A stretch of 64,000 nucleotides of DNA from a phage. The stretch is taken from sequence record PZ019086.1; one strand, 5' to 3'. Under the pieces are notes generated by a model. It ran no database searches. It had not been told where the DNA came from and was given only the letters and a program-made list of their open reading frames with translations. Numbering within the stretch: the stretch's first letter is position 1; every line of letters starts with the position of its first letter. The translations under genes were made by a program, and so were the position numbers. This document shows positions 1 to 64,000 of this stretch, piece by piece.

Positions 1-583
1 CCGCAACACATGGAATGTTTTTAATACTAAAATAAGGAGTAACAATACGGAATAATGACTTCAGTGATTTAGCACGAGTCATATCTGCCACAGATTTTTC
101 ATTCAAGGCATCTTCCGTTTCTTTCTTAGAAGCCATATTACCGATTGAGTCGATGAATACAATAACTTTTTCACCGCGCTCAATAGCTTCAAGCTGATTC
201 ACCATATCAATTTTCAGCTGTTCAACTGACTGGATTGGTGTATGAATTACTCGTTCCGGATCAACTCCCATGGATCGCAAATAAGCTGGAGTAATACCAA
301 ATTCGCTATCATAAAATAGACATACCGCGTCAGGATATTTGTTCAAATACGCCGCAACCATAGTCAAAGACATATTTGATTTAAAGTGTTTAGAAGGACC
401 TGCAAAAATGGTTAAACCAGACTGCATACCACCATCAATCGCACCAGAAATAGCGATATTAAGCATTGGAATTTTTGTACGGATTACATCCTTTTCATTA
501 AAGAATTTAGATGTAGTCAGTTCAGCAGTCATTTTAGAAGTGGAAGCTTTAATCAAACGGGATTTTAAATCTGCAATAGACAT
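1..583 (-). CDS. uvsX: UvsX RecA-like recombinase, N-terminal part (gene runs off the window start)
   Basis: Minus-strand frame with ATG at 583..581; translation MSIADLKSRLIKASTSKMTAELTTSKFF...GPSKHFKS... matches T4 UvsX N-terminus from memory; absent from ORF track because truncated at the edge. Confidence 0.85.
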   Translation of the reverse strand, partial: MSIADLKSRLIKASTSKMTAELTTSKFFNEKDVIRTKIPMLNIAISGAIDGGMQSGLTIFAGPSKHFKSNMSLTMVAAYLNKYPDAVCLFYDSEFGITPAYLRSMGVDPERVIHTPIQSVEQLKIDMVNQLEAIERGEKVIVFIDSIGNMASKKETEDALNEKSVADMTRAKSLKSLFRIVTPYFSIKNIPCVA

Positions 584-629
584 TCATTTTTTCCATAGGC
601 ATCATTATATTTTCCTCACTGGTTAAAGA

Positions 630-660
630 TAGAGTAATTATAACACAATAAATTTAGGCA
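630..660 (-). promoter_or_regulatory. Putative middle/early promoter upstream of uvsX (extended -10 TGTTATAAT, possible MotA-box-like TGCCTAA at about -30)
   Basis: Minus-strand reading TGCCTAAATTTATTGTGTTATAAT about 45 nt upstream of uvsX ATG; approximate. Confidence 0.3.
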
Positions 661-1509
661 TTAATCGACTGCTATTGGATGAATAGCATTAAACTTATGA
701 AACGCTTCTGATTTTTCTTTGCGTGAAACACACATGCGAAGAACCTTTAATGGCTCGTCTTCTTCACCCAACGATTTTCTCTTTTCGATATTCGATGTTT
801 TCCAACGAGCTTGCTCTGGAAACTCTCTATTGATTTGCTCAAGAGCTCTATTATGTTTTGAATTACTACGAATTGAACTACATCCGCCAGGAGCTTGTGC
901 TTTTCCAGATACAACCAGATATTTGAACAAGGCCAAATGCGGATAACCTTGATTAATTAAATTGAGAAATGCATACATATCTTCGCATAAATCAATTTTT
1001 CCATACCCAATTTGTTCTGTCGTGAGTTTTCCAAGGTCATACCATGTATTCGTGAATCCATATGAATTTTCACGATAATTACCCCAAGATGAAGTAATTT
1101 TAAAAATTGGTAGACGAGCATGGCCATGATAATACCCACAATCCATGGCATCTTCAACGTATTGAATCAATTCATAGAACTGTTCACGAGTTAATTGATT
1201 AATTTTATCTACGCAGCGACGATCATCTTTCTTTCGCATTGAACTCATACGAATAGTAGTATCATCATCAATCATCCAAATTCGTTGACCTGCATACATA
1301 TCAGTAATTGCTTTACGAGTACCAGCAATTCCATTAACATCATCAGGAATAGTTATAATTTTAGCTCTAGATCCGTAAGCGTCATAATAAGCTTTTTCTT
1401 CATGTTCACGTACTACAATATGAGGTTCATAATCAGTCGGAAACATATCAAGGGCAGAAACTGCCGCTACGCGTTGATAGCTTGGAATTACGAATTGAAT
1501 CATTTCCAT
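661..1509 (-). CDS. GT-A type glycosyltransferase at the beta-gt locus (candidate hydroxymethylcytosine-glucose modifying transferase, not T4-type beta-gt)
   Basis: 282 aa; VIPSYQR start and DxD motif RIWMIDDDTTIR typical of GT-A/GT2 enzymes; sits between 42 and uvsX where T4 has beta-gt (351 aa) but does not resemble T4 BGT as I recall it. Confidence 0.6.
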   Translation of the reverse strand: MEMIQFVIPSYQRVAAVSALDMFPTDYEPHIVVREHEEKAYYDAYGSRAKIITIPDDVNGIAGTRKAITDMYAGQRIWMIDDDTTIRMSSMRKKDDRRCVDKINQLTREQFYELIQYVEDAMDCGYYHGHARLPIFKITSSWGNYRENSYGFTNTWYDLGKLTTEQIGYGKIDLCEDMYAFLNLINQGYPHLALFKYLVVSGKAQAPGGCSSIRSNSKHNRALEQINREFPEQARWKTSNIEKRKSLGEEDEPLKVLRMCVSRKEKSEAFHKFNAIHPIAVD

Positions 1510-2240
1510 TCACCATTATAATCTTTTTTCACAATATGAGTTTCGCCAGTATTCCACCAATGATCAACCAAGTAAAAATGACGAGAATATACATGAAGAC
1601 TTCCAACATTCCATATAATAGAACCTGCTTTATACTGACGAGTTGAATCACCTGCATTCAAATCAGATACTAATTTATCTAGTACGTATTTTTGCCATGC
1701 ATAATCATTACGGAATCCGAAGACTACGTCATTTGAACGCATGCTTACTACTGCATTGACTTTCTTATCACGAATCAGGTACTGTACTGTATTCGTACAC
1801 ATGAAATCTGACATACCATCTTTATTGTAGTCAAACTGCATGGATGGACGAGTATAAATCATGATACCGCGTCGAGAATCAGGATTTTGACCAAGTTCAG
1901 CTAAACACATATCATATTGGGCATAGTTATCTTCTGACCAGATGGCCCAACCATAATTCGAATTAATTTCGCCTTTAGAAGATGCTACCTGTTGCCAAAT
2001 CTTCGGTGTTTCACCTGGAATATCTTTAACAAACAAACTTTTAGATTTATACCATTCAAGTTCACGCTGAATGTATTCATCATTAAGAGCGCCAAAAATA
2101 AAAGGTTCATCTGCTACAAATGATGCACCAATAATTTCAATAGTTTTAACACCAGTTTTATCAATTACGAAATCTTTTTCCTTTAATGCAAGACCCAAAT
2201 CAAGACGGATTTCTTCAACTGTCATATAATCGTTAATCAT
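1500..2240 (-). CDS. 42: dCMP hydroxymethylase
   Basis: 246 aa, same length and position as T4 gp42; thymidylate-synthase-like fold features. Confidence 0.85.
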   Translation of the reverse strand: MINDYMTVEEIRLDLGLALKEKDFVIDKTGVKTIEIIGASFVADEPFIFGALNDEYIQRELEWYKSKSLFVKDIPGETPKIWQQVASSKGEINSNYGWAIWSEDNYAQYDMCLAELGQNPDSRRGIMIYTRPSMQFDYNKDGMSDFMCTNTVQYLIRDKKVNAVVSMRSNDVVFGFRNDYAWQKYVLDKLVSDLNAGDSTRQYKAGSIIWNVGSLHVYSRHFYLVDHWWNTGETHIVKKDYNGEWK

Positions 2241-2393
2241 TTAAACCTCAATTGATACATTCATATTTAACTTGTAACAGTAATAAACCCCAACCTATAA
2301 TAAGTGTCGGAATCATAAGAGGAACCGTTACGCTATAGTATATACTTATTATAATCATCAAGATTAAAAGCAATACTGCTAAAATTTTGCTTT

Positions 2394-2645
2394 TCATTCC
2401 TTCTCTCTGATGATAATTACTTGATTCGGTTGTGCAGATTTTTTAGTTTCACCTGCAATTGACCAAATAAATGTAATAAACCAACCAATAATTGACCAGT
2501 TAAACAGTAAAGATGTGAAAAAGATTCCTACTGTCGATTTTGACCCACGCATCAAGGCGATGAACCATGGAAGCATGTATATAATAATAGCCAACACGCC
2601 TGAAACTAAAACCATAAAAATTGAACCTGCTACTAAAGTTTCCAT
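2394..2645 (-). CDS. imm: Immunity to superinfection membrane protein
   Basis: 83 aa, two hydrophobic helices, position between 42 and 43 as in T4. Confidence 0.8.
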   Translation of the reverse strand: METLVAGSIFMVLVSGVLAIIIYMLPWFIALMRGSKSTVGIFFTSLLFNWSIIGWFITFIWSIAGETKKSAQPNQVIIIREKE

Positions 2646-2652
2646 GTTTTCC

Positions 2653-3033
2653 TCACTTAGTCAAATTTTTTACACATGAATTATAAGAATTCACTACATA
2701 CTCCATCGGAGCATTTTTACCAGTACGCCATTGATAATTATTAGCCCAATTAGCCCAAAGTCCAGCGCAATAGTTTTCAATTTTTTCTTCGCGTGTAATT
2801 ACATCCGAATTACGATATGCTTGAGCAGATTCGTCTGGACGAATAGCTTCGTCAAAATTCGCCTGCATTTGTTCTACTGTCTGCTTTGGAGCTTCTTTAT
2901 AACATTTAACATTAGGATTATAAAATTTACTTGAACAGTTTACAATTTTTCCTACATCAGACTGATTTACTACTGATCCTTGAGCTACACAACCAGTAAG
3001 ACCTAATGCAATAACCAAAATAGCAATTTTCAT
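2653..3033 (-). CDS. Small lipoprotein (imm.1 position)
   Basis: Start moved to in-frame ATG at 3033 (MKIAILVIALGLTGC lipobox) with GGAGA RBS; the ORF-track N-terminal extension overlaps the upstream promoter. Confidence 0.65.
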   Translation of the reverse strand: MKIAILVIALGLTGCVAQGSVVNQSDVGKIVNCSSKFYNPNVKCYKEAPKQTVEQMQANFDEAIRPDESAQAYRNSDVITREEKIENYCAGLWANWANNYQWRTGKNAPMEYVVNSYNSCVKNLTK

Positions 3034-3061
3034 TTCATTCTCCAAATTTGTATTGGTTGAT

Positions 3062-3100
3062 AGTTGTATAGTACCATGGAAGAACGGGGATGTAAACAGT
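3062..3100 (-). promoter_or_regulatory. T4-type early promoter (-35 GTTTACA, extended -10 TGGTACTATAC) serving imm.1/imm/42
   Basis: Member of a ~60-nt conserved element repeated 12+ times in the window, always just upstream of a minus-strand gene; approximate coordinates. Confidence 0.6.
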
Positions 3101-3185
3101 TTTGTGAAAAAATTTTTAATGAATTTACAGGACCTAGAATCATCTATTTTTCCTAAGTATAGATTTATATTACTTGTATGAAAAA

Positions 3186-3201
3186 GGGACCCGGAGGTCC
3201 C
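3186..3201 (-). terminator. Intercistronic stable hairpin downstream of gene 43
   Basis: GGGACC-loop-GGTCCC inverted repeat immediately 3' of the 43 stop; approximate. Confidence 0.5.
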
Positions 3202-3214
3202 TAGATTTATTCTA

Positions 3215-5911
3215 TCAGCCAAACAGGAAGTCTAACGAAGCTTTTTCCTCATAGTCCATACCTGCCGATTCACACATGCCCGCAAGCGGTTTAACAAACG
3301 ATTTTTGGAACAAAGTTGAGTAGTCAATCCAAGACAGTACGTCAGAACGAATTTCTTTTGGAAGTTCTGTGCCCGACGGCCAAGCAATACACTTGTCACC
3401 AAATGGATTTCCCTCACGTAATGGAAGAACCATTACCTTATTTCCATCCAAAATTGGAGCTACACCTAAACCGCTAACAGCTCGACGATAAGTTAGCACC
3501 CCACGAATGTGGAACGGGCATTTAAATCCTGGCCAACCTTTATCATCATATTTCGCTATATCGTTCGCAGTTTTTACTTCAGCAATAACTTTATAGTCAA
3601 GCTGACGATATTCTTTCTCAAAGTTCTTGTAGTATTCTTGGACAGACTCTTCGCCTTCCTGAAGAATACGACGAATACTTTCTTCGAGAGCTTCTTGTAC
3701 TGCTTTTGGTGTTGAGCTCTGCTGAGTTTCCATACCCATGATTTTTAGATGCGGTTCAGCAAATCGTTTATCTTCCATATCATAAACGTTCAGAGCATAA
3801 CGCTTTTTCGCTTTCCAAAATCCACCAACACCCTTTGAACCAAGTGGAGGGCAAGAAATAGCTTCACGGTCCATATGCATCAGATGCTCGCGGTTATTCA
3901 TATAATCGCATAACTCGCGATATGCAACATCAATCATAGGTTCCATCTTTTTCTTACCAAACTGATTCATGAATTCAACTAAATCATTTTGTTCTTTAAA
4001 GCGGTCAAGACCTACTTTTTCAATTACTTTATCTACGCAAACATATACCGAATCAGTATCACCTGCTGCGATGAAATCTTCACCATTAGTTCCACATACT
4101 TTATTCAGATATTCATTAATTTTGCGAGCAATCCACTGAATACCGACTTGACCGAAAATTGTAATAGCAGTAGCATTTCGCAAATCATAGTAGCGGAAAT
4201 GAATATTACCAAGAGCACCATAAAGACTGTTAATAAGAATTTTACGGTTCAGCTGATTTGTGTTAGCAAGTGTAGCAGCTTTTTCACATTCTTCAATCAG
4301 ACTATTAAGAACAGATTCGGTGTAATTCGATAATTCGTTTAAGAAATCATCACTGAACTTAACATATCGTTCAACTTCTGGTTTAGTTGAGCAAGACCCT
4401 GCACCTTTCATAATAATCTTTTTAATAGCTTCGGCATTCATTTCTTCCGCGAACATTTTCTTTTTCCAATCTTTACGCTGGAAAAATACTTTAGCGATTT
4501 CCTTTGGAATGATACCTTCTTGGTGCTTATCATACATCCATCCATTCGGAGAACAAGAATATTCATCACTTGGCTTAGGAGCTGTTCCTGCGATATATTC
4601 ATGAATTGGATGAACTTTAAACTGTCCACGAATAGTCTCAGGACTAATGTTAACCTGACGAATAATGCTAGGATACAGAGACGTCAAGTCAAAACTCATA
4701 ATGTATCGACGAGCAATCGGTTTAGGTTCAAACACAAATGCACCTGGAAAACTCTGTTTAACGTGCGAACCTTGTTGAGGAATAACCTTATGTTCACCTT
4801 TTAGTGAGTTAAAAATAATAGCATCCCAAGTTTTAATAGGACTCATTACACCAGAAAAAGGCATTTTAGCGTAATAAGACATACTTAAAACTAGATCGAT
4901 AAACCCGCGAATTTTATCAATTGCTTGAACTGATTCTACGTCAATGATGTTATAACTAATGTATCGTTGATGATTAGTCTCACGAAGTTTATTAATAGGA
5001 CCATCGTACGGCAATTTACCTTTTTTGGTTTCATGTTGAGCAACTGATTCCAAAGAGAACGATGGCAAATTAGTAAATGCGAATTTCTTGTACAAATCTA
5101 AATAATCAAGAATAGATACGCCATCAATAGAATAAATTTCTTTGCTACCGTACATATTTTGAATTAGTTTAGATTTTACTCGACCGATTGGAGAGAAGCG
5201 TTTCATACTACGTTCACCGAGAACCATTTTAACACGATTCATGATATACGGAACGTCAAATCCCTCAATATTCCAACCGGTAAAAATAGCAGGTCGTTTC
5301 TGTTCCCAGAGATTAATATATTCCATGAGCATATCACGCTCATTATCAAATGGCATATAAATTACTCGGTCAAGAATTTCTTGAGGAACTTCATCACCAC
5401 CTTCACAGTCAAGCTTAGCAGCTAACTTTGCGTCCCATTTTGATACTGAACCGTACATTGAATTCAACAAATCAAAGACGTAAAAACGATCATCAATTGA
5501 ATCATAATGAGTGATAGCATCAATTTCATATTCTGCTTTCATTGGGTCAGGAAATTTATCACCAGTAACCTCAATGTCACAGTTAGCTACACGAACAAAT
5601 TTTCGGTCATAAACAATTTCTGAACCATATGTATCACTGATATAAGCGAGTTTAAAATCGTTCATACCGAGAGCTTCGAGACCGATGTCTTCCATTCGCT
5701 TCATCCAGTCTCGTGCATCTTTCATTGATGGAAATTTTTGAGGAGCACAGTTTTTACCATAAATGTCTTTGTATTTTGACTCTTCCTTACAATGTCTAAA
5801 CATAGTCGGAAGATATTCTACTTCACGAGTACGTTCCTTTCCATTTTCATCAATATAACGCTCAACAATGTTATTTCCGACTGTTTCGATAGAGATATAA
5901 AATTCTTTCAT
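3215..5911 (-). CDS. 43: DNA polymerase (family B) with 3'-5' exonuclease
   Basis: 898 aa, identical length to T4 gp43; polymerase motifs e.g. YGDTDS-like AAGDTDSVYVC. Confidence 0.95.
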   Translation of the reverse strand: MKEFYISIETVGNNIVERYIDENGKERTREVEYLPTMFRHCKEESKYKDIYGKNCAPQKFPSMKDARDWMKRMEDIGLEALGMNDFKLAYISDTYGSEIVYDRKFVRVANCDIEVTGDKFPDPMKAEYEIDAITHYDSIDDRFYVFDLLNSMYGSVSKWDAKLAAKLDCEGGDEVPQEILDRVIYMPFDNERDMLMEYINLWEQKRPAIFTGWNIEGFDVPYIMNRVKMVLGERSMKRFSPIGRVKSKLIQNMYGSKEIYSIDGVSILDYLDLYKKFAFTNLPSFSLESVAQHETKKGKLPYDGPINKLRETNHQRYISYNIIDVESVQAIDKIRGFIDLVLSMSYYAKMPFSGVMSPIKTWDAIIFNSLKGEHKVIPQQGSHVKQSFPGAFVFEPKPIARRYIMSFDLTSLYPSIIRQVNISPETIRGQFKVHPIHEYIAGTAPKPSDEYSCSPNGWMYDKHQEGIIPKEIAKVFFQRKDWKKKMFAEEMNAEAIKKIIMKGAGSCSTKPEVERYVKFSDDFLNELSNYTESVLNSLIEECEKAATLANTNQLNRKILINSLYGALGNIHFRYYDLRNATAITIFGQVGIQWIARKINEYLNKVCGTNGEDFIAAGDTDSVYVCVDKVIEKVGLDRFKEQNDLVEFMNQFGKKKMEPMIDVAYRELCDYMNNREHLMHMDREAISCPPLGSKGVGGFWKAKKRYALNVYDMEDKRFAEPHLKIMGMETQQSSTPKAVQEALEESIRRILQEGEESVQEYYKNFEKEYRQLDYKVIAEVKTANDIAKYDDKGWPGFKCPFHIRGVLTYRRAVSGLGVAPILDGNKVMVLPLREGNPFGDKCIAWPSGTELPKEIRSDVLSWIDYSTLFQKSFVKPLAGMCESAGMDYEEKASLDFLFG

Positions 5912-5969
5912 AGATATTCCTTAGTTTATAGCCCGAGTTATTAGGCTCTTGATATATTATACTCCAAAT

Positions 5970-5987
5970 AAGGGGCCGAAGCCCCTT
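5970..5987 (-). terminator. UUCG-loop hairpin (GGGGC-UUCG-GCCCC on transcript) after regA
   Basis: Plus strand aggggccgaagcccct; classic T4 CUUCGG tetraloop hairpin; approximate. Confidence 0.55.
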
Positions 5988-5989
5988 GC

Positions 5990-6358
5990 TTAATTACCAA
6001 TCGTATATTTAGGAACGAGTTTCCATTCGTGTTTTTGTTTAAAAGAAATAACTCGAAAGTTATTGGTTAAATCTTTCATAAAAGTTCTTTGACCAGGAAC
6101 GATTTCAATCAGTCCCCAATCTTCTAACAGCCATGCAATTGAATCACGACGAACTTCATCTTCTTCTGTCATTTCAACCTGACGGCCATCCATACGAAGC
6201 ATTTCTTTAAAATGAACGATATAGTATAGTCCTTTTTTCTGAAGAATGTGGCAGGACTGATACAGAACTTTATCTTTATTATTAGCAATTCCCATACGAG
6301 TCAAAGTTTCTTTTACTTTCAGAAAATCTTCAGGTTTTTTAAGAGTAATTTCAATCAT
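5990..6358 (-). CDS. regA: Translational repressor RegA
   Basis: 122 aa, position and length as T4 RegA. Confidence 0.85.
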   Translation of the reverse strand: MIEITLKKPEDFLKVKETLTRMGIANNKDKVLYQSCHILQKKGLYYIVHFKEMLRMDGRQVEMTEEDEVRRDSIAWLLEDWGLIEIVPGQRTFMKDLTNNFRVISFKQKHEWKLVPKYTIGN

Positions 6359-6359
6359 T

Positions 6360-6923
6360 TTACCATTCCAATGCTAGTTTTTTGAGTTGTTTCTGTTCTT
6401 TTACGTTCTTAGTCACTTCTTTTAAAAAATCATCCGTGACTAAACCTTTTAGTTCTTTTAATACTAAAGGAAGTTTTCCATTTTTAGTAAGAATTGATTT
6501 ATAGTTAATTGCATCATTTGTATTAACTTGATACCGCTTAGCAAGTAACTTAATAATCAATACTTCGGTAGAATCTTCAACCAGTTTTGCCCATTTACCA
6601 TATCTTTTACCCCGAGGAACAGCAGCCATCAGATAATTAAAATGGGCTTCATCGCTTAAACCTGATCCAATTAAATTCATAGCATATACAGCTGGCATGC
6701 ATTCAGGAAATTGTGATAATGCATTCTCAACCATGTATTTTGAATAATCTTTTTGAGCAATAGAGCATTTAGTTTTATTATTAATAGCTCCAATTATTTC
6801 AAAAAACTCATTTTCAGCTTTTTCTTTAAAAGAATCGGCAGCAGATTGGACAGCTGTCCAATCTTTTGAATACCAAGCAACTTGATGCTCGTTTAATTGA
6901 ATATCATCTTCAAATAAGCTCAT
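6360..6923 (-). CDS. 62: Clamp loader small subunit
   Basis: 187 aa, immediately downstream of 44 as in T4. Confidence 0.85.
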
Positions 6924-6924
6924 A

Positions 6925-7884
6925 TCACTTCCACTGCATTTCGCATGCCAATTGAATGAAAAGATATGCTAAATGTAATTCCGTATTAGCTGCAATTCCA
7001 TGATACTGGTTATTTTCACCAACAATTTCATACATACGAATAATACTCTGCGGAGTTACGCGTGTATAGATTTCTTCGGCAAGTTTACCTACGAACCACG
7101 AATAATCAGCCGCATATTTTGGTGCTAAAGCTCTGAGCTGTTTAACATCTTTATTTTTGAGAGATTCAAGAACATCATCAATAGCACCACGATCGTTAGT
7201 AACCAGTGATAAAATACCAGCATCCAAAACACCTTTAGATGAATAACTATCGAGCTCACCAATAGTTTTACGAAAATCAGGAAAATTCTTTTTAACCAAA
7301 GCTGCTACAACTTTCATATCAGCTATAGCAATTCCTTCATGCTTGCAGATTTCAGTCAATCGACGAATCATCTGCTTCATCATTTCAATTTTATCTTCAT
7401 CGGTCGGTTGACCGAATGTAATAACTCGGCAGCGTGACTGAAGCGGTTTAATAATACCATCAATATTGTTAGCAGTAATAATAATACTACAGTTTGAACT
7501 ATAAGCTTCCATGAAGGAACGAAGATGTCGCTGAGACTCTGCTAACCCTGAACGGTCAAATTCATCAATAACGATTACTTTTTGACGACCATCAAATGAA
7601 GCTGCACTAGCAAAATTAGTCAAAGGACCGCGAACGAAATCAATTTTACAATCTGACCCATTCACAAACATCATATCAGCATTTACATCATGACACAATG
7701 CTTTTGCTACGGTTGTTTTACCTGTTCCTGGAGAAGGAGAATGAAGAATAATATGTGGAATCTTACCTTTACTTGTAATAGATTTAAAGGTTTCTTTATC
7801 AAAGGCGGGAAGAATACATTCATCGATAGTAGATGGACGATATTTCTGTTCAAGAATGTGTTCTTTTTCATTTACAGTAATCAT
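6925..7884 (-). CDS. 44: Clamp loader large subunit (AAA+ ATPase)
   Basis: Walker A GTGKT; start moved from track TTG (7899) to ATG at 7884 (MITVNEK..., 319 aa as T4 gp44) with GAGGAAA RBS. Confidence 0.9.
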
Positions 7885-7915
7885 AATTTCCTCATTCAAG
7901 TTTTAGTGTAAATTT

Positions 7916-7932
7916 AAGGGCCGAAGCCCTTT
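7916..7932 (-). terminator. UUCG-loop hairpin between 45 and 44
   Basis: aagggccgaagccctt; approximate. Confidence 0.5.
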
Positions 7933-7933
7933 A

Positions 7934-8620
7934 TTAAAAATCGTGGGTAGAATCAGCTTCAAGAGCTACTACATAATTCGCATGTTCACCTTCAAATTTA
8001 GCAGCGCCTTGTTTACCTTTTGCCCAGAGAAGAAGTTTATAATTTCCTGGTTGCATTTTCATATTTGCCATATTGATAATGAAATTAAATGTATTTTCAC
8101 CATCATAATCACCAAGAGTCAAAGAATATTTAACACGGGTCAAAGCAGAATCTTCCACTTTATTAAAACCGTTAATTACGATTTTACCTTCTTTTACTGT
8201 GATAGCAATTGTATCAATCTGCAGACCACGAGATACACGCAACAGCTGTTGAAGGTCTTCAGCTTTAATTTCAGTAACAACAGATGCTACTGGGAATGGA
8301 ATTGGTTTATTAGGAGCAACTACTGTACTCGGATCGGCTGCTGGCCAAAAAATTGTTGAACGGGCATCAGCAATTTTAATATTACCATCTTCTGACTGGG
8401 AAATTTCTGCATCATCATTAACTAGGGACAGAATACCGAGAAAACCGTTCAAATCGTAAATTGCTACATCAAAATCAATAGTGTCAGAAATATTTGCTTC
8501 CGCATAAGTTGTACCATTAACTGCGCGAGTCATAATAAATTGACCAGATTTAAGCATAATACCAGAGTTAATAGTAGCGAAATTTTTAAGCAGAGCAGTA
8601 GTATCTTTAGACAGTTTCAT
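7934..8620 (-). CDS. 45: Sliding clamp
   Basis: 228 aa, same as T4 gp45; position. Confidence 0.9.
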   Translation of the reverse strand: MKLSKDTTALLKNFATINSGIMLKSGQFIMTRAVNGTTYAEANISDTIDFDVAIYDLNGFLGILSLVNDDAEISQSEDGNIKIADARSTIFWPAADPSTVVAPNKPIPFPVASVVTEIKAEDLQQLLRVSRGLQIDTIAITVKEGKIVINGFNKVEDSALTRVKYSLTLGDYDGENTFNFIINMANMKMQPGNYKLLLWAKGKQGAAKFEGEHANYVVALEADSTHDF

Positions 8621-8675
8621 GTAATTTCCTTCAATTCAAATGAGATTTAATTTTATAACTAATTTAATAAAGCAA

Positions 8676-9065
8676 TTAACGATTAAAATCAGCAGCAATT
8701 GTTTCAGCAACAATTTGAGCAGCAACAATTAGACGTTCATCTGCATTACCGCAATAATCATCTTCAAGGCGCTCACCACATGAAGTCATAATAAATTTGG
8801 CACCAGCATTTAGAGATTCTGCTGTATGTTTGCGCATCAGTTCAATCCATTTATTACTTACTTCACGATCGATAGCTTCATAATACGCATGACGAGCAGG
8901 TGCAGATTTAATTTTGCTCTGAATAACTTCCATCGCATTATCAGAAAGAGACAAAACCCATGCTCGACGAATTTTATTTTGGTTTTGTGGATTTGATTCA
9001 GAACGCACGTGTTTTGGCTGAATATCTTTTACATCAACAGTATAATTCACCGTAATTTTAGTCAT
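8676..9065 (-). CDS. rpbA: RNA polymerase binding protein RpbA
   Basis: 129 aa, position after 45 as in T4. Confidence 0.75.
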
Positions 9066-9074
9066 AATACACCT

Positions 9075-9266
9075 TTAGTCATAATAATCAGTAACAGTCC
9101 AAGCTTCATTTCTGTTGGACATTATTTTCGTATATTCTGATTTAAATGCATTCTTAAGCATAGATTCAGTAACTATATGCTCTTCATTAGAAAAATTATT
9201 TCTCAGAATATATCGTTTTATTTCAGGAATAGTTAATAGATGCTGTCCAGTTGAATATTCTGCCAC
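9075..9266 (-). CDS. Hypothetical small protein (45.2 position), apparent GTG start
   Basis: 63-aa ORF with GGAGG RBS before GTG; syntenic with T4 45.2. Confidence 0.55.
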   Translation of the reverse strand: MAEYSTGQHLLTIPEIKRYILRNNFSNEEHIVTESMLKNAFKSEYTKIMSNRNEAWTVTDYYD

Positions 9267-9276
9267 AGTTCCTCCG

Positions 9277-9284
9277 TATAAATA
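9277..9284 (+). promoter_or_regulatory. T4 late promoter TATAAATA upstream of the plus-strand HNH gene
   Basis: Exact TATAAATA about 34 nt upstream of the ATG at 9318; approximate. Confidence 0.5.
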
Positions 9285-9317
9285 TGTTTATCACTCGCTG
9301 TATCAAAAGGATATGTT

Positions 9318-10034
9318 ATGAATTATAAACTAATTTATGAAAAGTTAATCTCTAATGCTAAATCTCGAAAACTTGATTGCTATACTGAATCTCATCACAT
9401 TATACCACGCTGTTTAAATGGTAGCGATGATGCTTCAAACTTAGTAGATTTAACACCAGAAGAGCACTATGTAGCTCATCAACTTTTAGTAAAAATTTAT
9501 CCTTCTGAACCAAAATTAGTCTATGCTGCTAACATGATGACAGTTTCTACGAAATACGCTAAACGTAATAATAAAACTTTCGGCTGGATTCGTCGTAAAC
9601 TCTGGGAAATAGAAAAGAATAAAGAGTTCTCCCAAGAGACACGAAAGAAAATGTCCGATGCAGTAGCTAATAAAGCAAGACTAACTTGTCCACATTGCGG
9701 TAAGTCTGGATTAAGCGGGAATATGAATCGATGGCATTTTGATAACTGCCCAAATCACCCCAATCCTAAAGTTAGACCGCCAATGTCTAAAGAACACAGA
9801 AATAATATCTCAAACGGGCTTAAAGCAATCGTTCTTGAAGAAACAACCTGCGAATTCTGCGGAATGATAGGCAAGAAATGCGTTATCGCAGCGCATAGAA
9901 ATTTCTGCAAGAAAAATCCAAATGGACGCAAGAAAACTGAAAAGACTGGTACTTGCGTCCATTGTGGTAAAGTTACCACTTTCGGAAATTTATCAAGATG
10001 GCATAATGATAATTGTAAATATAAACCTAGCTAA
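9318..10034 (+). CDS. HNH-family homing-endonuclease-like protein with C-terminal zinc-finger repeats (mob-like)
   Basis: 238 aa; HNH motif ESHHIIPRCLNGSDDASNLVDLTPEEHYVAH; three CxxCG...WH..NC repeats; encoded opposite to surrounding genes between 45.2 and 46. Confidence 0.75.
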   Translation: MNYKLIYEKLISNAKSRKLDCYTESHHIIPRCLNGSDDASNLVDLTPEEHYVAHQLLVKIYPSEPKLVYAANMMTVSTKYAKRNNKTFGWIRRKLWEIEKNKEFSQETRKKMSDAVANKARLTCPHCGKSGLSGNMNRWHFDNCPNHPNPKVRPPMSKEHRNNISNGLKAIVLEETTCEFCGMIGKKCVIAAHRNFCKKNPNGRKKTEKTGTCVHCGKVTTFGNLSRWHNDNCKYKPS

Positions 10035-11715
10035 TCTTAGCTAAACTAAATCTACCAACTTTTTCCATTTGAATGTGCTGACCATATTCCTGTGGGTCAT
10101 GGTCTTTATGCGAAATTATGAAGAAGTTGGTATCCTTCAAACCATCTAAAATTTTAGCCACATTTTTAATACCTTCAGCATCAAATGCACCGTCATATAC
10201 TTCATCAAGAAATAAACAACTTATTTTAACACCTGAAACTTTTTCAGCAATATCACGCCAAGTAAATAAAAGAGCAATATCAATTCGCGCTTTTTCACCT
10301 TGACTAAATGAAGCATAACTAAAATCTTCACGACCACGGGATTTAATTGTCTCATTAAATTCTTCATCTAATGTAAACACATAATCCGCTTCCATTATTT
10401 TAAGATAATGGTTAATCTGCTTATTAAATAATGGAATGTACTTTTTAATAATAGCACCTTTAATACCAGAATCTTTGAGCATATCAGTCAAAATTCCTCT
10501 ATGGTATTTTTCCATTACTAAATTAGTTTTTGTCTTAACAATTTTATCAAGTTCTTCTTGAAGCAGTGCTATTTCATCAGCATGATCAATAAACTCAGAT
10601 GATGCTTTTTCTATAGCCGCTTTAACCTTTTTAGCTTTATCTACCGTCGTGATTAGAGATTGCTTTTTATTGCGAATATCATTCGCCAACGTCTGCTGGG
10701 TTTTAATATTATCTCGGTATTCATCAACAAGAACTTTTAAATTATCACGATGTGTTGAAAGCTGTTCAAATGAATGCGTGCATTCAGAAACTTTATCTTT
10801 AATTTTAGAAACAACTTTATCACCGGAACTTAATTGTGACAAACAGGTTGGACATAATCCACCTTCGTGATACATATTAATGACTTTATTATACGAGTCA
10901 ATTTTTGATTTAATTAAAAATGCTTCTTGACCGATTTTATCAAATGCATCAGTCGGGTCTTCATCCAAAACAATATTAACTAATCTTTCATTAGCTTCTT
11001 CTATTTCCGATTTTAACGTTCTAGCTTCTTTTGCCAAATCATCATACATATTCTGCAGACGAGTAAGGTTATCACCAGTTAATTTTTTCTGGCGTTCAAC
11101 GTTATCATTATATATTTTAATTTGTTGGATAATACTATCTTTTTTAACATCAAGCACTTGGTTTTGTGAATTTAATTCACGTATTAGTGCTTTATTAAGC
11201 TTATCCATTTCAGCTAATGTTCCTACCTCAAGCAGGTCTTCCACAAGCTTTCTTCGCGCAGGGGTCGACAAACCCATGAAAGGGGTATACCCTGCTGTAC
11301 CAAGGACAACAATCTGCTTGAAACTGGCATATGACATTCCGATAAGCTGTTCAAATTCTGCTTGGAAATCTTTACTGCTGGCAGATTCATTAAGACGTGT
11401 ACCGTTAACGGTGATTTCGAAAACGTTTGGTTTTTGTCCTCTTTTGATATAGTACTTTTTCTCATCATATTCCATCCACAGTTCAACTAAAAGTTCTTTC
11501 TTATTTGTGCTGTTTATTAATTGGCCTTTCTTTACATCACGGAATGGCTTGCCAAAAAGCCCAAATGTGATGGCTTCTAACATAGTAGACTTACCACCAC
11601 CATTTCGCCCAGTAATAAGAGTTTTTTGAACCTTATCTAATTGAATGTCAACTCCATTTTGACCAACTGACATTATATTTTTATATTTTACTCTATTAAG
11701 TTTAAATGATTTCAT
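10027..11715 (-). CDS. 46: Recombination endonuclease subunit (Rad50/SbcC-like ATPase)
   Basis: 562 aa; Walker A GRNGGGKST, long coiled coil with CPTC zinc hook, C-terminal signature/Walker B. Confidence 0.9.
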   Translation of the reverse strand: MKSFKLNRVKYKNIMSVGQNGVDIQLDKVQKTLITGRNGGGKSTMLEAITFGLFGKPFRDVKKGQLINSTNKKELLVELWMEYDEKKYYIKRGQKPNVFEITVNGTRLNESASSKDFQAEFEQLIGMSYASFKQIVVLGTAGYTPFMGLSTPARRKLVEDLLEVGTLAEMDKLNKALIRELNSQNQVLDVKKDSIIQQIKIYNDNVERQKKLTGDNLTRLQNMYDDLAKEARTLKSEIEEANERLVNIVLDEDPTDAFDKIGQEAFLIKSKIDSYNKVINMYHEGGLCPTCLSQLSSGDKVVSKIKDKVSECTHSFEQLSTHRDNLKVLVDEYRDNIKTQQTLANDIRNKKQSLITTVDKAKKVKAAIEKASSEFIDHADEIALLQEELDKIVKTKTNLVMEKYHRGILTDMLKDSGIKGAIIKKYIPLFNKQINHYLKIMEADYVFTLDEEFNETIKSRGREDFSYASFSQGEKARIDIALLFTWRDIAEKVSGVKISCLFLDEVYDGAFDAEGIKNVAKILDGLKDTNFFIISHKDHDPQEYGQHIQMEKVGRFSLAKIS

Positions 11716-11730
11716 TTTGTATCCAATTGT

Positions 11731-12585
11731 TCACAATGAAGAAAATTCTTTAACTAAAGCCTGTAATGAAGCCTCTATTGGATATCCATTCTTAACTAAC
11801 ATTTTCCTAAACATCACATGTTTAGGACGATTATATGATATCCACAATTCATACAATTTATCTTTATTATCCCAATGATAGCCTTTTCGTCGAGATGCTA
11901 TATGAGCTTTTCTAATCTCCGGATTTTTCCAACTAGCGGCTACTGAATTTGATATAGCTATTTTATATTCAGGTTTTGATAAAGCAACACGAACAGCCTT
12001 TTGGTGTTTAATTTTATTTTCTTCGTTATTAAACCATTCCCTTGAAGCCATTGAAATTTTTTGTTTTGTTTTAAAATTATTTAATCTTTCTTTGTTATCT
12101 TTCCTATTTTTTGCTACTGAAAAGTATTTTAATGCTCTTTCTCTAGCAGCATTTCTATTTTGTGGATTTGAATAATATTGTTGAAGCCTTTTTGATATTG
12201 TGTCACTTACATCTTGTTTTATAAAACTATATTCAGCAGCTATTAAATCAACTTCGGCTAAAGATAAATTTTTATATGTTTTTCCTGACATCATTCTATT
12301 TAAAGCATTTAGCATTTTTCCATTTTTACCTTTTGCTAATAAGAAATGTGCTTTAAAATGATTAAAATGACTTAAATTAACTAAATTCCATGTAGATTTT
12401 AAATATTCAGGAAATATTGATTTAGGAAGCACATGGTGTGCTTCCGTTTTACCTGGAGTTTTAACAGTTGAATTCATAGAAATAAAATTAATGTAAGACT
12501 TGGCGTCTTCTTCACTCAACGCTAATTTTTCAACTAATTCCTTTATTAAAAATTCATCATTAATGTCAAGTTTAAAATTCTTCAC
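11731..12585 (-). CDS. HNH-family endonuclease-like protein (second mob-like gene), apparent GTG start
   Basis: 284 aa; HNH motif EAHHVLPKS...NLVNLSHFNHFKAH; basic repetitive C-terminal region; inserted immediately upstream of 46. Confidence 0.65.
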   Translation of the reverse strand: MKNFKLDINDEFLIKELVEKLALSEEDAKSYINFISMNSTVKTPGKTEAHHVLPKSIFPEYLKSTWNLVNLSHFNHFKAHFLLAKGKNGKMLNALNRMMSGKTYKNLSLAEVDLIAAEYSFIKQDVSDTISKRLQQYYSNPQNRNAARERALKYFSVAKNRKDNKERLNNFKTKQKISMASREWFNNEENKIKHQKAVRVALSKPEYKIAISNSVAASWKNPEIRKAHIASRRKGYHWDNKDKLYELWISYNRPKHVMFRKMLVKNGYPIEASLQALVKEFSSL

Positions 12586-12845
12586 AAAAGATTCCTTTTA
12601 ATGTATCTTTTAGACCATTCTATCATATCATCATAATCTAAAAAGTATTCATCAAATTCAGCCATGCAAACAACACCTTGTGCTGCTTTTGATGTGATAT
12701 AAATTATTCCAACATATCTAGAATCTTCTTCGGTGTAATCAATATTTGCTACGAATTCATCGTTAATGTCAAATGTCGAAAACTTCACAGTATGCATCCT
12801 TAATACAAGATACAGCCATATCTTGTAATGATTTAGGTGTGTCAT
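12582..12845 (-). CDS. Hypothetical protein (46.1/46.2 region); start uncertain
   Basis: 87-aa ORF overlapping the next ORF by 77 nt; real start may be internal. Confidence 0.4.
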   Translation of the reverse strand: MTHLNHYKIWLYLVLRMHTVKFSTFDINDEFVANIDYTEEDSRYVGIIYITSKAAQGVVCMAEFDEYFLDYDDMIEWSKRYIKRNLL

Positions 12846-13032
12846 TATCTAAAATGTTGAAGTTAAAAGATACAGCCCAGTCAGTGCAGACCGTGACCTT
12901 TTTAATACAATTATCTTCAACCTCTAGCGGTTCAAACCAATATTCAATAATTTCTTTATGCCCAATATCATCTTTTACTTCGCATTCAAAATGCTGACTC
13001 ATCATAACATTTTTAAATTCATCAAAAGTCAT
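12769..13032 (-). CDS. Hypothetical protein (46.2 position)
   Basis: 87-aa ORF with ATG start overlapping the stop of 47. Confidence 0.5.
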   Translation of the reverse strand: MTFDEFKNVMMSQHFECEVKDDIGHKEIIEYWFEPLEVEDNCIKKVTVCTDWAVSFNFNILDNDTPKSLQDMAVSCIKDAYCEVFDI

Positions 13033-14048
13033 TGTGTTGCCTCTACATATAACTGATTTGCATATTGAATAAGTGCTTCGCGGTCAGAATCAGTGATGTC
13101 TGGAATTGCATTAATGTATTCTTCCATCAACGTCTGAAGAGATTGAACTTCAACTTCTTCACTATCATCTGACTCGACAGAGTTATCAATCTTTGACACA
13201 ACTCGTAATGAATGCACAACTTTTTCTAGTTCAGATTCGAACTTCGTTAGATTTTTGTCTACTTCAGTTACTATAACACGCACTGATAGATTTGTAAAAT
13301 CTTTATAGTCAATTTTTCCCTTAAATGGATATTGAATTCGACGATGCCAGGTAGTGTTGTTTGGAATAAATTCCATTCGTTCTGTTTCTGTATCAAACAT
13401 CCAGAACCCGCGAGGGTCATTCTCGTCACCTGCAGTTAATGTCCATGGTGTCCCAATATATTTGACGTTAGCAGCCTCAGAGATAGTATGGAAGTGACCA
13501 GACCACACCTCTTTATAAGTCTTAAGGAAATCAGGTTCAAGACCGTGAGATTTCATTCCTTTATAAAAATAAAATCCATTCAGTTCCCAGTGACCAACAC
13601 AAAAAGAAGCAGATGAAGTTTTGATGTGTTCAAGAATTTCACCAGTATTTTCTTCACACATCCAAGGAATTAAATCAATCAAACATCCGTCAAAATCTAC
13701 TGTAGTAGGCTTATCATATACTTTAACATTAGGATATTTAGCCAGAAGCTCAGTAGAAGCATTTGGATGCATTACATTTTTGTAGTGGAGATCGTGATTT
13801 CCTACAATAGTATGTAATGTGATTCCAGCACCATCAAGCATTTGAACTATTTCACGGGCAAACTCCATAGTTTTATGCGTGATCGCTTTTCGTACATCAA
13901 AAATATCACCGTATTGAATCCATACCGTAATTCCATTTTTCTTAGAATATTCTATCGCTTGCTTAATTCCATCAATTTGAATACCGCGAATCCACTCATC
14001 ATCAGCTTTAACACCTAAATGCCAATCACCTAAATTTAAAATTTTCAT
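13029..14048 (-). CDS. 47: Recombination endonuclease subunit (Mre11/SbcD-like phosphoesterase)
   Basis: 339 aa; calcineurin-like motifs (DWHLG, GNHD, GHFH). Confidence 0.9.
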   Translation of the reverse strand: MKILNLGDWHLGVKADDEWIRGIQIDGIKQAIEYSKKNGITVWIQYGDIFDVRKAITHKTMEFAREIVQMLDGAGITLHTIVGNHDLHYKNVMHPNASTELLAKYPNVKVYDKPTTVDFDGCLIDLIPWMCEENTGEILEHIKTSSASFCVGHWELNGFYFYKGMKSHGLEPDFLKTYKEVWSGHFHTISEAANVKYIGTPWTLTAGDENDPRGFWMFDTETERMEFIPNNTTWHRRIQYPFKGKIDYKDFTNLSVRVIVTEVDKNLTKFESELEKVVHSLRVVSKIDNSVESDDSEEVEVQSLQTLMEEYINAIPDITDSDREALIQYANQLYVEATQ

Positions 14049-14185
14049 ATATCAAGAACCGTCATTGAAATGCAAAATAAAATTATTGAAATAAATCCAT
14101 CTGGAGTGCTAAAAAACCCAATCCAACATGCTCTAGTGAATAGATAAAATGCGAGAAAAAGTATCACATATCCAAGAAATATCAT
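14045..14185 (-). CDS. Small hydrophobic peptide (46 aa), not in ORF track
   Basis: ATG with GGAG RBS; stop overlaps the 47 start; translation MIFLGYVILFLAFYLF...; approximate. Confidence 0.35.
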   Translation of the reverse strand: MIFLGYVILFLAFYLFTRACWIGFFSTPDGFISIILFCISMTVLDI

Positions 14186-14208
14186 TATATCAAACTCCGT
14201 ATAAAGCT

Positions 14209-14226
14209 AAAGGGCCGAAGCCCTTT
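14209..14226 (-). terminator. UUCG-loop hairpin at the alpha-gt stop
   Basis: aaagggccgaagcccttt; approximate. Confidence 0.5.
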
Positions 14227-15427
14227 ATTTTGTAATAATGTCAAACTGTTCTTTAAAGCAGAAGCTTGAATCTTGATGCTGATACAAAAATTCATAAGCT
14301 TTTTCGCGTTCACGGTCATAAAGAGCTCGGTCAGATGACAGTTCTTTAATACGCTCAAATGTTGATTCCATGTCATTTTCATCAAACCAAACGATACCGC
14401 TATCGTGTGAAATTAACGGAGTATTATCAACACGGAATTTTAAATTTTCGCCAGTAGATTTCCAAAATACCGGAATTGTTCCACATGCACCAAGCTCGAG
14501 ATGAGTGTATTCTAAAGAACGCTGTAGATATTTTTTGTCCAACTTACTCAGCTGATAACCAAATCCGGATTTACTCATGCGTTCAAGCATTTCGCTATTT
14601 ACATAACGGTCGAGAATTTGCGTTGGCAAATTAGGAGCAATTTTAATTTGGTCTACTTGATGAAGACGATAATACTCGTATGGAATTCCTTTTTCTTTAA
14701 TAGGAATGAACGCTGGAGAACGTTCCAGACCTTCCATAATAGTACTTAGTCCTGCAGGTTTAAGATGTTTTTCGTGAAAATCAAACATCTGATAAAAACC
14801 TTTCCATGTAGTCGTACGACCAATCCAACGGTTGATATTCATGTTAATTTCAGAAACATCTTTCCAGTAGGTTGATCGAACCTTCGCAATATCCATAGGA
14901 GGCTGAAAGTTATATACGGTCGGTGCTTCTTCAATATCATCAAACAGAGAAACAGTTTCCGGATACCATTCTTTCATCAAAACTTTATTAAAGTCACCAT
15001 TATCAGAATGGCTAAAAATAACATCAGCTCGACGAACAGTTTCTTCTAATCCCAAATTTCGACGCAAAGAAAGAGAAGAATGGTCATGCTGATAAACTAC
15101 AACACGAACCGAAGGTTTAATGTTATCAATAATTTTTTTATAGTTATTAATTGTGTCTTCTTCGACTGAAGTAGCAGGAACTGAATTGATAACTAGAATA
15201 TCACAATCATTTACCAGCTTAAGCGTTTTATCGTATTCTTTTGCCAATAAAACCGGAATTGAAAATGATTTATAATCATGCGCGCAATTACGAGTAAATG
15301 ATTTATCTTTAGCATAAACCAAAGTTACTTCATGACCATTTTTAATAAACCAATCACGCTGCTCAAGAGAAAATTTAGTTACACCGCAACCTTCAAGACC
15401 TCGAGCCATAAAAATACATACTTTCAT
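14225..15427 (-). CDS. agt: DNA alpha-glucosyltransferase
   Basis: 400 aa; N-terminus MKVCIFMARGLEGCGVTKFSLEQRDWFIKNGHEVTLVYAKDKSF matches T4 AGT closely from memory. Confidence 0.9.
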   Translation of the reverse strand: MKVCIFMARGLEGCGVTKFSLEQRDWFIKNGHEVTLVYAKDKSFTRNCAHDYKSFSIPVLLAKEYDKTLKLVNDCDILVINSVPATSVEEDTINNYKKIIDNIKPSVRVVVYQHDHSSLSLRRNLGLEETVRRADVIFSHSDNGDFNKVLMKEWYPETVSLFDDIEEAPTVYNFQPPMDIAKVRSTYWKDVSEINMNINRWIGRTTTWKGFYQMFDFHEKHLKPAGLSTIMEGLERSPAFIPIKEKGIPYEYYRLHQVDQIKIAPNLPTQILDRYVNSEMLERMSKSGFGYQLSKLDKKYLQRSLEYTHLELGACGTIPVFWKSTGENLKFRVDNTPLISHDSGIVWFDENDMESTFERIKELSSDRALYDREREKAYEFLYQHQDSSFCFKEQFDIITK

Positions 15428-15476
15428 TTAATATCCTCATTGTTTTGGTTTATTTTACCAAAAATTTATAAAGCAA

Positions 15477-15498
15477 TATAGGAGCCGAAGCTCCTATC
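15477..15498 (-). terminator. UUCG-loop hairpin
   Basis: ataggagccgaagctcctat; approximate. Confidence 0.45.
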
Positions 15499-15685
15499 CG
15501 CATAATACGCCATACAAAGGCTCGTTAGAGCTTCTAAATTTTATGCGCTTATATGTTATAGTTCCTTCTGCTTTAGCTTTATCGTGAGCCTCTTTAAAGC
15601 GTCTCATCATTTCTACTTTAGAGGAACGAATTTTGTTATAATCTATTTCACAAGTCTGGCGTTCATCTTTCACAGTTGCCACCAT
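15494..15685 (-). CDS. Hypothetical small protein
   Basis: 63-aa ORF in minus-strand operon between alpha-gt and 55. Confidence 0.4.
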   Translation of the reverse strand: MVATVKDERQTCEIDYNKIRSSKVEMMRRFKEAHDKAKAEGTITYKRIKFRSSNEPLYGVLCG

Positions 15686-15876
15686 TTTTTGACTTGATAA
15701 GAATCAACCCACACTTTCATGTTAGGGTCTGCTCTTACAATAGGAGGATTAACTTCTTTAATTGAACTATCATGGTATTCTTTTTCAGAAATTTTCACAC
15801 AAAGATGACCATTCAAAGATTCAGTAAATCCTGCATTAATTTTAAGACGCTTGAATTTTACGTGTGTAAGCATCAA
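15670..15876 (-). CDS. Hypothetical small protein
   Basis: 68-aa ORF, operon context. Confidence 0.4.
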   Translation of the reverse strand: MMLTHVKFKRLKINAGFTESLNGHLCVKISEKEYHDSSIKEVNPPIVRADPNMKVWVDSYQVKKWWQL

Positions 15877-16159
15877 TCATATCCTCAATCTGCGATCTAG
15901 TAGTCTTCCAAAGAATACTAATGAGTTCATCGTTATATGGCTGTTTTAGAATATCCCGACTTTTCTTGATAGCATATTCGTATTGAGCAAAATTATTGTT
16001 TTCAGCTGCAATCTGAGCGTGCTTATAAAGACGGTTCAGTTCGCGTTTATTTTTAGACAATAACTTATTTGCTTTTCTTTCTGCTTCAAGACGGTTCTTT
16101 TCTTCAATAGAAGAAATAAGCTTTTCCACTTCATCATTAATTTCGGGTTTATCAGTCAT
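15842..16159 (-). CDS. Hypothetical coiled-coil protein
   Basis: 105-aa ORF, operon context. Confidence 0.5.
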   Translation of the reverse strand: MTDKPEINDEVEKLISSIEEKNRLEAERKANKLLSKNKRELNRLYKHAQIAAENNNFAQYEYAIKKSRDILKQPYNDELISILWKTTRSQIEDMIDAYTRKIQAS

Positions 16160-16160
16160 A

Positions 16161-16379
16161 TTATTTCTCTAATATAAAATAAAAATCATCATCTGTTAAA
16201 TGATACCGATAGTTTAATTCTACACCATTAGATTTAAAAGCGGTATCATACGGATTTTCTGGATCAATATCAATGTCAAGAGCTAAAACTTCCCTGAGAT
16301 ACATTTTAAGTAAATAGGGAATAGCTTCAACTTCAGGTATTTCTTCCAAGAATCCGGAGAGGTTAATCGTTAGCCTCAT
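16161..16379 (-). CDS. Hypothetical small protein
   Basis: 72-aa ORF abutting gene 55. Confidence 0.5.
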
Positions 16380-16920
16380 ATAAAAAATCCAAACTAGGAG
16401 AATCGTCTACAACACTTTTCTTTTCAGCCCCTGGTGTTCTATAGGTTGATTCTTCGTAATGCGTCATTTTATCATAGATGTCTTGAATAAAAGTTTCATC
16501 TACTAACGCAACCATATCGTCGTCACGACTGTCATAGACATTGTGAACGAAGTAACTATATTTCTTTGCAACTTCCTTACGTTCTTTTTTAATACGTTGG
16601 ACGAATGCATTAAAACAAGCTTGAGTTATATATGCATGTGGGTTTTTATATTTCGTTTCATCAAAATTATGAAGCCCCTTAATAGAAGCTTCTATACCAT
16701 CTGCAATCATTTCTTGTTTCCAGGATTGGGTGTATCCTGAAAAGTTGAAACGTTTAGATAAGCCTTCTGCAATAAGCATAATGGCCAATCCGATAGTATC
16801 ATTCTGACGAACTACTTTATTTGGGTCTTTATTATTTGCTAATTCTGTTTTCCAATCAATAATAGCTTGTAAAAGCTCTTTATTGTTTACGTAATTATAT
16901 TTAGGCTTAGTTTCTGACAT
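16363..16920 (-). CDS. 55: Late-transcription sigma factor gp55
   Basis: Start moved from track GTG to ATG at 16920 ([21 protein letters not shown]..., 185 aa as T4 gp55). Confidence 0.9.
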
Positions 16921-17002
16921 TTTCACCTCTTAGCTCAATTCATAGATCTATTATATCATAATATTTGAAGATCTATCTTAAAGCATAGAGGATGAATCAA
17001 TT

Positions 17003-17218
17003 TCACGCATTCATTAAGTTAGCCGCTTCAAGAGCTGCATCTAACGAATCAAACTGGTCAACGTATTCAATCAATTCGCCATAATTAGCATATAACCACC
17101 ATTGGCTAAATTCATACTCAAGGATGAATCCATTTCCTTCAATTTGAGTTAAACCAATGCCGTTTGTATTTACTTCATATCCAGCAAGACGTAAATCGTT
17201 AATAAGAGCTTCGTTCAT
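17003..17218 (-). CDS. Hypothetical small acidic protein (55.x)
   Basis: 71-aa ORF. Confidence 0.5.
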   Translation of the reverse strand: MNEALINDLRLAGYEVNTNGIGLTQIEGNGFILEYEFSQWWLYANYGELIEYVDQFDSLDAALEAANLMNA

Positions 17219-17220
17219 AA

Positions 17221-17547
17221 TTATGCCTTAGTAATTTTCAGGTCAGCAAATTTTTTCTTGCGTTGATTTTTCATACGACGAATAGTTTTATCGGAAATTT
17301 CATGCTTTTGATAAGCTTTAGATTCTACACCAAAAGCTTTAACATCAAATTCTGACAAGATATATTGAACCAACAATTCACGGACAGTATTGCGTCCAAT
17401 CTTCTGATCATTCTGTTTCATCGTCTGATGAAGCTCTTTTTCCCATTTATCCAAAATTTGAGGAGTTACAATATCGCCTTTTTCTAGCAAAGAAACTACT
17501 TTATCATATGCGTAAGAATTGATGGCGTTTTTAATTTGAATAGTCAT
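17221..17547 (-). CDS. Hypothetical protein (55.x)
   Basis: 108-aa ORF. Confidence 0.55.
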   Translation of the reverse strand: MTIQIKNAINSYAYDKVVSLLEKGDIVTPQILDKWEKELHQTMKQNDQKIGRNTVRELLVQYILSEFDVKAFGVESKAYQKHEISDKTIRRMKNQRKKKFADLKITKA

Positions 17548-17583
17548 ACATTATCCTCAATTACATTAAAATTTTATTATCCA

Positions 17584-17600
17584 AAAGGGCCGAAGCCCTT
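17584..17600 (-). terminator. UUCG-loop hairpin
   Basis: aaaagggccgaagccctt; approximate. Confidence 0.5.
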
Positions 17601-17799
17601 AGCTAAATTTTTTGGCACCCTTCCAGCCTTCGTACATCATTGCAGCTGATATTAATATTGCTCCTGCGCATTTTGAATATTTGTGATTCCAAAACCAGTT
17701 TAGAAAAACTTCGTCATCAATACCTTGGGCTATCATATTTTCAAAGAACTGACGACGAGCTTCAGCAATTCGTTGCGATAATTTAGATTCAGGATTCAT
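17599..17799 (-). CDS. Hypothetical small protein
   Basis: 66-aa ORF. Confidence 0.45.
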   Translation of the reverse strand: MNPESKLSQRIAEARRQFFENMIAQGIDDEVFLNWFWNHKYSKCAGAILISAAMMYEGWKGAKKFS

Positions 17800-18015
17800 T
17801 TAAATTTTCCAGTTACCATTTTCATCAATAAATTTAATCCAGTCATTTACTGACCACTTGGTCGTATCGCCTTTTGGAGCAACATTTAAAGTGTATAATC
17901 CTTGTTTAAAAAGCATGCGTTTGATATTCATATTTTCCTCAGCTGTAACGATAGCACTCGTTTGATTTACGCTTAGCAACTCGTTGAGAAGTATTGTAAT
18001 CAAAATCATCGTCAA
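17800..18015 (-). CDS. Hypothetical small protein
   Basis: 71-aa ORF. Confidence 0.45.
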   Translation of the reverse strand: MTMILITILLNELLSVNQTSAIVTAEENMNIKRMLFKQGLYTLNVAPKGDTTKWSVNDWIKFIDENGNWKI

Positions 18016-18232
18016 TGTAAACTGATTTTTTCAACTTTCTTACTTCACCACGCAATTGACGATTTAGCTCATCTTTAACTTCTGAATCAATGCCTTTCAT
18101 TCTACGCCATTTATCTGAACGAAAAATGTTTTCAACCATATCTTTATGACTTACACCATCAGGAGCTTTACGCTTTCCGAAATAGTCATAATCACGAACT
18201 TTCAAGTCTTTACGACGATACGTTTTACCCAT
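17939..18232 (-). CDS. Hypothetical basic protein; start set to internal ATG
   Basis: Track ORF 17939..18271; in-frame ATG (MGKTYRRK...) at 18232 reduces overlap with upstream gene. Confidence 0.45.
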   Translation of the reverse strand: MGKTYRRKDLKVRDYDYFGKRKAPDGVSHKDMVENIFRSDKWRRMKGIDSEVKDELNRQLRGEVRKLKKSVYIDDDFDYNTSQRVAKRKSNECYRYS

Positions 18233-18407
18233 GGAGTTTAATTTCCTTAGCAACTGAACTAAATACAGCACGATCGCAAATCATCTGTTTATGTAACTTG
18301 AGTATAAGATAATAAACTTCAAAACCGTTTACATAAGTAACACGAACAACATTACCATTAATAAAATAATATTGTCCCTTTTTAATTTCTTTATCAACCA
18401 CAACCAT
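18225..18407 (-). CDS. Hypothetical small protein
   Basis: 60-aa ORF immediately downstream of an early promoter. Confidence 0.5.
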   Translation of the reverse strand: MVVVDKEIKKGQYYFINGNVVRVTYVNGFEVYYLILKLHKQMICDRAVFSSVAKEIKLHG

Positions 18408-18433
18408 ATCAAATCCTCAAAGGCAATTCATGT

Positions 18434-18470
18434 GTTAATAATACCACAGTTTGAACTTCTTGTAAACAAC
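18434..18470 (-). promoter_or_regulatory. T4-type early promoter
   Basis: Plus strand taataataccaca...tgtaaacaactttgtgaaaa; same conserved element as the others; approximate. Confidence 0.55.
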
Positions 18471-18548
18471 TTTGTGAAAATTATTTTAGGGAACGATAAG
18501 AAGGGAACGATAGCTTAGAATGGTAATATACAGAATGCGAGAAAGAAA

Positions 18549-18565
18549 GGCCCAGAGGGCCCGTC
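18549..18565 (-). terminator. Hairpin after nrdH
   Basis: aggcccagagggccc inverted repeat; approximate. Confidence 0.45.
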
Positions 18566-18889
18566 TTAGTCTTCTATGATATCTCTATCATATCCAAGTG
18601 AAATGAGAGTTTCTTTGAAGTGTTTAATGTTCTTTTGTCTAGAATCATTAATGAAAATGACTGGATAACGAATGTTAAGAGATGTGAATCCAGCGCGTTT
18701 AGCAAGAGATACAATCAGTGGGCGATCATACTCAATCTTACCATTATTTGTAAGAACTTTATAGAAAGTAAAAGGAGCATTGAGCTCCTTTAGAAGTTTT
18801 GTAACTGATTGACATCCAGGACAACGACCTACTTCATCTGGAATTCCATAGACTTCAATCTTATTCTTTAAGTTCGAGTTTTGTTCCAC
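18566..18889 (-). CDS. nrdH: Glutaredoxin-like NrdH
   Basis: CPGCQ redox motif; no in-frame ATG after the upstream ORF stop, so start tentatively placed at GTG (18889) with AAGGA RBS; the track ORF extends to 19018. Confidence 0.6.
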   Translation of the reverse strand: MEQNSNLKNKIEVYGIPDEVGRCPGCQSVTKLLKELNAPFTFYKVLTNNGKIEYDRPLIVSLAKRAGFTSLNIRYPVIFINDSRQKNIKHFKETLISLGYDRDIIED

Positions 18890-19172
18890 GAGAAATAATT
18901 CCTTGATAAGCCCAGTATGGCGGGTTAACAGAATCATCGCCAGAATTTTCTTCAGGAAAATAAACCTGGATAACAAATCCAGATGCATCAAAGGTAAAAT
19001 AAACCGTAGGTAATTCACCTAACAATTCAGCGCGGTTATTAATTTCTTCAAGTTCTCGTTCTCGTCCAGCCCAAAAACTAGGATTTAGACTACATTCATA
19101 GAAATAATAGTCATTACCGAACATATCAAAACCCTTCCAACTCTCTACCACATACCGCTCAAAACTAATCAT
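18861..19172 (-). CDS. Hypothetical protein
   Basis: 103-aa ORF with ATG start between nrdG and nrdH. Confidence 0.5.
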   Translation of the reverse strand: MISFERYVVESWKGFDMFGNDYYFYECSLNPSFWAGRERELEEINNRAELLGELPTVYFTFDASGFVIQVYFPEENSGDDSVNPPYWAYQGIISRGTKLELKE

Positions 19173-19174
19173 AA

Positions 19175-19390
19175 TTAAGCCTTTTTATCAAGAACAGCAT
19201 TCAGTTTGTTAGTAATTTTATCCAGACGCTCATTGAACTCGCTAGAAGATAGTCCTTTTTCTGGAGAAATTAAGCTAATCACGAAAAATATAGCAATAAA
19301 AGGAATAAGAAAAATAGCTCCAACTGCCATAAACAGAAAGAATGTTACAGTTGTAAGAAAATCAGCTAAACCTTTACGAAATTTATACAT
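19175..19390 (-). CDS. Small membrane protein
   Basis: 71 aa with one long hydrophobic helix. Confidence 0.5.
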   Translation of the reverse strand: MYKFRKGLADFLTTVTFFLFMAVGAIFLIPFIAIFFVISLISPEKGLSSSEFNERLDKITNKLNAVLDKKA

Positions 19391-19505
19391 ATTTTACCCT
19401 TAATTGATTAACCAAGCATTGATAAGCACTAAACTATATTGCGAATAAAATTCTGGACCAAAATGAAAAATCATATCATTTATAGTGTCCATAATATAAT
19501 TCAAT

Positions 19506-19976
19506 TTAATCATGTTTCCACACCCCATCGGTATTTGACCAAAGTCGCTGATTATCTGATCCTCGCCACAGCTTTTTGGTCGGAAGATTTTTCTCATACT
19601 TCCCATCAATAATAACATCAACATATTTAAGCATTTCTAGTTGTTTAATATCTTCAAACTTATATCCTGTCCACAACCAAATGCTTTTATTTGGATAAAG
19701 ATTTTTTACTGTTTGAACAATGCAATGAATAACATCTCGGTTATCAGGATAAAGAGGGTCACCTCCAGTTATAGTTAATCCTTCTATATAATCATTATTC
19801 AAACATTCAATTAATTGTTCTAGTGTTTCACCAGTAAATGGAACGCCATTTCTAGCATTCCATGTTGATTTATTATAACACCCTTCACATTTATGCAAAC
19901 AACCTGTAACGAAAAGAACGACCCTGCAACCAGGGCCATTCACAAAATCGCAAGGATAAAATCTATCATAATTCAT
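19506..19976 (-). CDS. nrdG: Anaerobic ribonucleotide reductase activating protein (radical SAM)
   Basis: 156 aa; CLHKCEGC radical-SAM cysteine cluster; overlaps nrdD stop. Confidence 0.9.
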   Translation of the reverse strand: MNYDRFYPCDFVNGPGCRVVLFVTGCLHKCEGCYNKSTWNARNGVPFTGETLEQLIECLNNDYIEGLTITGGDPLYPDNRDVIHCIVQTVKNLYPNKSIWLWTGYKFEDIKQLEMLKYVDVIIDGKYEKNLPTKKLWRGSDNQRLWSNTDGVWKHD

Positions 19977-21790
19977 TGGTGTTTAACCCTATGCATGATT
20001 TCTTTATTTTTGCCGAGATTAAATCCACGTTCGTTCGGATTTCCCAAATAACCGCAAGTTCTTCTTATTGTGTTCATCTTTTTAGGATCAGTTTCTCCAC
20101 AAATAGAACAAACAAATCCGTTTTCAGTAGGAGTCATTTCATGGGTACTTCCACACGTAAAACATTTATCTACTGGCATATTAACACCAAAATAATCTAA
20201 ATGTTGTGCAGCATAATCCCATACAGCCTCAAGACCTTTTAGGTTATTTTTCATATCAGGAAGTTCAACATAAGAAATGTGACCACCTGTCGCAATGAAA
20301 TGATATGGTGCTTCACGAGAAATCTTTTCAAACGGAGTAATATTTTCTTCTACTGAAACATGGAAACTATTAGTGTACCAGCCTTTATCAGTAACATCTT
20401 TTACACTTCCATATTTTTCGGTATCAAGTTTACAGAAGCGATAACAAAGGTTTTCAGCAGGTGTAGAATACAAGCTAAAAGCAAAACCAGTTCTTTCAGT
20501 CCACTGCTTAAGACGAGCATTCATTTTAGTTAAAATTTCTTGCCCAATATCACGTCCGACAAGAATATTCAATTCGTGAATACCAATGTATCCTAAGGAC
20601 ACTGAACTTCTACCGTTTTTAAATAACTCAATTATGTCGTCATCAGGTTTAAGACGAACCCCGAATGCACCTTCTTGGTAAAGAATAGGAGCAACAGTCG
20701 CTTTAACTCCTTTTAAGGAACTAATTCTACACATCAAAGCTTCAAAACACAAATCCATTCGTTCATTGAACAATTCGGCAAATTTCTGTTCATTGAATTG
20801 TGTTCCAATATAAGAATCTAACGCAATGCGAGGAAGATTCAGCGTTACAACGCCAAGATTATTACGTCCATCAAGAATTTCATTACCAGTCGAATCTTTC
20901 CATACGCTTAAGAAACTACGGCAACCCATTGGAGAAACAGGAATAGATGAACCGGTGATAGCTTTATTGTTCTTAGCTGAAATAATATCAGGATACATTC
21001 TTTTGCTTGCACACTCTAGAGCAAGCTGCTTAATATCATAGTTCGGATCGTCTTTATAAAGATTAACACCTTCTTCAACAAACATAACAAGTTTAGGGAA
21101 AATAGGAGTTATCCCATCACGACCAAGACCTTTAATACGATTTTTCAGAATTGCTTTCTGAATCATTCGTTCAGTCCAGTCAGTTCCCGTACCAAATGTA
21201 ATTGTTACAAAAGGCGTTTGTCCGTTTGAACTAAAGAGAGTATTTACTTCATATTCATAAGCTTGGAATGCATCGTATACATCTTTTTCTGTTTTAGATT
21301 GGGCATAATTCAACGCATCAGCGATTTGCCATTTTTCTGCATCCTCAATATGTTTTGCGTATGTGCGTTTAACATAAGGAGAAAGTACTTTATCTACATT
21401 AGCAAAAGTCGTTCCGCCGTACTGATGTGAAGCAACCTGTGCGGTAATTTGTGCCATAATTGCAGTAGCAACGCCGATTGATTTAGGAGTTTCAATCTGT
21501 GCATTACCGAGCTTAAATCCGTTTTCAAGCATTCCTTTTAAATCTACTAAACAGCAATTAGTAAATGGAAGAGCAGGGGAATAATCAATATCGTGGAAAT
21601 GGATAATTCCGCTTTCATGCGCTTTCATAATAAAAGACGGGACCATATTTTTGGCAATGTGTTTAGACACAATACCAGCCATAAGGTCCCGTTGAGTTGG
21701 AAAAACACGAGAATCTTTATTAGCATTCTCGTTCAAAAGGTCTTTATTAGTTTTATGAATCAATCCTTCAATTTCTTTTTCAATTGTCAT
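19973..21790 (-). CDS. nrdD: Anaerobic ribonucleoside-triphosphate reductase (class III), uninterrupted
   Basis: 605 aa; C-terminal glycyl radical motif RRTCGYLG and zinc ribbon CFTCG...CSICG; a single continuous ORF with no intron. Confidence 0.9.
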   Translation of the reverse strand: MTIEKEIEGLIHKTNKDLLNENANKDSRVFPTQRDLMAGIVSKHIAKNMVPSFIMKAHESGIIHFHDIDYSPALPFTNCCLVDLKGMLENGFKLGNAQIETPKSIGVATAIMAQITAQVASHQYGGTTFANVDKVLSPYVKRTYAKHIEDAEKWQIADALNYAQSKTEKDVYDAFQAYEYEVNTLFSSNGQTPFVTITFGTGTDWTERMIQKAILKNRIKGLGRDGITPIFPKLVMFVEEGVNLYKDDPNYDIKQLALECASKRMYPDIISAKNNKAITGSSIPVSPMGCRSFLSVWKDSTGNEILDGRNNLGVVTLNLPRIALDSYIGTQFNEQKFAELFNERMDLCFEALMCRISSLKGVKATVAPILYQEGAFGVRLKPDDDIIELFKNGRSSVSLGYIGIHELNILVGRDIGQEILTKMNARLKQWTERTGFAFSLYSTPAENLCYRFCKLDTEKYGSVKDVTDKGWYTNSFHVSVEENITPFEKISREAPYHFIATGGHISYVELPDMKNNLKGLEAVWDYAAQHLDYFGVNMPVDKCFTCGSTHEMTPTENGFVCSICGETDPKKMNTIRRTCGYLGNPNERGFNLGKNKEIMHRVKHQ

Positions 21791-22260
21791 TTTAAACTCT
21801 TTCTAAGCTGCTTCTTAAATGAAGCTATTAATTGTGTTTTAGTGTCAGATTCATTATATTCAAATCCTCTTTGAAGCATCTCAGCCATCATTTCCTCTTT
21901 TCCTAAACGAGAAAATTCCTTTGATTTATCTCCAACGAAGTTAGGGTGAATATTATTTTGGGTGTAATCGGATTTTAAATAAGTAAGTAAATTTTCTAAC
22001 CATTCAAGATAATCAACACCTTGTCCCTTTAAGCCAGAACGATTAAATTTATGCTTCATTTGACCTTCTGCAGCATTACAGAGATTACATAGCAACCCAC
22101 GTACCTTTCCTGCTTTTGGTCCATTTAATTCATGGTCATGGTCAAGGTGATTAGCTTGAACATCAGGATTTAGTTCTCGTTGGCAAATTAAGCATTTACC
22201 GTTTTGTGCATCATAAAATTTCTGTTTTTCTTCTTTGTATAATTTGCCAGTCAATAACAT
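21787..22260 (-). CDS. 49: Endonuclease VII (Holliday junction resolvase)
   Basis: 157 aa as T4 gp49; zinc-binding CLICQ...CNLCN motif and HN(H)-like core. Confidence 0.9.
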   Translation of the reverse strand: MLLTGKLYKEEKQKFYDAQNGKCLICQRELNPDVQANHLDHDHELNGPKAGKVRGLLCNLCNAAEGQMKHKFNRSGLKGQGVDYLEWLENLLTYLKSDYTQNNIHPNFVGDKSKEFSRLGKEEMMAEMLQRGFEYNESDTKTQLIASFKKQLRKSLK

Positions 22261-22309
22261 AATAAAACCCTTACCTTGAATAGATAAGGGTATTTATTAT
22301 TTTCAAGTA

Positions 22310-22756
22310 TTAAAACGCTCGGTCAGAAAAAGAAATTTGAGTTTCAAGCCATTCAATATATTCTGCCGCAGCTTGCATCAAATTTCCTTCATAACCATCG
22401 TTATTTTCTTGTGCAGCTAATTTAGCTAATGCATATGAAATACGTTCACCTTGAAAAGCGGCTTTAGGTTTATGAATAGCTTGATCAATTCGTTCTACGA
22501 CTTCTTCAATTTCGCCATTTTCTGCGGATTCAGTATTCCACAAGCACCAATACGTAATTGGCTTATCATAGATGTTAATAATCTTTCCATCAGAAAGTTC
22601 AATTTCAATAATTCCAGTATCAGGTTCTATATCATCTTCGCATTCTTTTGCAAGTTCACGAACTTTAAAGACAGTACCTGCACTAAGTTCCGGCCAGTAA
22701 TTACACAGCCCTTTATCAGCACGATTAATTCTAAACCACTTATCTACTGCAATCAT
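22310..22756 (-). CDS. Hypothetical acidic protein (49.1/pin region); identity uncertain
   Basis: Track ORF begins at TTG; first ATG at 22756. Confidence 0.45.
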   Translation of the reverse strand: MIAVDKWFRINRADKGLCNYWPELSAGTVFKVRELAKECEDDIEPDTGIIEIELSDGKIINIYDKPITYWCLWNTESAENGEIEEVVERIDQAIHKPKAAFQGERISYALAKLAAQENNDGYEGNLMQAAAEYIEWLETQISFSDRAF

Positions 22757-22879
22757 ATCCCATCTCCATATCAATTAAGTCATTTATCGTTGGTTCATTA
22801 TATACTGTTTCTTCATCAGTGTAAACCGGTTCTTCCGGCTCTGGCTCTACTGTTTCCCATCTAGCCGCCCACCAAGGTT

Positions 22880-23200
22880 TTATAGCGTAATCCATTCTCG
22901 TACTGTCTGAGTTACTACACGTTCACGGGGCTCGACTAGTTCAACAGTCGGAACTGCATAATACCAGTCAGAATGGTAAGAACCTGAGCGAGATTCATTT
23001 ACAGACACATGAACGTTATGTTTTGGACTAAAATAAACGCACTGCCGATATTGGCATTTGCCATCTTGTACCCAATCTTCTATTTCGACAGGTTTAAGAT
23101 AGTCTGAAAAATCAAAATCATAATTTTCTGAAAATGCATCATGGTCTTCGATGATTTCGCTCAGAACTGCATCAACATCTAATTTATTTTCAATAGTCAT
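22880..23200 (-). CDS. Hypothetical protein
   Basis: 106-aa ORF. Confidence 0.5.
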   Translation of the reverse strand: MTIENKLDVDAVLSEIIEDHDAFSENYDFDFSDYLKPVEIEDWVQDGKCQYRQCVYFSPKHNVHVSVNESRSGSYHSDWYYAVPTVELVEPRERVVTQTVREWITL

Positions 23201-23211
23201 TTTTCACCACT

Positions 23212-23421
23212 TTAATTTCGCAATTTATTAAGTTCTTCATAATCAATCCAGGATTCTAATCCTGATGGCAAATCAGATTCAATTTCCCAAAAAAGTTCTT
23301 CAATTTTCTGAAGACGATCTAATTCTTCAGCAGGAATAGTAACCATTGACGGAGTTCTTGATACACTAATATCGTAAATCATATTTACCCCAGTTTGACC
23401 ATACAATCGCCATATTTCCAT
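23212..23421 (-). CDS. Hypothetical small protein
   Basis: 69-aa ORF. Confidence 0.45.
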   Translation of the reverse strand: MEIWRLYGQTGVNMIYDISVSRTPSMVTIPAEELDRLQKIEELFWEIESDLPSGLESWIDYEELNKLRN

Positions 23422-23600
23422 TTAGAAATAGACTTTTCGCCATTAGAATAATAAACTTCGAGTTTAGCACGATTATTTTTAATTTGAATAACCTTAGCTG
23501 TCATCAAAGTTCCATACCCATAGTAAACTGCAACTTCATCACCTACATATACCGCGCTTCCGCGGTAGTCATGGATATAATCAGTTCCTTTGAGCATCAT
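23385..23600 (-). CDS. Hypothetical small protein
   Basis: 71-aa ORF overlapping the nrdC stop. Confidence 0.45.
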   Translation of the reverse strand: MMLKGTDYIHDYRGSAVYVGDEVAVYYGYGTLMTAKVIQIKNNRAKLEVYYSNGEKSISKWKYGDCMVKLG

Positions 23601-23860
23601 TTAAAGTATTCCCGCAATTGGTCAAATCCGCCAATATGACTTCCATCAGGAGCAAATACTTGTGGCATTGTCAAACCAATTTGAGTATCACGACCCAGTT
23701 TAGTTAGAAGCTCAGCGATTTTCTCATCATCAAAAACACCTTTTTCCGGCATAATGTTGATAAATTCAAACGGCTGTTTCTTCACAGTCAAAAGACGTTT
23801 TGCATTATCGCAATACACACATTTATGGATGCTGCTATCATAACCATATACTTTAAACAT
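23597..23860 (-). CDS. nrdC: Thioredoxin/glutaredoxin NrdC
   Basis: 87 aa; CVYC active site; MFKVYGYDSSIHKCVYCDNAKRLL matches T4 NrdC from memory. Confidence 0.9.
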   Translation of the reverse strand: MFKVYGYDSSIHKCVYCDNAKRLLTVKKQPFEFINIMPEKGVFDDEKIAELLTKLGRDTQIGLTMPQVFAPDGSHIGGFDQLREYFK

Positions 23861-23861
23861 A

Positions 23862-24104
23862 TTATTCCTTAATTCCTAGTACTTGTTTAAAAGTCTCGTC
23901 GTAATCAAGACTTTGACCTGTTTGTTCTTTATGTTTGTATATAATATCACTTACTTCTGATAGCATATTTTTATATGAACGAGTTAAAGCAGATTTAAGC
24001 ACGCTATATCTATCAGGAAATTTACCATGTTCATTATAATACGCTATTGCTAATTCACGGACTGCTTTTTCAGCAGTCTCCATATATTCTTTACGCTTTG
24101 TCAT
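23862..24104 (-). CDS. Hypothetical protein (nrdC.1 position)
   Basis: Track ORF starts at TTG; first in-frame ATG at 24104. Confidence 0.45.
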
Positions 24105-24408
24105 TTTCTTCTCGGTCAAATCGGTGTTTGCAATGACGACATTTATAGCGAAGATTACTAGTCTGCCAATGGACTAATTGAACCTGTTCAGTACCGCATT
24201 CAGGACAATTAGGAACGTTTTTAGAAGCCCTTTCGCGACGTTCAACCATAGCCATAATGGCATCCCAAGCTGGAGGTATAAAGTCTAAATCATCGCAACC
24301 ATGAATCTTTCCACGCATTTCCAGATCGTCTTCTTCACCAGCCATAATAATTTTAATTAGACTGGAATTACTTGAAGCTGCAATATCTTCTAATAAACGC
24401 TTTTTCAT
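24091..24408 (-). CDS. Zinc-ribbon protein
   Basis: 105 aa; CPECG...CRHCKH. Confidence 0.5.
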
Positions 24409-25334
24409 TTCAATACCTCAATAGCATTACGTAAACCATTTGCTTTTGCATTAAGAGCTTTTAACAATTTGGTGTGTTCGGCAATCTGGGCTTCAACTTC
24501 AACTAGTCGAGATTTGAGGTATTCACGTTCTTCACTCATGTTATCAATCTTTTCTACTTTAGGCTCTTTTACAACTGTCTTATATGTATTAGGATTCTTC
24601 AGTTTAATTAGAATACGTGAACTGTATAACATTGAACCATTATCTTCGATTTCGTCATACATTTCTACTACGTCCATGATTTTTAACATCATGCGGAGTT
24701 TATAAGACAACGAACGAATAGTTTTGTTGTGCTTATTAATTTCTCTAGATGTCATGGTGCCGAGATTACGTGAGTAATAATAAGGAACTTGGATATTAAT
24801 TAACACTGATGAACCACCTGGCTTGTGTGTTACTTCATCAGCAATAACCCAATCCTTAACATGAACTGTATTTGTACGGTCATCGCCTGCGGTAAATAGT
24901 TTACGAGCATGCTTAAAAAGCATATTCACTTGGTCATTAAATTGACAGGCAAATTTATCAGCAAATTTAGTTTCAGGAATGGTAGATAGCCAATCAGCCA
25001 AATGGGTCTTTTTAACATCGTTAACAATAGTAAATTCAACCAAATCGGTTATAGATGTTGCAGATTTAATGAAGCTTGGCTTCATAAAGTTTTTAATGTT
25101 ATCACGAGCTACAGTAGAAGATAACATACGAGAACGTTTAAACCATTCAAGCAAATTGCCTAATGAATGAGAATAGGCGTTCTGAGTATCTTTACAGATA
25201 TGATTTTCCTGGCCAATATATTGAAGGAAATCACGAAGAATATTATTGATTACTGCTCTGTGTCCGATCTGATAATTACGGTGTTTAGCAATAAGACTGT
25301 CAAAATAATCAATATAATGTTTACGAGTTTTCAT
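24405..25334 (-). CDS. Hypothetical protein with C-terminal coiled coil (nrdC.x block)
   Basis: 309 aa; ATG start. Confidence 0.6.
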   Translation of the reverse strand: MKTRKHYIDYFDSLIAKHRNYQIGHRAVINNILRDFLQYIGQENHICKDTQNAYSHSLGNLLEWFKRSRMLSSTVARDNIKNFMKPSFIKSATSITDLVEFTIVNDVKKTHLADWLSTIPETKFADKFACQFNDQVNMLFKHARKLFTAGDDRTNTVHVKDWVIADEVTHKPGGSSVLINIQVPYYYSRNLGTMTSREINKHNKTIRSLSYKLRMMLKIMDVVEMYDEIEDNGSMLYSSRILIKLKNPNTYKTVVKEPKVEKIDNMSEEREYLKSRLVEVEAQIAEHTKLLKALNAKANGLRNAIEVLK

Positions 25335-25386
25335 GTTCTTCTCACTTGGTTAATGATTTATACTCCGAGCCATCCTTGGCTTTAAA

Positions 25387-26388
25387 TTACTTAATTAACT
25401 GTAAAGCTTGTTCAAGACGATCCAGGCGATTAACAGATTCTTCCCAAATCCTTTTAGCTTGCTCATATTCTTTCTGCGCTTTATTAGAAATTTCTAGAGC
25501 TTCTTTATAAGCTTTTTCTAATGCAATAACTTCTGGACGAATTTCTACCGGTTCAGGTGAATCGTCAAGACATTCCATTAGTTCCTCAAGGGTAGTTTCT
25601 TCTTTAGGAGTATTCACAATTTCTTCACATTTTTGTTGGTAAATTTCTTTATCAGTCGGTGAGTACGCACACTTTACTTCACGAAGACTAACTACAATTT
25701 TATATCCTTCCCAACCGCATATATTCTTAAAAGGATACGTATGAATATTTTCTACTGTTTCCATACAAAGTAGTGCAGTCTCTAATTGACGAGTTATAGT
25801 GCTAGCAATTGAGAAAAATTTATTAATATTCCTTTGGTTAGTTTCTGGTGTAAAAAATCCATAATTCACAAAAATAGATACTTTATTTTTATCAAGTTCA
25901 TATTCTTTTATGATAATCATATCAGAAGCCAAAGGATGAATTTGACGATAATCGCCATAACATAATTTAGAAGCTGATTTTAGAATCTGTCCTTTGAAAA
26001 GCCTGAAATTACTAATCCAACGACGAGTAAAAATATTCTCAGGGTCTTCTTTATTATTAAGATGATAAGAATTAACATCACCGAACCAATTATATCCTAC
26101 TACATCTTTGGTTCGTTTAATTTCTTTCCCAAAATTACCAAGAATATCTCGATTAACCAAATATGAAAGAAGACGAGACTCTTTAAAGGTTTTCTTGATA
26201 ACATCTTTATCTACACGGCTAGAAATTTTACGAATTTCATGAATAAATTTAACAGAAGAAACAATACTTGCATCAACACTATTGAGCCATTGATTGATAA
26301 TAGAAATAACGCTATTTTGGCCAAACATCGGTATAGCTTTATCATCAATAACGCTATTGAATGATTTGATATATTCGTTACGAGTCAT
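25387..26388 (-). CDS. Hypothetical protein with C-terminal coiled coil
   Basis: Start moved from track GTG to ATG at 26388 with GAGGAG RBS. Confidence 0.6.
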   Translation of the reverse strand: MTRNEYIKSFNSVIDDKAIPMFGQNSVISIINQWLNSVDASIVSSVKFIHEIRKISSRVDKDVIKKTFKESRLLSYLVNRDILGNFGKEIKRTKDVVGYNWFGDVNSYHLNNKEDPENIFTRRWISNFRLFKGQILKSASKLCYGDYRQIHPLASDMIIIKEYELDKNKVSIFVNYGFFTPETNQRNINKFFSIASTITRQLETALLCMETVENIHTYPFKNICGWEGYKIVVSLREVKCAYSPTDKEIYQQKCEEIVNTPKEETTLEELMECLDDSPEPVEIRPEVIALEKAYKEALEISNKAQKEYEQAKRIWEESVNRLDRLEQALQLIK

Positions 26389-26428
26389 ATTAATCTCCTC
26401 AGATACCACATCCTTGTGGCAAAGTAAA

Positions 26429-27451
26429 CTAGTTCAGTGCATTTAGTGCATTGTTCAGTTTAGAACGTTGCTTTGTCAGATTTTGAACCCTTGACTGAGC
26501 TTGTTCTAACACCTTTTCAGCTTCTAGCACTTCATTGGTCGCTTTAACTAATTCAGCATCTACTGCTTTAAGAGACTTCTCAATCGCGTCAGCGTGCCAT
26601 TTTTCTACAGGTTTAAAATTTGAATTTTCAGTAGGAAGAAAACTCACTTTATTAAGTTTACATGCATCTATATTGCTTGAGCTATACATCCAAAATTTAG
26701 GATCGTTTGATAAGTAATTGGATAAATTTAAGTTATCTTGCACTTCCTGCTTTTTCTCTTGCGGGACTTCGTCCTTTCTCAAAAAATCGTATTTAAATGA
26801 AACGATCATATCAAGTTCATACGTTGTTGTGTCTAATTTAAATCGTTCAAAACGAGGTAAAATCTTAGATTGAACAGCAGCAACAACATCCATATACTTA
26901 AATGCTTCTGTCAACTGTGATTTAAGGCATTCACAAATTGAAAGAGAATTTTTTGTATTAGGTTTAAAGCTAATTCGTGCAGTTCTGTTATTTTCTTTTA
27001 ATGGTCTTACTTCCATCTGAAGAGTATAACCATCAAATTTCAGGTTCTTTAAGTTAATATCAGAACCTTTCAATCGACTCGCAGTTGATAAAATTTGCTT
27101 TAATTGTCTACGGAACAGAGCAATAAATCTCCATTCAATACGATAATGATTTGGATTGAAAAATCCAGATGATAAATCGACCTTACTTTGACCAACGCCT
27201 TGAACAAATAGAGGATTTTTATAATCAATAGTTTTACAGAAATCTGTGAGCTGCTCACGAGCCGTCATTTGTGTAATATACCCCGCTTTACTAAAATTAC
27301 TCACCCATTCACTGCTATTTAGATATTTAAAGTGATGAATAGCACGATTAACTTTATCAGGGTCTAAATTATTTTCACACAAAAATGTCATAACATCACG
27401 AGTATCGCTGGCATTACGAACCATATCTTCAATTTGAGAACGAGTTTTCAT
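26429..27451 (-). CDS. Hypothetical protein with C-terminal coiled coil
   Basis: 340 aa; ATG start. Confidence 0.6.
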   Translation of the reverse strand: MKTRSQIEDMVRNASDTRDVMTFLCENNLDPDKVNRAIHHFKYLNSSEWVSNFSKAGYITQMTAREQLTDFCKTIDYKNPLFVQGVGQSKVDLSSGFFNPNHYRIEWRFIALFRRQLKQILSTASRLKGSDINLKNLKFDGYTLQMEVRPLKENNRTARISFKPNTKNSLSICECLKSQLTEAFKYMDVVAAVQSKILPRFERFKLDTTTYELDMIVSFKYDFLRKDEVPQEKKQEVQDNLNLSNYLSNDPKFWMYSSSNIDACKLNKVSFLPTENSNFKPVEKWHADAIEKSLKAVDAELVKATNEVLEAEKVLEQAQSRVQNLTKQRSKLNNALNALN

Positions 27452-27459
27452 GGTGTTCC

Positions 27460-28350
27460 TTAAGATTTAAGTAAATCAACAATTTTAATTAACTTTTCAC
27501 GCTCAGATTTAGCTTTACTACTCAATCCAGATAGTCTGAAAATTTCATCGTCATACTGTTGAATAGAAATATTCAGCTCTTCAATCTGCTTATTAAAATA
27601 ATCAATTTGTTCAGAATGTTTTTCGTTACTGCGAACTGGTACAGGTTTTGTAGGCAATGTAGTTGAACTGGATTCATTCGGGCGATAAATCAAAATGCAA
27701 TTTGAACCAATCGGGCATTTAGCACCAGACGTATATTCTAATGTTCCAGCTTCTTTTAAAACTTCAAAAGCTAAACAGAGATGATGCCCCATATTAACAT
27801 AATCTGTAGAGTGAGCTCTGATGTAATAATCATCTCCACGAATACTAAATTTAAAGCATTTAAGGTCTTCTGTATTATTGGTCTTAAAAATCATTTGTTT
27901 ATCTAGACCTTTAGCTAATCGAGCGCCTAATGCTAATAATCGTCGTTGATTTTTCCACAAATCCGCAATCATTTGATCGAATGATAATTTTGGCATTAGT
28001 CGACCATAAAGGTCATATCCTTTATTATAATTACGAAGGATTTCACTCGCGTTAATACGAGACAATGCTCCAATTTTATTAAGGGCTTTCATAATGCGAT
28101 TAGATAAACTCATTCCAGATCCGTTTGTTCGCTGTAAATGTTTTTCTAATCCAAATCCAATATCAACTTTAAACTTATCTAAAATTTCAGCATGAACATC
28201 TCTGTCGATAACATTCAAATCCAAAGTTGGGTTAAATCTATGAAAAAATTTATCTGGCTCTCCACGACGAAATACAGTCCATTCATTCATCATTTTTTTA
28301 TTAACTAATGATTTAATTACTGCATTGACATTATTAATTACTACTGACAT
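27460..28350 (-). CDS. Hypothetical protein with C-terminal coiled coil
   Basis: Start moved from track TTG to ATG at 28350 with GAGGAAA RBS. Confidence 0.6.
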   Translation of the reverse strand: MSVVINNVNAVIKSLVNKKMMNEWTVFRRGEPDKFFHRFNPTLDLNVIDRDVHAEILDKFKVDIGFGLEKHLQRTNGSGMSLSNRIMKALNKIGALSRINASEILRNYNKGYDLYGRLMPKLSFDQMIADLWKNQRRLLALGARLAKGLDKQMIFKTNNTEDLKCFKFSIRGDDYYIRAHSTDYVNMGHHLCLAFEVLKEAGTLEYTSGAKCPIGSNCILIYRPNESSSTTLPTKPVPVRSNEKHSEQIDYFNKQIEELNISIQQYDDEIFRLSGLSSKAKSEREKLIKIVDLLKS

Positions 28351-28357
28351 ATTTTCC

Positions 28358-28759
28358 TCACTCAATTTTACTAATTACACGAAATAAGATTGAACAGACT
28401 ATATAAGTACCACATATAGACTGAACTAATGCCATTCCAAAGAACCAAACAATATTATCAAACCATGTCTGTTTTACGTCGAAAGGACGTAAACTTACAG
28501 TAATATTATCACCTTTTTCTATTGAAGAATACATCTCTGGGGAAATATATTCACTAAATCTATAACCATCTTTGAGTTCATATACGGCAATAAACGATAA
28601 ACTAGACCCTTTTCCTTGTGTTCCTGTAATGGTATTAACTACAGTAACATCATAATCTTTATAGTGCATATAATCATTAATTGCGTAATAACCATATGCA
28701 ACTACTACACATAAACAACATATCAATAAATTCAATCTTTTAATTATCGACTGTTTCAT
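28358..28759 (-). CDS. Membrane protein
   Basis: 133 aa, N- and C-terminal hydrophobic helices. Confidence 0.55.
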   Translation of the reverse strand: MKQSIIKRLNLLICCLCVVVAYGYYAINDYMHYKDYDVTVVNTITGTQGKGSSLSFIAVYELKDGYRFSEYISPEMYSSIEKGDNITVSLRPFDVKQTWFDNIVWFFGMALVQSICGTYIVCSILFRVISKIE

Positions 28760-28814
28760 AATAATCTCAATTAAAAGGGCTTAGAACCATTATACCATCC
28801 TTGGTATAAAGCGG

Positions 28815-29342
28815 TTATGCGAGTACCGTCTTTAACCGTTCTTCAAACTTCCGAAGAGTATTTTGGCGTTCAGCTCTTTGCTTTTTGTAAGTTTCAATAC
28901 GCTCTGAAATGAGAGTGTATCGTTCATTTACTGATTCTTTCATAAAATCAGGAATTTCACGAGAAGCTTTAATCTCGTCAAATTTATCAATAACAGCTTG
29001 CTCTTCAGCAATTAAGTTATCATACATTAAAATATCTTTCTTGATGAACTCAATATCTTCTTGAGTTACACTAGATAATTTAGATGCTTTATCCTTTTTG
29101 TACTGTTCGTTAGTATCACGAGACCAATGTAATGTACGATTTTTATTCGTATTTTTGTAAATTTCTACAATACCGATCTCATCAATAATAACGATCCAAT
29201 TCCAACGGGATTTGTAAATTTGTCCTCCATCAACAGTGATTTCACCTCCGATTGAGATGTCGTTAAAGAACTTGCTTTGCGCTTCAGATTTAAATTTACC
29301 ATCGTTGTAATTTACCAAGTTGAAAATATCTTTAGCGTTCAT
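28815..29342 (-). CDS. Hypothetical protein
   Basis: 175 aa; GGAGG RBS; directly downstream of an early promoter. Confidence 0.6.
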   Translation of the reverse strand: MNAKDIFNLVNYNDGKFKSEAQSKFFNDISIGGEITVDGGQIYKSRWNWIVIIDEIGIVEIYKNTNKNRTLHWSRDTNEQYKKDKASKLSSVTQEDIEFIKKDILMYDNLIAEEQAVIDKFDEIKASREIPDFMKESVNERYTLISERIETYKKQRAERQNTLRKFEERLKTVLA

Positions 29343-29365
29343 TTTCTGTTCCTCCGTAGTTGATA

Positions 29366-29402
29366 GTTGTATAGTACCACAGAGGAACAGTCTTGTAAAC
29401 CA
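29366..29402 (-). promoter_or_regulatory. T4-type early promoter
   Basis: Plus strand tgtatagtaccac...tgtaaac; approximate. Confidence 0.6.
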
Positions 29403-29717
29403 CTAAAAGAAACTTCTTTCACAATTTTTTCCACTGAACCAGGCGCTCACTGCTTTCTTAGTCTCAGGAGCAGTGTTATCCATAAACCATTCAAAGGCAG
29501 CCTTTTTATGATTCTGGAGGGCTTCTCGGGCTTTAATCTGCTCACGGTCTATTAACACTAACATATGAGCCTTTCTTGTCACCATGGGCTTCTTATGATT
29601 TTTTGAATACTCCCAGTCATTTGTCCATCGCATTGTCGTTGCGAACTGAAATACTGCTTCTTTAATTTTAGTTTCGTAAATTTCACGAGCCTTTGAGTAT
29701 AACATCATTACCTCCAT
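29403..29717 (-). CDS. Hypothetical protein
   Basis: 104-aa ORF. Confidence 0.5.
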   Translation of the reverse strand: MEVMMLYSKAREIYETKIKEAVFQFATTMRWTNDWEYSKNHKKPMVTRKAHMLVLIDREQIKAREALQNHKKAAFEWFMDNTAPETKKAVSAWFSGKNCERSFF

Positions 29718-29806
29718 TCACCAGTTTAATTCTAGTCATCTTTTTAATGGCAGTCCATATAATCTATTTCTGAACTGCCTTTTTGTTATAGAAGTCCTCT
29801 TATGAA

Positions 29807-30775
29807 TTATTTCAGAAGAGTAACCTCAGCAATTTCTTCCCAACCGTTTTTGTCGGTCATAATAAAGTCAGCAAGATAAAGAGCAGTACGCAGTGAAACA
29901 TTGCGTAAACGGTTAACATTAACTTTCATCCATGATAATGCTTTATAAGTTTCTTCATCAGAAAGACCGCGCTTTTGCATCATATCAGTTGAAAGAATAA
30001 CATCTTCAACCCTGACCATAATTTCTTCATTAGTGTGAACACCCAAATCTAAATAAACTGAGCGGGACACTAATGCTTGTAAATGTGGAGCAAGTTTAGT
30101 ACCACGGTCTAATTCGCGGTCAATGTCAACGTTTGTGATAAAAACAATCGTTCCTTTAAATTCAAACTCACGGTCAATGCCTTTTTCTTCTAAGTAAGAA
30201 GATGCAGTGCTCCAGCAGACTTTACGGGTCTCTCCAGTGTCCAGAGCAGCTTTTAGAAGATTAAGAATGTCCATATCAGAGAAAACATCCACATCATCAA
30301 TCAAAAGGACAGAATTCTCTTCACGATTATTCCAAAGCTGTTCATAAAGACCAATACCAGAGATTTTACCGTTAATGCTTTTATATTCAATGTATCCATT
30401 ATCATTTGCTTTATTTAAAGCTTTATCTAAAGAATACGTTTTACCAATACCTGCTGCGCCAGAGATAATCAATGAACGAATATTTCCATTAATAATACCA
30501 TTCGTCATCATTCCCATAACATTAAATCTTTTATTAATGCGGGTTTTCATATCTTCATATGATTCTTTAACTTCTTCAACTTTTACACCATCATATGAAA
30601 TATCTGATTTGTAAACCCAAACACCGCGACGTTTACCGTCAATTTCAACAAAAACTTTACCATCTCCTTGTGCATCTACCGGAGCATTATCTGGGAACCA
30701 TTCGCCTAAGAGCTCAAAAGTTCCAGAGATTTCTTTACCGAAGTAGATACCCTTATTGATAGTTACAGTTTTCAT
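29807..30775 (-). CDS. AAA+ ATPase
   Basis: Walker A GAAGIGKT, Walker B VLLIDDVD; start moved from track GTG to ATG at 30775 with GGAGA RBS. Confidence 0.7.
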   Translation of the reverse strand: MKTVTINKGIYFGKEISGTFELLGEWFPDNAPVDAQGDGKVFVEIDGKRRGVWVYKSDISYDGVKVEEVKESYEDMKTRINKRFNVMGMMTNGIINGNIRSLIISGAAGIGKTYSLDKALNKANDNGYIEYKSINGKISGIGLYEQLWNNREENSVLLIDDVDVFSDMDILNLLKAALDTGETRKVCWSTASSYLEEKGIDREFEFKGTIVFITNVDIDRELDRGTKLAPHLQALVSRSVYLDLGVHTNEEIMVRVEDVILSTDMMQKRGLSDEETYKALSWMKVNVNRLRNVSLRTALYLADFIMTDKNGWEEIAEVTLLK

Positions 30776-30806
30776 TTTATTCTCCAATTTCACATTTGTT
30801 TTGATA

Positions 30807-30843
30807 GGGTAATAGTATCACACTACTACCCTACTGTAAACAA
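30807..30843 (-). promoter_or_regulatory. T4-type early promoter
   Basis: Plus strand gtaatagtatcaca...tgtaaac; approximate. Confidence 0.6.
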
Positions 30844-30844
30844 T

Positions 30845-31108
30845 TTATTTTAATGTTCGCCAAATTTTTACTGCTTCGCGACGAGATACTTCTACAGCTC
30901 CAAGTTCTACGGCTTTTTGGCGGCGGCGCGCGTGTAAGTCATAATGTTTAATGCGTTTATCTTGAAACCAAGAGCGTTTCATTCCTATTGCTTCTGCCAT
31001 TTCATGAAGCTCTTCAATATCTCCATCAGTGAACATATGACAATTTTTAGTTGGATGACCGCGAAGTTTCCATCCATGATTCATTAAAACATCTACGTAA
31101 ACTGTCAT
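30845..31108 (-). CDS. Small conserved protein (DUF4031-like, nrdC.11 position)
   Basis: 87 aa, MTVYVDVLMNHGWKLRGHP...; family assignment from memory. Confidence 0.55.
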   Translation of the reverse strand: MTVYVDVLMNHGWKLRGHPTKNCHMFTDGDIEELHEMAEAIGMKRSWFQDKRIKHYDLHARRRQKAVELGAVEVSRREAVKIWRTLK

Positions 31109-31254
31109 TGATTCTGCTCCAAATATGTTTCTATAATTTTCTGAGCGAGATAAACTGCGTTATCTTCAGTTGCATCTTCTAAGAAATTTTCAAAACAAGC
31201 TGAAATCTCTTCTGTGTCAATCAACTTTTTTACTTCAATTAACGTAGTTTTCAT
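31105..31254 (-). CDS. Small acidic protein (49 aa), not in ORF track
   Basis: ATG with GGGGAATAAA RBS right after an early promoter; stop overlaps next start (ATGA); approximate. Confidence 0.4.
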   Translation of the reverse strand: MKTTLIEVKKLIDTEEISACFENFLEDATEDNAVYLAQKIIETYLEQNQ

Positions 31255-31283
31255 TTTATTCCCCAAATCCACATCAGTTGATA

Positions 31284-31320
31284 GTTGTATAGTACCATAA
31301 AGCTTTATGCTTGTAAACCG
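31284..31320 (-). promoter_or_regulatory. T4-type early promoter
   Basis: Plus strand tgtatagtacca...tgtaaac; approximate. Confidence 0.6.
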
Positions 31321-31347
31321 TTTTGTGAAAAAATTTTGAAATAAAAA

Positions 31348-31367
31348 AGGGAGCCCGAAGGCTCCCT
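31348..31367 (-). terminator. UUCG-loop hairpin closing the accessory island operon
   Basis: agggagcccgaaggctccct directly 3' of the nucleotidyltransferase stop; approximate. Confidence 0.55.
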
Positions 31368-31368
31368 A

Positions 31369-32379
31369 TCATTTATAATAACTTCGATGGTTTTCAAGAT
31401 AGACCTTCTCAAGGAAGTCATCCCAGAAACTCATGTCTACTTTTTGCTGCATACCGTTCTTAGAAGCTTCAGTAGATGCTGCTTCTACTTGATCGACCAC
31501 ATCTTCCAAAAACTCTTGAACAATTTTAAATGGATGTTTACCCAACTTCACGTCGAGAATAAATGGAGCGTCTTGAAGTGGATAGACTAAGTCACCAGTT
31601 TTGTAAATTTCCAATAGTTGAAGTCCACCACGACAAGCATGGCTCAGAGCTTTCCAGTCAATACCTTCGTTGGCTTCGGCCTTACGGGCACGTTCACCAT
31701 ATTCAGCATCTAATTTGTTCAGTGACTGCTTAAGCTCAATAAGAGAAAGCGTTGTCTGATATTTACGACCCAACACAGTGTAAAACGTTTGTGGACCTGT
31801 TTTCTCATGATTATGGAACACCCATTCACAGAATTCGTTTTCTGGAAGACGATGCTTAATATCTTCAACTTTAGTACGACGCTGCTTAATGGAACCGTCT
31901 TCTTGGTAATCAACCCATTGCTCAGGGATTTGATTAACTACTTTCAATACATCGCGTAATGCAGCCAAACGAGAACCCTTGACACCGTATTTAGAAGCTT
32001 GCTTGCGGACATATCCTAAATAGGATTTCATGTTAGTCGTATAAAAACGAGAACGATTGTCTTGAATAAACTTCCATACATCAGGCAAATCAGATTTAAC
32101 CACTAGCTCGGGTGGAGTGTGGAGCATATCCAATGCTACAGTTTCACCATCTGCTGCTAATTTAAAGAAATACTTAAGACTGTATAGTTCATGGTCAATA
32201 TCATCTTTAGTGTTTTTAGATGATGTGTTGTTAGTGTTTTTACTCATATGCTCTTTAACATTTCCGATAAGAATATCGCGAGCAGGAGGAACAAAGATTT
32301 CTTTAAAATCTACATCAGATTCTGGAGTAGAAGTTCCATAAAGATGACTACCAAAATAAGACTTAACTACAGTTTTCAT
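31369..32379 (-). CDS. Polymerase-beta superfamily nucleotidyltransferase-like protein with C-terminal helical domain
   Basis: 336 aa; N-terminal GS-x9-DVD motif (YFGSHLYGTSTPESDVDF) and a third acidic residue about 60 aa later (ETVALDML); ATG overlaps upstream stop (TAATG); AAGGA RBS. Confidence 0.65.
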   Translation of the reverse strand: MKTVVKSYFGSHLYGTSTPESDVDFKEIFVPPARDILIGNVKEHMSKNTNNTSSKNTKDDIDHELYSLKYFFKLAADGETVALDMLHTPPELVVKSDLPDVWKFIQDNRSRFYTTNMKSYLGYVRKQASKYGVKGSRLAALRDVLKVVNQIPEQWVDYQEDGSIKQRRTKVEDIKHRLPENEFCEWVFHNHEKTGPQTFYTVLGRKYQTTLSLIELKQSLNKLDAEYGERARKAEANEGIDWKALSHACRGGLQLLEIYKTGDLVYPLQDAPFILDVKLGKHPFKIVQEFLEDVVDQVEAASTEASKNGMQQKVDMSFWDDFLEKVYLENHRSYYK

Positions 32380-32840
32380 TATTTATCCTTATATTCAATA
32401 ACAGGACATACTTTAGCTTTACTCGCTTTTAAAAATTCGACGATAATAGATTTCTTGGGTTGAATAGGAGGTAAACCTTTATACGCCCTATCAATATTTT
32501 CTACATGTAAAGCATAATCCTTTTTCCATTTATAATCTTTATATTTTTCACGCAGTTGTACAGGAATAACAAATGAACCAATAATAAGTAAAACAAGCAA
32601 AATGACAAGTACAAATGCTGATGGAATAAGAGTCCATAAACTACCAAAAATAAGCCATTTCTGTATGATTTCTGCACAGATGATAGTTAGACCTGCGAGT
32701 ACAGTACATCCGAAAAAAGAAACGAAAAATGTAGGGATAACAATAGACCAAAAGTATGCACATAGTGTCTTAGGTCGTTTCCATTCATCATTAAACATTT
32801 TGAATAATTTATAATGCCAAGAGTTTTCATTAATAATCAT
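32379..32840 (-). CDS. Small membrane protein (2-3 predicted TM helices) translationally coupled to the nucleotidyltransferase
   Basis: 153 aa; hydrophobic segments FWSIVIPTFFVSFFGCTVLAGLTIICAEII and LIPSAFVLVILLVLLIIGSFVI; basic C-terminal tail. Confidence 0.6.
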   Translation of the reverse strand: MIINENSWHYKLFKMFNDEWKRPKTLCAYFWSIVIPTFFVSFFGCTVLAGLTIICAEIIQKWLIFGSLWTLIPSAFVLVILLVLLIIGSFVIPVQLREKYKDYKWKKDYALHVENIDRAYKGLPPIQPKKSIIVEFLKASKAKVCPVIEYKDK

Positions 32841-32842
32841 AA

Positions 32843-33364
32843 TTATCCTTTCATTGAAGGTGTAACAGTTGTTAAATACTTAATCATAGCTTCAGCTTCT
32901 GATTTTGATAATGAAATTTCTCCATTGTTTTGACGAATAGAAATAAAATCCGGATGACGGTCACCACCAGCTTTTAAAACACACATGTAAGTATCAACTT
33001 CGCCTTCAATATTTGAAATGATTGAAGCAGTTCCACATGAATGTGGTTGTTGATAAACTAATACAGCTTTTCTTCCACCGTTTGACTGTTCATAAACTTT
33101 TAACACATCAAACAAATCACTTCTTTTATCAATAGCTAAGATGTTGTTTTCATCTTCAATGTTAAATCCTTCGGATATTTCATAAAGTGTCACCCATAAA
33201 TCGCCAATATCAATGACAGCATTCACCTTTCCATGATTTTCAAGAGCATTACAAATTTTCTTAATTTCATCATAACTCATTTTAATAATATCATCTCCTT
33301 GAATAAAGAAGATGTCATTTTTAAATTCAACGCGAATTAAACCACTTTCACTTGAAATAAACAT
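32843..33364 (-). CDS. Hypothetical protein, paralog A of a tandem pair
   Basis: 173 aa; shares GFNIE-E and C-terminal IRQ...L-K-EA--L-KYL--V-P-M pattern with the adjacent 183-aa protein. Confidence 0.6.
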   Translation of the reverse strand: MFISSESGLIRVEFKNDIFFIQGDDIIKMSYDEIKKICNALENHGKVNAVIDIGDLWVTLYEISEGFNIEDENNILAIDKRSDLFDVLKVYEQSNGGRKAVLVYQQPHSCGTASIISNIEGEVDTYMCVLKAGGDRHPDFISIRQNNGEISLSKSEAEAMIKYLTTVTPSMKG

Positions 33365-33370
33365 ATTTCC

Positions 33371-33922
33371 TCACTTTGAAATCATAGTTGGAATGACAGA
33401 ATCAAGATAAGTCTTTAATAAAACAGCTTCTTCTTTGTTTAATACAACAACATTAACATCATTTACCGATTGACGAATAGTTAAGACATCTCCCTCTTCA
33501 TAGCATTTTGATACATTTAAAACAGTTTCATAATTTTGATTACAAGCGTTAGTAATAATAGCATTGCAATTTTTAAACCATTTTAAACCATGTTTTCTTT
33601 CATTAGAATAATAGAAATATTTAATCTTAGCTATAAAATTATCCCAATTATTAATTGATAAGCATATTGACTCGCTTTCAATATTAAATCCTGGGCATAA
33701 AGAATAAAAATGAATTTTATGCTCATCATTAATGCTTACAATTTTATCAGTGTATGGTTTTTCAATTTGGGTTAAATGAATAATTTCGCTAGGCGTAAAA
33801 TATAGCATATCGTCTTCTTGCGTCAAACGATACATATTATTTACTTTTTCTATAGCCAATTCACCAAAAAGTGAACTAACTTCTAGTACTAATCGTTTCA
33901 TATTAATCCTTTTTATTGGCAT
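33371..33922 (-). CDS. Hypothetical protein, paralog B of a tandem pair
   Basis: 183 aa; see paralog A. Confidence 0.6.
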   Translation of the reverse strand: MPIKRINMKRLVLEVSSLFGELAIEKVNNMYRLTQEDDMLYFTPSEIIHLTQIEKPYTDKIVSINDEHKIHFYSLCPGFNIESESICLSINNWDNFIAKIKYFYYSNERKHGLKWFKNCNAIITNACNQNYETVLNVSKCYEEGDVLTIRQSVNDVNVVVLNKEEAVLLKTYLDSVIPTMISK

Positions 33923-34169
33923 GAATTTGTTCTAAAATTTTAGAGTATTCCTTTGTATCAGATTTACGTACAATCGATACACTATAAGGCATACTATCGG
34001 TGTCTTTTATAAAGCGTTCCAAATGACACTCTAACAAAATTTCTGGGTTATAAATCGTGTACATCAAATTACCTGTTGCTCCACGATATTGACAGATTTC
34101 TACTGATTGAGCATCATTCCACAATTTTGTTAAGACTAAATCGCCTACTTCTAATTTAGGAAAGCTCAT
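33903..34169 (-). CDS. Hypothetical small protein
   Basis: Start moved from track TTG to ATG at 34169 (MSFPKLEVGDL...). Confidence 0.5.
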   Translation of the reverse strand: MSFPKLEVGDLVLTKLWNDAQSVEICQYRGATGNLMYTIYNPEILLECHLERFIKDTDSMPYSVSIVRKSDTKEYSKILEQIHANKKD

Positions 34170-34170
34170 G

Positions 34171-34356
34171 TTATTCACCAATTAAAGTTTCAATATAAGA
34201 ATCAAGATTTACTTTAGCTTCTTCCATAAGAGTTTTGTATTTAATCTTATTAGCATGTCCGGAGAAAGCTGATTCATCAATAACTGTTGATGCATGAACA
34301 GCTTTACTATACATCTCAATTAATTCTCTTAATTTAAAAGCCTGCTCACTTGTCAT
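34171..34356 (-). CDS. Hypothetical small helical protein
   Basis: 61 aa; ATG start overlapping upstream small-ORF stop. Confidence 0.5.
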   Translation of the reverse strand: MTSEQAFKLRELIEMYSKAVHASTVIDESAFSGHANKIKYKTLMEEAKVNLDSYIETLIGE

Positions 34357-34460
34357 TACATGCTCCTTTGAATAATATCAATAATGTTGTTCACCAGATT
34401 ATAAGTAAACATTGGGTAATTATATTGAATCATCACATACACAACAAACAAAACTTTCAT
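34356..34460 (-). CDS. Small hydrophobic peptide (34 aa), not in ORF track
   Basis: ATG with AGGAGAAGAGA RBS just downstream of an early promoter; TAATG overlap with next gene; approximate. Confidence 0.35.
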   Translation of the reverse strand: MKVLFVVYVMIQYNYPMFTYNLVNNIIDIIQRSM

Positions 34461-34484
34461 TCTCTTCTCCTTGGCAGTTGGCAA

Positions 34485-34520
34485 GATTACTATATCATAA
34501 CCTTGCCAACTTGTAAACCA
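34485..34520 (-). promoter_or_regulatory. T4-type early promoter (internal to the island)
   Basis: Minus-strand GGTTTACAAGTTGGCAAGGTTATGATATAGTAAT; approximate. Confidence 0.5.
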
Positions 34521-34676
34521 TTAAATGACGTTTTCAATAAAATTCTGGAGTTTTGTGTGAGCATCAACCATGATTTTCATTTCTTCCTTTGCAAAAGCTA
34601 TGCCTCTTTCCCTAGAAGAACACTCATAGTCAGAAACTGCATTAGCATATTCTTCAATTAGCTTCATTAAAAACAT
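34521..34676 (-). CDS. Small protein (about 51 aa), not in ORF track
   Basis: Minus-strand ORF MFLMKLIEEYANAVSDYEC...; approximate. Confidence 0.3.
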   Translation of the reverse strand: MFLMKLIEEYANAVSDYECSSRERGIAFAKEEMKIMVDAHTKLQNFIENVI

Positions 34677-34683
34677 CTGCTTT

Positions 34684-34878
34684 TCAGTTTTCATTATTCC
34701 ACCTAATCATTTCAAGATATTGAACTAACTTAGCTTTAGATTTATCCAAATCTCTTTTAGCTGCTTCTATACCATCGTATGAGTATCCTTCACAATGCTC
34801 AACTGCTAATTGGTATGAATCTATTTCAACATCACGTGCTAATTTAATGATTTTTTCAAACTGTTCACGCGTTAGCAT
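34684..34878 (-). CDS. Hypothetical small helical protein
   Basis: 64 aa; ATG start. Confidence 0.5.
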   Translation of the reverse strand: MLTREQFEKIIKLARDVEIDSYQLAVEHCEGYSYDGIEAAKRDLDKSKAKLVQYLEMIRWNNEN

Positions 34879-34880
34879 AC

Positions 34881-35084
34881 TTAAACTCTCGTATTATGAT
34901 CGATAATTTCATCAAGAAACATATCTAAAGCTTCTACAGCATTATCAACTTTAGCTTCAAGTTCTTCAGCATCTTTATTTGCAATGCCTGACGAAAACCA
35001 AGCAAAGTCACTAAGTTCCTCATCTGCTTTGCGAATTAAAGCTACCAATTCTTTAATTTTATCTGCTTGTTCAATGCTAATCAT
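34881..35084 (-). CDS. Hypothetical small acidic helical protein
   Basis: Start set to in-frame ATG at 35084 ([13 protein letters not shown]...), TAATG-coupled to upstream gene. Confidence 0.5.
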   Translation of the reverse strand: MISIEQADKIKELVALIRKADEELSDFAWFSSGIANKDAEELEAKVDNAVEALDMFLDEIIDHNTRV

Positions 35085-35272
35085 TATTCCACCACATATG
35101 AAAGAGAGAATATTGCACACGCCATGTGAGTTGCAGCTTCATCACACATATCATAACGTTTCTTAAGAAGTTCTACAAGTTCTTCACTAGTAACGTCATC
35201 CACGTTGACGAAAAAATCACCATTAATGATGACGTAGATATTTCCTTCTTGATTGAGTGCTTCAATTTTCAT
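35084..35272 (-). CDS. Hypothetical small protein, first gene of the island operon
   Basis: Start set to ATG at 35272 with AAAGAGGAG RBS; the track N-terminal extension overlaps the promoter. Confidence 0.5.
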
Positions 35273-35295
35273 GATGTTCTCCTCTTTATCCGATG

Positions 35296-35332
35296 GTTGT
35301 ATAGTATCACAGCTCAAATGGAAAGTAAACCG
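35296..35332 (-). promoter_or_regulatory. T4-type early promoter driving the accessory island
   Basis: Plus strand tgtatagtatcac...agtaaac; approximate. Confidence 0.6.
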
Positions 35333-35345
35333 GTAAAATGAAAAA

Positions 35346-35363
35346 AGTCTCCCGAAGGAGACT
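35346..35363 (-). terminator. UUCG-loop hairpin after rI.-1
   Basis: agtctcccgaaggagact; approximate. Confidence 0.5.
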
Positions 35364-35367
35364 AATG

Positions 35368-35754
35368 TTATTCGAGGGAAAGAAGATATTTGCTCTGGTA
35401 AAACATCCCAGTAATATCATCTATCGTGCTTTGAATGGCCGGAGGCATTTCTTTATAAATGCTGTTAGATTGGTCTAGTATGCGATCAATCATTTTAATT
35501 GTGTCGGTAGGAAGTTTACTGGCATCTGGAATAGAAGGCGTGTATTTTCTACCAGAATACCCCAAATATTGCTCACCAAATTTATCAATCAAATCTGGCA
35601 ACTCAGAGAAAATAAAATCGTATGCTTTGTGTCTAGCATAACTTTTAGTTTCAAAATGCGCAGAATGAAAATAAGCTTGTGCAGCCATTAATAAACCTAA
35701 GTATTCATCTGCCTTTGAAGGTTTTCCACTTTGTGAAAAGTCGCTGAATTTCAT
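35368..35754 (-). CDS. Hypothetical protein (rI.-1 position)
   Basis: 128 aa; overlaps rI stop. Confidence 0.65.
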
Positions 35755-36044
35755 TCAGTCTCCAATTTAATGTTCATAATTCTAGCGTATGATTGTGCCA
35801 TCTCCGCGCCTCGCTCTATACATTCAAAATCGGAAGAACACGGGTCATTTTTATAAGTCGTTCGCATAAAACTATAGAACTGTTCAGATGATTCTACGCT
35901 TTTATTTTCAAAAAGCGTATAAACATGTCTAATACCAGATTCCATAAATTTATCAAAATGAGGATCGACATTCGCTTCAATCGGCGGAGATAAAACAAAC
36001 GCTAATCCTAGCATGGCGAATAATGCCGCTGCTTTTAAGGCCAT
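35751..36044 (-). CDS. rI: Lysis inhibition regulator rI
   Basis: 97 aa; signal-anchor MALKAAALFAMLGLAFVLSPPIEA; matches T4 rI closely from memory. Confidence 0.9.
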   Translation of the reverse strand: MALKAAALFAMLGLAFVLSPPIEANVDPHFDKFMESGIRHVYTLFENKSVESSEQFYSFMRTTYKNDPCSSDFECIERGAEMAQSYARIMNIKLETE

Positions 36045-36056
36045 AAAGGCCTCCTA

Positions 36057-36269
36057 TCATTTTTGTCCTGTATTTACTTTATGCCGATGCACGGCCTTAA
36101 CTTTATCAAGGTATTTTTCAAAATTTCGCAATCTAGTATAGTCTGCCGGAGATTGGTTGAGTGATACTTCTCGACGCAAAGCTGAAATGATATTTCCAAC
36201 TTCCCTACGAATTTCATCTAATTGAAGAACAGTAAGATTGCGAAGTTGCTTTTCAGTTAATTGTAGCAT
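36057..36269 (-). CDS. Hypothetical protein (rI.1 position)
   Basis: 70-aa ORF. Confidence 0.55.
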
Positions 36270-36311
36270 ATATACCCCTTTAGTTAGATAAACCTATTTA
36301 TAACTTTTGCA

Positions 36312-36893
36312 CTAACCGAGCTTTTTAGTTAATTCATTCCAATGTTTTCTACACAAAGAAACATAAATTTCATCACCAATACAGATTTGATTACCTTCTT
36401 TAACTGGTGTTCCATCTTCCATTAATCGAGCTGTCATAATAGCTTTTTTACCACAATGACAAACTGCTTTTAGTTCAATAAGTTTATCTGCAATCGCCAA
36501 AAGTTCTTTAGAACCTTCAAATAATTTTCCAGCGAAATCAGTCCTTAGCCCATAAGCCATAACAGGAACATTATATGTATCAACAATTCGGCTTAATTGA
36601 TGCACCTGTTCAGTTTTTAAAAACTGGGCTTCATCTACAAATACACAATGAATATCTTTTTGTGCTTCAGCCCATTTATAGAACTCAAAAATATCCATAT
36701 CATCCGTAATAATATTCGCTTCCTGCTTAATTCCAATGCGAGAAACGACTTCACAGACAGAATCACGAGTATCAATAGCAGGCTTAAGAACTAATACGCC
36801 CATTCCGCGTTCTTTATAATTATGTGCAGCAGTCAAAAGAGAAGCAGATTTTCCAGCATTCATTGCTGCATAAGTAAAAATTAAACTCGCCAT
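36312..36893 (-). CDS. tk: Thymidine kinase
   Basis: 193 aa; P-loop AAMNAGKS and C-terminal zinc ribbon cysteines. Confidence 0.9.
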   Translation of the reverse strand: MASLIFTYAAMNAGKSASLLTAAHNYKERGMGVLVLKPAIDTRDSVCEVVSRIGIKQEANIITDDMDIFEFYKWAEAQKDIHCVFVDEAQFLKTEQVHQLSRIVDTYNVPVMAYGLRTDFAGKLFEGSKELLAIADKLIELKAVCHCGKKAIMTARLMEDGTPVKEGNQICIGDEIYVSLCRKHWNELTKKLG

Positions 36894-36902
36894 ATCACCT
36901 TC

Positions 36903-37088
36903 TTAAAGCGTATTCACATAAGCTATTAATTCGTTTTCTTTCTTATCAAACCGGTCAGCAAATTCTTCCTGTTGTTCGGGAGATAGCGGGCCATATTCAT
37001 CATAAAAGGTGTTTGCTTCTGTATGCTCATCTAGAAGTTCATGGATAAGCTCAAACAATTTATCTTTTTGTTCTTTACTCAGACTCAT
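36903..37088 (-). CDS. Hypothetical small acidic protein (tk.1)
   Basis: 61-aa ORF. Confidence 0.5.
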   Translation of the reverse strand: MSLSKEQKDKLFELIHELLDEHTEANTFYDEYGPLSPEQQEEFADRFDKKENELIAYVNTL

Positions 37089-37258
37089 ATATTAATTTCC
37101 AGAAGTTTTAAAATAATTCGCTTTTGCTTAAATATTTCCATAGTTAAATGATCAGTATCTTTTTGACCAATTCCGATGGCAAAACCTTTATTAACAGCGA
37201 GTTCAATTAAATTATCAAGCTCGCGTAACACCTCATATTGTAACTCAGAACTATTCAT
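37085..37258 (-). CDS. Small protein (57 aa), not in ORF track
   Basis: ATG/TGA overlaps with both neighbours; approximate. Confidence 0.4.
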   Translation of the reverse strand: MNSSELQYEVLRELDNLIELAVNKGFAIGIGQKDTDHLTMEIFKQKRIILKLLEINI

Positions 37259-37467
37259 TTTGGTTTACCTTCTTTAACAAAATCGGGATAAGGATAAAAT
37301 CCTGAATAAAATCCTTCACCTTTATGATTAATGCATCCTTTATTAGAGCAATAGCACCAATAATCGAAATCACAAGCCATTTCATCATTGCATAAAGCAA
37401 AAACAACTGGCCATTTACACTTTTCACAATGTGCATTTTTAAGAATGCTAGTTTGGCTCATAACCAT
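37255..37467 (-). CDS. Cys-rich small protein (tk.2 position)
   Basis: Start set to ATG at 37467; CEKCKW...CYCSNKGC. Confidence 0.5.
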   Translation of the reverse strand: MVMSQTSILKNAHCEKCKWPVVFALCNDEMACDFDYWCYCSNKGCINHKGEGFYSGFYPYPDFVKEGKPK

Positions 37468-37670
37468 GTAACCTTTAAGCAATATTCTTCTACATGCTGT
37501 TTACGACCTTTCTTATCAATAAAGGTATATTCAACGAATGTTCCAATATAGTCTTTATCTACATCATGTGGACTATTAATTGGGCATTTAGTACGGCAAA
37601 TGCGTTCCCATTGACGAATAATTTCTGCTTTGTTTTTAGGATCAAACGGATGCGGGTAATGTACTTTCAT
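37458..37670 (-). CDS. Hypothetical small protein (tk.3 position)
   Basis: 70-aa ORF. Confidence 0.5.
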   Translation of the reverse strand: MKVHYPHPFDPKNKAEIIRQWERICRTKCPINSPHDVDKDYIGTFVEYTFIDKKGRKQHVEEYCLKVTWL

Positions 37671-38121
37671 AATCCACCACTATTAAATCAATATCAGGAG
37701 TAAACATGTCGATTAATTTAGAAACCTTATCCCAATCACCGCCAGCAATACCACAACCTATGCGTGGAATGTAAATTACTGGTTTAAACAAAAGGGTCTC
37801 TGCCTGTAGATTTAATTCTATCATGCAGTTTACTAAAGCACCATAATCAAGATTAGGACCCGGTTCGTATTGCGTATACAGGTTATAGCATATACCAAAT
37901 CCTGTAGGATTATGTTTAAAAACAATAGACATATCGCCTAATTTATCACGAGAACCGTACTCAGTAGTGGTTTTATCTATTTCTAAAATTTTGGGATAGG
38001 CTCTTGCTAATTGACCTGCTACGCCAGAGCCCATTGTGTGAAAACAGTTGCACCCGTGCGCAATAATATTACCTTGAAGAAATAGGGCGACAATATCGCC
38101 CTTGATATATTTTACAATCAT
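37642..38121 (-). CDS. Macro-domain protein (ADP-ribose binding/processing)
   Basis: 159 aa; motifs IAHGCNCFHTMGSGVAGQLARAYP and PRIGCGIAGGDWDKV resemble macro-domain glycine-rich loops. Confidence 0.65.
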   Translation of the reverse strand: MIVKYIKGDIVALFLQGNIIAHGCNCFHTMGSGVAGQLARAYPKILEIDKTTTEYGSRDKLGDMSIVFKHNPTGFGICYNLYTQYEPGPNLDYGALVNCMIELNLQAETLLFKPVIYIPRIGCGIAGGDWDKVSKLIDMFTPDIDLIVVDYESTLPASV

Positions 38122-38465
38122 CTAGTACTCAATCCTCGATTATAAGAATCTACCAAACGGTCAACCATTGAATGACAAGCGGCTTTATCTTTCTCCTCCG
38201 CAACTGAACATTCTAAGGTATTCCACTTTTTAGCATATCGTTTTAATAATGTATCGTTTTTGTATCTGCTTGATTTATCTCTTTCTCCGTCTTTATATGC
38301 ATATATTAATTTCTGCGCAAATTCAGCTTGGCATGCTTTATTTTTCCCACAATAATCCGCGGCAGTACGGTTTACATATTCTCTAATTTCAGTATATGAT
38401 GTATCTGCTGACGCAGAAGCAGAAAATGAAATTAATCCTACACATAAAACCAAAATTTTAGTCAT
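38118..38465 (-). CDS. vs: Valyl-tRNA synthetase modifier (secreted small protein)
   Basis: 115 aa with signal peptide; length and position as T4 vs. Confidence 0.65.
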   Translation of the reverse strand: MTKILVLCVGLISFSASASADTSYTEIREYVNRTAADYCGKNKACQAEFAQKLIYAYKDGERDKSSRYKNDTLLKRYAKKWNTLECSVAEEKDKAACHSMVDRLVDSYNRGLSTR

Positions 38466-39003
38466 TTACTATTTCCAACAGTTTATTATTTTTAAGGTAG
38501 TTAGCCTTTTCTAGGACTTCAGAAGCATATTTAGAACCTGCTTTAACATTCCATCCCGAATTATAAGAGGATATTGCTTTTCTTATATCGCCCTTATGTA
38601 TATTTAACCAATAAGAAAGTTCAATGTATGCCCAGGAAGCTGAATTGGACCGTTTATTCAACATTCTTTTTATTTCAGCATCAGTCATATTATAACCAAG
38701 TTCCTTAACTCTTGCTCGCATGGTTGGCAAATAATTTTGGAACATTCCGTAGGCGTGATGCTTTGGTTTAGATTTTAAATTAACTCCGGCAGAGCTTTCT
38801 TGCCATAAAATAGCAGCCATTATATGACCCAATCCGCTCTTGTGGATATTTTTGTGTGTTTTATATTTTCCATCCTTAGAAAATTGTTCCCCGAATTGAT
38901 ATGCGTAGCGCATGTTATCGAGTTGGACATTACTGAAAGTATGCTCGGAGCTATGTGCCATCATTGAAATGGCCAATAGACCAGCGAGTAGTGCTTTTCT
39001 CAT
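38458..39003 (-). CDS. Soluble lytic transglycosylase-like protein (vs.1)
   Basis: 181 aa; signal peptide; SLT motif ILWQESSAG...YGMFQ. Confidence 0.7.
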   Translation of the reverse strand: MRKALLAGLLAISMMAHSSEHTFSNVQLDNMRYAYQFGEQFSKDGKYKTHKNIHKSGLGHIMAAILWQESSAGVNLKSKPKHHAYGMFQNYLPTMRARVKELGYNMTDAEIKRMLNKRSNSASWAYIELSYWLNIHKGDIRKAISSYNSGWNVKAGSKYASEVLEKANYLKNNKLLEIVND

Positions 39004-39010
39004 GCTTACC

Positions 39011-39472
39011 TCATTGAGTTTTAATTACTGCTTTAGAAGCCTTTCCTGGTAAACGACGACTGTTGATAATTGCCATCCTGCACTGAAGTGACGGGTCTTT
39101 GAACTTCGCATTAGGTTTACAAACTGTAAATCCAAGCCAAAGATTTCCATCTGTGATTTCTAAACGTCCAGGACGGTATTCAACTCCATCAATAAAATCC
39201 TCGTCAATGTCAGGACGCGGAGGCATACTCAGGAATTCATTAACTTCTAAAACATGGTCTTTTATTTTATGGAATAATTCAAAAACATATGTCTCATCAA
39301 TCTCCCGTTGAATTGCGCGATCAAGAAGATGTTGAGAATATTTTAGATGAAACGATGAGACCCCTGCTGCTTTTGATGCCTCACGAATCTCATTGTTAAT
39401 TTGACGAAACTCCGACTCAAAGTGACGACGGAGCTTATTTCGACGGATAAAAACTTCTGTGTTGATAGTCAT
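39011..39472 (-). CDS. regB: Endoribonuclease RegB
   Basis: 153 aa, same as T4 RegB; position after vs.1. Confidence 0.8.
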   Translation of the reverse strand: MTINTEVFIRRNKLRRHFESEFRQINNEIREASKAAGVSSFHLKYSQHLLDRAIQREIDETYVFELFHKIKDHVLEVNEFLSMPPRPDIDEDFIDGVEYRPGRLEITDGNLWLGFTVCKPNAKFKDPSLQCRMAIINSRRLPGKASKAVIKTQ

Positions 39473-39531
39473 GTTATTCTCCTCTTAACTGATAGAAAAA
39501 TTATACCACAGTCAAGAGGAAAAGTAAACAG

Positions 39532-39810
39532 TTATTCTTTAAATCTAATCAATTTATTCATAGACTTTGTAACTTCTGCACGAACCTCATGTAGGTTTTT
39601 AAGCTGTTCAAGACGCTGCTCATAGTAAGCAATTTCATCTTCTTCGAGACAGTCCTGCGAATCTTCTTTAAGATAACGTGCATAGTCCTGGAAAGCTTTA
39701 CGGACTACTTCCCGGAAGTCATCAAGACTTTGAATTTTCTTAGGAGCAACAGATACACGACGAGGGGCAGTATAATACTCATAACCAAACCCTGCGCTTA
39801 ATTGAGCCAT
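39532..39810 (-). CDS. Hypothetical protein (vs.3 position)
   Basis: Start set to ATG at 39810 ([13 protein letters not shown]...). Confidence 0.5.
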
Positions 39811-40076
39811 TAATATTTTTCCTCTGGTTGGAACACAGCACGACAAGCCCACATACTGGCTTCTTTGAGTTTCGTTTTAGCAATAGTTAACTGATCAAGA
39901 CTTTCAGCATAATTCTTCGCGAATTCACAGTCTTCACAATTATCTAGTGCTTCCCAGAATTCATCGTATAAAGCGTCAAAGATAAGTCCTAAACGAACTT
40001 CAGCGTCTTTGATAGCATTCACTTTACCGATTTTCTCTTCAGTATGTGGTTTATAACCCTTAATATCTTCAATCAT
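39810..40076 (-). CDS. Small acidic protein at the vs.4 position (candidate Acb2-like cyclic-oligonucleotide sponge)
   Basis: Start set to ATG at 40076 ([18 protein letters not shown]..., 88 aa); Acb2 assignment by synteny with T4 vs.4 only. Confidence 0.45.
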
Positions 40077-40290
40077 ATTTGACTTCCTCGCCAGTACCCA
40101 AATCATATTCAACTAAACGAATAGGTTCATGAATGCCATATCCCTGAACAGAAATTTCTGTCGTAGGATAAATTCCATCAATATCACCCATATTCCAGGC
40201 TTCATTAAATTGCTGTTCGCCTGAATTACTAAACCACTCGGCGAAAGCATTTAGCACATCTTCAGAACCTTCAATAATTATCTTTGCCAT
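40069..40290 (-). CDS. Hypothetical small acidic protein (vs.5)
   Basis: 73 aa; TAATG coupling. Confidence 0.5.
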   Translation of the reverse strand: MAKIIIEGSEDVLNAFAEWFSNSGEQQFNEAWNMGDIDGIYPTTEISVQGYGIHEPIRLVEYDLGTGEEVKYD

Positions 40291-40652
40291 TACAAACTTT
40301 CAGTAAAGGTACGAGCGATAACGTCGCGCTGCTGTTCCGGAGTCAGAGAGTTAAAGCGAACTGCATAACCGGATACACGGATGGTCAGCTGCGGATATTT
40401 TTCCGGATGCTTAACTGCATCTTCCAGAGTTTCACGACGCAGAACGTTAACGTTCAGGTGTTGACCACCTTCAATTTTAACTGTAGGTTGTGTTTCAATT
40501 TCAATTTCGCGGGCATGCAAACCGTAGAAAATTTCCGGGTCTACAAAAGAGTCCTCTTTAAAGGTTTTAGAAACGATAATTCGTGCTTGAATACCATCTT
40601 CAAAATAAATAGTACCTTTATGTGTGCCTTCAAGAATTTGATATGCTTTCAT
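40290..40652 (-). CDS. Glycyl-radical spare-part protein (GrcA/YfiD-like)
   Basis: 120 aa; C-terminal glycine radical signature [11 protein letters not shown]. Confidence 0.7.
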
Positions 40653-40659
40653 ATAAACC

Positions 40660-40989
40660 TCAATTAGAAAATAAATTTATCCAGGATTGTTCTTTAATTA
40701 AAAACGGCTCAGAATCATATGCCATTAAACTTTGGGTAATTAATCCTTTAAAAGGTCCATCAATAAATTCCATGGTAAAATATGGAATTTTATTCATTAG
40801 CCGTGCATTAGGAGCAGTGCACAAAACTCTGCATCCTTTGAATACACCTTTTTGTAATTTGTATTGCTTGGGATAAAATTCGCTTAAAATGTTATTATTT
40901 GCTAAAATTTCAAAATGATTCACCAATTTATTTTTAATAGTTTTTGGCGAAAAATAAAGATATTCGAAAAGCTGAGTGTCTGTCATCAT
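40660..40989 (-). CDS. Hypothetical protein (vs.7 position)
   Basis: Start set to ATG at 40989 ([10 protein letters not shown]...). Confidence 0.5.
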
Positions 40990-41525
40990 TGCATTCCGAT
41001 TACGAAAAACTGTGGACGAGTAATACCACCAATGCAACAGTTAATATTACAGCAGTGGTGTACAGTGTCAATATGGACACTATAAATCTTATCCATATCA
41101 GGAGATTTGACAGGCTCATCAATTATATATAAAATTCGCGAAAGCGATAAACCTCTGAACTTGCTTCCTTTATTACCAATAAAACTGCGCACAGAATCAG
41201 TAAATAAACGAAAACGTATATCATCATTAGAATAACGCGAAAATTCCTTTTTAATGTTATTTGCAGAAATTTTAGCGTAAGCTGAAGTATTAGAAAGAAC
41301 AATAACTGTTCCGCCATCATATAACCAATTAGCAGCAAAGTTAGTCACAGCAATTGATTTACCGGATTGACGTCCACCATCTATACGAAGTGTGCAATAC
41401 TGTTTAAGTAAGTCTTCAAATGGTGGGATATAATCGTTTTTACAAATTTCTTCTACTCTAGCATCAGAATGGTGTGTAAAAGCATTCATCAGGGATAGAT
41501 AAGGACCAGTTAAAAATGTTCTCAT
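40986..41525 (-). CDS. P-loop NTPase-like protein (vs.8 position)
   Basis: Start set to ATG at 41525; Walker A-like RIDGGRQSGKS and hydrophobic strand then DEP. Confidence 0.55.
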   Translation of the reverse strand: MRTFLTGPYLSLMNAFTHHSDARVEEICKNDYIPPFEDLLKQYCTLRIDGGRQSGKSIAVTNFAANWLYDGGTVIVLSNTSAYAKISANNIKKEFSRYSNDDIRFRLFTDSVRSFIGNKGSKFRGLSLSRILYIIDEPVKSPDMDKIYSVHIDTVHHCCNINCCIGGITRPQFFVIGMQ

Positions 41526-41684
41526 TTTGTTCTCTCTAAGTTTGGGCCATTCCGTGGCGCATGAATTGTCCATTTCTGTATTTACCCATTACCGCACTTG
41601 GGCTCGACCTTATTACAGGTTGGCGGGAATCCCTCACAGAATCATGAGGTCCAGCTTGTTCCCATTTTATTTGAATGTAAATAG

Positions 41685-41702
41685 GCCTATACTTAGGCCT
41701 TA
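41685..41702 (-). terminator. Hairpin after ipIII
   Basis: aggcctatacttaggcct; approximate. Confidence 0.4.
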
Positions 41703-42281
41703 TTAATTACCACGGGCCGCATTAGCAACGGCGTAAGCATACTGAACATTAGCGTCTTTAAATGTACCTTTAGAGGTATCTATTTCTGCCTTAAAGCCGC
41801 CTTTAGCCATAACATCGGCGAATTCTTTACGGAAAGCCATTGCATCGAGACCTTTCCATGATGATTTATGCTTGGCAAATTCAAGACCTGCGAAGTTGAC
41901 AGCTTTAGCCAATTTATTATCAATGACCCATTTACCGGCTTTAGGCACAAACTTCGGGCCTTTTTGTTTAGAGAACAGTTTTAAATTCCAGCGACGAAGA
42001 TCACTGTCGGCTTTAACAAAAGCTGCGTCTAAGTTACTAGCAACAACATCTTCAATATGAGCAAATTTAAGTCCGTCAACTTCAATATTTAAATCGGTAC
42101 GCCAGCGAAGTCCTTCCCAAGCGAAAGCTTTAAAATCGGAAGCTTTTGTAGCTAAGTATCGTTCAATAGGGGCTGTTTTAGGGTCAAAGCCGTTTCCACC
42201 ACGATAGTTCCACTCGTCCTTATTAATGCCTTTGGCCTTTACTACAGAAGCTTCAGCAATAAATTCTTGATACGTTTTCAT
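41703..42281 (-). CDS. ipIII: Internal protein III (capsid-targeted)
   Basis: 192 aa; N-terminal capsid targeting sequence MKTYQEFIAEA. Confidence 0.85.
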   Translation of the reverse strand: MKTYQEFIAEASVVKAKGINKDEWNYRGGNGFDPKTAPIERYLATKASDFKAFAWEGLRWRTDLNIEVDGLKFAHIEDVVASNLDAAFVKADSDLRRWNLKLFSKQKGPKFVPKAGKWVIDNKLAKAVNFAGLEFAKHKSSWKGLDAMAFRKEFADVMAKGGFKAEIDTSKGTFKDANVQYAYAVANAARGN

Positions 42282-42307
42282 TTTTGTTCCTATTGTTTTA
42301 ATTCATG

Positions 42308-42622
42308 TTATTCTTTAGGGAAGTTTTTAGAGTATGCGTCATAAAGTTTATTACCAATACGACGGAAGACTCTAGCTGCAAAACGGTTTTCAGGGTTTTT
42401 AATCATGATTTGCATCATGTAAGTTCCTGCATCCGAAAGAGCTTCTTCATAGTACCCATTAATTTCTTTAAGAGTCCTACGTTTACCACCAGGACCATCA
42501 ACAGTAATTTTCCATTTACCTGTAGAAGTGCGGCTCGGTGGCTCAACTTGTTCAATCCAAATATAACCACCTTCAACGCGTTGGTTGGCGGATTCTGCAA
42601 TAAATTCTTTATATGTTTTCAT
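42308..42622 (-). CDS. ipII: Internal protein II-like (capsid-targeted)
   Basis: 104 aa; N-terminal MKTYKEFIAES. Confidence 0.75.
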   Translation of the reverse strand: MKTYKEFIAESANQRVEGGYIWIEQVEPPSRTSTGKWKITVDGPGGKRRTLKEINGYYEEALSDAGTYMMQIMIKNPENRFAARVFRRIGNKLYDAYSKNFPKE

Positions 42623-42649
42623 TTTTGTTTCCTTATTTGTTTTGATAGA

Positions 42650-42684
42650 GTAATTATACCATATTAATACTTAAGCGTAAACTG
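42650..42684 (-). promoter_or_regulatory. T4-type early promoter (extended -10 TGGTATAAT)
   Basis: Plus strand agtaattatacca...cgtaaac; approximate. Confidence 0.55.
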
Positions 42685-42685
42685 T

Positions 42686-42946
42686 TTAAGCTTTACCGCC
42701 AGAAATAATTCCGAAGGTGTTAAAATCATATCCAATATCGTCAACATCTACTTTAGGGCTTGCTACAACGTAAGCAATTTCACTACGTTTTGCATAGGTG
42801 TTTATTTCTCTACCATCGCCGCCTAGGAAAGAATACCCATTACGTTTTAATGAGCCAAAATCTTCGGCATCACCAACGAAAGCTTTAACTTTAAATTTGG
42901 GGCCTTTGACATCTGCTTCAGCGATAAATTCTTGATACATTTTCAT
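42686..42946 (-). CDS. Additional internal-protein-like small protein with capsid targeting sequence
   Basis: Start at in-frame ATG 42946 (MKMYQEFIAEADVKG...) with GGAGGAAAA RBS. Confidence 0.65.
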   Translation of the reverse strand: MKMYQEFIAEADVKGPKFKVKAFVGDAEDFGSLKRNGYSFLGGDGREINTYAKRSEIAYVVASPKVDVDDIGYDFNTFGIISGGKA

Positions 42947-42967
42947 TTTTCCTCCAAGTAGTTGATG

Positions 42968-43004
42968 AATGTATAGTATCAAAGTCCTTGGAGGAAGTAA
43001 ACAC
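42968..43004 (-). promoter_or_regulatory. T4-type early promoter
   Basis: Plus strand tgtatagtatca...agtaaac; approximate. Confidence 0.55.
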
Positions 43005-43285
43005 TATTTTTCTGAAGCGCCTGAAATATATTTTTCAAGACGTTGTTTCATTAGCGAGCCGTTCTTAGCGATTTCTTCCGGTTTATCGCACATACGCAAC
43101 AAGGCTTCAAGCTTAACGATATCGCTGGTACGTTCAAATTTGCGAGTATCTATCTTACTAGCAAGTTCAGAAATACGTGCTAATAGACTTTCAGCTTCAA
43201 CCAAAGCTGCACCTAGCTTAGTTGCAAATGTGTCGGTAGCTTCGTTAAGAATAGATTCCGATAAAAATTCACTATATGTTTTCAT
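43004..43285 (-). CDS. Additional internal-protein-like small protein with capsid targeting sequence
   Basis: 93 aa; N-terminal MKTYSEFLSES. Confidence 0.65.
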   Translation of the reverse strand: MKTYSEFLSESILNEATDTFATKLGAALVEAESLLARISELASKIDTRKFERTSDIVKLEALLRMCDKPEEIAKNGSLMKQRLEKYISGASEK

Positions 43286-43295
43286 ATATACGCTT

Positions 43296-43820
<525 letters not shown>

Positions 43821-44276
43821 TTAAAAGAGGTTGTTCATTATTCGGTAAAGTGAAGGACCCATCACATATTGCCACTGAGTACGAGGAATAAGAGCAAAAG
43901 CGTCCATCTCTGGAATCATAACACCATCTTTATTTTCAAAATAAGACTCGCAATGGCAATTTCTAAACATCTCATGCTCTACTGGAATCGTATAATAAAA
44001 CAGCTGTAAGTCTTTATTACTAGAATATTTAAATACACCTAGGTCTTCTAGAAGGTCTGGATTATAATTGCTAAAACCAGTCTCTTCTAAACATTCTCTT
44101 CGTGCTGCATCTAGTGCGCTTAAATCAGAACTTTCTACACGCCCCTTTGGAATATCCCAGCGATGTGCCATCATTCCAGGCTTACGAGAACCAGTAACTC
44201 GTCCCATAAATAAATCTTTATCTTCTGTCATAAAGATAATACCAGCTGATAGTGTTTTCATTTTAATTTCCTGCAT
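43821..44276 (-). CDS. nudE: Nudix hydrolase (e.1, NudE-like)
   Basis: 151 aa; Nudix box GRVESSDLSALDAARRECLEETGF. Confidence 0.8.
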   Translation of the reverse strand: MQEIKMKTLSAGIIFMTEDKDLFMGRVTGSRKPGMMAHRWDIPKGRVESSDLSALDAARRECLEETGFSNYNPDLLEDLGVFKYSSNKDLQLFYYTIPVEHEMFRNCHCESYFENKDGVMIPEMDAFALIPRTQWQYVMGPSLYRIMNNLF

Positions 44277-44746
44277 TCAGTAATAAAGTTATTTAAATTT
44301 TGAGTATATTTCTTTTCATCAAAAATCTTTTGCTGCCTACGTAACCGCCATGGCATTTCAATGAACATGTACCATATTCCTGATAGTATTGCTGCTGTAA
44401 AAATATTAACAAGTATGGTTAAAAGAGCCCAATCTCCTATTCTGTCCATTGGATTTTTTATAAAAAAGTAAAACACAAACGATGATATAGGAAGACTAAT
44501 GATATACCACAGAATCATAATCTTATCTGTGAACCAATCAGCGTTAGTTAATTTAGCGCGACCGTTTCGAATACACACGAATTTATCATCTGTCGCAGTA
44601 GATGGCTTAACTGGTTGATATCCCATTCTAAACTCCCTAATTAATCGTTTCTTTGTATCTTCAGAACAGCCACTCCAGTCAACTCTATCGACTGAAATGC
44701 CATCGTCCCCATCATCTAAATCATACCAGCGAGTTTTTAAAATCAT
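44258..44746 (-). CDS. Membrane protein, member 1 of three tandem 2-TM paralogs
   Basis: 162 aa; two hydrophobic helices and basic tail ending CRKLK. Confidence 0.55.
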   Translation of the reverse strand: MILKTRWYDLDDGDDGISVDRVDWSGCSEDTKKRLIREFRMGYQPVKPSTATDDKFVCIRNGRAKLTNADWFTDKIMILWYIISLPISSFVFYFFIKNPMDRIGDWALLTILVNIFTAAILSGIWYMFIEMPWRLRRQQKIFDEKKYTQNLNNFITECRKLK

Positions 44747-45105
44747 TTGATTTTCCTACAATCACTCACAAACTCTTCCATTGATTCTTTTTCAATATAA
44801 GACATGTAGTTATTATATTCCTTTAATTGTATTTTGTAATCCTTTTTTCTTTGCCAATTTATTTTAAAATTATCATAATGAAAATATAACATGGTACCAA
44901 AGAATGAAAATAATGAAATCGCTATAGTATAACGAAGTTCACTCCAAACCTCTGTTATAATTACTGTGCCGTCGATGTTTAAAATAAAACAGTCAATTAG
45001 CAATCCAATAAGACTACCCGCAAGAGCTGCAAATACTGACACAGCAAGAATTAATAGCGCCTCGGGAAACGAATATTTGACTTTATTTAGTTTTGGCTTT
45101 TGCAT
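44743..45105 (-). CDS. Membrane protein, member 2 of three tandem 2-TM paralogs
   Basis: 120 aa; ends CRKIK. Confidence 0.55.
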   Translation of the reverse strand: MQKPKLNKVKYSFPEALLILAVSVFAALAGSLIGLLIDCFILNIDGTVIITEVWSELRYTIAISLFSFFGTMLYFHYDNFKINWQRKKDYKIQLKEYNNYMSYIEKESMEEFVSDCRKIK

Positions 45106-45479
45106 CGTGATTCCTTAACAAATTTCATAATTTCATTAAATTCATACATATTTAGTTTAAGCTGATGTTCCTTTTTAATCTTTTTGCATTGGGCTTTCCA
45201 TTCGCGTACGCGTTTACGATAATGTCTTCCTTGATACCAGTATCCTACCCAATTTACAGGTACTAATAAAAATGGAACTACAAATGGAAGAATTAATACG
45301 AACAGAAATATTACGCCAGATTCAATATCAGTCATAAAGTCTATAACCATTCCAGCAATCAATAGAATTACAAATGATATAGCTGTCACAGGACCTATTA
45401 ATATATCAGTAGGAATTAGCTGGCGCTTTAATTCATACTTCACAGGTTTACTTGGAAGGTATAGTGATGGCTTTGACAT
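45087..45479 (-). CDS. Membrane protein, member 3 of three tandem 2-TM paralogs
   Basis: Start set to ATG at 45479 with AGGAA RBS; C-terminal CKKIKKEH. Confidence 0.55.
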   Translation of the reverse strand: MSKPSLYLPSKPVKYELKRQLIPTDILIGPVTAISFVILLIAGMVIDFMTDIESGVIFLFVLILPFVVPFLLVPVNWVGYWYQGRHYRKRVREWKAQCKKIKKEHQLKLNMYEFNEIMKFVKESRCKSQN

Positions 45480-46056
45480 ATTCTCTACATTCCTTAACAA
45501 ATTTTTCTAATAATAAATCGCTTTCAAAATTAGGATTTTCCACGAATTTATCAAAAAGATCATCAACAATAGTCAAGATATTCTTTTTACTAAGAATACG
45601 TTTATTTTCATGTTTTGTTTCAGAATCAACTATAAGAGTAAAGAAATATTTCTTTCCCTGAAATTTTACCGTAGTATCAATATAGAACAAATTTGACTTT
45701 TGTAAATTACGTTTAAACCATGCGTCACTTAAACTATAAACGCCAAGATAATCATAATCGTCATTTAAATAACAAACTGTCCATTCAGGAGAAATGAAAT
45801 CAGTAAATTCAACATCAAAATCACATGTCAATGAATGAATTGATTCAATACTTTTAATGAGTATTCCAGGACGTATTAAAGACTTTTTACCTCTACAAAA
45901 TCTTCCAGAAAGGCTTTCATCAGTTTCATATGAAGACCCCCAATAATAATTACGTCCTTCTGCCATGCGTTTAAGAGCATTTAGTAATTGGTCTGGAACA
46001 TCAACTTGTCTTTGGAACTCTTCAAACATTGAATTGAAATCACTTTGCATTTTCAT
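45448..46056 (-). CDS. Hypothetical protein
   Basis: 202 aa; ATG start. Confidence 0.6.
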   Translation of the reverse strand: MKMQSDFNSMFEEFQRQVDVPDQLLNALKRMAEGRNYYWGSSYETDESLSGRFCRGKKSLIRPGILIKSIESIHSLTCDFDVEFTDFISPEWTVCYLNDDYDYLGVYSLSDAWFKRNLQKSNLFYIDTTVKFQGKKYFFTLIVDSETKHENKRILSKKNILTIVDDLFDKFVENPNFESDLLLEKFVKECREYVKAITIPSK

Positions 46057-46076
46057 TCCTATTTACTCCAAGTAAT

Positions 46077-46093
46077 AGGGGCCGAAGCCCCTT
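46077..46093 (-). terminator. UUCG-loop hairpin
   Basis: aggggccgaagcccct; approximate. Confidence 0.5.
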
Positions 46094-46097
46094 ATCA

Positions 46098-46691
46098 TTA
46101 TTTCAGAGAATTAATGTATTCCTGAACATCGGCAGAGGTAGTTTCAACCCCGGAAATATTACCGTTAAAGGTTTCAACTCGAGCAAGGGTATCTTCAATA
46201 TCAACCTTAGTCAGCGCTGCAATTTCAACTACATCATCTGCAGTACTAATTCCAAGGGCATTTGCTGCACGAGTTTCACGGATATATTCCAATTTAACTG
46301 CAAGTTCTTGACGAGCATCATCTAACTCAACTACTTTCTTGGCGATTTCAATTCGCATTTCAGCATAACCGTCAGCTTTAGTAGTCAACTGCTCAGCTGT
46401 TCGACGATATAGCAAGCCGAGTTTAGCGTGCATTGTTACATCTTGACCTTCAGAAAGAAGTTTACGAATTTCACGCTCTTTTGATTCGGCTTGTCGATTC
46501 TTTTCAATAACAAGTTCACGAATACGTTTTTCTTCATTAATAGATTTAACAGAAGCAGTTTTTAAGTCTTTAATCTTATCAAGTAGTTTTGCTGCTGCAG
46601 CAGTATACTGTTCTTCAACAGATAGATTTTTAGCCATAGCAGAACCAAGTTTAGTGCGAATAAACTCAACAATTTTCTTCAGTGTGTTCAT
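46098..46691 (-). CDS. Coiled-coil protein (possibly PspA/IM30-like)
   Basis: 197 aa, heptad-rich throughout; fold assignment is a guess. Confidence 0.55.
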
Positions 46692-46740
46692 AGTATTTCC
46701 TTAGGTTAATTGAGATTTAAAATCCGTGGGAGTATTATAC

Positions 46741-46911
46741 TCCAAAGAGTTTATAAACTATTTCGACATCGCCTTTTGCTGCTTTATAACCTTCAGCCCA
46801 AGATACAACCGAGTTTTTATCTGAAGATTCAAAGTCAGGCATTGGACTTTCACCAATATTCACACAATATGTTTCTTCATTTTCATCGAACCAAATAATT
46901 AAAGTAGTCAT
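46741..46911 (-). CDS. Small acidic protein (about 56 aa), not in ORF track
   Basis: ATG with GAGGAG RBS downstream of an early promoter; approximate. Confidence 0.4.
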
Positions 46912-46936
46912 TTTGTTTACTCCTCTGTGGTTGATA

Positions 46937-46972
46937 AGTCTATAGTATCACCATCCTTGGTGCTTGTACATC
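46937..46972 (-). promoter_or_regulatory. T4-type early promoter
   Basis: Minus-strand TGTACAAGCACCAAGGATGGTGATACTATAG; approximate. Confidence 0.5.
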
Positions 46973-46978
46973 ATTATT

Positions 46979-47311
46979 TTAATTTTTCCAACTTAACAAC
47001 TTGTAGTGTCCTTCATTAATACGTGGTTTATCCCAAGAAATACTAATATATGATTCACTGTCAATAGAAGTCGCCGGGTTTTTCTCTACCGTAAGACCTT
47101 CACTTTCCAGCCATTCAATAGTATTTGCGCATAAATCGGAAGAACACCTCATCGGAAACCGGCAAGATTTTTCACCTTTAGCTGCAGTGTTATACATCTT
47201 TTCCAAAATACGCTTTTGCACGTTTTTAAAAATAGTTTCAGCAGATTCTTCAGATTTTTTATTCAGTTCAGTATAAAGACTCATAACATTCTTCTCATTA
47301 ATAGGGCTCAT
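46979..47311 (-). CDS. Hypothetical protein
   Basis: 110 aa; ATG start. Confidence 0.55.
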   Translation of the reverse strand: MSPINEKNVMSLYTELNKKSEESAETIFKNVQKRILEKMYNTAAKGEKSCRFPMRCSSDLCANTIEWLESEGLTVEKNPATSIDSESYISISWDKPRINEGHYKLLSWKN

Positions 47312-47341
47312 AATATCTTAATCATGAGCCCATGTAAACAA

Positions 47342-47617
47342 TTATTTCATATTATTGAAATATTCTTCTGCAATTTCATCATTATCGTGGTAAACTTTAG
47401 AAGACAGTTTAACATAACCTTCTGCTGTGAACATGTTAATCACAACTTTTACAGTATACCACTGGCCGTCTTCATTACCCATTACTGCGTAAGTTTCAAA
47501 CATCGGATGGTCAGGACCGATAACTTTAATATCATTCACTGTACGACCGAAATCTTCTGAAACACATTTCATAAAGAAGTTGAACAGTTCGCCGTAATTA
47601 TCCATTTTATTCTCCAA
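47342..47617 (-). CDS. Hypothetical small protein
   Basis: 91 aa; first gene after an early promoter. Confidence 0.55.
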   Translation of the reverse strand: MENKMDNYGELFNFFMKCVSEDFGRTVNDIKVIGPDHPMFETYAVMGNEDGQWYTVKVVINMFTAEGYVKLSSKVYHDNDEIAEEYFNNMK

Positions 47618-47643
47618 GTTGTTTTCTGTATCAGTAGTTGATA

Positions 47644-47680
47644 GTTGTATAGTACCATAGAAGAACAGGAATGTAAACAG
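47644..47680 (-). promoter_or_regulatory. T4-type early promoter
   Basis: Plus strand tgtatagtacca...tgtaaacagttttgtgaaaaa; approximate. Confidence 0.6.
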
Positions 47681-47810
47681 TTTTGTGAAAAATTTTTTAA
47701 AAAGTTTTAGGGAATTCTAGGGCAGGGAGGGGCAATTAAAGGATAGGATAATATATTATAAATGGTAGAAACTAAATGATGCCTAGAGAGGTCCAAAAAG
47801 GCCTAGATAC

Positions 47811-47838
47811 CAAAAAGCCCCAACCTTTCGGTCGGGGC
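47811..47838 (-). terminator. Rho-independent terminator ending the tRNA/stable-RNA transcription unit
   Basis: Minus-strand GCCCCGACC-GAAA-GGTTGGGGC stem-loop followed by TTTTT; approximate. Confidence 0.65.
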
Positions 47839-47845
47839 TAAGCCT

Positions 47846-48150
47846 TGCGGCAACCTTGTCGGGGTTCCACCTGCTAAGGCAAGTGTTTGTACGAAACGCC
47901 GGGATTCGAACCCGGTTATTAAGCAGTTGACGCTACTCAATATTTTTAAAAGGCCATATCTCGACCATATCCGAACGTTCCGTCAAAAACGCTACTCGGC
48001 TTACGGCAAAGATATTTCCTCGAATCGATAATTCTGTGCGCCGTTTCTGCTGTGATGTAAGGGGATATTAACAAATCGTAAAGATTTATTAAGACCAGTC
48101 CTTACTCAGGGAACATCAGTCCGACGACTTACCGGTAGCGACCCGGCTTC
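47846..48150 (-). ncRNA. Structured tRNA-like stable RNA region (candidate counterpart of T4 RNA species C/D)
   Basis: No ORF; locally GC-richer; a tRNA-like T-arm CCGGGTTCGAATCCCGG flanked by pairing GAAACG/CGTTTC; internal duplicate GAGTAGCGT; immediately downstream of tRNA-Arg and upstream of the terminator; boundaries approximate. Confidence 0.4.
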
Positions 48151-48155
48151 TTGTC

Positions 48156-48231
48156 TGGTCGAGGCAGTAGGGATCGAACCTACGACCTAGGACTTAGAAG
48201 GTCCTTGCTCTTCCTTCTGAGCTATGCCTCG
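48156..48231 (-). tRNA. tRNA-Arg (anticodon TCT), CCA encoded
   Basis: Manual cloverleaf: acceptor CGAGGCA/TGCCTCG, anticodon stem AGGAC/GTCCT, loop CTTCTAA, T-loop TTCGATC. Confidence 0.8.
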
Positions 48232-48235
48232 GATT

Positions 48236-48310
48236 TGGCGGACGTGATAGGATTCGAACCTATAACCAATCGCTTAACAGGCGATCGCTCTGCCATTGAG
48301 CTACACATCC
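48236..48310 (-). tRNA. tRNA-Asn (anticodon GTT), CCA encoded
   Basis: Manual cloverleaf: acceptor GGATGTG/CACGTCC (one G-U), D-stem GCTC/GAGC, anticodon stem ATCGC/GCGAT, loop CTGTTAA, T-arm ATAGG-TTCGAAT-CCTAT. Confidence 0.75.
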
Positions 48311-48314
48311 AAAT

Positions 48315-48401
48315 TGGTGGGGAGTGATGGAGTCGAACCACCCGAGTCGCAATGACAATGGATTTACAGTCCACACCGCTACCTCTACGGGATAACTCCC
48401 C
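48315..48401 (-). tRNA. tRNA-Tyr (anticodon GTA), long variable arm, CCA encoded
   Basis: Manual cloverleaf: acceptor GGGGAGT/ACTCCCC, anticodon stem GTGGA/TCCAT, loop CTGTAAA, long variable arm, T-loop TTCGACT; architecture parallels E. coli tRNA-Tyr. Confidence 0.7.
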
Positions 48402-48414
48402 TTAATTCTTAATT

Positions 48415-48489
48415 TGGTGGCCCTGGGTGGAATTGAACCACCATCTGGCGATTATGAGTCGCTTGCTTGAACCTTCCAGCTACAGGGCC
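48415..48489 (-). tRNA. tRNA-Ile (anticodon CAT, presumably lysidine-modified), CCA encoded
   Basis: Acceptor GGCCCTG/CAGGGCC, anticodon loop CTCATAA; Ile assignment follows T4 precedent, Met cannot be excluded from sequence alone. Confidence 0.7.
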
Positions 48490-48490
48490 T

Positions 48491-48566
48491 TGGTGCTGAT
48501 TGACGGAATCGAACCGCCGACCTTCTCATTACAAGTGAGTTGCTCTACCTACTGAGCTAAATCAGC
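48491..48566 (-). tRNA. tRNA-Thr (anticodon TGT), CCA encoded
   Basis: Acceptor GCTGATT/AATCAGC, anticodon stem ACTCA/TGAGA, loop CTTGTAA. Confidence 0.8.
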
Positions 48567-48571
48567 AAAAC

Positions 48572-48661
48572 TGGCGGAGGCGATAGGATTCGAACCTATG
48601 AGTCGCTGGAGCGACTGCCGGTTTTCAAGACCGGTGCATTAAACCACTCTGCCACGCCTCC
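48572..48661 (-). tRNA. tRNA-Ser (anticodon TGA), long variable arm, CCA encoded
   Basis: Acceptor GGAGGCG/CGCCTCC, anticodon stem CCGGT/ACCGG, loop CTTGAAA. Confidence 0.8.
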
Positions 48662-48663
48662 AG

Positions 48664-48737
48664 TCTCCGTGGCAGGATTTGAACCTGCGACATTCTGCTC
48701 CCAAAGCAGACGCTCTACCAAACTGAGCTACACGGAG
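48664..48737 (-). tRNA. tRNA-Pro (anticodon TGG), CCA not encoded
   Basis: Acceptor CTCCGTG/CACGGAG, anticodon stem TCTGC/GCAGA, loop TTTGGGA. Confidence 0.8.
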
Positions 48738-48747
48738 TAAATTAAAT

Positions 48748-48821
<74 letters not shown>

Positions 48822-48826
48822 AAATT

Positions 48827-48913
48827 TGGTGCGAGAAGTGGGACTCGAACCCACAAGGAAATCATTCCGCAGCATTTTAAGTGCTGTGCCTTTACCAATT
48901 TGACCATTCTCGC
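48827..48913 (-). tRNA. tRNA-Leu (anticodon TAA), long variable arm, CCA encoded
   Basis: Acceptor GCGAGAA/TTCTCGC, anticodon stem CAGCA/TGCTG, loop CTTAAAA. Confidence 0.8.
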
Positions 48914-48914
48914 G

Positions 48915-48987
48915 CTGGGAATAAAGGACTCGAACCTTTGCATCTAGCAGTCAAAGTGCTATGCCTTACCAACTTGGCTAATTCCCA
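48915..48987 (-). tRNA. tRNA-Gln (anticodon TTG), CCA not encoded; abuts tRNA-Leu (dimeric precursor)
   Basis: Acceptor TGGGAAT/ATTCCCA, anticodon stem TAGCA/TGCTA, loop CTTTGAC; boundaries consistent with ORF-track coordinates in this region. Confidence 0.8.
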
Positions 48988-49075
48988 ATTATTAACAAAG
49001 GCTCTCAAACAAGAACCCTTGATGATAGAGGGGGTATTAATCAGTGCGATATAAGTTAATAATAACACATAATTC

Positions 49076-49591
49076 TTAAAGCAAATCAATCATTTTAACA
49101 GTTGGCAAAACGATTTCTTCTTCAATATAAGCGAATTCAACACATTCAACTACACGCAAGAAATCATAATCATAATATTCAGAAGCATGGCCAAGAATAT
49201 CAATGAGACCTTCTGATACCAAATATCCATTCTCACGGAACAGGTCGAATACACGCGATTCGTCTTCTTCAGATTTATTACCAAGGTCGACTTCAATATC
49301 AAAGACCTTTTTAATGAATTCTGGATAAAGCTGGTCTGAGAACAGTCCTTCAACCAAGTATTCATAGATTAAAAGCGAGCAATCACTGAATAGTGTATTA
49401 CCACAGTAACGTTCAGCTTTAGTGCTAGAATGACGACTCTTAAATTTCTTCAAGAGATATTTAAACTGTTGGAGCTCATGCTCTTCTACACCAAATAATG
49501 TTTTGGTTTTATAGTTGTCGCCGTCATTTTCCCAAGTAGTGACATCAATTACGTAACCTTTAGGAATTGTACTGCCTAAACAAATATTCAT
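49076..49591 (-). CDS. Hypothetical acidic protein upstream of the tRNA cluster
   Basis: Start set to ATG at 49591 (MNICLGSTIPKGY...) with RBS. Confidence 0.55.
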   Translation of the reverse strand: MNICLGSTIPKGYVIDVTTWENDGDNYKTKTLFGVEEHELQQFKYLLKKFKSRHSSTKAERYCGNTLFSDCSLLIYEYLVEGLFSDQLYPEFIKKVFDIEVDLGNKSEEDESRVFDLFRENGYLVSEGLIDILGHASEYYDYDFLRVVECVEFAYIEEEIVLPTVKMIDLL

Positions 49592-49595
49592 TTTC

Positions 49596-49886
49596 TCACC
49601 GTACCATATTAATGTAATTATATTCAATGCAACGTAATTTCAAAGGATTCTTGAAAATATCATATTCAAGAGGGCCTTTTTCTGTTTCAATAAAGAAATC
49701 AAAATTTACTGTATTAAATTTACGGTCTTCCTTCACTAATTTAACTTGAGAAGATGAACGGTCAATGTAAACCTTTTCAACTTCAAAACATGTTAAAATG
49801 CCATAATCATCAATCAAGGCTTTAGCTGCTTCTTGATCATATTTATATCCATTTTCAATGGATGATACTTTCGCATAAAGAATCAT
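49596..49886 (-). CDS. Hypothetical protein
   Basis: Start set to ATG at 49886 (MILYAKVSSIENGY...). Confidence 0.5.
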   Translation of the reverse strand: MILYAKVSSIENGYKYDQEAAKALIDDYGILTCFEVEKVYIDRSSSQVKLVKEDRKFNTVNFDFFIETEKGPLEYDIFKNPLKLRCIEYNYINMVR

Positions 49887-49888
49887 TA

Positions 49889-50269
49889 TCAACCTTCATC
49901 AACAATAGTATGCGTATTGGCATTTACAATTTGCCACCAATCAAAGCGATTAGAACCATAATCTGGTTTGTTTTCATTTTCTTTGATGATGTCACGGAGT
50001 TCATCTTCAGTGGCGGCTTTCGCGATTAAATCAGCATATCCACCACGAGGATAATAATTATCACCTGCAAAAAGTAAAAAGTTTGGTTTAATGTTATTGA
50101 ACTCTTCAAGAGTAATAACTTTTCCTGACGGTTGAACAATCTCTACATATTTATATCCCAATTTTTGAGCAGCATCTACTGCTTCAAGCAAAGTATCATG
50201 AGCCCATCCAATTTGACAACTTGGCTTTTCAGATGGATTAGCTTGATAATCCGCATACACTTTATACAT
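49889..50269 (-). CDS. Hypothetical protein
   Basis: Start set to ATG at 50269 (MYKVYADYQANPSEK...). Confidence 0.5.
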   Translation of the reverse strand: MYKVYADYQANPSEKPSCQIGWAHDTLLEAVDAAQKLGYKYVEIVQPSGKVITLEEFNNIKPNFLLFAGDNYYPRGGYADLIAKAATEDELRDIIKENENKPDYGSNRFDWWQIVNANTHTIVDEG

Positions 50270-50270
50270 T

Positions 50271-50456
50271 CTATTCACCTTTAGAAATTTTATCCATAAC
50301 GATAGCAATTAAACCAATTAAAAATGCTACTACAAGTGAAAACACGTTTTCTGCTGTAGTTAATAATCCGCATATAAATCCAACAAACATTGAAAAACTA
50401 AAAGCAGAAGCAGAAATTGCAATAGCAACATTTCGAATTAATTCACAACGTTTCAT
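50271..50456 (-). CDS. Small membrane protein
   Basis: 61 aa, two hydrophobic helices; directly after an early promoter. Confidence 0.5.
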   Translation of the reverse strand: MKRCELIRNVAIAISASAFSFSMFVGFICGLLTTAENVFSLVVAFLIGLIAIVMDKISKGE

Positions 50457-50479
50457 TTTATTCTCCTCAGTAGTTGATA

Positions 50480-50517
50480 GGGTAATAGTATCACAACTAA
50501 AACCCTATGTAAACAAC
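50480..50517 (-). promoter_or_regulatory. T4-type early promoter
   Basis: Plus strand gtaatagtatcaca...tgtaaacaactttgtgaaa; approximate. Confidence 0.6.
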
Positions 50518-50532
50518 TTTGTGAAATATTTA

Positions 50533-50820
50533 TTACAAAAGATTTTTAGCAATAATCTTGAGATGTGCCGCAGAAATGTGTTTAGCTTTAAACAACGCAG
50601 TTTCTTCAGCAGGAGAGATAATGATTGTAGCACCATCCTTTTTAGCAGACCACCCATCGCCTAGGTAAACAGTACCTTTGATTTCTTCGCCATCAACCAG
50701 ACTAATCATTGGTTTACCTTCTCGTCCTTTATTTGCTTTAATAACTTCAGAAGTAAGAGTAGCTTCGGTAATGGTAGAAACCGGGGTAGTTGTAGAAGTA
50801 AATTCTTTAAATGTTTTCAT
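50533..50820 (-). CDS. ipI: Internal protein I (capsid-targeted; in T4 an anti-restriction protein)
   Basis: 95 aa; MKTFKEFTSTTTPVSTITE targeting leader; matches T4 IPI closely from memory. Confidence 0.85.
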   Translation of the reverse strand: MKTFKEFTSTTTPVSTITEATLTSEVIKANKGREGKPMISLVDGEEIKGTVYLGDGWSAKKDGATIIISPAEETALFKAKHISAAHLKIIAKNLL

Positions 50821-50844
50821 TTTATTTTCCTAATTAATTTTGAT

Positions 50845-50882
50845 GAGATAATAGTATCACTACCTCATCAGCGTGTAAACAA
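50845..50882 (-). promoter_or_regulatory. T4-type early promoter for ipI
   Basis: Plus strand gataatagtatcac...tgtaaacaactttgtgaaa; approximate. Confidence 0.6.
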
Positions 50883-50892
50883 CTTTGTGAAA

Positions 50893-51589
<697 letters not shown>

Positions 51590-51590
<1 letters not shown>

Positions 51591-52303
51591 TATAGTACCT
51601 TTAGTGTATTTTTAATTTTAGAAAAAAGTTCTTCAAGAGAACCATCGTTTGTAATTACTAAATCGCCATCACGAATTGGCAATCCAGCTTCTGTAATATG
51701 AGTATCATTGGATTTTTGACCAGGACGAACTACATGAATTACTGTAGCACCCATCGCCCTAGCCGCATCCATTTCATGGTCTTGACGAGTATCAGGAACG
51801 ATATAATAATCATAACCTGAGTTAAATTTATCAAGATAATCTAAAGCAAATAATTTTACCCAATACATGCGGTCGAAGTTATTAACAATCAAATCCGTAC
51901 CTAGGGCTTGCATCAGACGACGGACTGACCATTGATCTTCAATATTATTTATAACGTCAATAATCTTGTTAAATGCTACGAAATTAACTGCGTCATCAAA
52001 AACACACACACCCTTAATTGGGCTTTTACTATTAAGATAGCAAAATGCTTGTTCCATAATCGTAATTACTTCTAATTTAGTCAGATTTAAATTAGTCTCG
52101 CGATCATAGTCAATTCCTTCAAACTCTTTACGAGTTAAACAAGGATAGTCAGTGTTTGCTACGAATACGCCCCATGCATAAGCCAATGCATCTTTAATAG
52201 GACCAGCAAGTTGATATTTAACTGCAGAATAATTATTCATGATAAAATCTGCGGTAGTATCTTTTCCACTACGCTTTACACCACTTAAAAAGATTAGTTT
52301 CAT
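51590..52303 (-). CDS. 1: Deoxynucleoside monophosphate kinase
   Basis: 237 aa; P-loop MKLIFLSGVKRSGKDT. Confidence 0.9.
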
Positions 52304-52352
52304 ATGTTTCTCCTCAAATTTAGTTAAGATTATAACACATGAAACTTAAGCA

Positions 52353-52883
52353 TTAAACTTCTGCTATAATTTTGCCATCTTTTTCTACTTGAAAATACGT
52401 ATAAGGAATCGTTGCTGTGCATACTAAGGCTGGGTCTGAATCTTCTGTGTAGCTAAATTCTACTTCAGACAGGTCAGAAACCCAGGGCTTATAAAAATTT
52501 ATTGACATCACGATTTCAGTTTTACTATTATCTAAAATGTAAAGCGTAATGTATTCAGGACCTGTTTTTTGGGCAGTATTTTCGCCTGTAAGATAGTTAC
52601 TAGTTCCTAGCATCCATTCATACATTCCTATCCACGACTTAAGCTCTTCATCAACTATAAATCTCACAATGAGTGGGTCGTACTCAAATGTAACTCCTGG
52701 ACGCTGTGCTCGGCCTAGTCCAAACGGCCCAGTCACGGTATCAGTAACAGGTATCCTAATTCCCGGAATAGGAACTGACTGAGCATTTAAAGTAAAAGCA
52801 GATGTAGTATTACTATGCGGTATTGATACTACAAAGTTAGTTGTATTTGCTTGGTTAAAAATTTGTTGTAGTGCTTGCGACAT
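52353..52883 (-). CDS. 3: Tail sheath stabilizer / tail completion protein gp3
   Basis: Start moved to ATG at 52883 (MSQALQQIFNQANTT..., 176 aa as T4 gp3) with GAGGAA RBS. Confidence 0.85.
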   Translation of the reverse strand: MSQALQQIFNQANTTNFVVSIPHSNTTSAFTLNAQSVPIPGIRIPVTDTVTGPFGLGRAQRPGVTFEYDPLIVRFIVDEELKSWIGMYEWMLGTSNYLTGENTAQKTGPEYITLYILDNSKTEIVMSINFYKPWVSDLSEVEFSYTEDSDPALVCTATIPYTYFQVEKDGKIIAEV

Positions 52884-52989
52884 ATATTCCTCATAATGCT
52901 TTATAAATGTTGGTGGTATAATGGGTCTAAGTCCCTTCCATTCAATTCCAATTAGAACAAACAATAGAAAAGAATGGAAGATAATAGAA

Positions 52990-53814
52990 TTAGATATTTG
53001 ACCAGACTTTGTTTGCAGAGAAACGTTTTCCTTTTGAAACGAACTGCTGAAGTGGCATTAACACAACGTTCGCCCAGTCTTTCGGGGCGATTTCAACAAG
53101 ACTACCCATGATATTACCAGGTATATATGCCTTAATCATTTGGTCTGCACCCCTAAATCCTTTCACTTGACTCCAATCAATTTTTAATTTCGTTTTATTA
53201 GTAATAGTAGGTGTATTCGAATATTGCTTTAAAAGCTCTTCTAGAAATTGCTGACGAGCTTTAGGTGGAATATAGTGCAAGTTCAATCCGTACATTAAAT
53301 TATGTTTACCTAAACCAAGATAAATTATCAAAGGAAATTTATCCCAGTAAGGAAGAGTTTCCTTGTGTTTAGCATCATAAGCAAAAGCATATATTCGTCC
53401 CGGCTGAGGGCGAACAACTTTATGTCCTTTTACTTGCTTAATAGTTTCAGCAAACCACTTTCTGGTTTTATTATTAATTGCTGCGCCTTCATTACGAATT
53501 TTATCACGCAATGTTTGCCTGAATGAATTTATCATAAGCAGTTGTCTTTCTTGCTTATTGAGTTTATTCATTGGTTTTGATTCAAGCTTTTGAATCTTTT
53601 CAGCTGTTTTAATTCCTGAAGCATATTTTGACATTGCCGAAGTAAACGTAGAGTATTTGATTCCTCTTACTTCGGCAAATTGCTTTCCTGTCATTCCTTT
53701 TGCTTTGGCCTTTTTGTATTCAAGACCTATCTGAATCCATTTCTTTTCGTTTAATGATTGCTTAACCTTTGGAACTTGGGGAGTGCTTTCATTAATTATT
53801 TGAAAAATAGCCAT
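52990..53814 (-). CDS. 2: DNA end protector protein gp2
   Basis: 274 aa as T4 gp2; overlaps gene 4 stop. Confidence 0.85.
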
Positions 53815-54266
53815 TATGCCCCCTTAAAGCCAAGAGCCCGTAATCCATCTTCTGTTAGAATTCTAAATTTTATTCCACGCTTTTCAGCTAAAGATTGTGC
53901 TGCTTTCCATTTGTCAGTATTAACAGAATATGTATAAATTTCATTCATAAATCTTTTCTTCGCTGCTGTTGTTAGATGTGCTGGTTTAACTGGTGGTTGT
54001 GTTTCTTTTTTAGGTTTTATTTCAATAAAAAATTCTTGTCCAGAAGAATCTTTCATCCAAATATCCATGAAGTATCTACGTTTTTTCCCTTCTGCATTAC
54101 AAAAATAAGGAATTACTGCTGTTTCACTACCCCATGCAATAATTTCTGGATTTTTATCTAACCATTCAAAAAAGAATTTTTCCCAATTTGATCTATACGT
54201 AATTTTTTTAGGGTCACCTCTATATTTTGATATATTTTTAGGAACCCATTTTCCAGAATATGCCAT
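53814..54266 (-). CDS. 4: Head completion protein gp4
   Basis: 150 aa as T4 gp4. Confidence 0.85.
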
Positions 54267-54277
54267 TGGATTCTCCT

Positions 54278-54285
54278 TATAAATA
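54278..54285 (+). promoter_or_regulatory. T4 late promoter TATAAATA for gene 53
   Basis: TATAAATA about 29 nt upstream of the 53 ATG; approximate. Confidence 0.55.
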
Positions 54286-54290
54286 GATAA

Positions 54291-54298
54291 TATATTTA
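54291..54298 (-). promoter_or_regulatory. T4 late promoter TATAAATA for gene 4 (divergent from the gene 53 promoter)
   Basis: Minus-strand TGTTTATAAATATATT about 25 nt upstream of the gene 4 ATG; approximate. Confidence 0.5.
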
Positions 54299-54313
54299 TA
54301 AACAGGAGGGCCC

Positions 54314-54904
54314 ATGCTCTTTACATTTTTTGATCCGATTGAATATGCGGCCAAAACAGTGAATAAAAACGCGCCGACTATTCCTATGACAGATATTTTT
54401 AGAAACTATAAAGACTATTTCAAACGTGCTCTTGCGGGATACCGCTTACGCACTTATTATATCAAAGGTTCACCACGCCCGGAAGAATTAGCAAATGCTA
54501 TATATGGAAATCCACAGTTGTATTGGGTTTTATTGATGTGTAATGATAATTATGATCCGTATTATGGATGGATTACTTCGCAAGAAGCTGCTTATCAAGC
54601 ATCTATACAAAAATACAAAAACGTAGGTGGAGACCAAATAGTATATCATGTGAATGAGAACGGTGAAAAATTTTATAATTTAATATCATACGATGATAAT
54701 CCATATGTTTGGTATGACAAAGGCGATAAAGCTAGAAAATATCCTCAATATGAAGGAGCACTTGCTGCGGTCGATACGTATGAAGCTGCTGTTCTTGAAA
54801 ATGAAAAACTTCGTCAAATAAAAATAATAGCAAAATCAGACATCAATTCATTTATGAACGACCTTATACGTATAATGGAGAAATCTTATGGAAATGATAA
54901 GTAA
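54314..54904 (+). CDS. 53: Baseplate wedge protein gp53
   Basis: 196 aa as T4 gp53; ATG preceded by GGAGGG. Confidence 0.9.
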   Translation: MLFTFFDPIEYAAKTVNKNAPTIPMTDIFRNYKDYFKRALAGYRLRTYYIKGSPRPEELANAIYGNPQLYWVLLMCNDNYDPYYGWITSQEAAYQASIQKYKNVGGDQIVYHVNENGEKFYNLISYDDNPYVWYDKGDKARKYPQYEGALAAVDTYEAAVLENEKLRQIKIIAKSDINSFMNDLIRIMEKSYGNDK

Positions 54905-56660
54905 TAACCTTAATTGGTTTGTTGGTGTTGTTGAAGATAGAATGGACCCATTAAAATTAGGTCGCGTTCGTGTTCGTGTTGTTGGTCTGCATCCACCACA
55001 AAGAGCACAAGGTGATGTAATGGGTATTCCAACTGAAAAATTACCATGGATGTCAGTTATTCAACCTATAACTTCTGCAGCAATGTCTGGAATTGGAGGC
55101 TCCGTTACTGGTCCGGTAGAAGGAACTAGAGTTTATGGTCATTTTTTAGACAAATGGAAAACTAACGGAATTGTTCTTGGCACGTATGGTGGAATAGTTC
55201 GCGAAAAGCCTAATAGGCTTGAAGGATTTTCTGACCCAACTGGACAGTATCCTAGACGTCTAGGAAATGATACTAACGTATTAAACCAAGGCGGAGAAGT
55301 AGGATATGATTCGTCTTCTAATATTATCCAAGATAGCAATCTAGACACTGCGATAAATCCCGATGATAGACCACTATCAGAAATTCCAACTGATGATAAT
55401 CCAAATATGTCAATGGCTGAAATGCTTCGCCGTGATGAAGGATTAAGACTAAAAGTTTATTGGGATACTGAAGGATATCCGACAATTGGTATTGGTCATC
55501 TTATCATGAAGCAGCCAGTTCGTGATATGACTCAAATTAATAAAGTTTTATCAAAACAAGTTGGTCGTGAAATTACCGGAAATCCAGGTTCTATTACAAT
55601 GGAAGAGGCGACAGCTTTATTTGAACGCGATTTGGCTGATATGCAACGTGACATTAAATCACATTCTAAAGTTGGCCCAGTTTGGCAGGCAGTTAATCGT
55701 TCTCGTCAAATGGCATTAGAAAACATGGCATTTCAGATGGGTGTTGGTGGTGTAGCTAAATTTAACACAATGTTAACTGCTATGTTAGCAGGAGATTGGG
55801 AAAAAGCATATAAAGCTGGTCGTGATTCATTGTGGTATCAACAAACAAAAGGCCGTGCATCCCGTGTTACCATGATTATTCTTACGGGAAATTTGGAATC
55901 ATATGGTGTTGAAGTGAAAACACCGGCTAGGTCTTTGTCAGCAATGGCTGCTGCTGTAGCGAAGTCTTCTGATCCAGCTGACCCTCCTATTCCTAATGAT
56001 TCGAGAATTTTATTTAAAGAACCTGTTTCTTCATATAAAGGTGAATATCCATATGTTCACACAATGGAAACTGAAAGCGGTCATATTCAGGAATTTGATG
56101 ATACCCCTGGGCAAGAACGATACAGATTAGTTCATCCGACTGGAACATATGAGGAAGTATCACCGTCAGGAAGAAGAACAAGAAAAACTGTCGATAATTT
56201 GTATGATATAACAAATGCTGATGGTAATTTTTTGGTAGCCGGTGATAAAAAGACTAACGTCGGTGGATCAGAAATTTATTACAACATGGATAATCGTCTT
56301 CACCAAATAGATGGAAGCAATACAATATTTGTGCGTGGCGACGAAACGAAAACTGTTGAAGGTAATGGAACTATCCTAGTTAAAGGTAATGTTAAAGTAG
56401 TTATTCAAGGAACAGCAGATATAACTGTTGAACAGGAAGCATACATAACTGTTGAAAAAGACACGACTGTTAATGTTAACCAAAACGCAGACATAAGTGT
56501 TAAAAATAAAGCAACTGTTAATGCTGAAAATATGGATGTCAACGTTGAGCAAGATTTAAATTTTTCAGCGACAAATATTAATTTAAGTGCATCTAATACT
56601 GTTCATATGGATGGCGGGGTTCTTTCTAAAGTATCAGGTGGAAACGTACAGGTTGGTTAA
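54888..56660 (+). CDS. 5: Baseplate central spike with tail lysozyme domain gp5
   Basis: 590 aa; OB-fold N-terminus, lysozyme domain MAEMLRRDEGLRLKVYWDTEGYPTIGIGHLI, C-terminal beta-helix repeats (VKGNVKVVIQG...). Confidence 0.9.
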   Translation: MEMISNNLNWFVGVVEDRMDPLKLGRVRVRVVGLHPPQRAQGDVMGIPTEKLPWMSVIQPITSAAMSGIGGSVTGPVEGTRVYGHFLDKWKTNGIVLGTYGGIVREKPNRLEGFSDPTGQYPRRLGNDTNVLNQGGEVGYDSSSNIIQDSNLDTAINPDDRPLSEIPTDDNPNMSMAEMLRRDEGLRLKVYWDTEGYPTIGIGHLIMKQPVRDMTQINKVLSKQVGREITGNPGSITMEEATALFERDLADMQRDIKSHSKVGPVWQAVNRSRQMALENMAFQMGVGGVAKFNTMLTAMLAGDWEKAYKAGRDSLWYQQTKGRASRVTMIILTGNLESYGVEVKTPARSLSAMAAAVAKSSDPADPPIPNDSRILFKEPVSSYKGEYPYVHTMETESGHIQEFDDTPGQERYRLVHPTGTYEEVSPSGRRTRKTVDNLYDITNADGNFLVAGDKKTNVGGSEIYYNMDNRLHQIDGSNTIFVRGDETKTVEGNGTILVKGNVKVVIQGTADITVEQEAYITVEKDTTVNVNQNADISVKNKATVNAENMDVNVEQDLNFSATNINLSASNTVHMDGGVLSKVSGGNVQVG

Positions 56661-56661
56661 T

Positions 56662-58698
56662 ATGAATTATAACGAAATTGTTGATGAATTAGTTGATACC
56701 ATACAATCAGCTTGTTCAATTATTCCCGAAGGTTATTATAGACGAGTTAAATGGGAATTATACAATCCCAATAAAGAAATGATTCAACCCGATAATGGGG
56801 TTGAATGGGACACTGAAATTATTAAATTAGATACCCATCTTTACACCGAAAATCCATTTGGTCATTCTTCTGATACATTTACTGAATCATCTGATGGAGA
56901 AACCCAAACTGGTGTTTTTTGTCATAAAATCGGCGTGTATTTTCCAACTCAAACTGCGTTAGAAGATTACGTTGAACAAATTGGTGCAACTTTACTTCCA
57001 GGTAATACTTGGTATGGTGCTGATTTATCGAAACGTGAATTTTTTAAAACTGAAATTGAATATGATATGTATCGCATTGAAAATCGCGGAGGTACATGGC
57101 ATCATACGGGTCCTAGAATAGATGCTAGGACAATGATCGGTGTTAACAATGACTATACAATGTATGTTAACTTTAACGGTTTAGGAGATTATCGAAGAGC
57201 ATATTTAAAATATTATGAAGATAAACCATGCACATATGTCGGTTTAACACTAAATTTAAATATAGATACATCAATTCCCGGTATTCCTTATTCACCTCCA
57301 TCAATTATTGGAGAGCTTCCACTTAATGCAATTTCATGCGTTAATTTTACTGCCCAATTTCCATACAATGGCTTAACAACTGCAATTATTGAGGCTTGGA
57401 ACACCTCAAGAGATTCATTTAAACTATATTGGGATATGTTGCCTGGTATGCCGGCAATTAGCGGAAGTGATTTTGAAAAATATTTTAATTCGGCATATAC
57501 ACATTTATCTGTAGCAATGGAAGAGCTTGGAAATTCGGCAATTGCCATGTGTCAATATGTTCAGCAACAAGCCTTTATGGTTTTTAAAAATTCTGTTTCA
57601 CAAGTTCTAAATATTGTCGGTGGCGGATGGGATTTATTAAAAAGTTTTTTACCTAAAATAACAATAATGGGCATATCTATTGATATTGAAGATTTATGTA
57701 CATCAACAGATGGTGTTCAAAAATTGAAGGAAACCTTTGAAAATTTTAATCTGGAAGATACTATTAGTTCAATTTATTCTGCAATGGGTTCTGCATATGA
57801 CTATTCTATAGAACGCGTTAAAATGTATTCGCGGGATTTAATTGATGCAATAACAGATTTATATGATTGGGCCTGGTCAAAATTAATGATGGCCGGTGTC
57901 GCTTTATCAAAATTATGTGTTGATTTAGCACAAATCTGGAGCATGCCACCAATTATTCCAAATCCAGTGTGGTCTGTTATCACTTTAGTGAAGGAAATGA
58001 TGAAACAAATTCCTCCATTAGATATGATTATGTCAGGTAATTTTCCTGGATTTACTGCTTCTGATGTATATCAGATGGTTATGTCTATCGTATCTGAAAA
58101 AATTAAACAAGTTTATACTGAAATAGAATCATTAAAAACCCAAGCATTGGATGTATGGAATGAAATTAAACTAAAAACACAGGAATATAAAAAGCAAACG
58201 ATTGAATTTAAACAATATTTATCAGGAATGGCTGAAAAGGTTGAAGATGAAATAACTATAGCAAAAAAGAAAGCGTTACAAGAAGCTGAATCCGCTTTAA
58301 ATGTTTTAAAGGATAAATATAACAGTATTAAAGACTTGATAAAAAATAAACAGATTTCTGTGTCTGATGTATTAGATTTAGCTTTGACTGAATTTCGAAA
58401 AATTCCATTAATTTCACAAATGGAATCATTATTATCTTTAGCTGGAGCATCTATCGATGATATAATGAAAGTATATGAAAATAGCGTTACTAAAGCAAAA
58501 TCATTATATCACGAATTCACCGATGGCGCTCGGTCAATGAAAGATCTATGCAAATCATTATACAATCAAATTTCGACTTTATGTTTGAGTAAGGTTGTGC
58601 AATGGATTAATAAAATGCTTGGAATATTTGGATTAAGTATTACATTTCCAACAGTATCAATATGCATTCCATGCTTAAAAACTCCTATGAGGAATTAA
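56662..58698 (+). CDS. Large uncharacterized protein between baseplate genes 5 and 6
   Basis: 678 aa from ATG 56662 (MNYNEIVDELV...), directly after the gene 5 stop; C-terminal half helical/coiled-coil with hydrophobic stretches; no motif I can recognise; the track's upstream extension overlaps gene 5. Confidence 0.7.
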   Translation: MNYNEIVDELVDTIQSACSIIPEGYYRRVKWELYNPNKEMIQPDNGVEWDTEIIKLDTHLYTENPFGHSSDTFTESSDGETQTGVFCHKIGVYFPTQTALEDYVEQIGATLLPGNTWYGADLSKREFFKTEIEYDMYRIENRGGTWHHTGPRIDARTMIGVNNDYTMYVNFNGLGDYRRAYLKYYEDKPCTYVGLTLNLNIDTSIPGIPYSPPSIIGELPLNAISCVNFTAQFPYNGLTTAIIEAWNTSRDSFKLYWDMLPGMPAISGSDFEKYFNSAYTHLSVAMEELGNSAIAMCQYVQQQAFMVFKNSVSQVLNIVGGGWDLLKSFLPKITIMGISIDIEDLCTSTDGVQKLKETFENFNLEDTISSIYSAMGSAYDYSIERVKMYSRDLIDAITDLYDWAWSKLMMAGVALSKLCVDLAQIWSMPPIIPNPVWSVITLVKEMMKQIPPLDMIMSGNFPGFTASDVYQMVMSIVSEKIKQVYTEIESLKTQALDVWNEIKLKTQEYKKQTIEFKQYLSGMAEKVEDEITIAKKKALQEAESALNVLKDKYNSIKDLIKNKQISVSDVLDLALTEFRKIPLISQMESLLSLAGASIDDIMKVYENSVTKAKSLYHEFTDGARSMKDLCKSLYNQISTLCLSKVVQWINKMLGIFGLSITFPTVSICIPCLKTPMRN

Positions 58699-58699
58699 A

Positions 58700-60679
58700 A
58701 TGACAACTCCTGTAAATTATCAATTAACAAGAACAGCAAATGCTATTCCCGAGATATTCGTCGGGGGTACATTTGCTGAAATAAAACAAAACCTCATTGA
58801 ATGGCTTAATGGTCAAAATGAATTTTTGGATTATGATTTTGAAGGCTCAAGATTAAACGTTCTGTGCGACCTTTTGGCTTATAATACATTATACATTCAG
58901 CAGTTTGGTAATGCTGCCGTGTATGAAAGCTTTATGCGTACTGCTAATTTGCGTAGTTCAGTAGTTCAAGCGGCACAAGATAATGGATATTTACCTACTT
59001 CAAAATCAGCTGCTCAAACTGAAATTATGCTAACTTGTACAGATGCATTGAATAGAAATTACATTACTATTCCTCGTGGTACTCGCTTTTTAGCATATGC
59101 AAAGGATACTTCCGTTAATCCTTACAACTTTGTATCTACCGAAGATGTTATTGCTATTCGCGATAAAAATAACCAATATTTTCCGCGTTTAAAATTGGCC
59201 CAGGGACGTATAGTAAGAACTGAAATCATTTATGATAAATTAACGCCTATTATCATTTATGATAAAAATATTGATAGAAACCAGGTTAAATTATATGTTG
59301 ATGGAGCGGAATGGATTAACTGGACGAGAAAGTCAATGGTTCATGCTGGTTCAACATCAACGATTTACTATATGCGTGAAACTATTGATGGAAACACTGA
59401 ATTCTATTTTGGTGAAGGTGAAATTTCTGTTAATGCGGCAGAAGGAGCATTGACTGCTAATTATATTGGGGGTCTTAAACCTACCCAGAACTCTACGATT
59501 GTTATTGAGTACATCAGTACTAACGGTGCAGATGCGAATGGCGCAGTCGGATTTTCATATGCAGATACATTAACAAATATAACTGTCATCAACATTAATG
59601 AAAATCCAAACGATGACCCAGATTTTGTTGGGGCAGATGGCGGCGGTGATCCAGAAGATATTGAACGTATTCGCGAATTGGGTACTATTAAACGCGAAAC
59701 CCAGCAACGCTGTGTAACTGCGACTGACTATGATACATTCGTTTCAGAGAGATTTGGTTCTATTATTCAAGCAGTTCAGACTTTCACTGATTCTACTAAA
59801 CCTGGTTATGCATTTATTGCTGCTAAACCTAAATCAGGGTTGTATTTAACTACTGTACAGCGCGAAGATATTAAAAATTATCTCAAAGACTATAATTTAG
59901 CTCCTATTACACCGTCAATTATTTCTCCTAATTATCTTTTTATTAAGACTAATTTAAAAGTCACATATGCTTTAAATAAGCTGCAAGAATCCGAACAGTG
60001 GCTCGAAGGTCAAATAATTGATAAAATTGATCGTTATTATACCGAAGATGTAGAAATTTTTAACTCATCTTTCGCTAAATCTAAGATGTTGACATATGTA
60101 GATGATGCAGATCATTCTATCATTGGTTCATCAGCGACAATTCAAATTGTTCGTGAAGTACAAAACTTCTATAAAACGCCTGAAGCAGGTATTAAATACA
60201 ATAATCAAATAAAAGATCGTTCTATGGAATCTAATACGTTTTCATTTAATTCTGGACGAAAGGTTGTAAATCCTGATACTGGTTTAGAAGAAGATGTATT
60301 ATATGACGTTCGCATAGTATCAACAGACCGAGATTCTAAAGGAATTGGTAAAGTTATTATTGGTCCATTTGCTTCTGGCGATGTTACAGAAAATGAAAAC
60401 ATTCAGCCGTATACAGGCAACGATTTTAACAAATTAGCAAATTCTGATGGACGCGACAAATACTATGTTATCGGTGAAATAAATTATCCAGCTGATGTGA
60501 TTTATTGGAATATCGCTAAAATTAATTTAACATCTGAAAAATTTGAAGTTCAGACTATTGAATTATATTCTGACCCAACCGATGATGTTATCTTTACTCG
60601 CGATGGTTCGCTGATTGTATTTGAAAATGACTTACGTCCACAATACTTAACTATCGATTTGGAGCCTATATCACAATGA
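58700..60679 (+). CDS. 6: Baseplate wedge protein gp6
   Basis: 659 aa (T4 gp6 660 aa); position. Confidence 0.85.
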   Translation: MTTPVNYQLTRTANAIPEIFVGGTFAEIKQNLIEWLNGQNEFLDYDFEGSRLNVLCDLLAYNTLYIQQFGNAAVYESFMRTANLRSSVVQAAQDNGYLPTSKSAAQTEIMLTCTDALNRNYITIPRGTRFLAYAKDTSVNPYNFVSTEDVIAIRDKNNQYFPRLKLAQGRIVRTEIIYDKLTPIIIYDKNIDRNQVKLYVDGAEWINWTRKSMVHAGSTSTIYYMRETIDGNTEFYFGEGEISVNAAEGALTANYIGGLKPTQNSTIVIEYISTNGADANGAVGFSYADTLTNITVININENPNDDPDFVGADGGGDPEDIERIRELGTIKRETQQRCVTATDYDTFVSERFGSIIQAVQTFTDSTKPGYAFIAAKPKSGLYLTTVQREDIKNYLKDYNLAPITPSIISPNYLFIKTNLKVTYALNKLQESEQWLEGQIIDKIDRYYTEDVEIFNSSFAKSKMLTYVDDADHSIIGSSATIQIVREVQNFYKTPEAGIKYNNQIKDRSMESNTFSFNSGRKVVNPDTGLEEDVLYDVRIVSTDRDSKGIGKVIIGPFASGDVTENENIQPYTGNDFNKLANSDGRDKYYVIGEINYPADVIYWNIAKINLTSEKFEVQTIELYSDPTDDVIFTRDGSLIVFENDLRPQYLTIDLEPISQ

Positions 60680-63600
60680 CAGTAAAAGCACCTTCAGTCA
60701 CTAGTCTCAGAATTTCCAAGTTATCCGCAAATCAGGTGCAAGTACGCTGGGATGACGTTGGTGCTAATTTCTACTATTTTGTAGAAATCGCTGAGACAAA
60801 AACAAACTCGGGGGAAAATCTCCCGAGTAATCAATACAGATGGATTAACTTAGGATATACTGCAAATAACAGCTTCTTTTTTGATGATGCTGACCCATTG
60901 ACATCATACGTTATTAGAGTAGCTACAGCTGCACAAGATTTTGAGCAGTCTGATTGGATTTATACCGAAGAGTTTGAAACTTTTGCTACAAATGCTTATA
61001 CATTTCAAAACATGATTGAAATGCAATTAGCCAATAAATTCATTCAGGAAAAATTTACTCTTAATAATTCTGATTATGTCAATTTTAATAATGACACCAT
61101 AATGGCTGCATTGATGAATGAATCGTTCCAATTCAGCCCGTCATATGTTGATGTTTCATCAATAAGTAATTTTATTATTGGTGAAAATGAGTATCATGAA
61201 ATACAAGGTTCTATTCAGCAAGTATGTAAGGATATTAACCGAGTTTATTTGATGGAATCAGAAGGGATTCTATACCTTTTTGAGCGTTATCAACCTGTAG
61301 TTAAAGTATCCAATGATAAAGGACAAACTTGGAAAGCTGTAAAGCTCTTCAATGACCGCGTAGGATATCCTTTATCTAAGACAGTATATTACCAATCTGC
61401 GAACACAACATACGTTCTAGGATACGACAAGATTTTCTATGGCCGCAAATCTACTGATGTTAGATGGTCAGCTGACGATGTCAGATTTAGTTCTCAGGAT
61501 ATAACATTCGCTAAACTTGGCGACCAATTACATTTAGGATTTGATGTAGAAATTTTTGCCACTTACGCAACTTTGCCAGCGAATGTATATCGCATTGCAG
61601 AAGCTATTACTTGCAACGATGATTACATTTACGTTGTCGCCAGAGACAAAGTTAGATACATAAAAACGAGCAATGCACCTATAGATTCTGATCCATTATC
61701 TCCAACATATTCGGAAAGGCTTTTTGAACCTGATACAATGACTATAACCGGAAATCCTAAAGCAGTATGCTATAAAATGGATTCTATCGGTGATAAAGTT
61801 TTTGCTCTTATTATTGGTGAAGTTGAAACACTAAATGCTAATCCTAGAACATCAAAAATAATTGATTCTGCTGATAAAGGAATATATGTTTTAAATCATG
61901 ACACAAAAACATGGAAAAGAGTTTTTGGCAACACTGAAGAAGAAAGAAGACGTATTCAACCAGGGTATGCGAATATGTCAACTGATGGTAAATTAGTTTC
62001 TCTATCATCGAGTAATTTTAAATTTTTAAGTGATAATGTTGTTAATGACCCTGAAACTGCCGCAAAATATCAGTTAATCGGTGCCGTTAAATATGAATTT
62101 CCTCGTGAATGGTTAGCTGATAAGCATTATCATATGATGGCATTTATAGCAGATGAAAAGTCTGATTGGGAAACTTTTACTCCTCAGCCGATGAAATACT
62201 ACGCTGAACCATTCTTTAACTGGTCTAAAAAATCTAACACACGTTGTTGGATAAACAACTCTGATAGGGTTGTAGTAGTTTATGCTGATTTAAAATACAC
62301 TAAAGTTATAGAAAATATTCCTGAAACATCACCAGATAGATTAGTTCATGAATACTGGGATGATGGCGATTGCACTATAGTAATGCCAAATGTTAAATTC
62401 ACTGGATTTAAAAAATATGCATCTGGGATGCTTTTCTATAAAGCCTCTGGCGAAATAATTTCTTACTATGATTTTAACTATCGTGTTAGAGACACTGTCG
62501 AAATTATTTGGAAGCCAACTGAAGTATTTTTAAAAGCATTTTTACAAAACCAAGAGCATGAAACTCCTTGGTCGCCTGAAGAAGAGCGTGGATTAGCTGA
62601 CCCTGATTTAAGACCGTTGATTGGCACAATGATGCCTGATTCTTATTTGTTACAGGATTCGAATTTTGAGGCATTTTGCGAAGCATATATTCAATATCTT
62701 TCTGATGGATATGGAACCCAGTATAACAATTTACGAAATTTAATTCGTAACAAATATCCACGAGAAGAGCATGCATGGGAATATTTGTGGTCAGAGATAT
62801 ATAAAAGAAACATTTATTTAAATGCTGACAAACGTGATGCTGTTACAAGATTTTTCGAATCACGTAGCTATGATTTTTATTCTACTAAAGGAATTGAAGC
62901 ATCATACAAATTTCTTTTTAAAGTTCTTTATAATGAAGAGGTTGAAATTGAAATTGAATCTGGGGCTGGTACTGAATATGATATAATCGTTCAATCTGAT
63001 TCTTTGACCGAAGACTTAGTAGGACAAACGATTTATACAGCTACAGGAAGATGTAATGTTACTTATATAGAAAGAAGCTATTCTAATGGTAAATTGCAAT
63101 GGACCGTAACTATTCATAATCTTTTGGGAAGATTGATTGCCGGTCAAGAAGTTAAAGCAGAAAGACTTCCTAGTTTTGAAGGCGAAATTATTCGTGGGGT
63201 TAAAGGAAAGGATTTGCTTCAAAATAATATAGACTATATTAATAGAAGTCGATCATATTATGTAATGAAAATTAAATCCAATTTGCCTTCTTCCCGCTGG
63301 AAATCTGACGTTATTCGTTTTGTTCATCCAGTAGGATTTGGATTTATAGCAATTACTCTTTTAACAATGTTTATTAATGTTGGTTTAACTCTTAAACACA
63401 CAGAGACTATAATTAATAAATACAAAAACTACAAATGGGATTCTGGATTGCCTACTGAATATGCTGATAGAGTAGCTAAATTAACTCCAACCGGTGAAAT
63501 TGAGCATGATTCGGTAACAGGCGAGGCAATTTATGAGCCTGGCCCAATGGCTGGTGTAAAATATCCTCTTCCTGATGACTATAATGCTGAAAATAATAAT

Positions 63601-63774
63601 TCAATATTTCAAGGTCAATTGCCATCTGAACGACGTAAATTAATGAGTCCTCTATTTGATGCATCTGGAACAACATTTGCACAATTTAGAGATTTAGTTA
63701 ATAAACGTCTAAAAGATAATATAGGAAATCCAAGAGACCCTGAAAATCCAACACAGGTTAAAATAGATGAATGA
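60676..63774 (+). CDS. 7: Baseplate wedge protein gp7
   Basis: 1032 aa, identical length to T4 gp7. Confidence 0.9.
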   Translation: MTVKAPSVTSLRISKLSANQVQVRWDDVGANFYYFVEIAETKTNSGENLPSNQYRWINLGYTANNSFFFDDADPLTSYVIRVATAAQDFEQSDWIYTEEFETFATNAYTFQNMIEMQLANKFIQEKFTLNNSDYVNFNNDTIMAALMNESFQFSPSYVDVSSISNFIIGENEYHEIQGSIQQVCKDINRVYLMESEGILYLFERYQPVVKVSNDKGQTWKAVKLFNDRVGYPLSKTVYYQSANTTYVLGYDKIFYGRKSTDVRWSADDVRFSSQDITFAKLGDQLHLGFDVEIFATYATLPANVYRIAEAITCNDDYIYVVARDKVRYIKTSNAPIDSDPLSPTYSERLFEPDTMTITGNPKAVCYKMDSIGDKVFALIIGEVETLNANPRTSKIIDSADKGIYVLNHDTKTWKRVFGNTEEERRRIQPGYANMSTDGKLVSLSSSNFKFLSDNVVNDPETAAKYQLIGAVKYEFPREWLADKHYHMMAFIADEKSDWETFTPQPMKYYAEPFFNWSKKSNTRCWINNSDRVVVVYADLKYTKVIENIPETSPDRLVHEYWDDGDCTIVMPNVKFTGFKKYASGMLFYKASGEIISYYDFNYRVRDTVEIIWKPTEVFLKAFLQNQEHETPWSPEEERGLADPDLRPLIGTMMPDSYLLQDSNFEAFCEAYIQYLSDGYGTQYNNLRNLIRNKYPREEHAWEYLWSEIYKRNIYLNADKRDAVTRFFESRSYDFYSTKGIEASYKFLFKVLYNEEVEIEIESGAGTEYDIIVQSDSLTEDLVGQTIYTATGRCNVTYIERSYSNGKLQWTVTIHNLLGRLIAGQEVKAERLPSFEGEIIRGVKGKDLLQNNIDYINRSRSYYVMKIKSNLPSSRWKSDVIRFVHPVGFGFIAITLLTMFINVGLTLKHTETIINKYKNYKWDSGLPTEYADRVAKLTPTGEIEHDSVTGEAIYEPGPMAGVKYPLPDDYNAENNNSIFQGQLPSERRKLMSPLFDASGTTFAQFRDLVNKRLKDNIGNPRDPENPTQVKIDE

Positions 63775-64000
63775 TTCAAGTGTTATCTATCGTGCGATAG
63801 TTACTTCAAAATTTAGAACAGAAAAAATGTTGAATTTTTATAATTCAATTGGAAGTGGTCCGGATAAAAACACTATCTTTATCACATTTGGAAGATCAGA
63901 ACCATGGTCATCAAATGAAAATGAGGTGGGCTTTGCCCCACCTTATCCCACCGATTCTGTATTAGGTGTAACTGACATGTGGACTCATATGATGGGAACT
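63767..64000 (+). CDS. 8: Baseplate wedge protein gp8, N-terminal part (runs off window end)
   Basis: ATG overlapping gene 7 end; translation MNDSSVIYRAIVTSKFRTEKMLNFYNSIGSGPDK...; not in ORF track because truncated. Confidence 0.8.
   Translation, partial: MNDSSVIYRAIVTSKFRTEKMLNFYNSIGSGPDKNTIFITFGRSEPWSSNENEVGFAPPYPTDSVLGVTDMWTHMMGT

Follow-up and report, generated by a model that had tools for sequence, protein, structure and literature searches.

The locus between gene 42 and uvsX

The 64-kb stretch of phage DNA analysed here (the window) carries on its minus strand an unbroken ORF at 661..1509, 282 codons long when counted from the first ATG, which is the 282-aa gene that the first-pass annotation had placed between gene 42 and uvsX. 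Upstream lies gene 42 (1500..2240, minus strand), assigned as the dCMP hydroxymethylase gene from its ORF, the annotations of matching records and a match to the thymidylate synthase superfamily. Downstream lies the 5′ part of uvsX (1..583, minus strand), recognised from its sequence and from annotations; the gene begins at 583 and is cut off by the start of the window. The gene between them, hereafter ggt (also ba-gt, or TAGT; beta-glucosyl-HMC-alpha-glucosyltransferase, see below), sits in the same slot in phages T2, T6, Geo and vB_Eco_CP (CP) when the record maps are compared. No match to the homing endonuclease gene segA was found between uvsX and ggt in the window, whereas T4 has segA at that position. 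Across the window as a whole, identity to Tequatrovirus genomes is about 96-98% at the DNA level and the window is identical to none of them; the best matches over 25 kb in the phage collection reach only about 96-97% DNA identity.

Two in-frame ATG codons could serve as the start of ggt, and the minus-strand letters at the gene 42/ggt junction read GGTGAATGGAAATGATT. The first ATG, at 1509, opens the longest ORF (282 aa) and directly abuts the motif GGTGA. The second (1503..1501) lies 6 nt after GGTGA and forms an ATGA overlap with the TGA stop codon of gene 42. At the position of the upstream ATG, two codons before 1503 and in frame, T2 and T6 have GTG, and the 280-aa form is the one annotated in the T2, Geo and CP records. 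Based on the overlap, the spacing from GGTGA, the GTG codons and these annotations, we conclude that translation probably starts at the ATG at 1503, which places the coding sequence at 661..1503 (minus strand, 280 aa). A scan of positions 400..2700 for promoters and terminators found no terminator and no excess of sites over shuffled sequence.

Two further minus-strand ORFs were observed in the window. A 49-aa, strongly hydrophobic ORF (2248..2397) takes up the 153-bp interval that separates gene 42 from imm, where Geo and CP carry an annotated 150-bp CDS ('Phage protein') and the T4 and T2 records have none annotated. Between genes 46 and 47, a 284-aa ORF (11731..12585) weakly matches T4 SegA (E = 0.006); at this position T6 has an 855-bp CDS, and in T2 the CDS is split and carries a note describing it as a homing endonuclease of the mob-like kind.

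Relatives, conserved residues and predicted fold of the ggt product

Alignment to the T2/T6 enzyme, which had been proposed as a check on the gene's identity, gave 275/280 identical residues for T2 (98% across all 280 aa, with both T2 records in agreement) and 273/280 for T6 (AP018814, 98%). The CP protein (OZ034683.1) is 99% identical, with four amino-acid differences, and that of Geo 97% identical. The sequence matches PHROG 842, 'beta-glucosyl-HMC-alpha-glucosyltransferase', over residues 2-277 (E = 8e-89), and residues 5-209 match Pfam PF20691 (TAGT) over profile positions 2-205 of 205, with 40.4 bits against a gathering cutoff of 27.5; NCBIfam has no model for ggt or alpha-gt. Together with the GT-A fold modelled below, these matches uphold the first-pass proposal of a T2/T6-type system that uses a GT-A enzyme unrelated to T4 beta-gt.

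Since a word-indexed homologue search gave just 11 matches, we judged residue conservation from an exhaustive search, which retrieved 327 TAGT family representatives at E ≤ 0.001, 143 of which were aligned. Twelve positions are at least 90% conserved among the 143 representatives (I6, P7, R11, R63, D79, D80, D81, D175, G186, G206, G207 and R212), and the window ggt carries the consensus residue at all twelve. Arg11, encoded at 1471..1473 (minus strand), belongs to the N-terminal IPSYQR motif and is Arg in 139/139 aligned representatives; T2 has His. The DxD motif reported earlier is a DDD at 1261..1269 on the minus strand (atcatcatc on the plus strand), residues 79-81 of the 280-aa form, and its conservation extends across the family, with D found in 141/143, 143/143 and 135/143 representatives at the three positions. 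Three substitutions, G13A, R92K and V101I, distinguish the window ggt from most close relatives, and none falls at a family-conserved position.

A structural model of the protein displays a GT-A fold in which DDD comes after a beta-strand formed by residues 74-79. Confidence in the model is only moderate: the mean pLDDT is 72, and four loops score below 50. A PDB sequence search with the ggt protein returned a chance match only (E = 0.75), there being no solved structure for any family member. In the model, DDD is the expected binding site for the metal ion and UDP-sugar of a GT-A enzyme.

Comparison of the window and T2 genes codon by codon revealed 34 synonymous and 5 non-synonymous differences, indicating that ggt is under purifying selection. 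With the frame intact, all conserved residues kept and a synonymous to non-synonymous count of 34:5, we rejected the reading of ggt as a pseudogene.

The predicted second glucosylation and composition of the DNA

The window also codes for an alpha-glucosyltransferase of 400 aa, alpha-gt (14225..15427, minus strand). Its product is 99% identical to those of T2 and CP and 91% identical to those of T4, T6 and Geo, so that alpha-gt exists in two allelic forms whose proteins differ by about 9%, window/T2/CP and T4/T6/Geo. The gene had been called T4-like, which holds loosely at 91% identity; more precisely it is the T2/CP allele.

In the established hmC pathway, gp42 supplies the hydroxymethylated nucleotide, alpha-GT glucosylates about 75% of hmC and the ggt product adds a further glucose in beta-1,6 linkage. 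By this scheme, gene 42 of the window would produce hm-dCMP, so that hmC would replace C in the DNA; alpha-GT would then place alpha-linked glucose on about 75% of hmC, giving the alpha-glucosyl-hmC that serves as acceptor for ggt. GT2-like GT-A enzymes are inverting. The ggt product would be expected to act as an inverting GT-A transferase with UDP-glucose and a metal ion held by DDD, and a beta linkage formed from UDP-alpha-glucose is consistent with inverting chemistry. The second glucose would be joined beta-1,6 to the first, yielding gentiobiosyl-hmC. From its 98-99% identity to the proteins of phages in which gentiobiosyl-hmC has been measured, we infer that the window ggt product uses UDP-glucose to add a beta-1,6-linked glucose to alpha-glucosyl-hmC in DNA.

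Published measurements reveal that phages carrying this pair of genes differ in the outcome. T2 DNA contains about 70% alpha-glucosyl-hmC, 5% gentiobiosyl-hmC and 25% bare hmC, and T6 DNA about 3%, 72% and 25%, respectively (PMC11078745; bioRxiv 10.64898/2026.02.25.707755). Ten Durham Tequatroviruses with alpha-GT and TAGT were analysed by HPLC/MS and formed two groups, with no beta-glucosyl in any (PMC13390438). CP and six other Durham phages have about one third 5-hmdC and two thirds alpha-gentiobiosylmethyl-dC, while Geo, EL and BGP have hmC, alpha-glucosyl and gentiobiosyl forms at about 1:2:2 (PMC13390438). The mono- to di-glucosyl ratio is not readable from sequence, as the T2 and T6 ggt products are both about 98% identical to that of the window, yet the two phages have 5% and 72% gentiobiosyl-hmC. 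As both transferases of the window are 99% identical to those of CP, whose DNA was measured, DNA of the CP/T6 type is predicted: in the virion DNA, gentiobiosyl-hmC most likely predominates, bare hmC makes up about one quarter to one third, mono-alpha-glucosyl-hmC is scarce and beta-glucosyl-hmC is absent.

Three other readings of the locus were considered. Only its position, in the slot that b-gt has in T4, suggests that the ORF might encode a diverged beta-glucosyltransferase of the T4 type. The first-pass annotation had seen no resemblance to the 351-aa T4 beta-gt, and we found none either: BLASTP of the window ggt against that protein gave no similarity (best E = 3.4), a tblastn search of the entire 64-kb window with T4 beta-gt returned nothing at E ≤ 10, and the PF09198 profile had no match in the window ggt. 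The protein is also 280 aa long as compared to 351 aa, and its modelled fold is GT-A, while T4 beta-GT has a GT-B fold (PMC13216743). For the 64 kb of the window, we rejected both a diverged and a relocated T4 beta-gt. A beta-gt in the part of the genome beyond these 64 kb is unlikely, as none was found outside the 42-uvsX locus in the Tequatrovirus records examined. Another specificity, by which the enzyme would use another sugar donor or act on bare hmC directly and so create a new modification, draws on the diversity of the wider TAGT family, which is also found with beta-GT or alone (PMC13216743), on the low identity (only 25-35%) of most of the 327 representatives and on the lack of a solved structure within the family. 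Given that the protein is 98-99% identical to those of T2, T6 and CP, with a full set of conserved residues and the same neighbourhood, we regard such a specificity as very unlikely.

The remaining alternative accepts the same orthologue but has it working weakly, as in T2, with about 70% mono-alpha-glucosyl-hmC and a few percent gentiobiosyl-hmC. T2 possesses both genes and reaches just 5% gentiobiosyl-hmC, its alpha-gt allele is that of the window (99%), and its ggt product is 98% identical to the window's. We nevertheless consider this outcome improbable, if less so than a changed specificity, because the residues unique to T2, H11 and S251, are absent from the window, where R11 and P251 are found, as they are in T6, Geo and CP. 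With R11 invariant in 139/139 representatives, T2 looks like a defective outlier, and CP, whose alpha-gt allele and ggt are each 99% identical to those of the window, measures about two thirds gentiobiosyl. The gene at 661..1503 is very probably an orthologue of T2/T6 ggt in a Tequatrovirus that possesses alpha-gt and, in the 64 kb of the window, no beta-gt, with DNA predicted to be of the T6/CP type.

The available alleles of ggt themselves vary. Residue 11 is His in both T2 records (L001:4283-5125 and L003:4286-5128) and Arg in the window, T6, Geo and CP, T2 ggt being the only copy examined with His in place of Arg11; T2 also has S251 where the window, T6, Geo and CP have Pro. Gentiobiosyl levels do not follow the alpha-gt allele: T2 and CP have the same one, with a low level in T2 and a high level in CP. 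His at an otherwise invariant Arg, together with the alpha-gt allele that T2 shares with CP (about two thirds gentiobiosyl), suggests that a weakened ggt could explain the low gentiobiosyl content of T2, and the difference between 5% in T2 and 72% in T6 could thus reflect a hypomorphic T2 ggt. More generally, we put forward only tentatively, as something rather less probable than its opposite, that in T-even phages the balance between one and two glucoses is set by the ggt allele rather than by alpha-gt. If true, the consensus allele of the window would lead to T6-like DNA, although the idea concerns T2 more than the window. The public T6 records each contain a different lesion in ggt. AP018814 (L004:4135-4974) has a 3-nt deletion that removes one of the three GAT codons of DDD. 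MH550421 (L005:2138-2980) has the full DDD and a TAG at codon 10, which accounts for its annotation as a shortened protein of 262 aa from a downstream ATG. Variation between laboratory stocks or errors in sequencing may account for these lesions.

Occurrence, defence and comparison with known systems

The chemistry dates from the 1960s. [quoted passage not shown] A tblastn search recovered ggt from 689 phage records, with an identity of ≥95% in 472, and copies about 65% identical occur in T4-like phages of Klebsiella, Enterobacter and Salmonella. In a 2026 survey, TAGT paired with alpha-GT or beta-GT was the rule, and alpha-GT occurred with beta-GT in only 6/753 genomes (PMC13216743). The first-pass annotation had described a beta-gt locus occupied by another transferase; that transferase is indeed there, but its presence is not unusual, as most Tequatrovirus phages have ggt at this locus and it is T4 that departs from the pattern (PMC13216743).

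The bearing of the gene on modification-dependent defence, also raised at first pass, is real and had already been demonstrated by deletion of ba-gt/g-gt in T6, which leaves about 75% alpha-glucosyl-hmC, increases sensitivity to Brig1 and opens the DNA to the BapA glucosidase (PMC11078745; bioRxiv 10.64898/2026.02.25.707755). Gentiobiosyl-hmC DNA of T6 resists the Brig1 glycosylase in vitro (PMC11078745), and BapA is unable to remove glucose from it (bioRxiv 10.64898/2026.02.25.707755). Gentiobiosyl DNA is still a substrate for enzymes of the GmrSD family such as BrxU (PMC13390438; PMC13216743). The gene, the enzyme activity and the consequences for defence are all already published, and none of these points is new. 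For phage biology and therapy, the window ggt predicts gentiobiosyl-hmC DNA without beta-glucosyl-hmC; its annotation should read beta-glucosyl-HMC-alpha-glucosyltransferase (ggt / ba-gt), with the start placed at 1503. The 95-aa product of an ORF at 50533..50820 (minus strand) is closely homologous to T4 internal protein I (PDB 2JUB, E = 1.5e-44). IPI, a packaged protein, has been described as a GmrSD inhibitor (PMC13216743), and its homologue in the window bears on the fate of the phage against glucose-dependent restriction.

Compared with known systems, the window ggt resembles T4 b-gt (PF09198, PDB 1JG7) in the slot that it occupies downstream of gene 42 and in the predicted use of UDP-glucose to form a beta linkage that diversifies hmC (PMC13216743). 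T4 beta-GT differs in its GT-B fold (PMC13216743), as opposed to the GT-A fold modelled for ggt, in its acceptor, which is bare hmC and not alpha-glucosyl-hmC, and in the presence of segA between b-gt and uvsX in T4. With the PF20691 TAGT (TET-associated glycosyltransferase) family at large, the window ggt has in common IP..R, R63, DDD, D175, G186, GG206-207 and R212; identity is only 25-35% for most members of that family, which derive from metagenomes or unrelated phages, whereas the window ggt belongs to a tight Tequatrovirus clade. The likeness to T2 and T6 ggt comprises 98% identity over the full 280 aa, the position between 42 and uvsX, the ATGA coupling to gene 42 and the alpha-gt partner. 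T2 differs by five substitutions, among them H11 where the window keeps R11, and T6 (AP018814) by six substitutions and one indel, with DD in place of the full DDD of the window; both have GTG where the window has an extra in-frame ATG two codons upstream. A further close system, with HPLC/MS-characterised DNA, is that of the Tequatrovirus CP, whose ggt and alpha-gt are each 99% identical to those of the window and whose gene order is the same (PMC13390438).

Follow-up and report, generated by a model that had tools for sequence, protein, structure and literature searches.

In T4, a spacer of only 55 bp separates gene 45.2, ending at 33246, from gene 46, starting at 33302. In phage record PZ019086.1, from which a stretch of 64,000 nucleotides (the window) was analysed here, the same junction holds an open reading frame (ORF) encoding 238 amino acids, on the opposite strand to all neighbouring early and middle genes and convergent with gene 46. 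What is this gene, and why does it lie there? We consider it probable that it belongs, as a free-standing homing endonuclease gene (HEG), to the Mob family of T4, and that it is expressed late, homes into empty 45.2/46 junctions and is itself immune to cleavage.

Comparison of the window with T4 by blastn showed homology stopping at 9260 and restarting at 10047. The T4 segment lost to the intervening cassette comprises the start codon of 45.2, the 55-bp spacer and the last 14 nt of gene 46. Gene 45.2 begins here with GTG as opposed to the ATG of T4 and possesses one extra codon, its start codon and Shine-Dalgarno sequence lying inside or at the left edge of the cassette. The C-terminus of gp46 reads ...GRFSLAKIS* in place of the T4 sequence ...GRFTVMV*. 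Coordinates are collected in Table 1. A 3'-3' overlap similar to that between the HEG and gene 46, of 4-23 nt, is present in NHEP10, leB, phiKp_1 and Roth78. The HEG opens with an ATG; a reading made from the sequence alone (the sequence-only reading) had given its span as 9277-10034, of which 9277 belongs to the promoter motif and is not the gene start. An Rfam search of positions 8000-13000 returned no intron or other RNA family at threshold, and the gene is intergenic rather than intron-encoded. The sole Rfam match, RAGATH-8, scored 21.5 bits against a gathering score of 86.7 and was taken as chance.

Table 1. Positions in the window of the HEG, its parts and its surroundings.
Feature	Position	Strand	Basis or detail
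Cassette relative to T4	9261-10046		786 bp in place of T4 33244-33315 (72 bp); blastn
HEG, homing endonuclease gene	9318-10034	+	ORF; PHROG 655; annotated 99% identical proteins; AF2 model
Gene 45.2	9075-9266	-	PHROG 1045, E=1e-32
Gene 46 (Rad50/SbcC-like recombination nuclease subunit)	10027-11715	-	
Stop-region overlap of HEG and gene 46	10027-10034		8 nt; HEG TAA 10032-10034, gene 46 TAG (-) 10027-10029
T4 late-promoter motif TATAAATA	9277-9284	+	Exact octamer; 33 nt before start codon
Leader	9285-9317	+	TATC-N8-TATCAAA motif at 9289-9307; alignment, six lineages
Ribosome-binding site AAGGA	9307-9311	+	
Mob-type N-terminal HNH nuclease domain	9318-9662	+	aa 1-115
Catalytic core of HNH domain	9387-9479	+	aa 24-54
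Two NUMOD3-like helices around finger 1	9624-9821	+	aa 103-115 and 156-168
Zinc finger 1	9687-9749	+	CPHCGKSGLSGNMNRWHFDNC; CX2CX12HX3C; aa 124-144; regex on translation
Zinc finger 2	9849-9908	+	CEFCGMIGKKCVIAAHRNFC; CX2CX11HX3C; aa 178-197; regex on translation
Zinc finger 3	9954-10016	+	CVHCGKVTTFGNLSRWHNDNC; CX2CX12HX3C; aa 213-233; regex on translation
Diverged, HEG-linked 3' patch of gene 46	10047-10299	-	77-87% identity to T4

Before 54.3 kb, no plus-strand gene other than the HEG has support. Up to 54,300, the other plus-strand ORFs of at least 50 aa that minus-strand ORFs do not overlap for the most part (339-626, 34350-34661 and 41527-41706) matched no PHROG family, and neither did six more plus-strand ORFs of at least 100 aa. 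In T4, every gene annotated throughout the corresponding stretch is on the minus strand. Furthermore, AT skew is positive (+0.15 to +0.27) only across 9400-9999, which fits a plus-strand gene. The claim that this is the sole plus-strand gene of a 54-kb minus-strand block is borne out, as is the claim that T4 has no gene at the 45.2/46 junction.

The encoded protein matches PHROG 655 'homing endonuclease' with E=1.2e-68 and has 2,304 homologues. In BLASTP comparisons its HNH domain aligned with MobB, MobE, MobD and MobC at 37-53% identity (E=3e-29 to 7e-22), the individual matches being 44% over 126 aa for MobB, 53% over 75 aa for MobD (both in the nuclease domain) and 42.5% over 120 aa for MobE (in the HNH domain). 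The N-terminal sequence MNYxxIYxxLI is common to the HEG product and T4 MobB-E from residue 1. The HNH motif, ESHHIIPRCLNGSDDASNLVDLTPEEHYVAH, occupies residues 24-54. Across an alignment of 47 family sequences E24, H26, H27, N41, H50 and H54 never vary, and among them are the catalytic residues of an HNH nuclease: a His general base (H26/H27), an Asn (N41) and a metal-binding His (H50/H54). Pfam HNH (PF01844) scored 16.9 bits (E=0.0073), under its curated gathering cut-off of 21.4; the Mob subgroup is distant from the Pfam seed, while the motif is intact. An AlphaFold2 (AF2) model of the protein has a mean pLDDT of 91.7 and contains the HNH beta-beta-alpha element. A sequence search of the PDB returned nothing below E=0.17. 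Judged by these matches and invariant residues, the N-terminal domain is an HNH (beta-beta-alpha-metal) nuclease of the Mob family, in agreement with the sequence-only reading and with the comparison to the T4 Mob proteins that it had proposed.

In the remainder of the protein, sequence and model show two NUMOD3-like helices and three CCHC fingers of the I-TevIII type, which would together form an extended tail for DNA binding. The Pfam NUMOD3 match at residues 103-115 (E=0.14) is below cut-off; most homologues carry a precomputed PF07460 match, and the model places helices at residues 106-117 and 158-170. Each of the three fingers is modelled as a beta-beta-alpha unit with high pLDDT, and the ligands of finger 3 (C213, C216, H229 and C233) are invariant in the 47-sequence alignment. 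The description of three C-terminal CxxC...WH...C repeats is accurate for fingers 1 and 3; finger 2 has A-H in place of W-H, and its X11 spacing is one residue below the published I-TevIII range. Alignment of residues 174-234 with residues 35-92 of the I-TevIII remnant of T4 revealed 40% identity over 63 aa (E=8e-8), with finger 2 of the HEG product aligning with finger 1 of I-TevIII. The tail additionally matched phrog_12324 (E=1.7e-8) at positions 199-265 of 269.

The gene is preceded by an exact T4 late-promoter octamer, TATAAATA, lying 1 nt from the Shine-Dalgarno sequence of 45.2 (TCCTCC, 9270-9275, other strand). T4-type late promoters have this octamer at about -10 and do without a -35 element. 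The window contains 9 copies where 10.1 are expected, which is no enrichment, and at this frequency chance alone would put one in about 0.5% of 60-nt upstream stretches. The orthologues of Tequatrovirus, Dhakavirus, Roth78 and Mosigvirus also carry the octamer, 33-45 nt ahead of the ATG; those of Pseudotevenvirus and Slopekvirus possess C/TTAAATA upstream, in which the TAAATA core is kept. Because the octamer is conserved in orthologues, the late promoter put forward by the sequence-only reading is credible. A further copy at 54278-54285 lies 28 nt before 54314, the first plus-strand ORF of the late block, a spacing similar to the 33 nt at the HEG. No better sigma-70-type site was found on the plus strand upstream of the HEG, and no intrinsic terminator was found after it on that strand. 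A hairpin in the leader, sequestering the ribosome-binding site or otherwise, was rejected: RNAalifold gave no consensus pairs in seven correctly placed upstream regions.

The gene occupies the 45.2/46 junction in 60 of the 656 matching phage records, in each case full-length and at 95-100% identity. Many phage records in RefSeq and GenBank, including that of RB68, label 99% identical proteins 'homing endonuclease'. Diverged orthologues (42-65% identity) reside at the same site and in the same convergent orientation in Dhakavirus, Mosigvirus, Slopekvirus, Pseudotevenvirus and the unclassified Klebsiella phage Roth78. Filled and empty sites coexist within Slopekvirus, Mosigvirus and Tequatrovirus, in all of which clean empty sites with 97-99% identical flanks occur. 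Among records with flanks at least 90% identical, the site is filled in 66 of about 114 that are Slopekvirus-like and in 14 of about 157 that are Mosigvirus-like; among T4-like loci in IMG/VR it is filled in 1 of 30, and it is empty in T4, Miro and AV114. Divergence of the HEG tracks that of gp46 (Pearson r=0.90), and this parallel points to a lineage that is old at the locus. From the sequence comparisons, the HEG lineage is thus an old resident kept as a presence/absence polymorphism. The suggestion that the insertion marks recent mobile-element activity is too simple for a lineage with orthologues in at least five further lineages, although recent homing within Tequatrovirus is compatible with the data.

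A candidate HEG remnant in the empty site of T4, matching HEG codons 2-13 at 25 of 35 positions, was rejected, 5.8% of shuffles scoring equally; none was found in the empty sites of AV114 and Miro. An unrelated HNH-AP2 gene competes for the 45.2/46 junction. Kinship between the two HNH genes that flank gene 46 was likewise rejected, their similarity being confined to the HNH motif (E=8e-5); their distributions are independent. A full-text literature search found no description of an endonuclease at this junction, and a review of T4 mobile elements (PMC2988022) makes no mention of gene 46 or 45.2.

Beside the cassette lies a diverged patch of gene 46, in a window where other aligned 100-bp bins are 91-100% identical to T4. 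Between phages with and without the HEG (HEG+ and HEG-) there are 22 fixed differences, all within 10053-10218. Identity to this allele of the patch is bimodally distributed, reaching 95% or more in 60 records and staying under 90% in about 1,010; the number of patch-allele records equals that of HEG+ records (60 each), a match of counts and not record by record. The predicted immune form of the target has its centre at 10053-10077, where CATTTGAATGTG at 10066-10077 stands against CATTTGAAGATG at T4 33335-33346. HEG- phages of many genera keep the gp46 ending ...HLQMKKVGRFTVM(V/E)* almost without change, and every HEG+ allele departs from it. The best discriminating column is the first base of a Leu codon, which is C in 20/25 HEG- and 0/8 HEG+ unique sequences (Fisher 9e-5); these sequences are phylogenetically related, and correction for 111 columns leaves only about p=0.01. 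The HEG+ changes at this codon include the synonymous CTT to TTA or TTG. The diverged patch and the altered C-terminal codons of all HEG+ alleles lead us to predict, with MobE as the analogue, a target in the end of gene 46 and self-immunity through polymorphism. However, the gene 46 end is mosaic among HEG- phages too, with a third haplotype in L098 and L100, so part of the divergence may be unrelated to the HEG.

On the model of MobE and I-TevIII, we infer the following course of homing. During late infection the HEG would be transcribed from its own gp55-type late promoter. In a cell coinfected with a relative whose junction is empty, the tail would bind the highly conserved last ~45 bp of gene 46 and the HNH domain would nick or cut the gene 46 end. 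The break would be resected, and the recombination machinery of the phage would then mend it from the genome that carries the HEG, a repair that would copy the HEG together with an adjacent ~50-250 bp of gene 46 into the recipient. The carrier genome would be spared by substitutions in its own site, several of them synonymous, and by its rewritten gp46 C-terminus. The exclusion of co-infecting relatives anticipated by the sequence-only reading would, on the same two precedents (PMC2790892, PMC1865063), be expected to follow.

A broader proposal, which we regard as rather unlikely, is that a single HEG lineage has been paired with a single target, the C-terminal codons of the Rad50-like gene 46, while at least six Straboviridae lineages diverged, and that it persists as a presence/absence polymorphism in those examined. 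Its unusual arrangement, convergent, overlapping at the stop codons and driven by a late promoter, would then matter in itself, and a regulatory or competitive role would explain why it has lasted so long with neither fixation nor loss. Candidate carriers of such a role would be antisense transcripts running late into gene 46, the changed gp46 C-terminus or the conserved TATC...TATCAAA leader.

We judge it distinctly improbable that the HEG is a relic, no longer mobile and kept since its cassette is entangled with the neighbouring genes and deletion would be costly. The cassette edge does carry the GTG start of 45.2 and abut its Shine-Dalgarno sequence, the gp46 stop does lie inside the HEG 3' end, and a MotA-box middle-promoter-like site, a possible promoter for 45.2-rpbA-45, is found antisense in the HEG at 9802-9827. 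The MotA-box pattern is enriched, occurring 12 times in the window where 2.5 are expected, with a bias towards the minus strand, and embedded promoters that favour retention are described for T4 segA, segE, segG, mobB and mobC (PMC2988022). The parallel divergence of the HEG and its host gene would also suit a relic. Nevertheless, the catalytic and zinc ligands are invariant across distant homologues, and the clean empty sites in three genera indicate that loss or absence is viable. As a conserved feature the embedded promoter was rejected, the motif being present in the Tequatrovirus copies only and absent from the orthologues of other genera.

Domestication, whereby the protein or its transcript would serve the phage in late antisense shut-down of gene 46 or as an I-TevI-like repressor, appears very improbable. 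With no intrinsic terminator after the HEG, late transcripts could run antisense into gene 46; the leader motif is conserved in six lineages without an RNA-fold explanation, the gene has long been stable at this locus, and I-TevI is known to repress itself by binding an operator situated over its late promoter (PMC2988022). Conversely, most relatives lack the gene, so that no essential function rests on it, and conservation of the nuclease residues favours cleavage as the selected activity. An I-TevI-like operator resembling the homing site was sought by local alignment of upstream regions with empty sites and gene 46 ends, in three genera and both orientations, and rejected, as 34-77% of shuffles scored as high. 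Finally, the probability of a chance or mis-oriented frame is negligible: the ORF does sit on an otherwise unused strand with sub-threshold Pfam matches, but against this stand its homologues, the PHROG match (E=1e-68), the N-terminus shared with MobB-E, the fitting AT skew, a confident model and the absence of the region from T4.

A free-standing Mob-like homing endonuclease at a junction empty in T4 therefore agrees with homology, architecture, locus comparison and distribution alike. The HEG is a further, uncharacterised Mob-type gene of a kind well known from T4 phages, and taken alone it adds little, since Mob and Seg endonuclease genes abound in T-even phages. It does, however, offer a natural system, with filled and empty alleles in Tequatrovirus, Mosigvirus and Slopekvirus and same-site orthologues in three further lineages. 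The target predicted for it is compact and sits within the gene for the nuclease that resects homing breaks, and its three-finger tail is related to that of the only biochemically studied phage CCHC-finger endonuclease. The long-term co-evolution of a HEG with its target, and the relationship between finger number and site length, might be studied here. For genome annotation, the HEG explains a local mosaic boundary in gene 46.

Among known systems, MobE is a free-standing HNH homing endonuclease situated between nrdA and nrdB, which nicks inside a conserved neighbouring gene and whose carriers differ at polymorphic bases around the nick (Wilson & Edgell 2009, PMC2790892). Both genes are free-standing between conserved genes and encode an N-terminal Mob HNH domain, and full-length MobE homologues follow the design of the HEG product, with HNH domain, NUMOD3-like linker and CCHC finger. 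By tblastn, the mobE regions of T4-like phages match residues 1-238 of the HEG product at 35-36%, and in T4 the finger is encoded by nrdB.1. The arrangement that we predict, a target inside a conserved neighbour with polymorphisms protecting the carrier, is like the one mapped for MobE in T2 nrdB. The HEG differs in its locus, 45.2/46, and in possessing three fingers rather than one. It also runs opposite to its neighbours and has a late-promoter motif to itself; mobE, in contrast, lacks a promoter and is co-transcribed (PMC2790892; PMC2988022).

I-TevIII of phage RB3 is an intron-encoded HNH endonuclease that requires its zinc-binding fingers, CX2CX12-13HX3C, to bind DNA (Robbins et al. 2007, PMC1865063). 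Fingers 2 and 3 of the HEG product are colinear with the two of I-TevIII, leaving one extra finger, and the late promoter of I-TevIII has its counterpart in the HEG motif. In contrast to I-TevIII, the HEG is intergenic and its HNH domain is of the Mob type. The two precedents themselves differ in cleavage, I-TevIII acting as a dimer to make a double-strand break and MobE making a nick (PMC1865063; PMC2790892).

MobB and MobD provide the closest BLAST matches for the nuclease domain, but their C-terminal halves are unrelated to the finger array and their genes lie on the same strand as their neighbours, unlike the HEG. Lastly, Aeh1 mobE and the T4 intron HEGs have a late promoter directly upstream that limits expression to late infection (Edgell, Gibb & Belfort 2010, PMC2988022). 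The predicted late promoter of the HEG is likewise directly upstream of its ORF. Those genes, however, lie in sense within early or middle units and are equipped with hairpins that sequester the ribosome-binding site, whereas the HEG is antisense to its surroundings with no predicted hairpin.

The homing endonuclease gene (HEG) lies on the plus strand between genes 45.2 and 46 of a Tequatrovirus (T4-like) genome segment that is colinear with T4 from ~24 kb on. Comparison of the window with T4 revealed that homology ends at 9260 and restarts at 10047; thus a cassette of 786 bp stands in for 72 bp of T4 (33244-33315). HEG and gene 46 are convergent, with an 8-nt overlap of their stop regions. 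As the sequence-only reading had supposed, T4 carries no gene of this type here, the 45.2/46 spacer being just 55 bp. HEG is also, as proposed, the only plus-strand gene before 54.3 kb: the remaining plus-strand ORFs fall within minus-strand genes or have no PHROG match, and the annotated genes of the equivalent T4 region are all minus-strand. AT skew is positive over the HEG ORF only. Both neighbours are affected by the cassette, 45.2 having a GTG start and one additional codon, and the C-terminus of gp46 reading ...GRFSLAKIS (stop) where T4 has ...GRFTVMV (stop). Elsewhere in the window, an ORF at 661-1509 (-) matches beta-glucosyl-HMC alpha-glucosyltransferase (PHROG 842, E=8e-89) and stands beside a gene-42-sized ORF (1500-2240), where T4 has beta-gt (24400-25455) just ahead of gene 42; this would suggest that the DNA of the source phage is glucosylated in the T2/T6 manner and not in that of T4.

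Features of the HEG locus and of the encoded protein
Feature	Position	Strand	Description
rpbA			neighbour left of HEG, beyond 45.2
Gene 45.2	9075-9266	minus	left neighbour; PHROG 1045
Late-promoter motif TATAAATA	9277-9284	plus	exact match upstream of HEG
Leader motif	9289-9307	plus	TATC-N7/8-(T/C)ATCAAA
Ribosome-binding site AAGGA	9307-9311	plus	ahead of HEG ATG
HEG	9318..10034	plus	ORF, 238 aa, ATG start
Two NUMOD3-like helices	aa 103-115 and 156-168		HEG tail
Finger 1	aa 124-144		CX2CX12HX3C
Finger 2	aa 178-197		CX2CX11HX3C
Finger 3	aa 213-233		CX2CX12HX3C
Gene 46	10027-11715	minus	right neighbour

The proposed HNH nuclease with three C-terminal fingers was recovered in the translation. Residues 1-115 could be aligned with T4 Mob proteins starting at residue 1, with identities of 44% (MobB), 42.5% (MobE), 53% over 75 aa (MobD) and 37% (MobC), and the protein matched the PHROG 655 'homing endonuclease' family (E=1.2e-68); the Pfam HNH model scored 16.9 bits, under its cut-off of 21.4. 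An alignment of 47 members, sampled out of 2,304 homologues, shows no variation at residues E24, H26, H27, N41, H50 and H54. Fingers 2-3 align to the two fingers remaining in the defective I-TevIII of T4 (40% identity, E=8e-8) and also match positions 199-265 of 269 in phrog_12324. In I-TevIII, fingers of this motif bind zinc and are needed for DNA binding (PMC1865063). An AlphaFold2 model generated with the family alignment as input (mean pLDDT 91.7) comprises a nuclease core and three fingers, all of beta-beta-alpha form, together with a helical region. Thus, the architecture is that of a Mob HNH domain joined to an I-TevIII-like finger array. A CX2CX12HX3C finger, CPHCGKKVNKGNALRWHYDKC, is encoded by T4 nrdB.1 (T4 139716-140416; 4717-5417 of comparison sequence L005), colinear with the C-terminus of the HEG protein and of full-length MobE homologues; nrdB.1 looks like a frame-shifted mobE tail rather than a separate gene. 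The sole Rfam hit within the coding region, RAGATH-8 at 9923-9961 (+), scored 21.5 bits (E=0.014; gathering score 86.7) and was taken as chance.

By megablast, the whole cassette was found at the 45.2/46 junction in 60 of 656 matching phage records at 97-99% identity, the classical phage RB68 among them; many of the 60, RefSeq included, bear the annotation 'homing endonuclease'. Full-length orthologues were detected by tblastn, at 57-65% identity in Dhakavirus Bp7, in phage NHEP10 (whose flanks match Mosigvirus AV114 at 98%) and in Klebsiella phage Roth78, and at 42-44% in Pseudotevenvirus leB and Slopekvirus phiKp_1. In all of them the 45.2 homologue and gene 46 flank the orthologue, which converges on gene 46 with stops overlapping or abutting. 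The site is filled in 66 of ~114 Slopekvirus-like records with flanks at least 90% identical, in 14 of ~157 Mosigvirus-like records and in 1 of 30 T4-like IMG/VR loci; it is empty in AV114 and cleanly so in the Slopekvirus-like Miro (flanks 98.7% identical). HEG presence is therefore polymorphic inside a genus, where checked, a scattered occurrence of the kind seen with homing elements. In the Slopekvirus Klebsiella phage vB_KM5a1-KLB1 (L093 1845-2399), the junction holds an unrelated minus-strand gene for an HNH_3 and AP2-domain endonuclease, giving three allelic states within one genus; the junction is thus a hot spot for two HEG families. The empty T4 spacer (T4 33264-33298; 5265-5299 of L001) contains an inverted repeat, AGAGATTAT...ATAATCTCT, in a region that aligns 25/35 with HEG codons 2-13. 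Of shuffled sequences, 5.8% score equally; the match could stem from a copy since lost, or be a chance one.

Among eight carriers, HEG and gp46 pairwise identities correlate strongly (Pearson r=0.90, Spearman 0.76) and no pair has a HEG much more similar than gp46. One discordance was seen: the NHEP10 HEG is nearer that of Dhakavirus (68%) than that of Tequatrovirus (57%), whereas its gp46 shows the opposite (67% and 81%, respectively). The lineage has thus long been associated with the locus and is no recent arrival. The sequence-only reading of recent mobile-element activity is therefore too simple, though recent homing within Tequatrovirus would be compatible with an old residence.

Identity to T4, in 100-bp bins, is 94-100% in the left flank and 91-100% in gene 46 past 10300, and drops to 77-87% across the intervening patch (10047-10299). 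Scoring three HEG+ against six HEG- Tequatrovirus sequences gave 22 fixed differences, every one within 10053-10218. In the phage collection the 251-bp patch allele is bimodal (identity of 95% or more in 60 records, 90-95% in 3, below 90% in ~1,010), the 60 being equal, as a total, to the number of HEG+ records. The gp46 end ...YGQHLQMKKVGRFTVM(V/E) (stop) hardly varies among HEG- phages, although the rest of their gp46 is just 56-95% identical, and is altered in every HEG+ allele. The most discriminating of 111 columns was position 1 of the Leu codon following His, which is C in 20/25 unique HEG- and 0/8 unique HEG+ sequences (Fisher 9e-5, or only ~0.01 once corrected for the 111 columns); these sequences are related to one another. 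This change is synonymous (CTT to TTA/TTG) in three lineages, and in the GRFT codons a synonymous CGA to AGA change recurs, as does ACN to AGT/TCN. The gene-46 end is mosaic among HEG- phages too. The same pattern is on record for MobE, whose nick falls 122-126 nt inside T2 nrdB: the enzyme binds a conserved block, and carriers are protected by bases that are polymorphic at the nick (PMC2790892). By this likeness, the target is predicted within ~T4 33316-33350, and its window counterpart, ~10053-10077, would be the immune version. In Bp7 (L086 3400-4900), gene 46 beside the orthologous HEG carries an annotation of two CDS fragments, and its translated frame ends early; either a sequencing error or genuine damage may account for this.

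A second Mob-like HNH gene (11731-12585, minus strand; 284 aa; PHROG 655 E=8e-45; MobD 30%) separates gene 46 from 46.1, which is intact, as a pure insertion of ~860 bp; thus gene 46 is HEG-flanked on both sides in the source phage. The inserted gene opens with six codons (MKNFKL) that duplicate the N-terminus of T4 gene 46, and no diverged patch lies beside it. It is present in 72/528 matching records and is independent of HEG, phage teqhal having only the latter. T4 mobB (T4 37817-38679) is missing, its flanks being joined at 15418-15443 with ~25 bp between.

The exact T4 late-promoter motif noticed ahead of HEG was confirmed and is conserved upstream of orthologues: it is kept 33-45 nt before the ATG in four lineages, with C/TTAAATA in two more. 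The octamer is not over-represented in the window (9 seen vs 10.1 expected). On the plus strand, no convincing sigma-70-type promoter was found upstream of HEG and no intrinsic terminator downstream. The leader motif between promoter and ribosome-binding site is retained in six of six lineages (L006, L086-L090) though the proteins are just 42-65% identical; RNA folding gave no consensus structure for the leader, nor does it resemble the putative target. A MotA-box middle-promoter-like site, TGCTTTA-N13-TATTAT, lies inside HEG (9802-9827, minus strand), facing 45.2-rpbA-45, in the Tequatrovirus version only. Patterns of this type are enriched in the window (12 vs 2.5 expected; 9/12 on the minus strand).

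We consider it probable that HEG is an active selfish homing endonuclease gene. Transcribed late from its own promoter, it would yield a protein whose NUMOD3 and finger tail may bind the conserved gene-46 end of a co-infecting HEG- genome, and whose HNH domain would nick or cut it. The break would be resected and repaired by recombination off the carrier genome, co-converting HEG and the adjacent patch into the recipient. In T4 intron homing, the resection step needs the gp46/47 nuclease. Of this scheme, the domains, the conserved ligands, the alleles and the linked patch are observed, and transcription, cleavage, target and homing are inferred. A relic kept through entanglement with neighbouring signals is improbable, and domestication to a regulatory or antisense role slightly more so. 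That the ORF is not a gene can be dismissed.

By sequence and distribution HEG groups with the Mob-like free-standing HNH endonucleases, as first suggested: it has 37-53% identity to the T4 Mobs, intact HNH catalytic residues and a free-standing, sporadic occurrence. No account of a 45.2/46 endonuclease was found in the literature searchable by full text, nor in a review of T4 mobile elements (PMC2988022); the gene is already annotated in public records and is uncharacterised. Like MobE, it is free-standing, with a Mob HNH domain and a predicted target in the adjoining gene; full-length MobE homologues share its plan but possess a single finger, encoded in T4 by nrdB.1. Its type of DNA-binding module is that of I-TevIII, from which it is distinct because no intron encodes it and the HNH subtype differs. 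From the T4 mob genes, mostly promoterless and in sense orientation, HEG differs in four respects: it occupies another locus, has three fingers, lies antisense to its neighbours and possesses a late promoter of its own. It is thereby an example of the case noted in that review (PMC2988022), in which an oppositely oriented promoter would give rise to antisense transcripts.

Follow-up and report, generated by a model that had tools for sequence, protein, structure and literature searches.

The gene described here seems, judging from its sequence, to be most similar in full-length architecture to T4 MobD (NP_049710), a predicted free-standing HNH homing endonuclease, and to the MobC-type gene of Yersinia phage PST, which lies between nrdD and nrdG. 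To our knowledge, no cleavage site has been mapped for MobC or MobD. Few Mob enzymes have a mapped site, and MobE was the only one that we found. Encoded upstream of nrdB, MobE nicks the 5' region of nrdB (nt 122-126) in phages lacking the homing endonuclease gene (HEG), and polymorphisms in its target region distinguish carrier from non-carrier phages (PMC2790892). Lacking its own promoter, MobE relies on upstream transcription, and a deletion of its residues 33-62 abolishes nicking (Wilson & Edgell 2009, PMC2790892). In intron HNH endonucleases of the I-HmuI and I-TevIII type, a similar HNH motif precedes DNA-binding modules that are of an extended helical or NUMOD type.

In this study we analysed a stretch of 64,000 nt of phage DNA (record PZ019086.1; called the window in the following), which is a Tequatrovirus (T-even) genome. 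A sequence-only reading had pointed to a 284-aa ORF on the minus strand, placed between 46.1/46.2 and gene 46. The ORF is present at exactly these positions (Table 1), with a GTG start codon and a TGA stop codon (11731-11733), and it sits in the 47-46.2-46.1-46 operon. Its placement is confirmed by ORFs and Pfam matches: on one side lie 46.1 (DUF5487, 12582..12845; E 4.6e-48) and 46.2 (T4_Y03C; E 1.1e-43), on the other side gene 46. We consider it probable, on the sequence comparisons presented here, that the ORF is a free-standing HEG of the T4 Mob family which would home at the 5' end of gene 46. Like MobD and PST MobC it is free-standing and wedged between conserved genes, located in neither an intron nor an intein, and it leaves gene 46 uninterrupted. 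I-HmuI-type genes, in contrast, are intron-encoded: here gene 46 is continuous, and a search with Rfam from 9000 to 13300 detected no group I intron or other RNA (a RAGATH-8 hit scored 21.5 bits, compared with a gathering score of 86.7). Nor did the protein match I-HmuI directly in sequence or fold.

Table 1. Positions of the features discussed in the text, in coordinates of the window.
Feature	Position	Strand	Basis or remark
Predicted Mob-like HNH homing endonuclease gene, free-standing	11731..12585	-	ORF, phrog_655, T6 homologue
Predicted N-terminal catalytic domain, residues 1-105	12271..12585	-	helical hairpin 10-38, then beta-beta-alpha-metal core
Basic all-helical C-terminal region, residues 106-284	11734..12270	-	weak NUMOD3-like repeats
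Captured native gene 46 start, GTG AAG AAT TTT AAA CTT (MKNFKL)	12568..12585	-	same 18-mer starts T4 gene 46
870-bp segment absent from T4-type genomes	11698..12567	-	junctions by base-level comparison with T4
Replacement gene 46 start, ATG AAA TCA TTT AAA CTT (MKSFKL)	11698..11715	-	read directly from the sequence
Gene 46 (SbcC/Rad50-like recombination nuclease subunit), 562 aa	10027..11715	-	ORF; annotated in T6, T2, T4, RB32
Endonuclease-linked haplotype block, gene 46 coding nt +18..+64	11652..11698	-	candidate recognition or immunity region

Apart from the unusual GTG start, nothing speaks for a chance or mis-called reading frame in 870 bp of non-coding filler, and we ruled this explanation out as having a negligible probability. 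The frame runs over 284 codons in DNA of low GC content (28.1%, compared with 33.1% in gene 46 and 33-35% in the surroundings), profiles match it down to 8e-45, it has thousands of homologs and its structural model is confident. Synonymous differences between gene copies outnumber non-synonymous ones (7:2, 13:3 and 8:3), and because the substitutions are mostly synonymous the ORF appears to be under purifying selection.

The best profile in the PHROG search was phrog_655 'homing endonuclease' (8e-45), followed by phrog_12434 'HNH endonuclease' (4.2e-15). The former is also the best profile for T4 MobB, for PST MobC and for orthologs from Mosigvirus and Gelderlandvirus, and MobD shares it as well. 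In tblastn comparisons the protein was 29.6% identical to T4 MobD (residues 47-281, E 9e-11) and 36% identical to PST mobC (E 4e-22); the pairwise E value with T4 MobB was 1e-8. A word-indexed protein search returned just 7 relatives, and an exhaustive profile search was needed to reveal the large family behind them, with about 16,000 cluster representatives matching the family profile at E<=1e-3.

The HNH motif suggested by the sequence-only reading is borne out: both quoted stretches are present, EAHHVLPKS at residues 48-56 and NLVNLSHFNHFKAH at residues 67-80. According to our alignment H50, H51, N67, H76 and H80 do not vary among 61 distant homologs and occur also in MobB, MobD and MobE, and the counterparts of N67, H76 and H80 fall into the stretch of MobE (residues 33-62) whose deletion abolishes nicking. 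The structural model (pLDDT 91.7) has the beta-beta-alpha layout of solved HNH nucleases, with strands at 47-51 and 68-72 and a helix at 73-84. H50-H51, invariant in a set of 68 homologs as well, close the first strand, as fits the general-base histidine, and N67, H76 and H80 supply the asparagine and the metal-ligand histidines at the second strand and the helix. We predict H50/H51, N67, H76 and H80 to be the catalytic residues.

In a Pfam search of the protein, HNH (PF01844) and related models remained unmatched at E<=1. PF01844 was matched by just 2 of the 61 homologs, and the Pfam HNH model covers the Mob-like subfamily poorly. When Pfam, NCBIfam and PDB sequences were searched, neither the single protein nor a profile of 61 sequences produced a meaningful match; the top matches were low-complexity helical proteins, which we dismissed, and a PDB search with the full-length predicted model found nothing. 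The missing Pfam match would also be expected of a catalytically dead HNH-like DNA-binding protein with a regulatory or architectural role instead of nuclease activity. Such a protein might equally have a large and basic C-terminal half, as is the case here. Directly ahead of the helix histidine our protein also has Asn (NH), at a position occupied by Asp or Glu (DH/EH) in paralogs. However, the NH variant is common to the Mosigvirus and Gelderlandvirus orthologs, every residue that is invariant across the 61 homologs and in the experimentally studied MobE has been kept, and a sporadic indel distribution, as described below, is typically seen in HEGs that are, or recently were, active. We therefore regard a dead enzyme as very improbable. 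PHROG profiles, Mob homology, invariant residues and the model all argue for an HNH fold, with the Pfam HNH model silent.

The C-terminal region had been described as basic and repetitive. Its basic character is clear (pI 10.05, net charge +18), but repeats are only weakly developed: the motif S...(Y/W).NP(Q/E).R is clear at residues 131 and 212 and degenerate near 178. This region is modelled as stacked helices (109-283, pLDDT >90) and is presumed to be the DNA-binding part of the protein that determines its specificity. At E<=1 the protein itself matched neither NUMOD3 (PF07460) nor the I-HmuI NUMOD-like domain in Pfam; of the 61 homologs, 27 match NUMOD3 in the equivalent region (best E 1.8e-35) and 6 the I-HmuI NUMOD-like domain. 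In the alignment a terminal three-helix module (about residues 236-284) is common to our protein and T4 MobD.

With MobD and PST MobC the protein has the N-terminal core HH...N...H...H and the helical middle region in common, but the C-terminal module YHW.N.D.LY..WI..NRPK...F......GYP recurs in MobD and not in PST MobC, whose sequence diverges in this part. Identity is just 30-36%, and MobD and MobC lie at the nrdC or nrdD/nrdG regions instead of gene 46. MobE is similar in that its HNH core residues align with those of our protein and that both genes are situated immediately upstream of a conserved gene, yet MobE, at just 141 aa, has no counterpart of the long C-terminal region. Compared with MobB, MobD and MobE, our protein has an extra helical hairpin of about 25 residues at its N-terminus.

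The junctions of the insert show how it is connected to gene 46. The first six codons of the endonuclease gene are those with which gene 46 starts in T4, and as in T4 the GTG shares bases with the stop codon of 46.1 (GTGA); from 12567 onward the window departs from the T4 sequence. Start codon, ribosome-binding site, first six codons and 46.1-stop overlap of the endonuclease gene are gene 46's native ones. In the 870-bp segment the remaining endonuclease ORF is followed by a 15-nt spacer and then by a replacement gene 46 start. In HEG-less genomes the flanks match as two pieces spanning 1431 bp, compared with 2301 bp. In the spacer (11716-11730) a Shine-Dalgarno-like GGA triplet precedes the replacement start. 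Captured and replacement start form a direct repeat with 13 of 18 positions identical and an exact 9-nt core, TTTAAACTT; since only 13 of the 18 positions agree, a repeat finder did not report an 18-nt flanking repeat. The replacement start is identical in T6, T2 and N2, and its codons 1-5 (ATG AAA TCA TTT AAA) are those of the native gene 46 start in the HEG-less Mosigvirus RB69. The gp46 protein of the window differs from that of T4 by N3S and I22V. The earlier claim of a mobile HNH gene inserted directly upstream of gene 46 is correct with regard to the insert, but not with regard to a strictly upstream position, as the insertion point lies inside the first codons of gene 46.

A promoter and terminator scan found 29 promoter-like sites, not above chance (26.2 expected in shuffled sequence). 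The late-promoter sequence TATAAATA was absent in a scan at the endonuclease gene, and one MotA-box match at 12310 had no properly spaced -10 element. Together with the overlap of the endonuclease start codon and the 46.1 stop codon, the sequence scan is consistent with a dependence of the gene on upstream transcription. With no promoter signal above chance and a start that suggests translational coupling, the arrangement may resemble that of the promoterless MobE. Inside the MobE gene a terminator hairpin lies 27 nt downstream of the AUG; no equivalent is evident in our gene. A 9-bp hairpin at 12425-12445 was considered as such a terminator and rejected: it was scored on the antisense strand (the coding strand has no U-tract), it lies within the TEAHHVLP codons, and it recurs in PST mobC but not in the orthologs of Mosigvirus and Gelderlandvirus, so that we treat it as a coincidence of codons.

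Among about 503 Tequatrovirus records with flanks at >=95% identity, 72 contain the insert, including T6, T2 and N2, in copies that are 99% identical. The remainder, T4 among them, lack exactly 870 bp. Universal conservation at this position, which would have spoken against a mobile gene, is hence not observed; the gene is an exact presence/absence polymorphism (~72 of ~500 Tequatrovirus records). Orthologs with 44-45% amino acid identity lie directly 5' of gene 46 in Mosigvirus and Gelderlandvirus, in Mosigvirus in 10 of about 155 records, and such sporadic but precise presence and absence, in Tequatrovirus and Mosigvirus alike, is a feature of Mob-type HEGs. At frequencies of 6-15% and with carriers 98-99% identical to each other, the element fits a recent spread, and equally well vertical inheritance in a clade with recombination of the flanks. 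T6 carries an intact copy. In T2 the gene is broken by a 2-bp deletion in an A-run and RB68 carries another decayed copy; these frameshifted and truncated copies show that the gene is dispensable.

It might be possible that this once-mobile HNH element no longer homes and has become resident, either because it benefits the phage, for example by keeping out related competitors, adjusting the translation of gene 46 or aiding gp46/gp47-dependent recombination, or because it is difficult to lose. An intact ORF under apparent purifying selection in about 70 genomes and a low, stable-looking frequency in two genera would agree with this. Moreover, imprecise loss would be lethal because the gene is interwoven with the signals by which an essential gene is translated, and published reviews mention that HEG nucleases are involved in exclusion between phages (PMC2993671). 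However, the decayed copies in T2 and RB68 show that phages can do without it, the catalytic residues are all kept, and exclusion and homing are not mutually exclusive. A discrete haplotype block replicated in a second genus, as presented in the following, is furthermore what repeated homing or immunity predicts. We consider a purely resident gene unlikely and continue with the homing endonuclease.

An IMG/VR scan yielded 7 loci, too few for population work, and we used BLAST identity bands on a phage collection instead. These bands separate three discrete haplotypes of gene 46. Haplotype A, the T4 type, is found without the HEG in about 68 records; A', which is A with two SNPs at +63/+64, accounts for all of the roughly 71-74 HEG-carrying records; haplotype B, the RB32 type, 13-14 positions away from T4, occurs only in HEG-less genomes (about 344-350 records). 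The HEG and haplotype B were never found together, the best match to a synthetic HEG/B junction being 91.2%. The differences between carriers and non-carriers are confined to nt +18..+64 of gene 46, while surrounding sites are shuffled. A base-by-base comparison across genera (two HEG-carrying and two HEG-less Mosigvirus genomes and one Gelderlandvirus), together with BLAST identity bands, showed that in Mosigvirus the same codons (12, 17, 19 and 21) separate carriers from most HEG-less genomes. As in Mob-type HEGs, carriers and non-carriers thus differ in sequence beside the insertion, in a block at +18..+64 with a parallel split in Mosigvirus.

Because the HEG is always linked to one +18..+64 haplotype, with an allele link of a similar kind in Mosigvirus, we predict from these sequences that the target of the endonuclease is probably situated within the first ~70 nt of gene 46. 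Linkage within Tequatrovirus alone is no proof of a target, since any insertion of single origin would be linked to a block 18-64 nt away. In favour of this prediction, MobE, also placed upstream, nicks the 5' region of its downstream gene nrdB. Comparison with the outgroups L010, Mosigvirus and Gelderlandvirus did not resolve whether A or B is the ancestral state. We lean towards the linked haplotype being a resistant variant and the common B haplotype the sensitive target, with a recognition site split by the insertion as the somewhat less favoured possibility. T4-type genomes would then bear the resistant haplotype without the HEG, either as former carriers or as products of short conversion tracts.

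By analogy to MobE, the following course of events might be envisaged. Having no promoter of its own, the endonuclease gene would rely on transcription of the operon, and its translation would be coupled to that of 46.1. During co-infection with a HEG-less relative the enzyme would nick or cut the first ~70 nt of the relative's gene 46, and the phage recombination machinery would repair the break with the HEG-carrying genome as template, by which the recipient would acquire the HEG together with the neighbouring +18..+64 block. The carrier would escape self-cutting by its resistant linked haplotype or by the splitting of the recognition site through the insertion.

More tentatively, and with less than an even chance of being right, one could propose that the mobile unit is a cassette of endonuclease gene, replacement gene 46 start and a ~46-nt 'immunising' block of gene 46, moving across Tevenvirinae genera and always to the 5' end of gene 46. 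Each genus would then comprise three classes of genomes: sensitive (B-type, YQNIMSVGGNP), carrier (A-type with HEG) and immune non-carrier (A-type without HEG). If this were true, the N-terminal coding sequence of T4 gene 46 would be the footprint of a past encounter with the element, T4 would be resistant to the T6 enzyme and most wild Tequatroviruses would be sensitive. Start capture, coupling and a diverged 18-nt duplicate would in that case represent a way for a HEG to enter an essential operon without polar damage.

The endonuclease gene as such is already known and of little weight in itself, a further Mob-like HNH homing endonuclease of a T-even phage. The T6, T2, RB68 and N2 records annotate it as HEG; the T6 copy (YP_010067209, 99% identical) is named 'homing endonuclease' in RefSeq and the Mosigvirus ortholog 'MobD-like'. 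Probably a 2010 survey of HEGs in T4-related phages had already included it (PMC2993671, Table 5). Our literature searches found no paper that names or tests the gene and no cleavage study. What we add is the takeover and replacement of the gene 46 start codon, the link to a haplotype at +18..+64, and orthologs in the same slot of two further genera. The practical value lies in a narrow, testable prediction of the target, for which natural alleles, candidate sensitive and candidate resistant ones, exist in T4, T6 and RB32-type phages.

The sequence-only reading had named the gene at 9318..10034 on the plus strand as another nuclease candidate, and this gene is real as well (phrog_655, 1.2e-68; weak Pfam HNH), so that two HNH genes flank gene 46 in the window. 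It corresponds to RB32ORF054w ('similar to mobB') and shares the PHROG and the HNH core with our endonuclease (pairwise E 1e-5). It is likewise sporadic (60 records) and linked to a diverged gene 46 block, but lies at the other end of gene 46, on the opposite strand, and its C-terminal CxxC zinc-binding motifs contrast with a protein that has no cysteine. As a caution, the divergence that T-even phages show at the 5' and the 3' end of gene 46 may reflect HEG traffic and not functional divergence of gp46. The two flanking genes are distinct elements, each distributed independently of the other: T6 and T2 carry only the endonuclease gene between 46.1 and 46, RB32 only the 9318..10034 type, and N2 and the window both.

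The 284-codon homing endonuclease gene (HEG) between 46.1 and gene 46 is clearly a coding sequence, since the copies in the window, T6 and N2 differ mainly by synonymous codon changes (synonymous:non-synonymous 7:2, 13:3 and 8:3) and a profile built from its protein matches a large set of homologs (4,046 cluster representatives at E<=1e-10, rising to about 16,000 at E<=1e-3). The sequence-only reading had proposed a 284-aa minus-strand ORF with an HNH motif and a basic, repetitive C-terminal region. We recovered the uninterrupted ORF and both quoted stretches of the motif: residues 48-56 read EAHHVLPKS and residues 67-80 read NLVNLSHFNHFKAH. As proposed, the C-terminal half (residues 106-284) is basic, with a pI of 10.05 and a net charge of +18, and weakly repetitive: S...(Y/W).NP(Q/E).R occurs at residues 131 and 212, and a degenerate copy lies near 178. 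The gene order is a-gt, 47, 46.2, 46.1, HEG, 46, a second HNH ORF on the other strand, 45.2, rpbA and 45, where 46.1 and 46.2, both upstream of the HEG, match Pfam DUF5487 (4.6e-48) and T4_Y03C (1.1e-43). The window DNA is 97-99% identical to Tequatrovirus genomes; GC content is 28.1% in the HEG versus 33.1% in gene 46 and 34.9% in the window.

We conclude that the HEG product belongs to the Mob family of HNH endonucleases and resembles MobD in architecture. Searches with the protein gave no HNH match in Pfam at E<=1, no match in NCBIfam and nothing meaningful among PDB sequences, either with the single protein or with a 61-sequence profile. Among PHROG profiles it matched phrog_655 'homing endonuclease' (8e-45) and phrog_12434 'HNH endonuclease' (4.2e-15); the former also ranks first for T4 MobB (4.5e-53), Yersinia phage PST MobC (5.3e-37) and the second HNH ORF (1.2e-68). 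Direct comparisons related the protein to PST mobC (36%, E 4e-22), T4 MobD (29.6% identity over residues 47-281, E 9e-11), T4 MobB (E 1e-8) and the second HNH ORF (E 1e-5), and its last ~50 residues align well to the MobD C-terminus. Y31, H50, H51, P54, N67, H76 and H80 are invariant across 61 aligned homologs whose identity is only 20-40%, and stay so once T4 MobB, MobD and MobE are aligned. Deletion of MobE residues 33-62 abolishes nicking in vivo (PMC2790892), and by alignment the counterparts of N67, H76 and H80 fall within this deletion. In confident AlphaFold models (pLDDT 93.5 full length, 91.7 for residues 1-105) H50/H51 end a beta strand (47-51), N67 precedes a second strand (68-72), the helix that comes next (73-84) bears H76 and H80 a single turn from each other, and the remainder is helical (helices 109-283). 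The region equivalent to the C-terminal part carries Pfam NUMOD3 in 27/61 homologs and an I-HmuI NUMOD-like domain in 6/61; the HEG protein itself stays below the Pfam threshold for both. It has no cysteines, in contrast to the many CxxC pairs of the neighbouring HNH protein. Homology, motif, fold, free-standing position, sporadic distribution and target-region polymorphism place the protein in the Mob-type HNH family, and it is predicted to bind DNA and to act as a nuclease.

The codons of the catalytic TEAHHVLP coincide exactly with an inverted repeat that has perfect 9-bp arms and a 3-nt loop (GGAAGCACA-CCA-TGTGCTTCC, window 12425-12445, about -14 kcal/mol). The stem also occurs in T6 and in the 36%-identical PST mobC paralog, with changes in the loop only. 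The orthologs in Mosigvirus and Gelderlandvirus lack it, and on the coding strand it is not followed by a U-tract. The hairpin is probably a codon coincidence, a regulatory role being conceivable.

The T6 (YP_010067209) and T2 copies bear the RefSeq label 'homing endonuclease'. A published census credits T2 with one 'other HNH' HEG and T6 with several (Petrov et al. 2010, PMC2993671, Table 5), and the T2 entry is probably the gene described here. Because it is annotated publicly and was probably counted in the census, we rate the HEG as already known; our literature search found no paper naming or testing it. What our analysis adds is a precise target prediction and a description of start-codon capture.

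In line with the insertion that had been proposed, the gene is not universally conserved at this position. With a 2.3-kb query from 47 to 46, the insert was found in 72/503 records at >=95% identity; the remaining records align in two pieces over 1431 bp instead of 2301 bp and therefore lack exactly 870 bp. Megablast with the HEG matched 81 phage records, 71 at >=80% gene coverage and 95-99+% identity; the other 10 (90-95% identity, <80% gene coverage) appear to be partial matches; the example inspected in detail, from Klebsiella phage Mexia, matches over 48 nt. Carriers include T6, T2, RB68, RB51, N2, SHFML-26 and EP01, and the gene is missing from T4, RB14, RB32, RB33, AR1 and PST. Some copies are decaying: the T2 copy is split into two ORFs (615-nt and 258-nt) by a 2-bp deletion in the A-run TCAAAACC at HEG nt 609-610, RB68 encodes a truncated 208-aa product, and the disrupted G2133 copy aligns as two pieces. 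Since Rfam revealed no intron or other RNA family in 9000-13300, the HEG is free-standing. One RAGATH-8 match inside the second HNH gene (9923-9961, plus strand) was dismissed as chance (21.5 bits versus a gathering threshold of 86.7, E 0.012).

The element lies inside the first codons of gene 46, having captured the host start and its coupling and supplied a substitute start, because the native 18-mer opens the HEG and a diverged copy restarts gene 46. In T4, gene 46 begins GTG AAG AAT TTT AAA CTT AAT AGA..., its GTG overlapping the 46.1 stop (GTGA). The endonuclease ORF opens with the captured 18-mer (MKNFKL-DINDEF...), T4 homology ends at 12567 and picks up again at 11706/11697, and a 15-nt spacer with a GGA triplet separates the endonuclease stop from the new ATG. 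Replacement and native starts agree at 13/18 positions, with an exact 9-nt core, TTTAAACTT. The first five substitute codons (ATG AAA TCA TTT AAA) equal the native gene 46 start of the HEG-less Mosigvirus RB69, which hints that the cassette was put together in another genus or has travelled through one. The number of promoter-like sites is no higher than chance predicts (29 versus 26.2 expected), no late-promoter box was found, and the single MotA-box match has no proper -10 element. By analogy to mobE, which lacks its own promoter and is transcribed together with nrdA (PMC2790892), the HEG is probably expressed from operon promoters.

Features of the HEG locus, its orthologs and the gene 46 classes
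Feature	Position	Strand	Description
HEG ORF	11731..12585	minus	284 codons uninterrupted, GTG start
Captured gene 46 start	12585..12568	minus	T4 18-mer, same ribosome-binding site, same 46.1 overlap
Replacement gene 46 start	11715..11698	minus	ATG AAA TCA TTT AAA CTT, giving MKSFKL-NRVKY...
T2 pseudogene	L002 (phage T2) 3716-4568		Deletion equivalent to window 11976-11977
Second HNH gene	9318-10034	plus	Weak Pfam HNH and NUMOD3; several CxxC pairs
Haplotype A	gene 46 +18..+64		T4 type, encodes ...RVKYKNIMSVGQNGID..., no HEG; about 68 records
Haplotype A'	gene 46 +18..+64		A plus two changes at +63/+64 (I22V), all carriers; about 71-74 records with HEG
Haplotype B	gene 46 +18..+64		13-14 differences vs T4, encodes ...RVRYQNIMSVGGNPID..., HEG-less only; about 344-350 records
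Ortholog, phiEC1 (Mosigvirus)	L013 2200-3075		5' of gene 46
Ortholog, pEK20 (Mosigvirus)	L015 2444-3304		Annotated 'MobD-like homing endonuclease'
Ortholog, F2 (Mosigvirus)			5' of gene 46
Ortholog, Melville (Gelderlandvirus)	L014 2489-3331		Directly follows gene 47; no 46.1 and 46.2
Mosigvirus class, RB69-type			No HEG; about 140-150 records
Mosigvirus class, phiEC1-type			With HEG; 10 records
Mosigvirus class, phiEC1-type			Apparently no HEG, native ATG start, judged by WFL6982; about 5-6 records

We compared 12 loci base by base, four with the gene (window, N2, T6, T2) and eight without (T4, RB32, six IMG/VR contigs). Beyond about 80 nt on either side, variable sites are shuffled among these genomes, the 60 nt in front of the start codon are identical in 12/12, and gene 46 +18..+64 falls into three discrete haplotypes with zero intermediates. 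Record counts for the whole phage collection were taken from BLAST identity bands. When the HEG 3' end was joined synthetically to a B-type gene 46, the best full-coverage match reached 91.2% and all such matches were A' genomes; the phage collection therefore contains no genome that combines the HEG with haplotype B.

Two other genera have orthologs with 44-45% amino acid identity (pairwise E 3e-77) immediately 5' of gene 46, their 3' ends overlapping the gene 46 start. In Mosigvirus the ortholog occurs in only 10 of about 155 records and takes the place of 46.1 instead of following it. Here, carriers (phiEC1, pEK20) and non-carriers (RB69, JS09) show 14 differences in the first 75 nt of gene 46 versus only 0-2 per 25 nt over the next ~625 nt. 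Codons 12 (CAA to AAA), 17 (GTA to GTT), 19 (GGR to CAA) and 21 (CCT to other) separate them, the same distinguishing set as in Tequatrovirus, and the three-class structure is seen again.

By analogy, intron-less homing of the MobE kind is the best-supported reading. The enzyme would be produced during co-infection and would nick or cut a HEG-less genome within the first ~70 nt of gene 46. With the carrier as donor, recombination-dependent repair would then transfer the element along with whatever lies between it and the break. Such homing would account for the exact indel and the decayed copies, for the association with gene 46 kept across genera, and for a strict linkage to the HEG that is confined to the block directly 3' of the insert. 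Much of this evidence would also be compatible with the main rival reading, in which the HEG is immobile now and kept for exclusion or another benefit, a situation that is not exclusive of homing. If homing does operate, the B-type might be the sensitive site and the A-type block resistant and obligatorily co-converted, HEG-less A-type genomes such as T4 then being former carriers or products of short conversion tracts. Alternatively, the uninterrupted A-type might be the target and B a resistant variant, the carrier being protected because the insertion, together with the five changes in the duplicated 18-mer, splits its site. We lean modestly towards a sensitive B-type, because MobE, SegF and SegG, whose carriers are protected by target polymorphisms, provide a precedent and because the B-type is the common majority state in two genera; an A-type target is only somewhat less probable.

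The proposal that two nucleases flank gene 46 holds for the window and N2, but the two elements are independent, T6 and T2 lacking the second HNH gene. The latter occurs in 60 phage records, for example RB32 ('similar to mobB') and N2. It converges on gene 46, overlapping its last 8 nt, and is linked to strong divergence of the last ~250 nt of gene 46 (10027-10300; 4-17 differences per 50 nt versus T4) and to a gp46 of 562 aa ending ...SLAKIS versus 560 aa ending ...FTVMV. T2 carries yet another variant over part of this 3' region. When window 14225-16159 was compared with the T4 locus (L003 21-815), mobB was seen directly upstream of a-gt in T4; this position holds small a-gt.2 to a-gt.5 ORFs in T6 and T2, and in the window small ORFs of matching sizes. 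It looks like another HEG presence/absence difference within the same 10 kb. Between rpbA and gene 45, N2, the closest record to window stretch 9000-10400, has an additional 888-nt ORF (L011 6222-7109), which may be another mobile insert; the gap at this place in the window, between 8620 and 8676, measures only 55 nt.
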